Origin: Candidatus Saccharimonadota bacterium | GTDB taxonomy: Bacteria; Pseudomonadota; Gammaproteobacteria; Enterobacterales; Enterobacteriaceae | Length of the DNA: 32,000 bases | Direction of reading: 5' to 3' | Assembly (NCBI RefSeq): GCF_004296475.1 | Contig: NZ_AP018162.1 | Span: 1 to 32,000 of the forward strand | Notes under the pieces: generated by a model | The model's input: the letters and a program-made list of their open reading frames with translations, nothing else | What the model was told of the DNA's origin: nothing | The model's database searches: none | Part shown: in pieces, positions 1 to 32,000 of the stretch | Layout: every line of letters starts with the position of its first letter | How positions within the stretch are numbered: the stretch's first letter is position 1 | Made by a program: the position numbers and the translations under genes

Positions 1-49
1 AATAATAATATCATAAAATTAAATATTATATTAATTTTAGTAAAAAAAA

Positions 50-1171
50 ATGAAACTATGTGTAGATAGAGATATTCTTATAAGATCACTAAAATATATA
101 AGTAGTATAATATATTATACTCAAAATTTAGATATAATTAAAAATATATTATTAATAATAAAAGATAAAAATTTAAAAATAATTGGTACTAATTTAGAAA
201 TTGAAATAAGTATTAATATTCCTTTATTAGAATGTAATAAAAATGATAAGTTTTTAGTTTCTATTAAAAAATTATTAAATATATGTAAAGTTACAAAACC
301 TAAAACATTTATATATATAAATAAAGAAGATAATTTTTTATTAATAAATTTTAATAGATCTAATTTTAATATTTTAACATTAAGTAGTATAAATTTTCCT
401 ATATTTAATGAAAGCAAAATAAAATTAGAAATATGTATATCAAAAAATACATTAATTTTATTAATAAAAAAAACTCAATTTGCAATGGGTAATAATGATA
501 TAAGAAGATATTTAAATAGTATATTTTTTGAAATTTATAATAATAAAATAATTTCTGTTGCTACTGATGGTCATAGATTATCTTCTTACAAGGTAAATAT
601 AAATAACGGACCTGAAAAAAAAATTAGTATTCTTTTATCTAGAAAAGTTGTAATTGAAATATATAAATTATTAAATAATTTAGATAATTTATATGATAAT
701 ATAAATATATATATATGTGAAACTAATATATGTATTATAATTAATAATATTAAATTTTTATCATTAATTATGAATAATACTTTTCCTAATTATATTAATA
801 TAATATTAGAAAATAAAAATAATTTTATAATAATAAATAAAGAAAATTTAAAAAATTCAATATTAAGAGTTTTATCTATATCTGATAATAAATTTTGTTG
901 TATAAAGTTAAAAATAAATAAAAATAATTTAATTATAAAATTATCTAATTCTTATAAAGAGAAAGCAAAAGAAATTATAAATATAAATGATTCTAGTAAT
1001 ATTAAAAGTGATTATGAATTTGGTTTTAATTCAAAATATATATTAGATGTTTTACATATATTAGAAAGTGATAAAATAAAAATACATTTTTCTGATAATT
1101 TATCTTCTATAAGAATAGAAGATATAAATGATATTAATAGTAATAATATTATCATGCCAATAAAATTATAA
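50..1171 (+). CDS. dnaN: DNA polymerase III beta sliding clamp
   Basis: The 373 aa ORF is collinear over its full length with E. coli DnaN (366 aa). Matching stretches include 'GTNLEIEI', 'ATDGHRLS', 'FPNY' and the C-terminal 'IIMPIKL' (E. coli 'VVMPMRL'). It has an ATG start and TAA stop and lies directly upstream of gyrB. Confidence 0.93.
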   Translation: MKLCVDRDILIRSLKYISSIIYYTQNLDIIKNILLIIKDKNLKIIGTNLEIEISINIPLLECNKNDKFLVSIKKLLNICKVTKPKTFIYINKEDNFLLINFNRSNFNILTLSSINFPIFNESKIKLEICISKNTLILLIKKTQFAMGNNDIRRYLNSIFFEIYNNKIISVATDGHRLSSYKVNINNGPEKKISILLSRKVVIEIYKLLNNLDNLYDNINIYICETNICIIINNIKFLSLIMNNTFPNYINIILENKNNFIIINKENLKNSILRVLSISDNKFCCIKLKINKNNLIIKLSNSYKEKAKEIININDSSNIKSDYEFGFNSKYILDVLHILESDKIKIHFSDNLSSIRIEDINDINSNNIIMPIKL

Positions 1172-1178
1172 AATTAAA

Positions 1179-3596
1179 ATGAATAATTATGATTCATCAA
1201 GTATTAAAATATTAAAAGGTTTAGAAGCAGTAAGAAAACGTCCAGGTATGTATATAGGAAATACTTATGACGGAACTGGATTACATCATATGTTTTTTGA
1301 AGTTATAGATAATTCAATTGATGAAGTATTATCAGGATATTGTACAGAAATAAATGTAATATTATATGATGATAATTCAATATCAGTAGAAGATAATGGT
1401 AGAGGTATACCTATTGATATATATAAAGATGAAAATATATCATCTGCAGAATTAATTATGACCACATTGCATTCTGGTGGAAAATTTGATAATTTGTCAT
1501 ATAAAATTTCTGGAGGATTACATGGAGTAGGTATTTCTGTAGTTAATGCATTATCAAAAAAATTAAAATTGCAAGTATATAGAAATAATAATATATATGA
1601 ACAAAATTATATTTTTGGAAATCCTGAAGATAAATTAAATATAATAGGAAAAACTAATAAAATAGGAACATTTATAAAATTTTTACCTGATAATAATATT
1701 TTTTTAAATAATAATAAGTTTCAATATAATATAATTTTTGAAAAATTAAATGAATTATCTTTTTTAAATCCTAATTTAAATATAAATTTATATTATGAAA
1801 AAAAAGATTTAAAATATAATTTTAATAATAAAGATGGTATAAAATCTTTTATAAATGAATTATCAAAAAATAAAGTATTAATAAATCAAAAGATATTTTA
1901 TTTTAAATCAAATAAAAATGATATAAGTATTGAAGTTGCATTACAATGGATAAATGGTACAAATGAAACTATATATTGTTTTACTAATAATATAAAACAA
2001 AAAGATGGTGGTACTCATTTATCAGGATTAAAATCATCAATAACAAAAACAATAAATTCTTATATAAATAAAGAATTAATAAATAAAGTAAAAAATATAA
2101 GTATTATAGGAGAAGATACTAGAGAAGGTATATTAGGAATAATATCATTAAAATTTTCTAATCCAAAATTTTCATCTCAAACTAAAGATAAATTAATATC
2201 ATCAGAAATAAGATCTATAATAGAATCTATTATATCAGAAAATTTAATGGAATTTTTATTAGAAAATATAGATGATGCAAAACATATATTAAATAAAATA
2301 ATACAATCAGCAAGAATAAGAGAATCTACAAAAAGAACTAAAGATATAATAAGAAAAAATATACAAAATAATAATGAATTATTTAATTTAGTAGGAAAAT
2401 TATCAAATTGTCAGGAAAAAAATCCTATTTTATCTGAATTATATTTAGTAGAAGGAGATTCGGCTGGAGGGTCTGCTAAACAAGGAAGAAATAGAAAAAA
2501 TCAAGCAATCCTTCCTTTAAAAGGGAAAATATTAAATGTAGAAAAGGCTAGTTTTGATAAATTAATTTCTTCTAAAGAAATATTATCATTAATAACTGCT
2601 TTAGGATGTGGTATAAATAAAAATGAATTTAATATAGAAAAATTAAAATATCATAAAATTATAATAATGACTGATGCTGATATTGATGGCGCTCATATAA
2701 GAACATTACTATTAACATTTTTTTACAGATATATGCCTGACTTAATAAATAAAGGTCATATATATATTGCTCAACCTCCATTATATAAAATAAAAAAAAA
2801 TAAATTTGAAAAATATTTAATTAATAATGATGAATTAGTTTATTATCAAATAAAGTTATCAATTAAAAATTTATTATTTATAAATATAAATAATGAAATA
2901 TTAGATAAAGAATATGTAGAAAATATATTATTAGATTTTTATAAAATAATAAATATAATAAAAAAATTATTATATAAATTTTCTAATTTTATTTTAGAAT
3001 GTTTACTATATTTTGAATATATATTAGATATAAAATCATTAGACGAATATGAAAAATTAAATGAATGGTCAGATAAATTTATTAAATTTATAAATTTAAA
3101 AAGTAACAGTAAATATTATAATTATTATATAAAAAAAAATTTAACATTAAATAATTATGAAATAATTATAGTAGAAAATATTAATAATATTTCAAATAAA
3201 TATATAATAAATCATATATTTTTAAATAGTAATGAGTATAATTTATTTACTTTATTTAATAAAAAAATTTATAATAAAATTATAAAAGGAGAAATAATAG
3301 TTAAAAATTTAAATGATAAGATTTATTTTAAAACAATAAATTATTTATTAAATTGGATAATTGAAAAATCATATGAAGAAATATATATACAAAGATATAA
3401 AGGGTTAGGGGAAATGAATCCTAAACAATTATGGAATACAACTATGAATCCAGATAATAGACATATGTTAAAAGTTATTATAAAAGATAATAAAACAGTA
3501 AATGAATTATTTTCTATATTAATGGGAGATTTAGTTGAACCAAGAAAAAATTTTATAGAAAAATATTATGTATTTGCTGATAATATAGATATATAA
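1179..3596 (+). CDS. gyrB: DNA gyrase subunit B
   Basis: The 805 aa ORF carries the GHKL ATPase N-terminus 'LEAVRKRPGMYIG...GLHHMFFEVIDNSIDE' and the TOPRIM motifs 'ELYLVEGDSAGGSAKQGR' and 'IMTDADIDGAHIRTLLLTFFYR'. The C-terminal 'RYKGLGEMNP.QLW.TTMNP' is also present. The length fits the proteobacterial form with the large C-terminal-half insert, which here is very N/I/K-rich. Confidence 0.97.
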   Translation: MNNYDSSSIKILKGLEAVRKRPGMYIGNTYDGTGLHHMFFEVIDNSIDEVLSGYCTEINVILYDDNSISVEDNGRGIPIDIYKDENISSAELIMTTLHSGGKFDNLSYKISGGLHGVGISVVNALSKKLKLQVYRNNNIYEQNYIFGNPEDKLNIIGKTNKIGTFIKFLPDNNIFLNNNKFQYNIIFEKLNELSFLNPNLNINLYYEKKDLKYNFNNKDGIKSFINELSKNKVLINQKIFYFKSNKNDISIEVALQWINGTNETIYCFTNNIKQKDGGTHLSGLKSSITKTINSYINKELINKVKNISIIGEDTREGILGIISLKFSNPKFSSQTKDKLISSEIRSIIESIISENLMEFLLENIDDAKHILNKIIQSARIRESTKRTKDIIRKNIQNNNELFNLVGKLSNCQEKNPILSELYLVEGDSAGGSAKQGRNRKNQAILPLKGKILNVEKASFDKLISSKEILSLITALGCGINKNEFNIEKLKYHKIIIMTDADIDGAHIRTLLLTFFYRYMPDLINKGHIYIAQPPLYKIKKNKFEKYLINNDELVYYQIKLSIKNLLFININNEILDKEYVENILLDFYKIINIIKKLLYKFSNFILECLLYFEYILDIKSLDEYEKLNEWSDKFIKFINLKSNSKYYNYYIKKNLTLNNYEIIIVENINNISNKYIINHIFLNSNEYNLFTLFNKKIYNKIIKGEIIVKNLNDKIYFKTINYLLNWIIEKSYEEIYIQRYKGLGEMNPKQLWNTTMNPDNRHMLKVIIKDNKTVNELFSILMGDLVEPRKNFIEKYYVFADNIDI

Positions 3597-3598
3597 AA

Positions 3599-5056
3599 TT
3601 ATTTATAATGTATTGTTGGAAACAATATCACATCTTTTATATCATCTGAATTAGTTAATAACATTATTATTCTATCTATACCTAATCCTAATCCTGCTGT
3701 TGGAGGTAATCCGTATTCTAATGCTTCTATATAATTAAAATCGTATTTTTTATTTTTTTTATATTTTAATTGATCTTTAAACCTGTTTAATTGATCTTCG
3801 GAATCATTTAATTCTGAAAAACCATTACCTATTTCTACACCACATATAAATAGTTCAAATCTATCTGCTATTTTTTTATTTGAATTTTTTCTTCTTGATA
3901 AAGGAGATACTTCTATTGGATAATTTAAAATAAATGTAGGATTTATTAATTTATTTTCAACGCATTTTTTAAATATTTCTAATTGAATTTTTCCTAATGA
4001 AATGTTATTTATATCATTACAAATATTTAACCCAATTGATTTTGCAAATTCAATACAAGTATTAATATTATTAATATTTTTTTTACTTATATTAGTAAAT
4101 ATACATATAGATTCTATTAAATCTAATTTATTGAATGATTTACTAAAATCTATTATATTATTTTTATATTTTATTGTATACTTGTTAAAAATTTTTTTAC
4201 ATAAATATTTAAATAAATCTTGTATTAATTTAATTAAATGATCATATTTAGAATATGACATATATAATTCAATCATAGTAAATTCAGGATTATGATTTTT
4301 AGATATACCTTCATTTCTAAAATTTTTACTTATTTCAAATATTTTATTAAATCCACCTATAATTAATTTTTTTAAATATAATTCAGGTGATATTCTTAAA
4401 TATAATTTTTTTTTACTAAAATTTATTTTTGTACAAAATGGTCTTGCATCAGCACCTCCTGGTATTGATTGTAATATAGGAGTTTCAACTTCTATAAATT
4501 TTTTTTTAATTAAAAAAATTCTTATTTCATTTATTATTTCAAATCTTTTTAAAAAAATATATCTAGATTCTTTATTTGAAATTAAATCTAAATATCTTTT
4601 TTTATATAAAATCTCATTTTTTTTTAATCCATGAAATTTATCTGGAAGAGATTTTAAACATTTTACTAATAATATTATTTTTTTAGCTTTTATAGATAAT
4701 TCATCAGTTTTGGTTCTAAATAATATTCCTTTTATCCATATTATATCTCCTATATCTAATAATTTGTCTTGATATACATATTCTTTATGATTTATTTCAG
4801 AAACAGAAATATATATTTGTATAGATTCATTTATATCTTGTATTTTTATAAAAGTTAACTTTCCTATTTTTCTTCTATATATTATTCTTCCAGAAACATT
4901 AACTGTTAAATTAATTATTTTTAATATTTCTTTACTTTTATCTTTATATTTACTAATTAATAATTTTAAATCTTTAGATTTAAAATTATTAGGAAATAAA
5001 TTTTTATTTTTACTATTTAATAATTTATTTTTTCTTATTAATAATTCATTTTTCAT
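3599..5056 (-). CDS. lysS: Lysine--tRNA ligase (class II)
   Basis: The 485 aa ORF has an OB-fold N-domain followed by a class II catalytic core, with motifs 'FIEVETPILQ..PGGA.ARPF', 'FRNEG' and 'ELF..G.E..NGFSELND'. The C-terminal 'GLPPTAGLGLGIDRIIMLLT' is present. It lies immediately downstream of prfB, as in the E. coli prfB-lysS operon. Confidence 0.95.
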   Translation of the reverse strand: MKNELLIRKNKLLNSKNKNLFPNNFKSKDLKLLISKYKDKSKEILKIINLTVNVSGRIIYRRKIGKLTFIKIQDINESIQIYISVSEINHKEYVYQDKLLDIGDIIWIKGILFRTKTDELSIKAKKIILLVKCLKSLPDKFHGLKKNEILYKKRYLDLISNKESRYIFLKRFEIINEIRIFLIKKKFIEVETPILQSIPGGADARPFCTKINFSKKKLYLRISPELYLKKLIIGGFNKIFEISKNFRNEGISKNHNPEFTMIELYMSYSKYDHLIKLIQDLFKYLCKKIFNKYTIKYKNNIIDFSKSFNKLDLIESICIFTNISKKNINNINTCIEFAKSIGLNICNDINNISLGKIQLEIFKKCVENKLINPTFILNYPIEVSPLSRRKNSNKKIADRFELFICGVEIGNGFSELNDSEDQLNRFKDQLKYKKNKKYDFNYIEALEYGLPPTAGLGLGIDRIIMLLTNSDDIKDVILFPTIHYK

Positions 5057-5068
5057 ATTTTAAAATAA

Positions 5069-6157
5069 TTATCTATATAATAATTTTAAATTTGGAATTA
5101 TAAATATATCTAATTTACCATTTAATATAGAATTTATATTATTTGTTTTAATACCAGTTCTTATATCCTTTATTAAAGAATTATCTAAATAATATGATCT
5201 TATTTGATTACTCCAACTTATATCAAATTTTGATTTTTCAATATTTTTATTTTTTATATTTATTTGATTATCATTAAATGATTTTACTTTTTTTTTTAAT
5301 TGATTTAAAGCATGTTCTTTATTTATATGTTGAGATCTATAATTTTGACATTGAACTACTATTCCTGTAGGAATATGTGTTAATCTAACTGCAGATTCTG
5401 TTTTATTAACATGCTGACCACCTGAACCAGATGATTTATAAAAATCAACTTTAACATCTTTTATATCAATATATAAATTTTTATTAATATTTATTTTAGG
5501 ATATACAAATATAGAGCTAAATGAAGTATGTCTTTTATTAGAATTAAGTAAATTTTTTTTTATTAATCTATGTATTCCATTTTCTGTTTTTAACCATCCA
5601 TATGGATAATATCCATATATTTCTATAGATTTTAATTTTATACTATTATTTATGTTCCCTAAAGATTCATTTATTATTTTATATTTTAAATTTTTATTTT
5701 CAAAAAATTTTATATACATTTTAAATAATATATTAGACCATTCTTGTGATTCATCCCCTCCTGATCCTGATTTAATATTCATCAGACATGGTAAATTATC
5801 ATTATTTTTAAATAAAAAATATATTTCAATTTCATTAAATTCTATAATAATATTTTTTATATTTTTTTCTATTATTAATAAATAATTATTTTTATTATCT
5901 TTTTTATATATATCAAATAAATTATTTATATTATTTATATAATTTATATAGTTTTTATAAAATGAAATTTTTTTTTTTAATATTTTTTTTTCTTCATTTA
6001 GTTCAAAAAAACTAATATTATTTTTATTTTTTAATTTATCAATTACTTCTTTATATAAATATTCTAATTTTTTAATATCTATTTTTTTTAATATAATATC
6101 TATATCTTCTATTAATTTATTAAATTTATTATTTAGTTCATTAATTTTATAACTCAT
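5069..6157 (-). CDS. prfB: Peptide chain release factor 2, uninterrupted ORF without the programmed frameshift
   Basis: The 362 aa ORF has RF2-specific stretches 'YGWLKTENGIHRL', 'RHTSFSS.FVYP' and 'SSGSGGQHVNKTESAVRLTHIPTGIVVQCQN.RSQH.NK'. The C-terminal 'QIRSYYLD.S.IKD.RTG' is also present. The GGQ motif maps to nt 5414-5422. The gene sits upstream of lysS. The SPF position reads NLL (see findings). Confidence 0.93.
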   Translation of the reverse strand: MSYKINELNNKFNKLIEDIDIILKKIDIKKLEYLYKEVIDKLKNKNNISFFELNEEKKILKKKISFYKNYINYINNINNLFDIYKKDNKNNYLLIIEKNIKNIIIEFNEIEIYFLFKNNDNLPCLMNIKSGSGGDESQEWSNILFKMYIKFFENKNLKYKIINESLGNINNSIKLKSIEIYGYYPYGWLKTENGIHRLIKKNLLNSNKRHTSFSSIFVYPKININKNLYIDIKDVKVDFYKSSGSGGQHVNKTESAVRLTHIPTGIVVQCQNYRSQHINKEHALNQLKKKVKSFNDNQINIKNKNIEKSKFDISWSNQIRSYYLDNSLIKDIRTGIKTNNINSILNGKLDIFIIPNLKLLYR

Positions 6158-6163
6158 TAATAA

Positions 6164-7765
6164 TTATTTTTTTTTAGCTAATTTAAATGCTTCTGTCATT
6201 ACATTAGAAAAATTAGAATTTTTATTATAAATGCATAAATCTACATTTCTATTTTTTTTATCAAAATTAATTATTTTTACGTTTATAATATCATTTTCTT
6301 TTAATTTATTATTTTCAAGTTTTAAACTTCCATTTATATTATTATTTAATTTTACTAATACTATATTATCTTTTATACTTATTACCTTTCCATTTAATAT
6401 ATTACCTTTTTTATTATTTAAAATAAACTTATCAAAAGGATCTTCTAATTGTTTTAGTCCTAATGAAACTCTTTCTTTTTCTTTATCTAAATTAATTATA
6501 TAAGATATTATTTTATCTCCTTTTTTGTACTTATTATTTATATAATCTATAGATACATCATTCCATGAAATATCTGTTATATGTATTAAACCATCTATTT
6601 TATCATCACAAACTTCTACAAATATTCCAAAATCTGTTATAGATTTTATTATACAATATACTTTATCAGATATTTTATATTTATTAATAAATGTTTCCCA
6701 TGGATTTATACTACATTGTTTCATACCCATAGATATTCTTCTTAATTTAGTATCAATATTTAATATAGTTACATCTACTTTATCTCCTATTTTTACAAAT
6801 TTATAAGGATTTAAATTTTTATTTTTCCAACTCATTTCTGAAGTATGAACTAATCCTTCTATCCCATCCTCTATTTCAACAAAGCATCCATAATCTACTA
6901 AATTAGTAACATTACCTTTAAATTTATATCCAACAGGGTATTTATTTAATAAGTTATCCCATGGATCTTCTGTTAATTGTTTTAATCCTAAAGATATTCT
7001 TAATTTTTCAAAATCAAATTTTAATATTTTAATACTTATCTCTTCTCCAATTTTTAATACATCAGATGGATGTTTAATTCTTTTCCATGATATATCAGTT
7101 ATATGTAATAATCCATCTATTTTACCTAAATCTATAAAAGCTCCATAATCAGTTATATTTTTAACAACTCCTTTTAATATATCATTTATTTTTAATGATT
7201 TTATTACATTTAATCTTTCATTATTATTTTCTAAATCTAATATAGCTTTTCTAGAAAGAACTATATTACTATTACTTTTGTCTATTTTGATTAATTTAAA
7301 TTCTACTTTATTATTTTTATTAAATTCAAATTCTTTAAAGAAATTTATTCCTACTAATGATCCAGGTAAAAACGCATTTATATCTTTATTAAATATTTTT
7401 ACTGTAAAACCTCCTCTAACTTTTTCATTTACATATCCTTTTATTGATAAATTATTTTTATATATATTATCTAATAATAACCATGTTTCGTGTAATTTTG
7501 CTTTAGATCTTGATAGAACAGTTTCTCCCTTTCCATTATCTATACTTTCTAATAGAAAATTAACTTCATCATTTAAATTAACTTCTATATTATCATCTTC
7601 ATCATAAAATTCTTTTATATCTATAAAAGATTCAGATTTTAAATTAGAATCAACCATTATATAATTTTTATTTATAGATAATATTTTACATTTAATTAAA
7701 TCTCCACATTTAAATTTATTATTACTTTTATATTTATTAAATATAGAAATAAAAGATTCTTTCAT
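6164..7765 (-). CDS. rpsA: 30S ribosomal protein S1
   Basis: The 533 aa ORF is built of repeated S1/OB motifs such as 'G.V......G.FV.....I.GL.H.S..SW'. Its length and repeat count are close to the six-domain E. coli protein (557 aa). It lies downstream of aroA, matching the E. coli neighbourhood aroA-(ycaL-cmk)-rpsA. Confidence 0.93.
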   Translation of the reverse strand: MKESFISIFNKYKSNNKFKCGDLIKCKILSINKNYIMVDSNLKSESFIDIKEFYDEDDNIEVNLNDEVNFLLESIDNGKGETVLSRSKAKLHETWLLLDNIYKNNLSIKGYVNEKVRGGFTVKIFNKDINAFLPGSLVGINFFKEFEFNKNNKVEFKLIKIDKSNSNIVLSRKAILDLENNNERLNVIKSLKINDILKGVVKNITDYGAFIDLGKIDGLLHITDISWKRIKHPSDVLKIGEEISIKILKFDFEKLRISLGLKQLTEDPWDNLLNKYPVGYKFKGNVTNLVDYGCFVEIEDGIEGLVHTSEMSWKNKNLNPYKFVKIGDKVDVTILNIDTKLRRISMGMKQCSINPWETFINKYKISDKVYCIIKSITDFGIFVEVCDDKIDGLIHITDISWNDVSIDYINNKYKKGDKIISYIINLDKEKERVSLGLKQLEDPFDKFILNNKKGNILNGKVISIKDNIVLVKLNNNINGSLKLENNKLKENDIINVKIINFDKKNRNVDLCIYNKNSNFSNVMTEAFKLAKKK

Positions 7766-7786
7766 TTTATTATTTAATTTTAATTT

Positions 7787-9079
7787 TTAATGTATAATTG
7801 ATTTTAAACATTCAAAATAATTAGGAAATGTTTTATTTACACAATCAGGATTCATTATATCAATTTTAATGCCAGATAAAGGTATTAAAGAAAAACACAT
7901 TGCTATTCTATGATCATCATATGTATCTATATTTGCATATCTAAATTTATTAGGAGGTTTTATAGATATAAAATCTTTACCTTCTATAATTTCAGCGCCT
8001 ATTTTTTTTAATTCATTGGACATAGCAGATAATCTATCTGTTTCTTTTAATCTCCAATTATAAATATTTCTAAAAATAGATATTTTTTTATCATTAACAA
8101 ATAAAGATAAAATAACTGCTGTCATAGCAGAATCAGGTATATCATTTACATCTGCATCTATATTTTTTAATAGTTTAGAACTATTATAAGATTCTATAAA
8201 ATTATCACCAAATTTTATATCACCTCCCATTTTACTTATTAAATTAGTAAAATTTATATCACCTTGTATACTTTTTGATCCTACACCAAAAACTTTAACA
8301 GGTCCTGATTTTATAGCACCAGCTGCTAAAAAATAAGATGCACTTGTTGCATCTCCTTCTATATAATATTCTTTTGGTGATATATAGTTAGATTTTCCTT
8401 TTATGTAAAATTCTTTATAATCTTTATTTATAATATTTATTCCAAAAGATTTCATTATAGATAAAGTTATATTAATATATGGTTTAGAAACTAAATTATT
8501 ATTTATTTTTATTAAACTATCATTATAAGCTAATGGAGAAACTATTAATAATGATGTTAAAAATTGACTAGATATATTACCATTTATAGTTATTAAACCT
8601 CCTGAATATCCACCATTTATATTAATTGGAGGAAAATTTTTATTTTCTAAAAATTTTATATTCGCCCCCCCCATTCGTAATGATTCAACCAAATCTCCTA
8701 TTGGTCTTTCTTTCATTCTATTATTCCCAGTTATAGTTATATTATTATTTATTCCTAAAGATAATATAGATGTTAAAAATCTAATTGTAGTTCCTGAATT
8801 ACCTATAAATAATTCTACATTTTTTTTATTTATAATAGATTCTTTATTTCCATATATCTCAATTTTATTACTACTTACTTTATTTATTTTTATTCCTAAT
8901 ATTTTTAATGATGAAATCATATAATTAACATCATCGCTATCTAATATATTAGATAATATTGTTTTTTCATTTGTAAGAGCTGATATTAACAATGCTCTAT
9001 TTGATATACTTTTTGATCCTGGTAAGTTTACAGAACCATAAATTTCATTAATAGGATTAATAGTTAAAATATTATTCAT
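7787..9079 (-). CDS. aroA: 3-phosphoshikimate 1-carboxyvinyltransferase (EPSP synthase)
   Basis: The 430 aa ORF begins with the N-terminal signature 'LPGSKSISNRALLISAL' and also contains 'GNSGTT.RFL', 'MKERPIGDLV' and 'LKETDRL.AM..EL.K.GA'. The C-terminal 'DDHRIAMCFSL' is present. The length matches E. coli AroA (427 aa). Confidence 0.95.
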   Translation of the reverse strand: MNNILTINPINEIYGSVNLPGSKSISNRALLISALTNEKTILSNILDSDDVNYMISSLKILGIKINKVSSNKIEIYGNKESIINKKNVELFIGNSGTTIRFLTSILSLGINNNITITGNNRMKERPIGDLVESLRMGGANIKFLENKNFPPININGGYSGGLITINGNISSQFLTSLLIVSPLAYNDSLIKINNNLVSKPYINITLSIMKSFGINIINKDYKEFYIKGKSNYISPKEYYIEGDATSASYFLAAGAIKSGPVKVFGVGSKSIQGDINFTNLISKMGGDIKFGDNFIESYNSSKLLKNIDADVNDIPDSAMTAVILSLFVNDKKISIFRNIYNWRLKETDRLSAMSNELKKIGAEIIEGKDFISIKPPNKFRYANIDTYDDHRIAMCFSLIPLSGIKIDIMNPDCVNKTFPNYFECLKSIIH

Positions 9080-9108
9080 AATATTACATTTTATTTAAAA
9101 TTTTATAA

Positions 9109-10374
9109 TTATATATATATCTTATTAAGATATGGTATTAATACATTTGGAATTCTAATTTTATTATTATTTTCTTGATAATTTTCTATAATAGAAGCTA
9201 AAGTTCTATTTACTGCTAATCCAGATGCATTTAAAATATGTAAAAATTCTTTTTTATTATTTTTTTTATATTTTAATGATATTCTTCTAGATTGAAAATC
9301 TTTTGTATTTGAACAAGAAGAAACTTCTATATATGAATTATTATAAGGAAACCACGCTTCAATATCATATGTTTTACATGAATTAAATGGAGTATCACCT
9401 GAACATAATAATATTCTTCTATATGGAATTTCTAGTAATTTTAGTATATTTTCTGCATCATTAGTTATTTCTTCTAATGCATTATCAGAATTGTTAGGAT
9501 CAACTATTTGTATTAATTCTACTTTGTCAAATTGATTTAATCTTATTAATCCTTTTTTATTTTTACCATAATATCCATATTCTGATCTAAAACATTGACT
9601 ATATGATACTAATTTGATAGGCAAATCTTTAAAATTTATATTTTTATTTCTAAATAAATTAATTAATTGCACTTCTGATGTAGGTATTAAAGCTTTATCT
9701 GATTCTGAGTTATTTTTTATATAAAAAATATCTTTATTAAATTTAGGAAGTTGACCAGATCCATATAATGATTTAATATTAGAAATTAATGGAACATATA
9801 TTTCTTTATATCCATTTTTATTATGAACATCTAACATAAAGTTAATTAAAGCTCTATTCATTAGAGCAATATTATCTTTTAATACTACAGTTTTTAATCC
9901 TGATATATTTAAAGATGATTTAAAATCTAAACCATTATTAATATATCCTAAAGAAATATGATCTTTTATAACAAAATTAAAATTTTTTATATATCCATAT
10001 TTATATATTTCAACATTTTTATTTCCATATATATCTATTGGAACATCATTATCTATTAAATTAGGTATTTTAAGTAAAAATTCATTTAATTTATTATTAA
10101 TTTCTATAAACTTAATTTTTAATTTAGATAATATTTTTCCTATTTCTATAGATTTTTTTATTAAAAATTCTATATTTTTATTTTCATTTTTTAATATTCT
10201 TATTTCTTCTGAAAGAATATTTTTTTTTTTTCTTAAATTTTCTATATTAATTTGTATATTTTTTTTATTTAAAAAAAAATTTTTAAAAAATTTTATATTT
10301 AAATTAAAATTTCTTTTTTTTAAATTTTCTAAAATATAATTACAACTATTTAAAATTAATTTATAATCTATCAT
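9109..10374 (-). CDS. serS: Serine--tRNA ligase
   Basis: The 421 aa ORF has an N-terminal coiled-coil arm followed by a class II core, with 'LIPTSEV.L.N', 'CFRSE.G..G....GLIRLNQF.KVE' and 'VSSCSN..DFQSRR'. It lies downstream of lolA as in E. coli, where rarA intervenes. Confidence 0.93.
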   Translation of the reverse strand: MIDYKLILNSCNYILENLKKRNFNLNIKFFKNFFLNKKNIQINIENLRKKKNILSEEIRILKNENKNIEFLIKKSIEIGKILSKLKIKFIEINNKLNEFLLKIPNLIDNDVPIDIYGNKNVEIYKYGYIKNFNFVIKDHISLGYINNGLDFKSSLNISGLKTVVLKDNIALMNRALINFMLDVHNKNGYKEIYVPLISNIKSLYGSGQLPKFNKDIFYIKNNSESDKALIPTSEVQLINLFRNKNINFKDLPIKLVSYSQCFRSEYGYYGKNKKGLIRLNQFDKVELIQIVDPNNSDNALEEITNDAENILKLLEIPYRRILLCSGDTPFNSCKTYDIEAWFPYNNSYIEVSSCSNTKDFQSRRISLKYKKNNKKEFLHILNASGLAVNRTLASIIENYQENNNKIRIPNVLIPYLNKIYI

Positions 10375-10390
10375 TCAAAATTCTTAAATA

Positions 10391-10993
10391 TTAATCAATT
10401 ATAACATTCTCTGGTAATGATAAATCAAACAATTTATCTGATAATTCATCATAATCATGATTTTTTAAAACAAAATTAATATATTTTTTTTTACTTAAAA
10501 AAATTTTAAATTCATTTATAACGCCTTCTTTATCTATATTTATAATAAAATTATTATATTTTATTTTATTTTTAGGAAATATAAAAAATGTATCCTTATC
10601 TCTAAAAATTCTAAAATTTTTCCAAAAATTAGAACTACTATTTAATAGTATTTCTAAAATTACATTATTTATATCAAATAATTCTCTTTTTATTGCTATA
10701 TTCATAGAAGGATTATAAAATAATATTTCTACTCCATCAGTTACTACTATACTTTCAATTGGTCTAATTACATGAAATTTAAACATATTTGGTCTTTTTA
10801 TATATAAGTAACCACTTCCTATATTTATATCATTATTATTTTTGTTTATAAATTGATTAAATTCAGATTTAAAATTATCTATTTTAAATATTCTATTTCT
10901 TAAAATAGCATCATCTGATGCATAGGCAACATAAATATCATTAAGAAGTACTAAAATTAATAAAGTAACTACAGTAATTTTTATACTTTTCAT
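10391..10993 (-). CDS. lolA: Outer-membrane lipoprotein carrier protein LolA
   Basis: The 200 aa ORF has a signal-peptide-like N-terminus ('KITVVTLLILVLL...AYA'). The stretch 'GSGYLYIKRPNMFKFHVIRPIESIVVTDGVEILFYNP' aligns with E. coli LolA '[37 protein letters not shown]'. It sits between ftsK and serS as in E. coli. Confidence 0.87.
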   Translation of the reverse strand: MKSIKITVVTLLILVLLNDIYVAYASDDAILRNRIFKIDNFKSEFNQFINKNNNDINIGSGYLYIKRPNMFKFHVIRPIESIVVTDGVEILFYNPSMNIAIKRELFDINNVILEILLNSSSNFWKNFRIFRDKDTFFIFPKNKIKYNNFIINIDKEGVINEFKIFLSKKKYINFVLKNHDYDELSDKLFDLSLPENVIID

Positions 10994-11004
10994 TTTAATT
11001 AAAA

Positions 11005-11463
11005 TTATTTAAATGTTAATTTAATACTAATTATTAATAATATTATATATAATTCAGAAATATAAAAAATATTATTAAAATAATATTTTTTATGTAAATC
11101 TAATATCATATATCCTATAATCCCTCCTGATCTAATTTTATTATATGAACTAAATAAAATTTCAGATAATAAACAAGAAGAAATTAATAATAAAATATTA
11201 CCAAAAATTTTAATTAATAATTTATAAAAAAAATCAAATTTATTATTATTATACTTTGGATAAAAAAATAATATTAAAGGTATAATATACATAGGAAAAC
11301 CAAATATTAAAAATAATATATCTGAAATATTTGATCCTATTTTTCCTCCAAAATTTAGTATTTTATTATTATTAAATGTTAATAAACTAGAATCATTATA
11401 ATTATAACTAAATATTATTAAAAATAAATATAAAATAAATAATTTATATATAAAATTTAACAC
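11005..11463 (-). CDS. ftsK: FtsK N-terminal polytopic membrane (division) domain only; linker and DNA-translocase motor absent
   Basis: The 152 aa ORF has 4-5 hydrophobic segments. 'NFGGKIGSNISDILFLIFGFPMYIIPLIL' aligns with E. coli FtsK '[29 protein letters not shown]', and 'RSGGIIGYMIL' aligns with 'ASGGVIGSLL'. It sits immediately upstream of lolA, the canonical ftsK slot. The start codon is GTG at 11461-11463, and the next in-frame Met is about 57 codons in. The TAA stop lies 11 nt before the lolA start. Confidence 0.75.
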   Translation of the reverse strand: MLNFIYKLFILYLFLIIFSYNYNDSSLLTFNNNKILNFGGKIGSNISDILFLIFGFPMYIIPLILFFYPKYNNNKFDFFYKLLIKIFGNILLLISSCLLSEILFSSYNKIRSGGIIGYMILDLHKKYYFNNIFYISELYIILLIISIKLTFK

Positions 11464-11536
11464 TATAATATAAAAAAAAATTAATAAAATATATAAAATA
11501 TTATATATTATTTATTAAATAAATAACAGTAAAAGA
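11464..11536. promoter_or_regulatory. Divergent intergenic region, presumed to hold promoters for the minus-strand ftsK...lysS block and the plus-strand infA...pgi array
   Basis: At 73 nt this is the longest non-coding gap in the window and the only divergent junction. A TATAAT hexamer lies at 11464-11469 on the + strand. In DNA this AT-rich, -10-like hexamers are not individually significant, so the call is positional. Confidence 0.3.
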
Positions 11537-11746
11537 ATGAAGAATAATATAGAAATGAAAGGAATAGTTATAAATACATTACCTAATATGAAATTTAAAG
11601 TTAAATTAGAAAATGGAAATATAATAATAGCTTATATATCAGGAAAAATAAGAAAAAATTTTATAAAAATATTAATAGGAGATAAAGTTACTGTAGAAAT
11701 AACTCCATATGATTTAAGCAAAGGAAGAATAATATTTAGAAATTAA
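11537..11746 (+). CDS. infA: Translation initiation factor IF-1
   Basis: The 69 aa ORF '[64 protein letters not shown]' is near-collinear with E. coli IF1 (72 aa). Confidence 0.96.
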
Positions 11747-12679
11747 ATGAATAAATTACATAATCCAGTAATGGTTAATGAAGTAATAGATAATTTAAAT
11801 ATAAAAAATAATAGTATATATTTAGACGCAACATTTGGAACAGGAGGTCATACAAATGAAATATTAAAAAATATAAGCAATGATAGTAAATTGATATCAA
11901 TAGATAAAGATTATATGTCATTAAAATTATCAAAAAAAATTAATGATAATAGATTTGAATTTATAAATTGTAGCTTTTCAGAATTATATAATATTCTTTA
12001 CAAAAAAAAAATTTTAGGAAAAATAAATTGTATACTAATAGATCTTGGATTATCTATGTATCAAATAAAAAATTCAGGAAAAGGATTTTCTTTTATGAAA
12101 GATGAAAAAATAGATATGAGAATAAATGATTCTTATGGAATAAGTGCTTATTCATGGTTAAAAAAGGCATCAATTAATAATATAACATATGTATTAAAAA
12201 ATTTTGGTGAAGAGAAATATGCAAAAAAAATAGCAACAGAAATAATAAAAAGAAGAAATAAAAATATTTTTTTTAATAGCACAAAAGATTTAGCTAATAT
12301 AATTTCTTATATTAAAAGAAATAAAAGAACTAGAATTCATCCTGCTACAAAATCATTTCAAGCTATAAGGATATATATAAATAATGAATTTTATGAATTA
12401 AATAATATATTAAACAATATTAATAATTTTTTATCAAAAAATGGGATTTTATTAATAATAAGTTTTAATTCATTAGAAGGTAGAATAATAAAAAATAAAT
12501 TTAAAAATATAGAAAATGATTTTTTAAAAAAAATTCCATTTAATAATAATGAATATAATATATTTAATAAAAAATTTAATAATATTAAAATGATAAAAAA
12601 AATAAAACCTTCAAAAGAAGAAATTAATAATAATATTTCGTCTAGAAGCGCAATATTAAGAATTTTTAAAAAAATTTAA
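11747..12679 (+). CDS. rsmH: 16S rRNA (cytosine1402-N4)-methyltransferase RsmH (MraW)
   Basis: The 310 aa ORF has the motifs 'H.PVMVNEV...L......YLDATFG.GGHT..IL', 'DLG.S..Q' and 'GFSF'. It occupies the first retained position of the dcw cluster. Its ATG directly abuts the infA TAA with a 0 nt spacer. Confidence 0.9.
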   Translation: MNKLHNPVMVNEVIDNLNIKNNSIYLDATFGTGGHTNEILKNISNDSKLISIDKDYMSLKLSKKINDNRFEFINCSFSELYNILYKKKILGKINCILIDLGLSMYQIKNSGKGFSFMKDEKIDMRINDSYGISAYSWLKKASINNITYVLKNFGEEKYAKKIATEIIKRRNKNIFFNSTKDLANIISYIKRNKRTRIHPATKSFQAIRIYINNEFYELNNILNNINNFLSKNGILLIISFNSLEGRIIKNKFKNIENDFLKKIPFNNNEYNIFNKKFNNIKMIKKIKPSKEEINNNISSRSAILRIFKKI

Positions 12680-12688
12680 TTTCATAAT

Positions 12689-12982
12689 ATGAAAAATAAT
12701 TTATTTTTAATAATTCTTAAAGATTTATGTAACAAAACAATATTATTAATAATATATTTTATATTTATATCTGTTTTAATTTTAAATACTAATTTAAAAG
12801 TAAAAAAATTAAATAATATAAAAAAAGAATTGATAGATAAAAATTTTAATTTAATAATAAATTTTAATAAATTAAAAACAAAAAAGTCTATACTTTTAAA
12901 TAGAAATAGAATAGAAAAGATATCTATAAATATACTAAATATGAACTATATTAACAATAATAATATTAAAATATTAAAATAA
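12689..12982 (+). CDS. ftsL: Cell division protein FtsL
   Basis: The 97 aa ORF has one N-terminal transmembrane segment and then a coiled-coil-like region. The C-terminal 'RNRIEKISINILNMNYINNNNIKILK' aligns with E. coli FtsL '[28 protein letters not shown]'. It sits in the canonical slot between rsmH and ftsI. Confidence 0.78.
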   Translation: MKNNLFLIILKDLCNKTILLIIYFIFISVLILNTNLKVKKLNNIKKELIDKNFNLIINFNKLKTKKSILLNRNRIEKISINILNMNYINNNNIKILK

Positions 12983-14613
12983 TGAATGAAGATAATAAAA
13001 TTATAATTTTATTGATAATAATAGTTAATTTAATTATTATTATTTCTAGAATAACATTCTTACAAATATTTAATAATAAATTTTTAAATAATAAAGGAAA
13101 TTCTATTTCATATAGAAAATATGAAAAAATATTACCAAGAGGAATAATATATGATAGAAATAATAAAGTATTAGCGGTAAGCGTATTAACTAAATCTATA
13201 TATATTAATTCATATTTATTAAATAAAAATATTAAAACAGATGCATTAAAAAAAAAAATATTTAAACTTTCAAATTTATTATCATTGAATTTTAATAAAT
13301 TAATTAGAATAATAAATAAAAATTCAAATAAAAAATTTTTATGTTTACTAAAAAATGTAAATAATGATAAGTTAATACAATCTATAATAAAATTAAATAT
13401 AAAGGAATTATATATAAAAAATGAATATATAAGATATTATCCATATAAAGAATTTACATCAAACATAGTTGGATTAACTGATATAGATAATATAGGAATA
13501 GAAGGGATTGAAAAAAAATTTAATAATATATTAAATAACTATAATAAAAATTTTTTTCATAAAGACAAATTTGGAAATATTATAGAATATAAAAATAAAT
13601 ATAATAATTTCATAAATAAAGATATAGTATTAAGTATAGATGAAAAAATACAATCATTTGCATTTAATAAAATGCATGAATATATATTATCAAATAAATC
13701 TAAATATGGAATTATAATATTAACTAATATTAAAACTGGTGAAATATTGGCAATGGTTAACTATCCATCTTTTGATCCCAATAATAGAAAATTTAATACT
13801 AATTTTGTAAGAAATAGATCAATAACTGATTTATTTGAACCTGGGTCTATAATAAAACCATTAGTATTATTAACTGCATTAAAATATGGAATTAATGAAA
13901 ATATAAAAATTGATACAACTCCATACAATGTAAATGGTTATGAAATAAAAGATTCTTTTAAAAGTAATGAATTATCAATGTCTAATATACTTTCAAAATC
14001 TAGTAATACAGGTATATCTAGAATAGCATTATCTATACCTTTTAAATTAATAGTTGATTGTTATAAAAATTTTGGAGTAGGTCAATTAACAAATATAGAG
14101 CTAATAGGAGAAAATAAAGGATTTTTACCCAAAAAAAGAAATTTTAGTAAAATAGAAAAAATAATATTATCATATGGATATGGATTAATGTTAACACCAA
14201 TACAAATATCTAAAATTTATTCTATTATAGGTAATTTTGGAAATTATAAACCTATTACTATATTAAAAAGAAATAATAATAATATAAAAGAAAAACCAAT
14301 TTTTGAAAAAAAAATAGTTAAAAAAATAATAAATATGATGGAAAAAACAACGTATAAAGGAGGAAGCGCAACTAGGGCTTTAATTGAAGGATATAAAATA
14401 GCTGTAAAAACAGGAACTGTTAAAAAAATAGTTAATAAAAAATATGTTAATAAATATATTTCATATATTGCAGGTATTGCTCCAATTGATGATCCAAAAT
14501 TTTCTTTATTAGTAATGTTAGATGATCCAGGATTTAAAGAATATTATGGAGGATTAGTTGCAGCTCCTATATTTAAAGAAATAATGAAAGAAGCTTTAAG
14601 ATTAAATATTTAA
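12982..14613 (+). CDS. ftsI: Peptidoglycan D,D-transpeptidase FtsI (PBP3)
   Basis: The 543 aa ORF has an N-terminal transmembrane anchor and the transpeptidase motifs SxxK ('GSIIKP'), SxN ('SSN') and KTG ('KTGT'). Its start overlaps the ftsL stop in a TAATG arrangement. Confidence 0.92.
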   Translation: MNEDNKIIILLIIIVNLIIIISRITFLQIFNNKFLNNKGNSISYRKYEKILPRGIIYDRNNKVLAVSVLTKSIYINSYLLNKNIKTDALKKKIFKLSNLLSLNFNKLIRIINKNSNKKFLCLLKNVNNDKLIQSIIKLNIKELYIKNEYIRYYPYKEFTSNIVGLTDIDNIGIEGIEKKFNNILNNYNKNFFHKDKFGNIIEYKNKYNNFINKDIVLSIDEKIQSFAFNKMHEYILSNKSKYGIIILTNIKTGEILAMVNYPSFDPNNRKFNTNFVRNRSITDLFEPGSIIKPLVLLTALKYGINENIKIDTTPYNVNGYEIKDSFKSNELSMSNILSKSSNTGISRIALSIPFKLIVDCYKNFGVGQLTNIELIGENKGFLPKKRNFSKIEKIILSYGYGLMLTPIQISKIYSIIGNFGNYKPITILKRNNNNIKEKPIFEKKIVKKIINMMEKTTYKGGSATRALIEGYKIAVKTGTVKKIVNKKYVNKYISYIAGIAPIDDPKFSLLVMLDDPGFKEYYGGLVAAPIFKEIMKEALRLNI

Positions 14614-14614
14614 T

Positions 14615-16093
14615 ATGAAAAATTTTAGAATAAGAAAATTACTAAGTAAATGGATAGATAATAGAATTCCTGACATTTTAATATCAAATATAGTGTTAGA
14701 TAGTAGATTAGTTAATTTTAATTGTGCATTTTTTGCTGTTATAGGGTATAAAAATGATGGTAGAAAATATATAAATAAAGCTATATCAAAAGGAGCATCT
14801 ATAATAATATCAGAAACTGATGATATAAATTTACATAATAAAATAAATTTTATTAATAATATATGTATAGTTTTATTTTATTTATTAAGAAATAATTTAT
14901 CTGAAATAGCTGGATTGTTTTATAATAATCCATGTAAAAAAACTAATATAATATGTATAACTGGCACAAATGGAAAAACCACTATAACATTTTTAACATC
15001 ACAGTTATTAAAACTTTTAAATAAAAATTGTTCATTAATAGGAACATTAGGGAATGGAAAATATGATAATTTAATAAAAACTGAATGTACAACAGATTCT
15101 CCATTTGATATATATAAAGAAATATATAATAAAGTAAAAGAAAAAAATGAATTTATATTAATAGAAGCTTCATCTCATAGTTTATATCAAAACAGAATAA
15201 AAAATTTAAATATAAAATTAGCTGTATTTACAAATATATCACATGAACATTTGGATTTTCATAAAAATATGAAAAATTATAAAGAATCCAAACTTAAATT
15301 ATTTAAAGATCATAATGTAAATTTTTCTATAATAAATTATGATAATGAATTTGGAAAATATTTATATAATTTACTTAAAGATAAATGTTATATATTAACA
15401 TATAATAAAAATGTATTTAAAGAAAAAGTATTAAAAATTATTAATATAAAAATTTTTAAAGAAAATAGTATAATTATATTTGAAAAAGATTCTAATATTT
15501 ATAAACTAGATAGTAAATTTTGTGAAATCTTTAATATAAATAATTTACTAATTTCATTACTTATACTAAATTTTTTTAAATTCCCAATGGAAAATACATT
15601 AAAATTAGTAAATTTTTTAAAACTTCCATGTGGAAGATTAAACTCTACAAAATATAATGATGTAGAAATTATAGTAGATTATGCACATACTCCAGATTCT
15701 TTTAATAAAGTTTTAAAATCAATTAAAAATAGATGTATAAATAATTTATGGTGCATATTTGGATGCGGGGGAGAAAAAGATAAAAAAAAAAGAAAAATAA
15801 TGGCTAAAATAGTAAATAAATACTCAAATTTTTCTATTATAACTACTGATAATCCAAGAAATGAAGAAATTAATAATATAGTTAATGATATAAAAAAAGG
15901 ATTTAATAAATCTAATTACAAAGTTATATTAGATAGAGAAGATGCTATAAGATATTCAATAAAAAATTCTTATAAAAATGATATTATTTTAATATTAGGA
16001 AAAGGTCATGAAGATTATCAAATAATAAAAAATAAAAAAATATTTTATTCTGATATTCATTTAGTTAAAAAAATAGTAAAATGTTTGAATTAA
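14615..16093 (+). CDS. murE: UDP-N-acetylmuramoyl-L-alanyl-D-glutamate--2,6-diaminopimelate ligase
   Basis: The 492 aa ORF has the Mur ligase P-loop 'ITGTNGKTT', plus 'VDYAHTPD' and 'TDNPRNEE' (a DNPR-type motif typical of meso-DAP-adding MurE). It occupies the dcw position after ftsI. Confidence 0.92.
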   Translation: MKNFRIRKLLSKWIDNRIPDILISNIVLDSRLVNFNCAFFAVIGYKNDGRKYINKAISKGASIIISETDDINLHNKINFINNICIVLFYLLRNNLSEIAGLFYNNPCKKTNIICITGTNGKTTITFLTSQLLKLLNKNCSLIGTLGNGKYDNLIKTECTTDSPFDIYKEIYNKVKEKNEFILIEASSHSLYQNRIKNLNIKLAVFTNISHEHLDFHKNMKNYKESKLKLFKDHNVNFSIINYDNEFGKYLYNLLKDKCYILTYNKNVFKEKVLKIINIKIFKENSIIIFEKDSNIYKLDSKFCEIFNINNLLISLLILNFFKFPMENTLKLVNFLKLPCGRLNSTKYNDVEIIVDYAHTPDSFNKVLKSIKNRCINNLWCIFGCGGEKDKKKRKIMAKIVNKYSNFSIITTDNPRNEEINNIVNDIKKGFNKSNYKVILDREDAIRYSIKNSYKNDIILILGKGHEDYQIIKNKKIFYSDIHLVKKIVKCLN

Positions 16094-17457
16094 ATTTATA
16101 TAAAATATCTGAAATAGTGAATGGTGAATTATTAAATTGTAATAAAAATATATTAATATTAACATATTCAATTAATTCTAGAGAAATAAAAAATAATTGT
16201 ATATTTATAGCTTTTAAAGGTAAAAATTTTGATGGTCATGAATTTATACAAGATTCAATAAAAAATGGCGCTAAATCAATAATAGTATCTAAATTTGTAA
16301 AAAATATAAATATTCCTCAAATAATAGTTAAAGATACATATTTAGCATTAAAAAATATTGCATCTTATATAAGGAAAATTTCAAAATCATTTTTTATATC
16401 TATAACTGGATCTTGTGGCAAAACTACTGTTAAAGAAATTTTATATAATATAATAAATAATTATTCAAATAATATAACTTATACATATAAAAATAATAAT
16501 AATAATATAGGTGTTATATTAACAATATTAAATATTAAAAAAACTGATAAATATGTAATTATAGAAGTAGGAGCTAATACTCCATATGAAATTTATGAAT
16601 CAATAAAAATAATAAATCCAGATTTAATATTAATAAATAATTTATATATATCACACTTAAAATTTTTTAAAACATTTGAAATTCTATCAAACTCAAAAGG
16701 AGAAATTTTTTATGGATTAAAAAATAATGGAAGAATATTACTTAATTATGATAATAATAATTGGGATAATTGGAAATATCTAAATATTAATATAGGTAAA
16801 TCACCATTATTTTTTTCATTAAATTATAATAAGAATGTAGATTTTTATGCAAGTAATATAAATTTAAATAAATTTAAATCAAATTTTGTTTTAAATACTC
16901 CTATTGGAAATAAAATAATTGAATTTAATATATTAGGAATCCATAATATATATAATATATTAGCAGCAAGTTCATTATCTATAATTTCTGGAATAAATTT
17001 AGAATGTATATATAATGGAATAAAAAATTTTAATGGTGTTATAGGAAGATTATATCCATATTTTTTAAGAAATAATGAGATAATATTAATAGATGATAGT
17101 TATAACGCAAATATGGGATCTATATATACTGCTATAAAAGTATTAGAAAAAATGCCTGGATATAAAATTTTTGTTATAGGTGATTTAAATGAACTAGGAT
17201 GTGATGAAATTAAATATCATATAGATATAAAATTAAATATTAAAAATAATAATTATAATATAAATAAAATTTTTAGTTTTGGTAAATTGTCTAAATTTAT
17301 AACTAATGGTAAAAATCATTTCTATGATAAAAAAGATCTATTTAATAGTATAAAAAATATATTTAATGAACATAAATATATATCAATTTTAATAAAAGGA
17401 TCAAGAACTAATCTCTTAGATGAATTAGTAAATAATATATTATTTTTATTTAAATAA
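16081..17457 (+). CDS. murF: UDP-N-acetylmuramoyl-tripeptide--D-alanyl-D-alanine ligase
   Basis: The 458 aa ORF starts 'MFELNLYKISEIVNGELL', matching E. coli 'MISVTLSQLTDILNGELQ'. It has 'ITGSCGKTT', 'DDSYNAN' and a C-terminal 'IKGSR'. It overlaps the murE 3' end by 13 nt. Confidence 0.92.
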   Translation: MFELNLYKISEIVNGELLNCNKNILILTYSINSREIKNNCIFIAFKGKNFDGHEFIQDSIKNGAKSIIVSKFVKNINIPQIIVKDTYLALKNIASYIRKISKSFFISITGSCGKTTVKEILYNIINNYSNNITYTYKNNNNNIGVILTILNIKKTDKYVIIEVGANTPYEIYESIKIINPDLILINNLYISHLKFFKTFEILSNSKGEIFYGLKNNGRILLNYDNNNWDNWKYLNINIGKSPLFFSLNYNKNVDFYASNINLNKFKSNFVLNTPIGNKIIEFNILGIHNIYNILAASSLSIISGINLECIYNGIKNFNGVIGRLYPYFLRNNEIILIDDSYNANMGSIYTAIKVLEKMPGYKIFVIGDLNELGCDEIKYHIDIKLNIKNNNYNINKIFSFGKLSKFITNGKNHFYDKKDLFNSIKNIFNEHKYISILIKGSRTNLLDELVNNILFLFK

Positions 17458-17463
17458 AATAAA

Positions 17464-18474
17464 ATGTATAAGAATATAACTAAAATATTATTTAGTATTT
17501 TAACTTCTTTTTTTACATCTTTAATATTAGTTAAATTTATTAAATTTATATTAAATAAAAAAAAATTTTTTCAATATATAAGATATGAAGGACCAAAAAG
17601 TCATTATATAAAAAAAAATACCCCAACTATGGGAGGGATATCTATAATTACATCTATTTTAATAAATTTATTATTTTATACTAAAATTAATAAAAATATA
17701 TTATATATTATAATAAGTTGTTTATTAAACTCGATTTTAGGATTAATAGATGATGTTATAAAGATTTTAAATAAAAAAGATGGTATTTATCCTAGATATA
17801 AATTACTATTTCAAATAGTATTATATTATATAATAATAAATAAATTAAAAATAAATAAAAAAGTAATATTTATACCTTTCTATAAAAAAAAATATGTAAA
17901 TATAAATAAATTCATATATTATTTAATATCTTTTTTTACATTACTAGGAAGTATAAATTCAGTAAATTTAACAGATGGATTAGATGGATTAATATCTGTA
18001 ATATCAATATTTATATTAACATTATTAATTATAATATCATTTATATCAGAAAATTTATATTTATCTAAATATTTTAATATAATACATATACCTAATAATA
18101 ACATATATACTATATGTTCAATAACTATAGGGTCAATAATAGGATTTTTATGGTATAATTCATACCCTTCTGAAATTTTTTTAGGTGATGTTGGATCGTT
18201 ATCTATAGGATATTTAATAGGATTAATACATATAATATTTAGAAAAGAGCTTTTATTATTAATATCAGGTTTATTATTAATAATAGAATCTTTATCTGTG
18301 ATAATACAAGTATTTACTTATAAATATTTTAACAAAAAAAGAATATTTCTTATGTCACCTATACATCATCATTTTGAATTAAAAGGTATTCATGAATCTA
18401 AAATATCATTTAGATTTTGGATATTATCATTTATATTATTTATAATATCAATATTAGCAATAATGAAAAAGTAA
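17464..18474 (+). CDS. mraY: Phospho-N-acetylmuramoyl-pentapeptide transferase
   Basis: The 336 aa polytopic membrane ORF carries 'TPTMGGI', 'DD..K', 'NSVNLTDGLDGL', 'GDVGSLSIG' and 'SPIHHHFELKG'. It is about 20 aa shorter at the N-terminus than E. coli MraY. Confidence 0.95.
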   Translation: MYKNITKILFSILTSFFTSLILVKFIKFILNKKKFFQYIRYEGPKSHYIKKNTPTMGGISIITSILINLLFYTKINKNILYIIISCLLNSILGLIDDVIKILNKKDGIYPRYKLLFQIVLYYIIINKLKINKKVIFIPFYKKKYVNINKFIYYLISFFTLLGSINSVNLTDGLDGLISVISIFILTLLIIISFISENLYLSKYFNIIHIPNNNIYTICSITIGSIIGFLWYNSYPSEIFLGDVGSLSIGYLIGLIHIIFRKELLLLISGLLLIIESLSVIIQVFTYKYFNKKRIFLMSPIHHHFELKGIHESKISFRFWILSFILFIISILAIMKK

Positions 18475-18475
18475 A

Positions 18476-19822
18476 ATGAAAAATACATATAAAAATAAAA
18501 AAGTAACTATATTTGGATTAGGAAGAACTGGGTTATCATTAATAGATTTTTTTAAAAATAAAAAATCTAATATAAGAGTTATAGATTTTAAAAATAATCC
18601 AAGATATATAGATTTTGTAACAAGAGATATAGATGTATTTTTAGGAGAAAATAATAATGAGATTGATAATATAATAAAAAGTTCTGATTTATTAGTTATA
18701 AGTCCAGGTATAAATATAAAATTGGATAAATTAAATATAGCGAGAAAATTAGATATAGAAATATTAAGTGATATAGATATATTTTGTAAAGAAATAAGTC
18801 CATTAAGTAATTTAATAGCTGTAACAGGTACTAATGGTAAAAGTACAGTTGTAAATTTAGTTTATTATATGTTAAAAAAACATGGATTAAATGTAGCTTT
18901 AGGAGGTAATATAGGAACTCCAGTATTATCTTTATTAAATAAAAAATATGATTATTATGTTTTAGAAATGTCTAGTTTTCAATTAGAAAATATAAGTAAT
19001 ATATTTAAAACAAAAACATCATCAATATTAAATATTACTCAAGATCATTTAGATAGACATAATAATTTTGAAGAATATAAAAATATAAAATTAAAAATAT
19101 TTGAAAATTCATCTAATTGTATATTTAATATTGATGATATTAATACTTATCCATTAATTAAATTTAATAATTCTAAATATATAAGTTTTGGACAAAATAA
19201 AGGAGATTATTTTATAAAAAATATAAATAATAATAAATTCTTATTTAATAAAGATGAAAATATAATTAATTGTTCAGATATAAAAATTAATGGAATGCAT
19301 AATTATATAAATTCTTTATCTTCTATATCAATAACAGATACAATTGGTATTAGTAGAGAATCTCAAATATCTGTATTAAAAGAATTTAAAGGTTTAAATC
19401 ATAGGTTTCAAACTATAAGTAATAAAAATAATATAGAATGGATAAATGATTCTAAATCTACTAATGTAGATAGTACATATATAGCAGTTAAAAATATAAT
19501 TAATTATAAAACATTACATCTTATAATAGGTGGAGATAAAAAATCATTAGATTTTTCTGATTTAATGAAATATCTAGATAGTTTAAAAAATATAAAAATA
19601 TATTGTTTTGGAAAAGATGGAGAATATATATATAATTTTATTCCTGAAAAATCATTTTTATTCGAAACTTTAAAAGAATTATTTAATTTTTTAATAAAAA
19701 ATACTAAATCTGGAGATGTAGTGTTATTTTCTCCTGGCTGTTCTTCATTAGATCAATATAAAGAAAGAGGTTTTGAACAGAGAGGGGATGAATTCATTTC
19801 ATTAGTAAATAGCATTAATTAA
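18476..19822 (+). CDS. murD: UDP-N-acetylmuramoylalanine--D-glutamate ligase
   Basis: The 448 aa ORF has an N-terminal Rossmann-like 'V.IFGLGRTG', the P-loop 'VTGTNGKST' and 'NDSK.TN', with 'SPGC.S.DQ' near the C-terminus. It occupies the dcw position after mraY. Confidence 0.92.
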   Translation: MKNTYKNKKVTIFGLGRTGLSLIDFFKNKKSNIRVIDFKNNPRYIDFVTRDIDVFLGENNNEIDNIIKSSDLLVISPGINIKLDKLNIARKLDIEILSDIDIFCKEISPLSNLIAVTGTNGKSTVVNLVYYMLKKHGLNVALGGNIGTPVLSLLNKKYDYYVLEMSSFQLENISNIFKTKTSSILNITQDHLDRHNNFEEYKNIKLKIFENSSNCIFNIDDINTYPLIKFNNSKYISFGQNKGDYFIKNINNNKFLFNKDENIINCSDIKINGMHNYINSLSSISITDTIGISRESQISVLKEFKGLNHRFQTISNKNNIEWINDSKSTNVDSTYIAVKNIINYKTLHLIIGGDKKSLDFSDLMKYLDSLKNIKIYCFGKDGEYIYNFIPEKSFLFETLKELFNFLIKNTKSGDVVLFSPGCSSLDQYKERGFEQRGDEFISLVNSIN

Positions 19823-19827
19823 TAAAT

Positions 19828-20991
19828 ATGTTTTATATAAAAAATAATAATAATTTATATGATAAAAAACTATTTAATATATTTTTATTTTTAATATCTT
19901 TTGGATTTATAATGATAATATCATCATCTATGCCTTATGGATATAAATTATCTAAAGATATTTTATTTTTTGTAAAAAAAACTATATTAATAATATTATT
20001 AATATTTATATTATCTCCTATAATACTAAATTTACCTATTAAAATATGGAATTATTATTCGTTTCATATTTTATTATTAAATTTAGTATTATTATTAATA
20101 TCTTTGATTTTAGGTAAAAAAATAAACGGCTCTAGAAGATGGATAAAATTAGGAATATTAACAATACAACCTTCAGAATTAATAAAATTTACGTTAATAA
20201 ATTATTTTTCCAGTTGTTTATCTAATTATATTAAAGGTGAAGATAATAAATTATGTAAAATAGAATACTTTTTTTTATTTTTTTTTATTATATTATTATT
20301 ATTATTATTTCAACCTGATATAGGTACATTTTTAATATTATTATTAACTATATTAAGTGTACTTATAATATTGAATATAAATATAAAACGTATATTTTAT
20401 ATATTACTTGTATTTTCTTTTTTTATAAAAAAAATTTTAAATAAAAAATATATATTAATTAGATTAATAGCATTTTTAAATCCATGGAAAGATCCATTTA
20501 ATAGTGGTTATCAATTAATTCAATCTTTTATTTCATATGGAAGAGGTGGGATATTCGGCAGGGGTTTAGGTAATTCTATACAAAAAATGAATTATTTACC
20601 TGAATCTTATAATGATTTTATATTTTCAATAATATCTGAAGAATTCGGATATTTATTTTCATTAACTATAATACTATTAATATTTTTTATATCTATTAAA
20701 GCTATACGTATAGGTAATGAATCAATTAGACTTAATAATATATTTGAAAGTATAATATCTTATTCTATAGGGATATGGATAAATATACAAACTAATATGA
20801 ATATAGGAACAGCAATAGGTATAATACCAACTAAAGGTATAACTTTACCACTTATAAGTTATGGAGGTTCTAGTTTATTAATTACTTCTATATCTATATT
20901 TATTTTAATAAGAATAGATTTTGAAAATAAATTAAAAAGTAAATTTCAAGTTATAAATAAAAATGAAAAAAAAAATAATTATAACTACTAA
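19828..20991 (+). CDS. ftsW: Peptidoglycan glycosyltransferase / lipid II-associated SEDS protein FtsW
   Basis: The 387 aa polytopic ORF has the SEDS signatures 'RW...G....QPSE..K', 'QPD.GT' and 'P...TDF(I)FS...EE.G'. 'GI.P.KG..LP.ISYGGSS' is also present. It lies between murD and murG. Confidence 0.9.
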   Translation: MFYIKNNNNLYDKKLFNIFLFLISFGFIMIISSSMPYGYKLSKDILFFVKKTILIILLIFILSPIILNLPIKIWNYYSFHILLLNLVLLLISLILGKKINGSRRWIKLGILTIQPSELIKFTLINYFSSCLSNYIKGEDNKLCKIEYFFLFFFIILLLLLFQPDIGTFLILLLTILSVLIILNINIKRIFYILLVFSFFIKKILNKKYILIRLIAFLNPWKDPFNSGYQLIQSFISYGRGGIFGRGLGNSIQKMNYLPESYNDFIFSIISEEFGYLFSLTIILLIFFISIKAIRIGNESIRLNNIFESIISYSIGIWINIQTNMNIGTAIGIIPTKGITLPLISYGGSSLLITSISIFILIRIDFENKLKSKFQVINKNEKKNNYNY

Positions 20992-22027
20992 TGGAAGTGG
21001 AGGACATATATTTTCTGGTTTAATAATAGCTAATGAGTTATTAAAACAAAATTTTGATGTATTTTGGATATATAATGATGATGGAATAGTTTTTTTAAAT
21101 ATGAATATTAATATTAAAATAAAAAAAGAAAAGATATCTATAAAAAATTTTAGAAAATTATCTATAATTAATAAAATATTTTTTCCAATAAATTTATTAA
21201 TATCAATATTTGAATCAATTTTAATAATATTAAAAATAAAACCTGATATTATATTAGGTATGGGTAATTATATATCATTACCAGTATGTATATCAGGTTA
21301 TATATTTAATATACCTATAATAATACATGAACAGAATTCTATATTAGGAACTACTAATTATATTTTAAAAGGATTTGCTAATAAATTATTAAAAGGGATT
21401 GATTATAATGATAAAAAATATATTATTACTGGAAATCCAATAAATAATGATATTTTAAATATAAAATGTTCTTATAATAAATATTTAATAAAAAAAAAAA
21501 AAATAAATATATTAGTAATTGGAGGAAGTAAAGGTTCAAATTTTATAAATGAAAATATACCTTTATTAATTAATAAATTATCAAATTCAGTTAATATATG
21601 GCATCAAGTAGGTATAGGTAATAAATTTAAAATAATAGAAAAATATAAATATTTAAATATATGCAAATATTTATATTCTATAGATGAATTTATATATAAC
21701 ATTTATTATTCATATAAATGGGCTGATATTATAATAAGTAGATCTGGTGCTTTAATAGTAAGTGAGATAATTTATGCTAAATTACCAGCAATATTTATAC
21801 CGCTTAATAGTAAAGATAATCATCAATATTTTAATGCATTAAAATTAGAAGAGATAGGAGTTGCTAAAATTTTTAATCAAAATGATTTTAATATAAATTT
21901 AATATATAAATATATATTAAATTTAATAGAAAATAATAAATTACTTTCTATGCATAGAAAATTTAAATATATAAATATTGGAAATCCAAATAATAATATT
22001 ATAAATGAGATAAAATCACTAATATGA
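20963..22027 (+). CDS. murG: UDP-GlcNAc:undecaprenyl-PP-MurNAc-pentapeptide GlcNAc transferase
   Basis: The 354 aa ORF has an N-terminal G-loop 'NGSGGHIFSG' (E. coli 'GGTGGHVFPG'). It also has 'HEQNS', 'V.GGS.G', 'W.D..ISRSGAL.VSEI' and 'Q..NA..L'. It overlaps the ftsW 3' end by 29 nt and ends in the only TGA stop in the window. Confidence 0.92.
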   Translation: MKKKIIITTNGSGGHIFSGLIIANELLKQNFDVFWIYNDDGIVFLNMNINIKIKKEKISIKNFRKLSIINKIFFPINLLISIFESILIILKIKPDIILGMGNYISLPVCISGYIFNIPIIIHEQNSILGTTNYILKGFANKLLKGIDYNDKKYIITGNPINNDILNIKCSYNKYLIKKKKINILVIGGSKGSNFINENIPLLINKLSNSVNIWHQVGIGNKFKIIEKYKYLNICKYLYSIDEFIYNIYYSYKWADIIISRSGALIVSEIIYAKLPAIFIPLNSKDNHQYFNALKLEEIGVAKIFNQNDFNINLIYKYILNLIENNKLLSMHRKFKYINIGNPNNNIINEIKSLI

Positions 22028-23430
22028 ATAAAACTATTTTAAAAAATATAAAAAATATACATTTTATTGGAATAGGAGGGATAGGGATTGGAGGTATAGC
22101 AGAAATTTTATATAAGGAAGGATATAATATAAGCGGTTCTGATATATCAAATAATTATATAACAGATAAGTTAATAAAATTAGGAATTAATATAAATTAT
22201 CATAATAAAAATAATATATCTAATACTATAGATATAGTAGTACCATCTAATTCAATAAAACAAGATAATATTGAAATATTAGAATCAAAAAGATTAAATA
22301 TACCTATAATAAATAGAGGTGAAATTTTAAAAGAAATTATGAGATATAGGCATGGTATATCTATATCAGGATCTCATGGTAAAACTACTACAACGTCAAT
22401 ATTAATAGATATTTTTATTAAAAATAAAATAGATGTAACATTTTTGAATGGGGGATATTTAAAAAATAATGAAAATATAAATTTGGGAAAAAGTAATTAT
22501 TTTATATTAGAGTCAGATGAAAGCGATTTATCATTTTTATACTTAAATCCAATATCATTAATAGTAACTAATATTGATAATGATCATATAAGAAATTATG
22601 AAAATAATTTTAATAATATATTGAAATCATTTTTAAGATTTATAAATAATATACCATTTTATGGAAAATCAATATTATGTATAGATGATATAAATATAAA
22701 GAATATTTTAAATAAAGTAAAATCTAATTTTATAACATATGGATTTGATAAAAAATCTGATATTCAAATAGAAAAAATAAATAAATTAGATTTAAATTAT
22801 AGTTCATTTATATTAAAAAATAATTTATGTAATTATAGTATTGAAGTTATATTAAATAACATTTCTGGTAAATTTAATATATTAAATTCAGTAGCTGCTA
22901 TATCTTTATCATTAATAGAAAATATAGATATAGATATTATACTTAAATCTTTAAGAGAATTTAAAGGTATAAATAGAAGATTTGAAATAATTAAAGATAA
23001 AAAAATAATAGAAAAAATAAATAATAAAAATTTAAATAATATAGATATAATAAGTGATTATGGTCATCATCCTAATGAAATACTAAGTATAATAAATAAT
23101 ATTAGAAATATATTTTTAAATAGAAGATTAATTATGATTTTTCAACCTCATAGATATACAAGAACATATGATTTATTTAGTGATTTTATTAATGTTTTAT
23201 TAAAAGTTGATATTTTAATATTAGTAGATATATTTTCAGCAGAAGAATCAAATACATTTAATATTAGTAGTTATGATTTATATATAAATATAAAAAAAAA
23301 AAATAGTAATATTGTATATTATATAAATAATAATGAAATTTTATATATATTAAATAAAATTTTATTAAAAAATGATGTATTTTTAATACAAGGCGCGGGT
23401 TCAATAAATAATATAATTAATAGTATTTAA
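22024..23430 (+). CDS. murC: UDP-N-acetylmuramate--L-alanine ligase
   Basis: The 468 aa ORF has 'IHFIGIGGIGIGGIAEIL', the P-loop 'ISGSHGKTTTTS', 'DYGHHP.E' and 'FQPHRYTRT'. Its ATG overlaps the murG TGA in an ATGA arrangement. Confidence 0.94.
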   Translation: MNKTILKNIKNIHFIGIGGIGIGGIAEILYKEGYNISGSDISNNYITDKLIKLGININYHNKNNISNTIDIVVPSNSIKQDNIEILESKRLNIPIINRGEILKEIMRYRHGISISGSHGKTTTTSILIDIFIKNKIDVTFLNGGYLKNNENINLGKSNYFILESDESDLSFLYLNPISLIVTNIDNDHIRNYENNFNNILKSFLRFINNIPFYGKSILCIDDINIKNILNKVKSNFITYGFDKKSDIQIEKINKLDLNYSSFILKNNLCNYSIEVILNNISGKFNILNSVAAISLSLIENIDIDIILKSLREFKGINRRFEIIKDKKIIEKINNKNLNNIDIISDYGHHPNEILSIINNIRNIFLNRRLIMIFQPHRYTRTYDLFSDFINVLLKVDILILVDIFSAEESNTFNISSYDLYINIKKKNSNIVYYINNNEILYILNKILLKNDVFLIQGAGSINNIINSI

Positions 23431-23438
23431 TAATATTT

Positions 23439-24167
23439 ATGGATAATTTTTTTTATATAAAAAATAAAAATAATAATATTATTTTTAGAAAAATAAGTAT
23501 ATTTTTATTATTAATATTTAATTTTTTTATTATATTTTTTTTTTTTAAAAAAATTAATATTTTATTAAATAAAAAATACATATTTATACTAGAAATTAAT
23601 AATTTAAATTTTATAGAAAATTCATATATAAATAATATTTTAGATTTAAATATTAAATATAATTTTATAAATTTAGATATATTAAATATAAAAAAAAAAA
23701 TAGAAAAAATTTATTGTATAAAAAAAATAATAATAAAAAAAAAATATCCTAACACATTATATGTAAATATATTAGAATATAACCCATTAATTAGATTAAA
23801 TTATAGTAATTTATTTATCGATAAAAATTTAAATATATTCAGTATATTAAAAAATATAGATAATATACCAATATTAATATCTAATTATATAGATATAAAA
23901 AAAATAAATAATTTTATTAAAATAGAAAATAAATTACTTAGTATTAAATTAAATATTAATTATATAAAAATTAGTAAAAATAATTCATGGTCTATTAAAA
24001 CTAAAAATAATATAATTTTAAAATTGGGAAAAAAAAACATTATTAATAGATTAAATAGATTTGTTACTTTTTATAATTTAATTATTAATGAATCTAAATT
24101 ATTAAATAAAAGTATAGAATATATAGATTTAAGATATAAAAATGGATTTTCAATAAAATGGATTTAA
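23439..24167 (+). CDS. ftsQ: Cell division protein FtsQ
   Basis: The 242 aa ORF has one transmembrane segment followed by a POTRA-like region. 'KIEKIYCIKKIIIKKKYPNTLYVNILEYNPLIRLN' aligns with E. coli '[36 protein letters not shown]'. 'RLNRFVTFYNL...IEYIDLRYKNGFSIKW' aligns with 'RLARFVELYPV...ISYVDLRYDSGAAVGW'. Confidence 0.87.
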   Translation: MDNFFYIKNKNNNIIFRKISIFLLLIFNFFIIFFFFKKINILLNKKYIFILEINNLNFIENSYINNILDLNIKYNFINLDILNIKKKIEKIYCIKKIIIKKKYPNTLYVNILEYNPLIRLNYSNLFIDKNLNIFSILKNIDNIPILISNYIDIKKINNFIKIENKLLSIKLNINYIKISKNNSWSIKTKNNIILKLGKKNIINRLNRFVTFYNLIINESKLLNKSIEYIDLRYKNGFSIKWI

Positions 24168-24205
24168 ATTTTATTAAAATTTAATTTAAGTAAAATTTAA
24201 AAAAA

Positions 24206-25471
24206 ATGATTAAAAAAGATTCAAAATTAAAAAATTTAGTTGTAAGTCTAGAAATAAGTTCATCAAAAATAATATCTTTAATAGGAGAAATTTTAGTTGA
24301 TAATACTATAAATATAATAGGAATTGGGAGATGTAAATCAAATGGAATAGATAAAGGTAATATAGTAGATTTAGAATCAGTAACAAATTCAATAAAAAAT
24401 TCAATAAATCAAGCTGAATTAATGTCTGATTATAAAATATCTTCAGTATATTTATCTATATCAGGAAAAGATATAAATTTTCAAAATGAAACTGGATTAA
24501 TTACATTAAATGAAAATAGTGATATAACACAAAATGATATTAATAATGTAATTAAAAATGCCAGTTTAGTTAAATTAAAAGATCATCATAAAATAATACA
24601 TATAATTCCTCAAGAATATATAATAGATAAAAAATATGGAATAATAAACCCAATAGGGTTATCTGGAATAAAATTAAAAGTAATAGCTAATTTAATAACA
24701 TGTAGTAATGATACTATAAAAAATTTAGTTAGAATAGTTGAAAGATGTAATATAAAAGTGGATAAGTTAATATATTCTGGTTTATCATCTAGTTATTCAG
24801 TATTAACGAATGATGAAAAAAAACTTGGAGTATGTTTAATAGATATGGGTGGAGAGACAATAGATATAATAATATATATAGATGGTATATTACGTTTAAT
24901 AAAAGTTATACCATATGCAGGAAATTTAGTCACTAATGATATATCATATGCATTTAATATATCATCTTCATACGCTGATTTATTAAAATTTAAATATGGT
25001 ACTTTATCAGAATTATCATCTAATAATGATGATACAGTTAATATACCTAATTTTAATGATTTAAATATAAAGAAATCAATAAAAAAAAAAGAATTATATA
25101 AAGTTATAAAATCAAGATATATAGAATTGTTTAATTTAATAAATAATGAAATTATTAATTTACAAAATAAATTAATAAGAGGAAAATATAAATATTTTTT
25201 AAGTGCAGGTATAGTTATTACAGGTGGTTCATCAAAAATAGATGGTATATTAAGTTGTGCATATAAAATTTTTAAAAAAGAAGTTAGGATAGGATATCCT
25301 CAAAATATAGTTGGATTAACTGATTATGTTCAATTACCAGATTATTCTACTTCTGTAGGTTTATTGCATTATGGAAAATTATGTAATAATTTAAATAAAC
25401 CTGATTATAGTAATTCTATAACTAAAATTTTAATAAAAAAATGTGAGAAATTTTTAAAAAAAATAATTTAA
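24206..25471 (+). CDS. ftsA: Cell division protein FtsA
   Basis: The 421 aa ORF has the actin/FtsA fold signatures 'V.LEISSSKI', 'G.CLIDMGGET.DI', 'IPYAGN.VTNDI..AF' and 'GIVITGGSS...G'. It sits in the canonical slot between ftsQ and ftsZ. Confidence 0.94.
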   Translation: MIKKDSKLKNLVVSLEISSSKIISLIGEILVDNTINIIGIGRCKSNGIDKGNIVDLESVTNSIKNSINQAELMSDYKISSVYLSISGKDINFQNETGLITLNENSDITQNDINNVIKNASLVKLKDHHKIIHIIPQEYIIDKKYGIINPIGLSGIKLKVIANLITCSNDTIKNLVRIVERCNIKVDKLIYSGLSSSYSVLTNDEKKLGVCLIDMGGETIDIIIYIDGILRLIKVIPYAGNLVTNDISYAFNISSSYADLLKFKYGTLSELSSNNDDTVNIPNFNDLNIKKSIKKKELYKVIKSRYIELFNLINNEIINLQNKLIRGKYKYFLSAGIVITGGSSKIDGILSCAYKIFKKEVRIGYPQNIVGLTDYVQLPDYSTSVGLLHYGKLCNNLNKPDYSNSITKILIKKCEKFLKKII

Positions 25472-25486
25472 TAGTGTAATAATTTT

Positions 25487-25493
25487 AAGGTGA
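25487..25493 (+). promoter_or_regulatory. Shine-Dalgarno-like element for ftsZ
   Basis: An AAGGTGA heptamer lies 4 nt upstream of the ftsZ ATG (25498). It is the only clear purine-rich GGAGG/GGTG-type element I can see upstream of any start codon in this window. Confidence 0.5.
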
Positions 25494-25497
25494 TTTT

Positions 25498-26628
25498 ATG
25501 AGCAGTAATGATTTAGAATCATTAAATGATGCTGTAATAAAAGTTATAGGTATTGGTGGTGGAGGAAATAATGCTATAGAATATATGTCTAAAGAATATA
25601 TTAGTGGAGTTAATTTTTTTGCTGTTAATACTGATGCTCAGGCATTAAGAAAAATATCAATAGATAAAAAAATACAAATAGGTAAAAATATAACTAAAGG
25701 ATTAGGGGCTGGATCTAATCCAGAAATTGGTAAAAATGCAGCTGAAGAAGATAAAGAAATTTTAAAATCAATATTAGAAGGATCTGATATGGTATTTATA
25801 ACAGCAGGGATGGGAGGGGGTACTGGTACAGGAGCTTCTCCTATAATTGCAGAAATAGCTAAAGATTTAGGTATATTAACAGTAGCAATAGTTACTAAAC
25901 CTTTTAGTTTTGAAGGTAAAAAAAGATCATTATATGCTAATCAAGGGGTTTTATCATTATCTAAATTTGTTGATTCATTGATAGTTATACCTAATGATAA
26001 ATTATTAAAAACTTTTAATAGAGGCGTTTCATTATTAGATGCATTTAGTTATGCTAATAATATATTAAGAAATGCAATACAAGGTATATCTGAATTAGTT
26101 ACAAAACCAGGATTAATAAATGTAGATTTTGCTGATATAAGAACTGTTATGTCAGAAATGGGATATGCTATGATAGGAACAGGATCTTCTAAAGGAGAAA
26201 ATAGAGCTGAAGAAGCTACAAAAATAGCAATATCTAGTCCATTATTAGAAGATGTAGATTTATCTGGAGCAAAAGGAGTTTTAATAAATATATCAGCAAA
26301 TTTTGATTTAAAATTAGATGAATTTGAATTAATAGGAAATTCAATAAGAAAATTTGCTTCTGAAGAAGCAACTGTTGTTATAGGAACATCATTAGACTCA
26401 AGTATGAGTGATGAGATAAGGGTAACTATAGTCGCCACGGGGATTCAATTAGATAAAATATCAGATATTAATATAATATATAAAAATAAAAATATTTTTT
26501 CAAATGAAAAACCTTTTATACAGCAAAATAAAAATGAAAATAATTTTAAAAATTTAAAAAATAATAATTTAACAGATAATTTAGAATATTTAAATATTCC
26601 TTCATTTTTAAGAAACCCTATTGATTAA
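25498..26628 (+). CDS. ftsZ: Cell division GTPase FtsZ
   Basis: The 376 aa ORF has 'IKVIGIGGGGNNA', the tubulin signature 'GMGGGTGTGASPIIAEIAK' and 'NVDFADIRTVM'. The conserved C-terminal peptide 'LEYLNIPSFLRN' (E. coli 'DYLDIPAFLRK') follows an N/K-rich linker. The region is visibly less AT-rich than its neighbours. Confidence 0.98.
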   Translation: MSSNDLESLNDAVIKVIGIGGGGNNAIEYMSKEYISGVNFFAVNTDAQALRKISIDKKIQIGKNITKGLGAGSNPEIGKNAAEEDKEILKSILEGSDMVFITAGMGGGTGTGASPIIAEIAKDLGILTVAIVTKPFSFEGKKRSLYANQGVLSLSKFVDSLIVIPNDKLLKTFNRGVSLLDAFSYANNILRNAIQGISELVTKPGLINVDFADIRTVMSEMGYAMIGTGSSKGENRAEEATKIAISSPLLEDVDLSGAKGVLINISANFDLKLDEFELIGNSIRKFASEEATVVIGTSLDSSMSDEIRVTIVATGIQLDKISDINIIYKNKNIFSNEKPFIQQNKNENNFKNLKNNNLTDNLEYLNIPSFLRNPID

Positions 26629-26635
26629 AATTAAA

Positions 26636-29056
26636 ATGTTCTTAAAAAAAATATTTGATTTAATTTTTATTAAAAAGTATAGAAATATAAAAAATATTAT
26701 TAATTTAATAAATTCCAATGAAAAAATATTAAATAAATTAACAGATAAAGAATTAAAAAATAAAACTAATGAATTTAAAAATAGAATTAAAAATGGAGAA
26801 AATATATATAGTAATAAACTTATAAGTGATTCTTTTTCTGTAGTAAAAGAATCTAGTAAAAGAATTTTTGGAATTAAACATTTTGATGTTCAATTATTAG
26901 GAGGATTAATATTACATAATAATGCAATAGCAGAAATGTATACAGGTGAAGGTAAAACATTAACATCAACTTTGCCTGCATATTTAAATGCATTAGATGG
27001 GAATGGAGTTCATATAGTTACCGTAAATGAATATTTAGCTAAAAGAGATGCTGAATATAATAAATTATTATTTGATTTTCTTGGATTAAAAGTAGGTATA
27101 AATCTTTCAAATATGTCTATTTATGAAAAAAAAGATGCATATTATTCAGATATAACATATGGAACTAATTATGAATTTTGTTTTGATTATTTAAAAGATA
27201 ATTTAGTTTTAGATTTAAATGATAAAGTTCAAAGAAAATTGAATTACGCTATTATAGATGAAATAGATTCTATATTAATAGATGAAGCTAGAGTTCCATT
27301 AATAATATCTGAAAAAAATAAAATAGATGTTAGTATATATTTAAAAATAAATAATTTAGTTATAGAATTAATAAATATAAATAAATTAAATAATAATAAA
27401 TATTTTTTAATAAATTTTAAAGAAAAAATTGTAGATATTACAGATGATGGATTTATTTTAATAGAAAATTTATTAATAAAATATAAATTTATAAAATATG
27501 GTAATTTATTATATATTAATGAGAATTTAATTCTTATAGAATATATAATATCATCAATAAAATCATATAAATTTTTTAATAAAAATGTAGATTATATATT
27601 AAAAAACAAAAAAATTATATTAATAGATGAACATACTGGAAGATTATCTATTGGTAAAAGATTATCTAATAGTATACATCAATTTATAGAAGCTAAAGAA
27701 AATGTTGATATTTTATGTGAAAATAAAAATTTAGCATATATAACTTTTCAAAGTTATTTTAAATTATATAATAAAATATCAGGTATGACTGGAACAGCTA
27801 GTACTGAAAAAGATGAATTTAAATATATATATAATTTAGATATATTTAATATACCTACTAATAAACCTATAATAAGAAAAGATTTACCAGATTTATTTTT
27901 TGTAAATGAAAAAGATAAAATAAAAAAAATAATTAATGATGTTATTTTATGTATAAAAAATAATAGACCTGTTTTAATAGGAACCATTTCAATTGAAAAA
28001 TCAGAATTAATATCTAAATATTTAAATGAAAATAATATAAATCATCAAATTCTTAATGCAAAAAATCATAATTTAGAAGCAAAAATTATATCATTCGCAG
28101 GAAGGCCTGGTAGTGTAACAATAGCTACAAATATGGCTGGAAGAGGAACTAATATAGTTTTAGGAGGATGTTATTTAAATAAAGATGATATAGAAGAATG
28201 GAAAATAAATAATATTAAAGTTATAAATTCTGGAGGATTGCATATTATTGGAACTGAAAGACATGAATCTAGAAGAATAGATAATCAACTAATAGGAAGA
28301 TCTGGTAGACAGGGAGACCCTGGCTCGTCTAGATTTTATTTATCTTTAGAAGATAATTTAATTAAAAATATGTTACCTAATAATATTTTAGATATAATAA
28401 AAAATTTAAAATTAAATGATGATCTAAAAAATAATTCTATTTTATTATCAAAAATAATATCAAATATACAGAAAAAAATAGAAAAAAATAATTTCGAAAT
28501 TAGAAAACAAATTTTTATATATGATGATATATTCAATATACAAAGAAATACATTTTATTTTATAAGAAATAGTTTACTTAATAAAAATATTAATATAATA
28601 AATAATTTTATATTTGATTCAATAAAATATATAATTAATCTTTATAAGTTTAATAATATAAAAAATGAAATAGATGATTTAAAACTTTTTTTTAAAAAAA
28701 ATTTTAATATAGATATTATTATAAATGAAAATAATAAAAAATTAGATATAAAAGATAGTATTTTTGATTTTATAAAAAAAGAATTATTATTAATTGAAAA
28801 ATTAATAGATAAAAAAAAATTAGATAATATGAAAATATCTATATTTATAAATACGTTAGATTCTGTATGGACTGAACATATTAATTTTATAGATTTTATA
28901 AAAAAAGGTATATATTTAAGATCATATGCTAATAGAGATCCATTTGATGAATATAAAAATGATTCATTTGAAATGTTTGTATCAATGATAAAATTATGGA
29001 AATATAAAAGCACATTAATATTATATAAAACTATGAATTTAATTAATAATGAATAA
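26636..29056 (+). CDS. secA: Preprotein translocase ATPase SecA, lacking the C-terminal linker and zinc-binding tail
   Basis: The protein is collinear with E. coli SecA from 'MFLKKIFDLIF' (E. coli 'MLIKLLTKVFG'). It carries 'HFDVQLLGG', 'AEMYTGEGKTLTSTLPAYLNAL', 'DEIDSILIDEARVPLIIS' and 'GMTGTA'. It also has 'TIATNMAGRGTNIVLGG' and 'GGLHIIGTERHESRRIDNQL.GRSGRQGDPGSSRFYLS'. I prefer the ATG at 26636 to the TTG at 26621 offered by the ORF track. The protein ends about where the E. coli helical scaffold/wing region ends. Confidence 0.95.
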   Translation: MFLKKIFDLIFIKKYRNIKNIINLINSNEKILNKLTDKELKNKTNEFKNRIKNGENIYSNKLISDSFSVVKESSKRIFGIKHFDVQLLGGLILHNNAIAEMYTGEGKTLTSTLPAYLNALDGNGVHIVTVNEYLAKRDAEYNKLLFDFLGLKVGINLSNMSIYEKKDAYYSDITYGTNYEFCFDYLKDNLVLDLNDKVQRKLNYAIIDEIDSILIDEARVPLIISEKNKIDVSIYLKINNLVIELININKLNNNKYFLINFKEKIVDITDDGFILIENLLIKYKFIKYGNLLYINENLILIEYIISSIKSYKFFNKNVDYILKNKKIILIDEHTGRLSIGKRLSNSIHQFIEAKENVDILCENKNLAYITFQSYFKLYNKISGMTGTASTEKDEFKYIYNLDIFNIPTNKPIIRKDLPDLFFVNEKDKIKKIINDVILCIKNNRPVLIGTISIEKSELISKYLNENNINHQILNAKNHNLEAKIISFAGRPGSVTIATNMAGRGTNIVLGGCYLNKDDIEEWKINNIKVINSGGLHIIGTERHESRRIDNQLIGRSGRQGDPGSSRFYLSLEDNLIKNMLPNNILDIIKNLKLNDDLKNNSILLSKIISNIQKKIEKNNFEIRKQIFIYDDIFNIQRNTFYFIRNSLLNKNINIINNFIFDSIKYIINLYKFNNIKNEIDDLKLFFKKNFNIDIIINENNKKLDIKDSIFDFIKKELLLIEKLIDKKKLDNMKISIFINTLDSVWTEHINFIDFIKKGIYLRSYANRDPFDEYKNDSFEMFVSMIKLWKYKSTLILYKTMNLINNE

Positions 29057-30464
29057 TAAAAAACATATTTATATAATAAACAAATTATTTATTAATCTTA
29101 AAAAAATAAATAAAAATAATTTAAATTATTTATTTAATAATGACTATGATAGATTTAGTAAATTTTCTTTTTTAAAGAATGATATTTTAATAGATTATTC
29201 TAGAAATTTTTTAAATTTAGAAATATTAAAACTATTAATAAAATTATCTATTAATTTTAATATAGATAAATTTATAAAAAATGAAATAAATATAAAAAAT
29301 AATTTAATAATAAGTGATAAAGATATTTATAAATTTTTTATTAGTAATGATAAGATAAATATTTTTAGTAAGTTTTTAAGCAAAAAAAAAATAAATATTT
29401 TATTAAAATTAAAATATGAATATTCTTTATATGAAAAAAAAATTTTATTTTTAATAAATATATATGATGATAATTTATTTTTTTTTTATATAATAAAATT
29501 TTTAAATAAATATAAAAAGAAAAATTTAATTTTACTTAAAATTAATATTAATAATATAGATGTTATATTAAATAAATATGATATAAATTTAAATAATTCA
29601 TTATTTTTTGCATTTATAGAAAAAGATATTAATATAAATTACATATTAAAATTAAATAGTAAATTTAATTTTAATATATTAGATAATACTTTATTTTTTA
29701 TAAAAAATAAAAGTAATATAATTAATATTTTTTTAAAATATAAAATATATAATTTTAAATATATAGAAAATATTAAAAATAATATAAATTTTTATTTAAA
29801 TATTGGATTATTAATATCAATATATACTAATTTAAATGTTTTTTATGATCTTATATATGGAATTATATATTTTAGAAATTATATATATAATAATTTAAAT
29901 TCTAATATATCTTTTATATTAGGTATAATAGATATATGGAATGTGTTTTTTTTAAATAAAAAAAATAAATATATAGTATCAAATATAAAAAATAGTATTT
30001 TTTTTATTAAAAAATATAATTATAAAATAAAAAATAATAATTTTATAAAAAATAATTATTTTAATAAAAATTTATCATTTGATTATTTATTATATATAAA
30101 TAATATAAAAGATGAATATATATCTAAAATATTTTCTATTATAGAAAATATAACATTTTTTAATAATAAATATATAAAAAATACAAACTATTTTGATAAA
30201 TCATTAAATATTATAATAATAAAAAATATTAATCCTTTTAATATTGGTATATTAGATTCTATATATGAATTTAGAACAAAAATATATTTTTTTATTAAAA
30301 AAAAGATAGAAACAATATTAAATAATATTAATAATACTAATATATTAAATAAAGTATTAACTAAAAAAATAAATTCAGATTTAATAACAGAAAAACAAAT
30401 AGTCGAATATAACTCTTCTATGAACGGGATAATAAATTTTTATAAAAAATATAGAAATTTATAA
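29049..30464 (+). CDS. pgi: Glucose-6-phosphate isomerase homologue, highly degenerate with catalytic motifs not recognisable; function uncertain
   Basis: In this 471 aa ORF the N-terminal 'DRFSKFSFLKNDILIDYSRN' matches E. coli Pgi '[21 protein letters not shown]'. 'INPFNIGILDSIYEFRTKIYFFI' matches '[23 protein letters not shown]', and the C-terminal 'YNSSMNGIINFYKKYR' matches 'HDSSTNGLINRYKAWR'. The central GIGGSDLG, SKT..TTQET, GGRYS, NMESNGK and GTNGQHAFYQ motifs are replaced by N/I/K/F-rich sequence. The ORF is about 78 aa shorter than E. coli Pgi. Confidence 0.6.
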   Translation: MNNKKHIYIINKLFINLKKINKNNLNYLFNNDYDRFSKFSFLKNDILIDYSRNFLNLEILKLLIKLSINFNIDKFIKNEINIKNNLIISDKDIYKFFISNDKINIFSKFLSKKKINILLKLKYEYSLYEKKILFLINIYDDNLFFFYIIKFLNKYKKKNLILLKININNIDVILNKYDINLNNSLFFAFIEKDININYILKLNSKFNFNILDNTLFFIKNKSNIINIFLKYKIYNFKYIENIKNNINFYLNIGLLISIYTNLNVFYDLIYGIIYFRNYIYNNLNSNISFILGIIDIWNVFFLNKKNKYIVSNIKNSIFFIKKYNYKIKNNNFIKNNYFNKNLSFDYLLYINNIKDEYISKIFSIIENITFFNNKYIKNTNYFDKSLNIIIIKNINPFNIGILDSIYEFRTKIYFFIKKKIETILNNINNTNILNKVLTKKINSDLITEKQIVEYNSSMNGIINFYKKYRNL

Positions 30465-31028
30465 ATTATTTTTAACTTTTGATATATATTCTTTTTTTTC
30501 TATATTTACTCTTATAATATCTCCACTTTTTATAAAAAGTGGAGATTTTATCATTAAGTTATTTCCTAAATCAGATAATACATAATTATTATTTACACAA
30601 ATAATATTTATAACTTTAAAATTTATAATTTTAGGTATTATTATATTTATAAAAATTTTATTAAGAAAAATTAATTTATAATTAATTTTTTTAAATATAA
30701 AAATATATTTATTTTTTATTAAATTAATATCTATTTTTATATGAGATTCATCTTCACATGAAATAAAAAAAAAAATATTTTTAACTCTATATAGAAAAAA
30801 ACAACTTTTTTCTATAATATAAGCTTTTTTTATATTATCTTTAGATTTAAATACTTTATCTAAAATTTTATTAGAAATAATATTTTTAATTCTTATTCTG
30901 TTAAATGATAAACCTTTACCTGATTTTATAAATTCATTTTTTATAACTATAAAAGGTTCATCATTATATATTATCTTGTCTCCTATATTTAAATTATCTA
31001 TTAAAATATTTCTAATACTATTTTTCAT
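30459..31028 (-). CDS. efp: Elongation factor P
   Basis: In this 189 aa ORF 'DEPFIVIKNEFIKSGKGLSFNRIRIKN' aligns with E. coli '[27 protein letters not shown]', and the modified-lysine loop K-x-G-K-G is retained. The C-terminal 'IKSPLFIKSGDIIRVNIEKKEYISKVK' aligns with '[27 protein letters not shown]'. It lies directly downstream of groEL, as in Buchnera-type gene orders. Confidence 0.85.
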   Translation of the reverse strand: MKNSIRNILIDNLNIGDKIIYNDEPFIVIKNEFIKSGKGLSFNRIRIKNIISNKILDKVFKSKDNIKKAYIIEKSCFFLYRVKNIFFFISCEDESHIKIDINLIKNKYIFIFKKINYKLIFLNKIFINIIIPKIINFKVINIICVNNNYVLSDLGNNLMIKSPLFIKSGDIIRVNIEKKEYISKVKNNL

Positions 31029-31050
31029 TAGAAATTATATAAAAATTTTA

Positions 31051-32000
31051 TTAAATCATACCTCCTCCCATATTTTGAGGCATATTTGAATTATTTATGT
31101 CAGATGATTTATCATCTTTATTCATATCTGTTATCATACATTCTGTAGTTATCATTAATCCAGCAACTGATGCAGCATATTGTAAAGCTGATCTAGTAAC
31201 TTTAGTAGGATCTAATATACCCATATCTATCATATTTCCATATTTTTCAGTATATGCATTATATCCAAAATTACCTTTTTCCATTTTTATTTTATTTGCT
31301 ATTATTGATGGTTCTTCTCCAGTATTAGAAACTATTTGACGTAAAGGTGATTCCATAGCTTTTATTGCAATTTTTATACCAACATCTTGATCTTCATTAT
31401 CTCCTTTTAATGAACTAATACTATTAGAAACTCTAATTAATGCTACCCCTCCACCAGGAACAACTCCTTCTTCAACAGCAGCTCTGGTAGCATTTAATGC
31501 ATCTTCAACTCTAGATTTTTTTTCTTTCATTTCAACTTCAGTTGCAGCCCCAACTTTTATAACAGCAACTCCCCCAGCTAATTTAGCAATTCTTTCTTGT
31601 AATTTTTCTTTATCATAATCTGAAGTTGATTCCTCTTTTTGTTTATTTATCTGATTTATTCTTTTATCTATAGATAATTTATCTCCAAATCCATCTATTA
31701 TAGTTGTAGTATCTTTACTTATTATAACTTTTTTAGCTTGTCCTAAATCTTTTATATTTATTTTTTCTAACTCTATTCCTATTTCTTCAGATACTAATAT
31801 CCCCCCAGTTAATATTGCTATGTCTTGCATCATAGATTTTTTTCTATCTCCAAATCCAGGAGCTTTAACAGCAACAGTTCTAACTATCCCTCTCATATTA
31901 TTAACAACTAAAGTTGCTAACGCTTCTCCTTCAACATCTTCTGCTATTATTAATATAGATTTATTAGATTTTGCAACATTTTCTAGTATAGATATAATTT
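31051..32000 (-). CDS. groEL: Chaperonin GroEL (C-terminal ~316 codons; the 5' part lies beyond the window)
   Basis: Reading the minus strand by hand past the track's internal Met (31896) keeps the frame open to nt 32000. It gives '...[42 protein letters not shown]', matching E. coli '...[42 protein letters not shown]'. The protein ends in a G/M-rich tail, 'NMGGGMI'. Confidence 0.97.

Follow-up and report, generated by a model that had tools for sequence, protein, structure and literature searches.

The DNA analysed here (the window) is a stretch of 32,000 nucleotides from the Nardonella genome of Sipalinus gigas (AP018162; PMC9670985), which corresponds to 14% of a genome of 230,546 bp, and its GC content is about 16%. 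The genes lie in successive blocks of alternating orientation. The first block, on the plus strand, consists of dnaN and gyrB; the second, on the minus strand, of lysS, prfB, rpsA, aroA, serS, lolA and a very short ftsK, referred to below as ftsK-N; the third, again on the plus strand, of infA, rsmH, ftsL, ftsI, murE, murF, mraY, murD, ftsW, murG, murC, ftsQ, ftsA, ftsZ, secA and an ORF of 471 aa; and the last, on the minus strand, of efp and groEL. The features that matter for the argument are the following.

1172..1178, no strand: the dnaN-gyrB junction, 7 nt, with recF deleted (last nucleotide of dnaN, 1171; first of gyrB, 1179).
9109..10374, minus strand: serS, separated from lolA by a gap of 16 nt; the rarA that E. 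coli has between these two genes is missing.
10391..10993, minus strand: lolA, conserved as the gene next downstream of ftsK (Pfam LolA, E=9.2e-24; 30% identity to E. coli LolA).
10994..11004, no strand: the spacer between the stop of ftsK-N and the start of lolA, 11 nt with 0% GC, at the place where linker and motor take up about 1150 codons in E. coli.
11005..11463, minus strand: ftsK-N, 152 codons, with GTG as start and TAA as stop; the product is limited to the 4-TM membrane module, which corresponds to E. coli FtsK 25-179.
11464..11536, no strand: the divergent intergenic region between ftsK-N and infA, 73 nt with 4% GC, a presumed promoter region.
12689..14613, plus strand: ftsL and ftsI, divisome partners kept in the Sipalinus strain, downstream of infA-rsmH.
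19828..20991, plus strand: ftsW, also kept in the Sipalinus strain.
23439..26628, plus strand: ftsQ, ftsA and ftsZ (identity to E. coli: FtsZ 63%, FtsA 49%).

The ancestral order, as found in E. coli, is lrp-ftsK-lolA-rarA-serS, and that of the Sipalinus Nardonella is ftsK-lolA-serS. The original prediction had placed the ORF in the canonical ftsK slot upstream of lolA-serS, and synteny with E. coli agrees, with rarA lost. It had given the ORF 152 codons ending 11 nt before lolA, which is exact (the E. coli gene has 1329 codons), and had called the GTG start unusual; this is the one GTG among the 26 genes checked, the others having ATG (24) or TTG (1). It had also stated, correctly, that recF is missing from the window and that the gene is kept alongside ftsL, ftsI, ftsW, ftsQ, ftsA and ftsZ: these divisome partners are all encoded in the window (6/6), from which FtsB, FtsN and ZipA are absent. 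The lack of recF, rarA and recJ in the window fits a recombination-poor genome. Within the 73 nt upstream of ftsK-N no Shine-Dalgarno sequence is recognisable, and a promoter scan, at a base composition of 14% GC, returned 23 sites against 23.2 expected from shuffles. The 152-aa product is identical to a GenBank entry named 'DNA segregation ATPase [endosymbiont of Sipalinus gigas]', and thus the ORF was already annotated; its UniRef name is 'DNA translocase FtsK 4TM domain'. We found no mention of ftsK in Nardonella in the literature searched, outside of which lies the genome paper (Anbutsu et al. 2017, PNAS).

The product matches the Pfam FtsK_4TM model (PF13491) with 73.3 bits (E=2.5e-20, over 14-159 of the 171 profile positions), the gathering cut-off being 23.1 bits, and no other Pfam domain was found in it at E<=1, the RecA-like FtsK_SpoIIIE alpha/beta ATPase included. 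It covers only positions 29-150 of the 1355 in the NCBIfam model of full-length FtsK (PRK10263). When aligned by MAFFT to E. coli FtsK and 15 further N-domains, residues 1-151 fall on E. coli FtsK 25-179, a span that opens with the initial residue of TM1 and closes with the final one of TM4; identity to the E. coli protein is 30% over 119 aa. The peptide singled out beforehand as the most conserved, NFGGKIGSNISDILFLIFGFPMYIIPLIL, represents residues 37-65 and aligns to E. coli FtsK 62-90. Four hydropathy segments are apparent (about 1-20, 45-70, 78-105 and 129-151), and an AlphaFold2 model computed from a 28-sequence alignment is compact (mean pLDDT 93.8, pTM 0.86), with helices at 2-18, 40-54/56-66, 75-103, 114-127 and 132-151 that agree with the four peaks. 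The assignment to the FtsK N-domain, the alignment of the peptide and the topology of four TM helices (from hydropathy and AlphaFold2) are therefore all as proposed in the original prediction or looked for in following it up. We found no solved FtsK N-domain structure, either by sequence search of PDB chains or by Foldseek against PDB. Within the gene, the elements are distributed as follows.

11410..11460, minus strand: TM1, residues 2-18 (AlphaFold2 helix 2-18; hydropathy segment 1-20).
11269..11355, minus strand: the most conserved stretch, N37-L65, with the N-F-G-G-x-x-G motif and TM2 with G55, Y59 and P62.
11155..11241, minus strand: TM3, residues 75-103 (AlphaFold2 helix 75-103), with a conserved S-C at 96-97, C97 being near-invariant.
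11083..11124, minus strand: helix 114-127, which begins at the conserved S-G-G-I-I-G motif (G113, G114, G117).
11011..11070, minus strand: TM4, residues 132-151 (AlphaFold2 helix 132-151), aligned to E. coli 162-179; the protein ends one residue further on.

Within the window, nothing remains of the rest of FtsK. As had been claimed, no trace of linker or translocase is found at the locus or in the 32-kb window by Pfam, alignment or tblastn, the latter run with E. coli FtsK 181-1329; the gamma domain (the KOPS- and XerD-binding winged helix) and the Pro/Gln-rich linker are missing from an ORF that stops one residue past TM4. Pattern searches for KOPS and dif in this origin-proximal window gave 0 matches, with about 0 expected. 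One could suppose that the gene has been split, with an alpha/beta/gamma motor encoded separately elsewhere in the 230-kb chromosome and dimer resolution retained. The window inspected leaves room for such a gene in the rest of the genome, and the GenBank label 'DNA segregation ATPase' on the stub points to annotation by name transfer only. Nevertheless we consider such a fission very improbable. No motor similarity exists anywhere in the window, from which recF, rarA and recJ have also gone, and a soluble FtsK motor without a septal anchor would lose the spatial control that it needs in order to function. Nardonella genomes are moreover described as carrying no more than minimal replication, transcription and translation sets together with tyrosine and peptidoglycan synthesis, for 196-231 genes in all (PMC12176269), and comparable small genomes of insect endosymbionts, that of Wigglesworthia included, are reported to be without dif/Xer (Carnoy & Roten 2009, PMC2731167). 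The suggestion that dimer resolution is dispensable here is in line with this reported absence.

The 4-TM modules of E. coli and Nardonella are homologous, occupy the same slot upstream of lolA and have in common the N-x-G-G-x-x-G, F-G, Y-x-x-P, S-C and S-G-G-x-x-G motifs. The Nardonella stub lacks the 24-residue cytoplasmic N-tail of E. coli FtsK and anything after TM4. Residues 1-200 of the E. coli protein suffice for division, according to Draper et al. 1998 as cited in PMC5013485; this laboratory truncation has a short post-TM4 segment, whereas the stub has neither this segment nor the linker. The periplasmic residues D135/D136, which are reported to be functionally important in E. coli FtsK and to lie in the region of contact with RlpA (Berezuk et al. 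2018, PMC6113214), are replaced by S105/S106 in the Nardonella protein's second periplasmic loop, so that the acidic pair is not conserved, and HEPIH (residues 57-61 in E. coli) is replaced by NNKIL. With the N-tail and the post-TM4 segment absent and these two sites changed, any activity of the stub must reside in the transmembrane core and the conserved Gly-rich loops.

Such an extreme reduction raises the question of whether the gene is alive. It might be a non-functional relic, all that is left of an ftsK already dead, so far spared by stop codons and deletions and playing no part in division. The loss of D135/D136, the GTG start, the lack of a Shine-Dalgarno sequence and a GC content at first codon positions (GC1) that is the lowest among the well-supported genes of the window would all be in keeping with a relic, and antisense ORFs of 123-129 aa do arise by chance elsewhere in the window. 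However, random codons in DNA this AT-rich include about one stop in ten, and 152 open codons are unexpected: 200,000 rounds of mononucleotide shuffling of the ORF never gave a version free of in-frame stops. GC1, GC2 and GC3 of ftsK-N are 0.131, 0.183 and 0.033, with an intergenic GC of 0.048 in the window. As in mraY or ftsW, the third position is at mutational equilibrium and the first two are held above it; in ftsK-N they exceed a neutral level of about 4-5% by a factor of 3-5. In ftsL, unlike in these three genes, GC is 0.09 at all three codon positions. Every column without variation in a set of 28 diverse FtsK N-domains is kept (8/8: D24, N37, G40, G43, G55, G113, G114 and G117), as is the near-invariant P62, and the eight glycines of the protein, encoded by GC-rich codons, all fall on Gly columns common to E. 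coli (8/8). The AlphaFold2 model is very confident. The divergence of ftsK-N from E. coli is like that of LolA in the same genome and milder than that of FtsQ (24% identity; MurG, 32%) or of FtsL, which has no BLAST match, and this too we count as a signal of a live gene. Tiny genomes also delete dead DNA fast, and the flanks of ftsK-N have come down to 11 nt and 73 nt. On the evidence of the shuffles, the codon-position GC, the invariant residues and the model, the gene appears to be under selection, and we regard a relic as unlikely.

Additional evidence comes from a sister strain, the Nardonella of Pachyrhynchus infernalis (AP036057.1, locus L005), in which infA and serS are separated by only 139 bp, ftsK-N and lolA both being gone. 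No remnant of FtsK-N was detected in this 21-kb locus by profile HMM search of its six-frame translation. The dcw region reads rsmH-murE-murF-mraY-murD-murG-murC-secA, without ftsL, ftsI, ftsW, ftsQ, ftsA and ftsZ: the mur pathway has been kept despite the loss of the divisome and of ftsK-N. This strain retains recJ, between rpsA and prfB, which the Sipalinus strain has lost. Complete deletion of ftsK-N in a sister strain speaks for a relic, but it coincides with the loss of the whole divisome and not with that of ftsK-N alone. Thus, in the two Nardonella strains the presence of ftsK-N tracks that of the divisome, and this co-presence and co-loss, from only two strains, supports a divisome-linked role. 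Neither single-sequence nor profile searches found FtsK-N in any other Nardonella. A phmmer search with ftsK-N gave 191 matches (best non-self E=2.2e-10), the best 150 of which include no further case of Nardonella-like amino-acid composition, and the sisters from Dryophthorinae (Rhynchophorus, Sphenophorus, Metamasius) are not among the best 120 SerS matches, which leaves that of Pachyrhynchus as the only sister Nardonella compared here. Two other loci considered as possible relatives of Nardonella (L006 and L009) belong to other symbionts, without ftsK and lolA beside serS.

Reduction of ftsK to its 4TM module is recurrent in several unrelated insect symbionts. With Nardonella the list grows by one case; the phenomenon itself is not new. 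All the loci that we inspected for a 4TM-only ftsK lie in the trxB...lolA/serS neighbourhood. Wigglesworthia glossinidia brevipalpis has trxB, an ftsK-N of 164 aa with PF13491 only (BAC24637), 77 nt, lolA and serS; as in Nardonella, the gene is in the same slot and its last residue is the end of TM4. The two proteins are 34% identical. Wigglesworthia differs in its 698-kb genome, in the D-D pair of the second periplasmic loop, which is kept (FDDNY), and in 12 more N-terminal residues. A symbiont in Logan ERR13948496 has infA, trxB, an ftsK-N of 182 aa, lolA and serS. In Puchtella (the 253-kb symbiont of Pedicinus badii), trxB is followed by an FtsK_4TM ORF of 127 aa, an overlapping ORF of 76 aa in a different frame that carries the SGGIVG motif, and serS; this is a frameshifted ftsK-N, and lolA has gone. 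In Profftia tarda and an Arsenophonus MAG, N-terminal ORFs of 190 and 222 aa are followed by 1.9-2.4 kb without called genes, in which tblastn recognised no motor remnants; with no residual motor similarity, a series of stages of erosion can be read here from the spacing alone. The 4TM-only proteins measure 190-209 aa in Profftia, 192-245 in Arsenophonus MAGs, 179-201 in Hamiltonella and 243 in Hartigia. Those of Hamiltonella, of other Profftia and of Hartigia are annotated proteins on Mb-scale contigs, considered here as proteins; in Hamiltonella and Hartigia, with their larger genomes, they may come from split genes. Most of these proteins run 10-60 residues past TM4, whereas that of Nardonella has none, and its 152 aa make it the smallest intact FtsK N-module found in these searches.

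The frameshifted copy in Puchtella, like the deletion in Pachyrhynchus, indicates that the module is not universally indispensable, and it can be counted in favour of a relic. Against a relic stands the fact that just this module was kept in several unrelated symbiont lineages. A published precedent is provided by Serratia symbiotica SCc and STs, in which ftsK has come down to a very small N-terminal portion ('Dwindling genes', Manzano-Marín & Latorre 2016, Sci Rep 6:32590, PMC5013485). Those authors took this portion to be enough for division, on the basis of Draper et al. 1998. Like Nardonella, S. symbiotica is an obligate insect endosymbiont with the N-terminal part of ftsK alone; it differs in being an aphid co-symbiont with genomes of 0.65-1.76 Mb, and the two are likened by published description and not by end points. 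The original prediction, which saw in the ORF a natural counterpart of the ftsK-N truncation, coincides with this published reading and is the accepted one for this gene class. The gene belongs among the 'shrunken genes' of reduced endosymbionts: its coding sequence is constrained, the part lost is dispensable for division in E. coli, and the reduction recurs in independent lineages.

A selected gene might still act outside the divisome, for instance by joining the co-transcribed lolA in coupling a remodelling of peptidoglycan or outer membrane to the inner membrane, or as an FtsZ-independent membrane scaffold. The close spacing of ftsK-N, lolA and serS, which share a strand and stand 11 and 16 nt apart, and the joint loss of lolA and ftsK-N in the Pachyrhynchus Nardonella would be in keeping with such a role, as would the contacts that the periplasmic loops of E. 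coli FtsK-N make with envelope-remodelling proteins such as RlpA (PMC6113214). Yet the adjacency of ftsK and lolA is ancestral in Enterobacterales and thus says nothing specific on function, Puchtella has remnants of ftsK-N without lolA, and the periplasmic acidic residues tied to the RlpA-related function are those that are not conserved. A role of this kind seems to us improbable.

We conclude that ftsK-N is probably a selectively maintained remnant of ftsK that encodes the four-helix inner-membrane module only, without N-tail, linker or alpha/beta/gamma translocase. Starting from what was directly observed of the stub (homology, extent from TM1 to TM4, synteny, coding constraint, predicted fold, recurrence and co-loss), a scenario can be sketched with the help of E. 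coli genetics. The stub would be lodged in the inner membrane where the cell divides, with its N-terminus in the cytoplasm, and would take the place of FtsK-N in the divisome, between the FtsZ/FtsA ring, which comes early, and the septal peptidoglycan machinery of FtsQ, FtsL, FtsW and FtsI, which comes late. The DNA-pumping, XerCD/dif-activating part may have been lost because a recombination-poor symbiont would rarely form chromosome dimers. The likely path would have been a stop or a frameshift after TM4, after which deletions wore away the dead 3' part until the stub stood next to lolA.

One might go further and propose, tentatively and with rather less than even confidence, that this bare TM1-TM4 core, devoid of tail, post-TM4 segment, linker and D135/D136, and present within Nardonella where an FtsZ-based divisome is present, would, if it is functional, hold the whole of the essential activity of FtsK-N, within the membrane core and its two short periplasmic loops. 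The stub opens no new mechanism and overturns no view, as the ORF was already annotated and the phenomenon was published for other symbionts and is visible in the genome record of Wigglesworthia. It is an extreme data point for a recognised pattern, with a 0.23-Mb genome, a stub of 152 aa and a gap of 11 nt in place of some 1150 codons. The repeated stripping of ftsK down to its membrane module corroborates, as an experiment of nature, the E. coli result that FtsK-N alone is needed for division, and if the proposal above is true, Nardonella would supply a naturally minimal construct with which to study what FtsK-N does. The most useful by-product is the contrast within the genus, between a Sipalinus symbiont with divisome and ftsK-N and a Pachyrhynchus symbiont that has neither and has kept the mur pathway, which could inform studies of the minimal divisome and of the way in which symbionts without a divisome divide.

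Across the window, gene GC3 ranges from 3 to 8%, and the 271 nt of intergenic sequence have a GC content of 4.8%; the mutational equilibrium of the genome is therefore near pure A+T, and each G or C that has been kept is thus informative on constraint. Among the divisome genes of the window, two show the lowest constraint:

12689-12982, ftsL, with GC1, GC2 and GC3 all equal at about 0.09
23439-24167, ftsQ, 8.4% GC

The Pfam score of ftsL is no more than 32 bits, and by BLAST E. coli FtsL finds no match to it. Judged from their sequences, both genes may be on their way to being lost from the Nardonella endosymbiont of Sipalinus gigas (Sipalinus strain). A further GC-poor reading frame was found downstream:

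29049-30464, (+) strand, ORF of 471 aa, 8.3% GC

It shares a few bases with the ends of secA and efp, and its sole Pfam signal is a weak match to the C-terminal part of PGI (E=1.7e-4, under the gathering score). It would be a pgi in an extreme state of erosion, or else an ORF undergoing decay.

The division and cell-wall (dcw) cluster of the window lacks mraZ, ddlB and lpxC/secM, and the secA ORF starts with TTG. Recombination and repair genes have also gone from the Sipalinus strain, recF, recJ and rarA all by clean deletion, and recJ is still present in the Nardonella strain of Pachyrhynchus infernalis (AP036057.1, locus L005; Pachyrhynchus strain):

window 23431-23438, murC-ftsQ junction of 8 nt, ddlB missing
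window 26621-26628, 8-nt overlap of the ftsZ end with the start of the secA ORF
window 1172-1178, recF deletion, dnaN-gyrB junction
window 6158-6163, recJ deletion, rpsA-prfB junction
window 10375-10390, rarA deletion, lolA-serS junction
L005 14291-16033, recJ

Loci of other symbionts show ftsK in several states:

L013 (Profftia tarda) 6574-8474 and
L014 (Arsenophonus MAG) 6670-9101, stretches without a called gene 3' of an ftsK ORF that encodes only the 4TM module
L010 (endosymbiont of Pedicinus badii, LKAS01000001.1) 5380-5962, ftsK-N in two pieces, an ORF of 127 aa and, overlapping it in a different frame, one of 76 aa
L006 (small-genome symbiont, Logan SRR23525760, 219,573-bp contig) 7964-11296, infA-trxB, 734 bp, serS

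The gene-free stretches in L013 and L014 span 1.9-2.4 kb, in which tblastn detected no similarity to the FtsK motor; they are presumably the eroded remainder of ftsK, a stage en route to the 11-nt gap of Nardonella. In L010, which lacks lolA, the two ORFs score 82.7 and 38.2 bits (127 and 76 aa, respectively) with the FtsK-N profile. A frameshift pseudogene is one possible reading of this split, the others being a slippage site and an error in the sequencing. The L006 symbiont has lost ftsK as well as lolA but still has pfk, tpi and pyk of glycolysis, together with zwf and znuABC.

Within Nardonella itself, L005 1-11269 was compared with window 11537-29056. The Sipalinus strain retains the divisome genes, whereas ftsL, ftsI, ftsW, ftsQ, ftsA, ftsZ, lolA and ftsK-N are all gone from the Pachyrhynchus strain, which has kept rsmH, murE, murF, mraY, murD, murG, murC and secA in unchanged order. 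By its gene content, the Pachyrhynchus strain is thus predicted to synthesise peptidoglycan precursors without an FtsZ divisome.

Follow-up and report, generated by a model that had tools for sequence, protein, structure and literature searches.

A probably inactive pgi descendant with a maintained reading frame in the tiny genome of the weevil symbiont Nardonella

The window analysed here is a stretch of 32,000 nucleotides from the tiny genome of Nardonella, a symbiont of weevils. Within it, an intact secA is followed on the same strand by an open frame of 471 codons (471 amino acids, with an ATG start; the coordinates include the TAA stop), which is the final gene of its co-directional array and converges on efp (Table 1). 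An earlier interpretation of this DNA, made without database searches and here called the sequence-only reading, had described this frame, its coordinates and its 8-nt overlap with the end of secA, and the ORF list agrees on each. No Shine-Dalgarno-like sequence was found upstream of the ATG, and therefore translation of the ORF is likely to be coupled to that of secA. At 8.3% GC it ranks fourth lowest among the 215 ORFs in the genome, and isoleucine, asparagine, lysine, leucine, phenylalanine and tyrosine make up 81% of the residues it encodes, alongside five glycines, one proline, one histidine and no cysteine. The palindrome inside the 3' end of efp is the only terminator-like site between positions 28000 and 31200, where its role as a terminator is putative.

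Table 1. Features of the secA-efp interval, with the five segments into which the pgi-derived frame was divided; z scores measure conservation between this frame and its congeneric orthologue against codon shuffles
Feature	Position	Strand	Evidence
secA, intact, upstream of the pgi-derived frame; stop overlaps the start of that frame	26621..29056	+	SecA_DEAD 364.7 bits and further SecA domains
8-nt overlap ATGAATAA of the secA stop (TAA, 29054-29056) with the ATG of the pgi-derived frame	29049..29056	+	ORF list
pgi-derived open frame, probably a catalytically dead relic	29049..30464	+	ORF list; Pfam and NCBIfam matches; profile vs PDB PGI E=1e-18; 0 internal stops
Residues 1-95, N-terminal module (DRFSKFS, ILIDYSRN), conserved with congener and Pgi	29049..29333	+	z=7.9; 43% identity to congener
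Residues 96-200, former small-domain/phosphate-binding region	29334..29648	+	z=-0.1; stops 0 vs 8.7 expected, P=1e-4
Residues 201-310, weakly conserved middle; GGRYS Arg replaced by N245, IWY anchor kept as IWN	29649..29978	+	z=3.2
Residues 311-385, collapsed catalytic region	29979..30203	+	z=-0.5; P(0 stops)=2e-3
Residues 386-471, C-terminal module (NPFNIGIL..IYE, SSMNGIINFYKKYR), conserved with congener and Pgi	30204..30461	+	z=8.7; Pfam PGI 383-462
6-nt tail-to-tail overlap of the pgi-derived frame with convergent efp	30459..30464		ORF list
efp, convergent with the pgi-derived frame	30459-31028	-	EFP_N, Elong-fact-P_C domains
Perfect 28-nt palindrome inside efp 3' end, 55 nt beyond the stop of the pgi-derived frame	30519..30546		1 found vs 0.0 expected in shuffles

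Profile comparisons show the ORF to be a descendant of pgi. It does not reach the family thresholds: PF00342, the Pfam PGI model, scores 20.8 bits (below its gathering threshold of 22) and matches residues 383-462 only, while the NCBIfam model NF001211 aligns best over residues 10-77 and gives 47.3 bits, its cut-off being 492. With a custom HMM built from 19 Pgi sequences of enterobacteria, the score is 34.8 bits. Homology is instead secured by a two-sequence profile of the ORF and its orthologue in a congener, which matches PGI crystal structures with E=1.4e-18. The sequence-only reading had recognised Pgi at both ends of the ORF, and its count of about 78 missing residues follows from the length of reference Pgi proteins (548-549 aa). 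The AF2 model has a Pgi-like fold, with a TM score of ~0.62 to PGI structures and a pLDDT of 63 (73-91 over residues 1-80, <50 at 306-344 and 64-89 in the C-terminal module), although the input alignment contained canonical Pgi proteins, and the fold is thus not independent evidence of foldability.

The catalytic and binding residues were mapped with MAFFT and hmmalign, two methods that were concordant, using E. coli-type numbering. In both alignments the GIGGSDLG phosphate loop has become YDDNLF, and SKTFTTQET has become AFIEKDI with a deletion; among the phosphate ligands, S158 is replaced by D141 and T212 by F189, with S207, K208 and T209 deleted. Arg270 of GGRYS corresponds to N245. The column of the catalytic base, Glu355 of MESNGK, holds K326 according to MAFFT and a gap according to hmmalign, the entire motif being absent, and that of the ring-opening His386 of GTNGQHAFYQ holds L342 or a gap. 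Domains of the custom HMM stop at profile position 336 and resume at 421, and around 84 Pgi profile positions, Glu355 and His386 among them, have shrunk to approximately 23 residues; the loss of His386 is evident without any alignment, as the protein's single histidine is residue 6. The only catalytic residue with a counterpart is Lys514 of ELGK, which is matched by K435 in a protein that is 14% lysine, with nothing left of the FDQWGVELG motif around it. Other genes of very low GC content still exceed their Pfam thresholds, at 240 bits for glyS (9.5% GC), 139 for tilS, 70 for a PAP2 protein and 54 for lspA; AT drift is therefore not enough in itself to erase an enzyme in this genome. The profile alignment that the sequence-only reading had proposed as a check thus found the catalytic motifs erased, as that reading had claimed, with the phosphate loops, Arg270, Glu355 and His386 lost. 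Judged by these residues, the product is very probably not an isomerase, but a homologue of an enzyme family from which the catalytic residues are missing.

The surviving metabolism was another check proposed. The metabolic context is sparse: none of the four Nardonella genomes compared yielded pfkA, fbaA, gapA, glmS, zwf or talB, while tkt, present in three of the four, is the only one among those sought that could use fructose-6-phosphate. An extremely diverged but active Pgi could be imagined to supply fructose-6-phosphate to transketolase, and hence erythrose-4-phosphate for tyrosine synthesis. The route from glucose-6-phosphate through fructose-6-phosphate to erythrose-4-phosphate is metabolically sensible, tkt is kept in the same genomes, and the Pgi scaffold as a whole can still be made out. 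However, such an enzyme would have to work with its Glu355/His386 region reduced to about a quarter of its length (~84 to ~23 positions), with one histidine, at residue 6, with neither Arg270 nor any of the serine, threonine and lysine phosphate ligands, and at 47 bits against the NF001211 cut-off of 492; moreover, one congener (G002) retains tkt without any pgi. This explanation is exceedingly improbable.

The four genomes comprise that of the window (G000), that of the symbiont of Pachyrhynchus infernalis (G001), and two others (G002 and G003). In G001, a 495-aa ORF directly follows secA (BBA84769.1 / WP_130579049.1, annotated as 'hypothetical protein [endosymbiont of Pachyrhynchus infernalis]'), and it shares with the window copy the loss of all catalytic motifs and residues, a stop-free frame and a similar composition. 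It is less eroded, scoring 69 rather than 20.8 bits with PF00342 and 86 rather than 35 bits with the custom HMM, and it keeps the Glu/His region as sequence, minus the residues themselves; its 3' neighbour is rho, whereas that of the window copy is efp. The two also differ in the motifs they preserve, with DRFSKFS kept in G000 but not G001, and VNIG kept in G001 but not G000. In the MAFFT alignment the two copies share identical gaps of 11 and 4 residues, which hints that erosion may have preceded the split between G000 and G001, although HMMER aligns the region differently. In G002 and G003, pgi has been deleted cleanly, and secA is retained without the ORF. The quartet tree is (G000,G002)|(G001,G003) with 100% support, and therefore pgi was lost twice under any rooting; the gene is dispensable, since two sister lineages do without it. 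No further family members were found among 1.84 billion representative proteins.

Against this background of erosion, the frame itself is intact. It contains no internal stops, whereas the five alternative frames have 78, 97, 54, 15 and 50, and the probability that chance would leave it open is 5e-17 under position-specific composition, or 2e-28 under mononucleotide composition. Each of the five segments is individually stop-depleted, in G000 and G001 alike. The longest spurious ORF, which the sequence-only reading had put at 129 aa, lies at 26049-26438 on the minus strand. Neutral simulations starting from real symbiont pgi genes acquired their first stop with 92-93% of invariant columns still intact, and at the observed retention carried 33-48 stops (minimum 22); with a strong GC-to-AT mutation bias, the equivalent figures were 39-42 stops (minimum 29). 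Each of the two copies has around 16 indels relative to Pgi, all of them in frame.

These results bear directly on whether this is an ordinary young pseudogene, open merely because its inactivation was so recent. Its conservation is the lowest among ORFs common to both genomes, its composition and residue retention fit neutral AT-driven decay, and two congeners have deleted it, all of which such a pseudogene could display. Yet there are no stops or frameshifts in 471 codons in G000, nor in 495 codons in G001, where simulated decay to the same extent leaves 33-48 stops, and a mutational process unable to make stops is contradicted by the 15-97 carried by the other frames. A very young pseudogene was consequently rejected, given the missing stops, the in-frame indels and the second open copy. 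Stops or frameshifts in sister genomes, which the sequence-only reading had held would reveal ordinary decay, were sought, and in each genome the ORF was either intact and open or cleanly deleted. Its argument that so long an open frame in such AT-rich DNA implies selected translation is borne out by the frame statistics, both simulations and the open orthologue, which belongs to a lineage that split off deeply. Hence, with high confidence, the reading frame is under selection, its freedom from stops being that of a frame kept by purifying selection, repeated in G001.

Selection on the encoded sequence is a separate matter. The two copies are 28% identical in a Pgi-anchored alignment, compared with 12.5% by chance, with synonymous sites saturated (isoleucine codon concordance of 15, with 16.3 expected), and the ORF is the least conserved of all those common to G000 and G001. 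Both termini are nevertheless strongly conserved relative to codon shuffles, while the segments that in Pgi were the most conserved, being catalytic, have z scores of approximately zero (Table 1); among 555 segments from bona fide orthologue pairs, just 1.1% have z<2. Residues with AT-rich codons are retained at 46-50% of conserved columns, and all other types at 8-12%, with both retained more at the termini than elsewhere (~54-67% vs 27-50%, and 12-22% vs 2-13%, respectively). A neutral simulation purged of stops reproduces this pattern, except at polar positions, of which 72-76% are kept and 58-61% expected. The evidence for site-specific constraint is divided: the termini have z scores of about 8, yet the ancestral residues kept in one lineage are independent of those kept in the other (odds ratio 1.37, p=0.45), and stop-purged neutral decay comes close to the pattern as a whole.

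One interpretation of the conserved termini is that the ORF encodes a neofunctionalised pseudoenzyme, in which the ends of the old Pgi large domain bind or scaffold something, and the eroded centre is a tether. The high z scores of the termini despite saturated synonymous divergence, the greater retention of conserved residues within them, and the excess of polar positions over the stop-purged prediction would all be accommodated; a C-terminus that has to be produced would also call for stop-free linkers, and two lineages have kept the frame open in a symbiosis whose reported age exceeds 125 million years (PMC2948499). A shared site-specific function, however, would predict correlated rather than independent retention, and the different motifs kept by each lineage, the deletions in two congeners, and the failure to find a candidate partner, a new motif or more members among the representative proteins searched also count against it. 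Because retention is independent in the two lineages and two sisters have deleted the gene, there is only weak evidence that the protein gained a new function, and this special case of the reading preferred below is unlikely.

The best reading is that the ORF derives from pgi, is catalytically dead and is still translated, probably through coupling to secA, with selection acting on the frame and barely on the sequence, such that the latter is almost free to drift under mutation pressure towards AT. We assign a probability of approximately 0.62 to the joint claim that it is dead as an isomerase and has a selected frame, by whatever mechanism. Of the three explanations offered by the sequence-only reading, the non-catalytic protein is accordingly the one that survives, the young pseudogene having been rejected and the active isomerase being very unlikely. 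How a dead enzyme could be retained may be pictured as follows. Firstly, loss of glycolysis, amino-sugar synthesis and the oxidative pentose-phosphate branch would have left transketolase alone needing fructose-6-phosphate, which the host could supply, making Pgi catalysis dispensable. Secondly, presumably lacking a promoter of its own and with a start overlapping secA, the ORF could not be switched off, and its clean excision would be hard with essential neighbours overlapped at both ends; truncating mutations would therefore be removed. Thirdly, either the full-length Pgi-shaped product would be harmless and its fragments harmful, leading truncations to be purged, or the N- and C-terminal parts would do a non-catalytic job that requires them to share one chain. 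That the product is trapped and tolerated in this manner is a tentative proposal, for which the odds fall somewhat short of even, and it assumes that, for a protein of this composition, truncated forms cost more than the full-length one.

Alternatively, the product might be irrelevant, and the ORF a translated spacer, with ribosome cover, for example, preventing Rho-dependent termination or degradation from extending back into the secA mRNA, or allowing transcripts to run as far as the hairpin at 30519-30546. The overlap of its start with the secA stop, the two internal segments that are unconserved yet open, and the unique perfect palindrome 55 nt downstream would suit such a role. However, neither G000 nor G001 has anything further downstream on that strand, leaving no gene to protect, and therefore polarity does not explain the open frame. 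No comparable hairpin was found near the end of the ORF in G001, and G002 and G003 have secA without the ORF. Furthermore, the C-terminal 86 residues are conserved as protein, and remain Pgi-like, next to both efp and rho, where a pure spacer predicts otherwise. A spacer is hence improbable.

Several known systems can be compared with the dead descendant of pgi, our preferred reading. With canonical Pgi (PF00342; NF001211; E. coli Pgi, PDB 3NBU; Elizabethkingia, 6BZB) it shares descent, the AF2 superposition, and the blocks DRFSKFS/ILIDYS.N, the IW anchor, NP..LG..I..YE and the C-terminal SS.NG.IN.YK. It differs in being 78 residues shorter, with ~14 internal deletions and the phosphate loops, Arg270, Glu355 and His386 lost, and in scoring one tenth of the NF001211 equivalog cut-off and below the Pfam gathering threshold; on profile evidence it is a relative of the PGI family, not a functional member. 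Mammalian PGI, known as autocrine motility factor or neuroleukin (names in PDB 1IAT and 1DQR), similarly possesses a PGI fold possibly with a non-isomerase role, which is an analogy only, as it is also a fully active enzyme, whereas any non-catalytic activity of the Nardonella protein is hypothetical. A further parallel is Carsonella ruddii, another insect symbiont with a tiny, extremely AT-rich genome, in which ORFs of ancestral enzymes stay open while losing essential domains and functional residues, and 20 degraded but intact ORFs were counted as probably non-functional (Tamames et al. 2007, PMC2175510). That study took the absence of residues as its evidence that function had been lost, whereas here the open frame was also tested against neutral decay, and followed through four congeners, surviving in two and deleted in two. 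The Nardonella genome appears to harbour a 'dead enzyme' with a selected frame, which would be neither a working enzyme nor ordinary junk.

Within the window, GC content is lowest, at 7.8%, in the kilobase that holds the relic, a pgi-derived frame downstream of secA in the Nardonella genome under study (G000; 232,663 bp in two contigs, the first of which the window opens). At 8.3%, its GC content is the fourth lowest among the 215 ORFs of this genome. The secA stop codon and the relic ATG overlap by 8 nt (ATGAATAA), a Shine-Dalgarno-like sequence was not found upstream of this ATG, and the end of the convergent efp shares 6 nt with the relic's 3' end.

Coordinates of the relic, its neighbours, its former motifs and related loci in congeners (window positions unless a genome or residue is named)
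Feature	Position	Strand	Remarks
secA	26621-29056	+	upstream of the relic
relic	29049-30464	+	471-codon ATG-to-TAA frame
efp	30459-31028	minus	convergent, downstream of the relic
perfect 28-nt palindrome ATCTCCACTTTTTATAAAAAGTGGAGAT	30519-30546		within efp 3' end, 55 nt beyond relic stop
GIGGSDLG (S158)	relic D141		now YDDNLF
SKTFTT			deleted or replaced
GGRYS (Arg270)	relic N245
MESNGK (Glu355)	relic K326 or gap
GQHAFYQ (His386)	relic L342 or gap
catalytic-Lys column	relic K435		sole catalytic column retained
groEL end beside secA, G002	G002:C1 around 56794-56850 (L024 3930-3975)		convergent, within about 45 nt of secA
enolase-derived ORF, G001	G001:C1:79924-81129	+	401 aa
ORF between ligA and tkt, G000	G000:C1:192705-193394	minus	229 aa
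its orthologue, G001	G001:C1:160104-160802		232 aa

Profile matches identify the relic as a descendant of pgi, the gene for glucose-6-phosphate isomerase (Pgi). The Pfam PGI model scored 20.8 bits (gathering score 22) and matched residues 383-462 alone, NCBIfam NF001211 scored 47.3 bits (cut-off 492) and matched most strongly over residues 10-77, and a custom HMM of 19 enterobacterial Pgi proteins scored 34.8 bits. PGI crystal structures were matched at E=1.4e-18 by a profile combining the relic with its orthologue from the Pachyrhynchus infernalis symbiont (G001). An AF2 model (pLDDT 63, pTM 0.66), for which the input alignment included 19 canonical Pgi proteins, was confident at residues 1-78, 250-300 and 385-470, and fell below 50 at 80-144, 232-247 and 306-344; Foldseek returned PGI for this model at a TM of about 0.62. 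As canonical Pgi proteins made up most of that alignment, these predictions show compatibility with the Pgi fold only, rather than constituting independent evidence.

The sequence-only reading held that the catalytic and phosphate-binding motifs had been erased from this ORF, and formal alignment upheld this. MAFFT and hmmalign agreed on the outcome for every motif: the Glu, His, Arg and phosphate-loop residues are lost, with the Lys column alone keeping its Lys, a residue that makes up 14% of the protein. Across the Glu/His region, about 84 profile positions are reduced to about 23 residues. Composition, which needs no alignment, is also telling: Cys is absent, His (residue 6), Pro, Ala and Trp occur once each, Gly occurs five times, and 81% of the protein is I, N, K, L, F or Y. 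The relic is predicted to be dead as an enzyme. Other low-GC genes of the same genome keep their Pfam scores (glyS, at 9.5% GC, 240 bits; tilS, 139; the PAP2 phosphatase, 70; lspA, 54), which argues that AT drift by itself would be insufficient for such erosion.

The frame has nevertheless remained open, which the same reading had taken to imply selection on translation in DNA this AT-rich, and the stop counts bear it out: there are no internal stops in the relic frame, and 78, 97, 54, 15 and 50 in the other five. An antisense gene over the relic is ruled out, as the minus frames hold 15-54 stops. From position-specific composition, stops are expected at 7.7% of the relic codons, giving a probability of an open frame of 5e-17, and stop depletion is individually present in 5/5 segments of both the G000 and G001 copies. 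Neutral decay was simulated in 40 runs from real symbiont pgi genes: the first stop arose with 92-93% of invariant Pgi columns intact, and decay to the observed retention (29% of 145 such columns in G000, 36% in G001) would bring 33-48 stops, with a minimum of 22 across the 40 runs. A strongly GC-to-AT-biased spectrum reproduced the observed GC (8.5-9.8%) and roughly matched the retention pattern, yet still produced 39-42 stops. Measured against canonical Pgi, internal deletions number about 14 in the G000 copy and about 11 in the G001 copy, and insertions 2 and 5 respectively, none of which shifts the frame; in symbiont Pgi proteins that still work, 0-3 indels are present. Hence a neutral pseudogene is contradicted both by the absence of stops where 33-48 are expected, and by indels that are without exception in frame.

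The histories of the locus in three congeners point the same way, in that the search for stops or frameshifts in sister genomes found one stop-free copy and two genomes without the gene. In G001 (226,299 bp), the closest congener of G000, whose proteins NCBI labels 'endosymbiont of Pachyrhynchus infernalis', a stop-free ORF of 495 aa begins 3 nt past secA and is followed by a convergent rho. It is Pgi-derived (PF00342 69 bits, custom HMM 86 bits) and has lost every catalytic and phosphate-binding residue. In a second congener (G002), groEL lies directly after secA, with pgi and efp both absent, apparently through deletion of the whole block; in a third (G003), other genes lie after secA, and pgi was not found in the genome. 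A quartet tree of 112 proteins grouped these deeply diverged genomes (median protein identity 49-54%) as (G000,G002)|(G001,G003) with 100% support, and therefore pgi has been deleted twice and kept open twice, whatever the rooting.

Comparison across the congener genomes with phmmer did not link the two surviving copies, and shuffle tests were needed to establish their homology; these placed the global score 9.6 SD above shuffles. Searching for homologues with the relic alone returned only itself, candidates being swamped by low-complexity words, and a related-locus search of genome contigs, again using low-complexity patterns, returned one canonical Bacteroidetes pgi only. HMMER with a two-sequence profile against 1.84 billion representatives recovered the two Nardonella ORFs, then ordinary Pgi proteins (13/14 of those inspected carry the motifs), and no further orthologues. 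The representative library also holds P0005 (539 aa, not AT-rich), a Pgi homologue whose motifs are in part degenerate (IGIAHSRLG, SSQGFDQS, and DMQNNGK with Glu to Gln) but whose His motif is kept, which may be another Pgi heading to inactivity.

Since saturation has been reached at synonymous sites (concordance of Ile ATT/ATA codons 15 vs 16.3 by chance) and codons are almost all single-choice (third positions 96% A/T), dN/dS was set aside in favour of frame statistics, simulations and shuffle z-scores. In a Pgi-anchored alignment the two copies are 28% identical, vs 12.5% expected from composition. Scored by segment against codon shuffles, similarity is concentrated at residues 1-95 (z=7.9) and 386-471 (8.7), is lower at 201-310 (3.2), and vanishes in the former phosphate-loop (96-200, -0.1) and Glu/His (311-385, -0.5) segments. 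For comparison, 173 bona fide orthologue pairs supplied 555 such segments, with a median z of 20; the 1.1% with z<2 were all the first or last segment of a protein. The relic is therefore the least constrained shared ORF, in which the parts that were once most conserved are now the least conserved, and still open.

Conserved Pgi columns are kept at 46-50% for residues with AT-rich codons (F, Y, I, N, K, L) and 8-12% for all other types, with retention somewhat higher at the termini; it is statistically independent between G000 and G001 (odds ratio 1.37, p=0.45), and the conserved motifs retained differ between the copies. A neutral simulation that rejected stops reproduced the hydrophobic columns (81-82% simulated vs 77-82% observed), but under-predicted the polar ones (58-61% vs 72-76%). 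These patterns are those expected of near-neutral residue drift combined with strong purging of truncations, with a modest extra constraint probably acting on the ends and on polarity. Derived residues shared by the copies (26% vs 13% expected) might speak for enzyme death before the split, but in most of them the ancestral codon has changed to its closest AT-rich neighbour, for which parallel mutation pressure accounts. MAFFT places gaps of 11 and 4 residues in common to both copies, a possible hint of erosion before the split, in a stretch that HMMER aligns differently.

We read the relic as encoding a putatively translated, non-catalytic product, with selection acting on its frame. Polarity on a gene further downstream is not the cause, as in both genomes the ORF ends the series of genes on its strand. 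The likeliest explanation, to which we assign a probability of roughly 0.4, is that the relic is trapped. Firstly, it could not be silenced, having no promoter of its own and a start that would be coupled to secA. Secondly, it would be hard to excise, because it overlaps its neighbours at both ends; efp was lost along with the G002 deletion. Thirdly, a full-length product with a Pgi-like hydrophobic and polar pattern would be better tolerated than truncated ones. The main alternative, which we consider appreciably less probable, is a non-catalytic role for a module of the N- and C-termini. The frame might instead act as a spacer, its openness letting transcripts reach the palindrome beyond its stop. 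This palindrome, whose minus strand codes for KSPLFIKSGD, has no terminator-like rival in 28000-31200 (shuffles expect 0.0), and could terminate transcription in both directions, for the secA-relic and groEL-efp transcripts that run towards each other. However, no counterpart was found near the end of the G001 ORF, and a spacer leaves unexplained why the C-terminus is conserved as protein in each of two distinct genomic contexts.

The relic lies in a much reduced metabolism, for which the Nardonella maps are said to originate with Anbutsu et al. in PNAS in 2017. Searches of all four genomes did not find glmS, pfkA, class II fba (fbaA), tal (talB), zwf or gapA; therefore transketolase (tkt; found in G000, G001 and G002, missing from G003) is the sole remaining consumer of fructose-6-phosphate. 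Transketolase can make erythrose-4-phosphate for the shikimate/tyrosine pathway. The latter is the reason that hosts keep these symbionts (PMC11984157). Since G002 retains tkt without pgi, the host can evidently supply the transketolase substrate, making Pgi catalysis dispensable. Of the central-carbon enzymes searched for, transketolase alone turned up, and all four symbionts must therefore import phosphoenolpyruvate and sugar phosphates to feed the tyrosine pathway. The sole trace of enolase across the four genomes was a weak ORF in G001 (Enolase_C 88 bits only), in which, by eye, metal-ligand-like D/E/D residues and the ILIK Lys are kept and the SHRSGETED loop is lost. The lowest GC of the G000 genome (6.7%) belongs to an ORF between ligA and tkt with a weak PEP-utilisers_N match (E=0.015) and a C-terminal 'FIKNGD..I....L...IYINP' like Enzyme I; its orthologue is present in G001 and absent from G002, where a 318-bp gap remains. 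In the E. coli gene order, ligA lies near ptsH-ptsI. This ORF may be a second dead relic, derived from the N-terminal portion of ptsI and kept open in both genomes that retain the pgi relic.

Annotation pipelines give such ORFs either the name of the ancestral enzyme, which generates false metabolic reconstructions, or the label 'hypothetical protein', used by NCBI for the congener's copy. In reconstructions for G000, pgi is best left out of the working reactions, leaving the Nardonella of this host without a route to fructose-6-phosphate for transketolase, hence to erythrose-4-phosphate and tyrosine, such that import from the weevil is required. More speculatively, and in our judgement improbably, the relic would exemplify a general rule in the smallest insect-symbiont genomes, whereby useless enzymes are neither silenced nor broken but endure, translated in full length, for tens of millions of years, either because truncation is selected against or because a structural role has been gained, for which the N- and C-terminal large-domain module may be the candidate. 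Here such persistence would span a symbiosis whose reported age exceeds 125 million years (PMC2948499). The literature searched contained no paper joining Nardonella with pgi. Intact but degraded ORFs without functional residues have been described in Carsonella (PMC2175510), and the relic is like them in combining an intact frame with the loss of functional residues. To these, this case adds a clean, replicated pattern of a protected frame with drifting sequence, kept by two lineages and deleted by two, and an operon-terminal position that excludes polarity, thereby bringing into sharper focus why the frames of dead enzymes stay open when genomes are this small.
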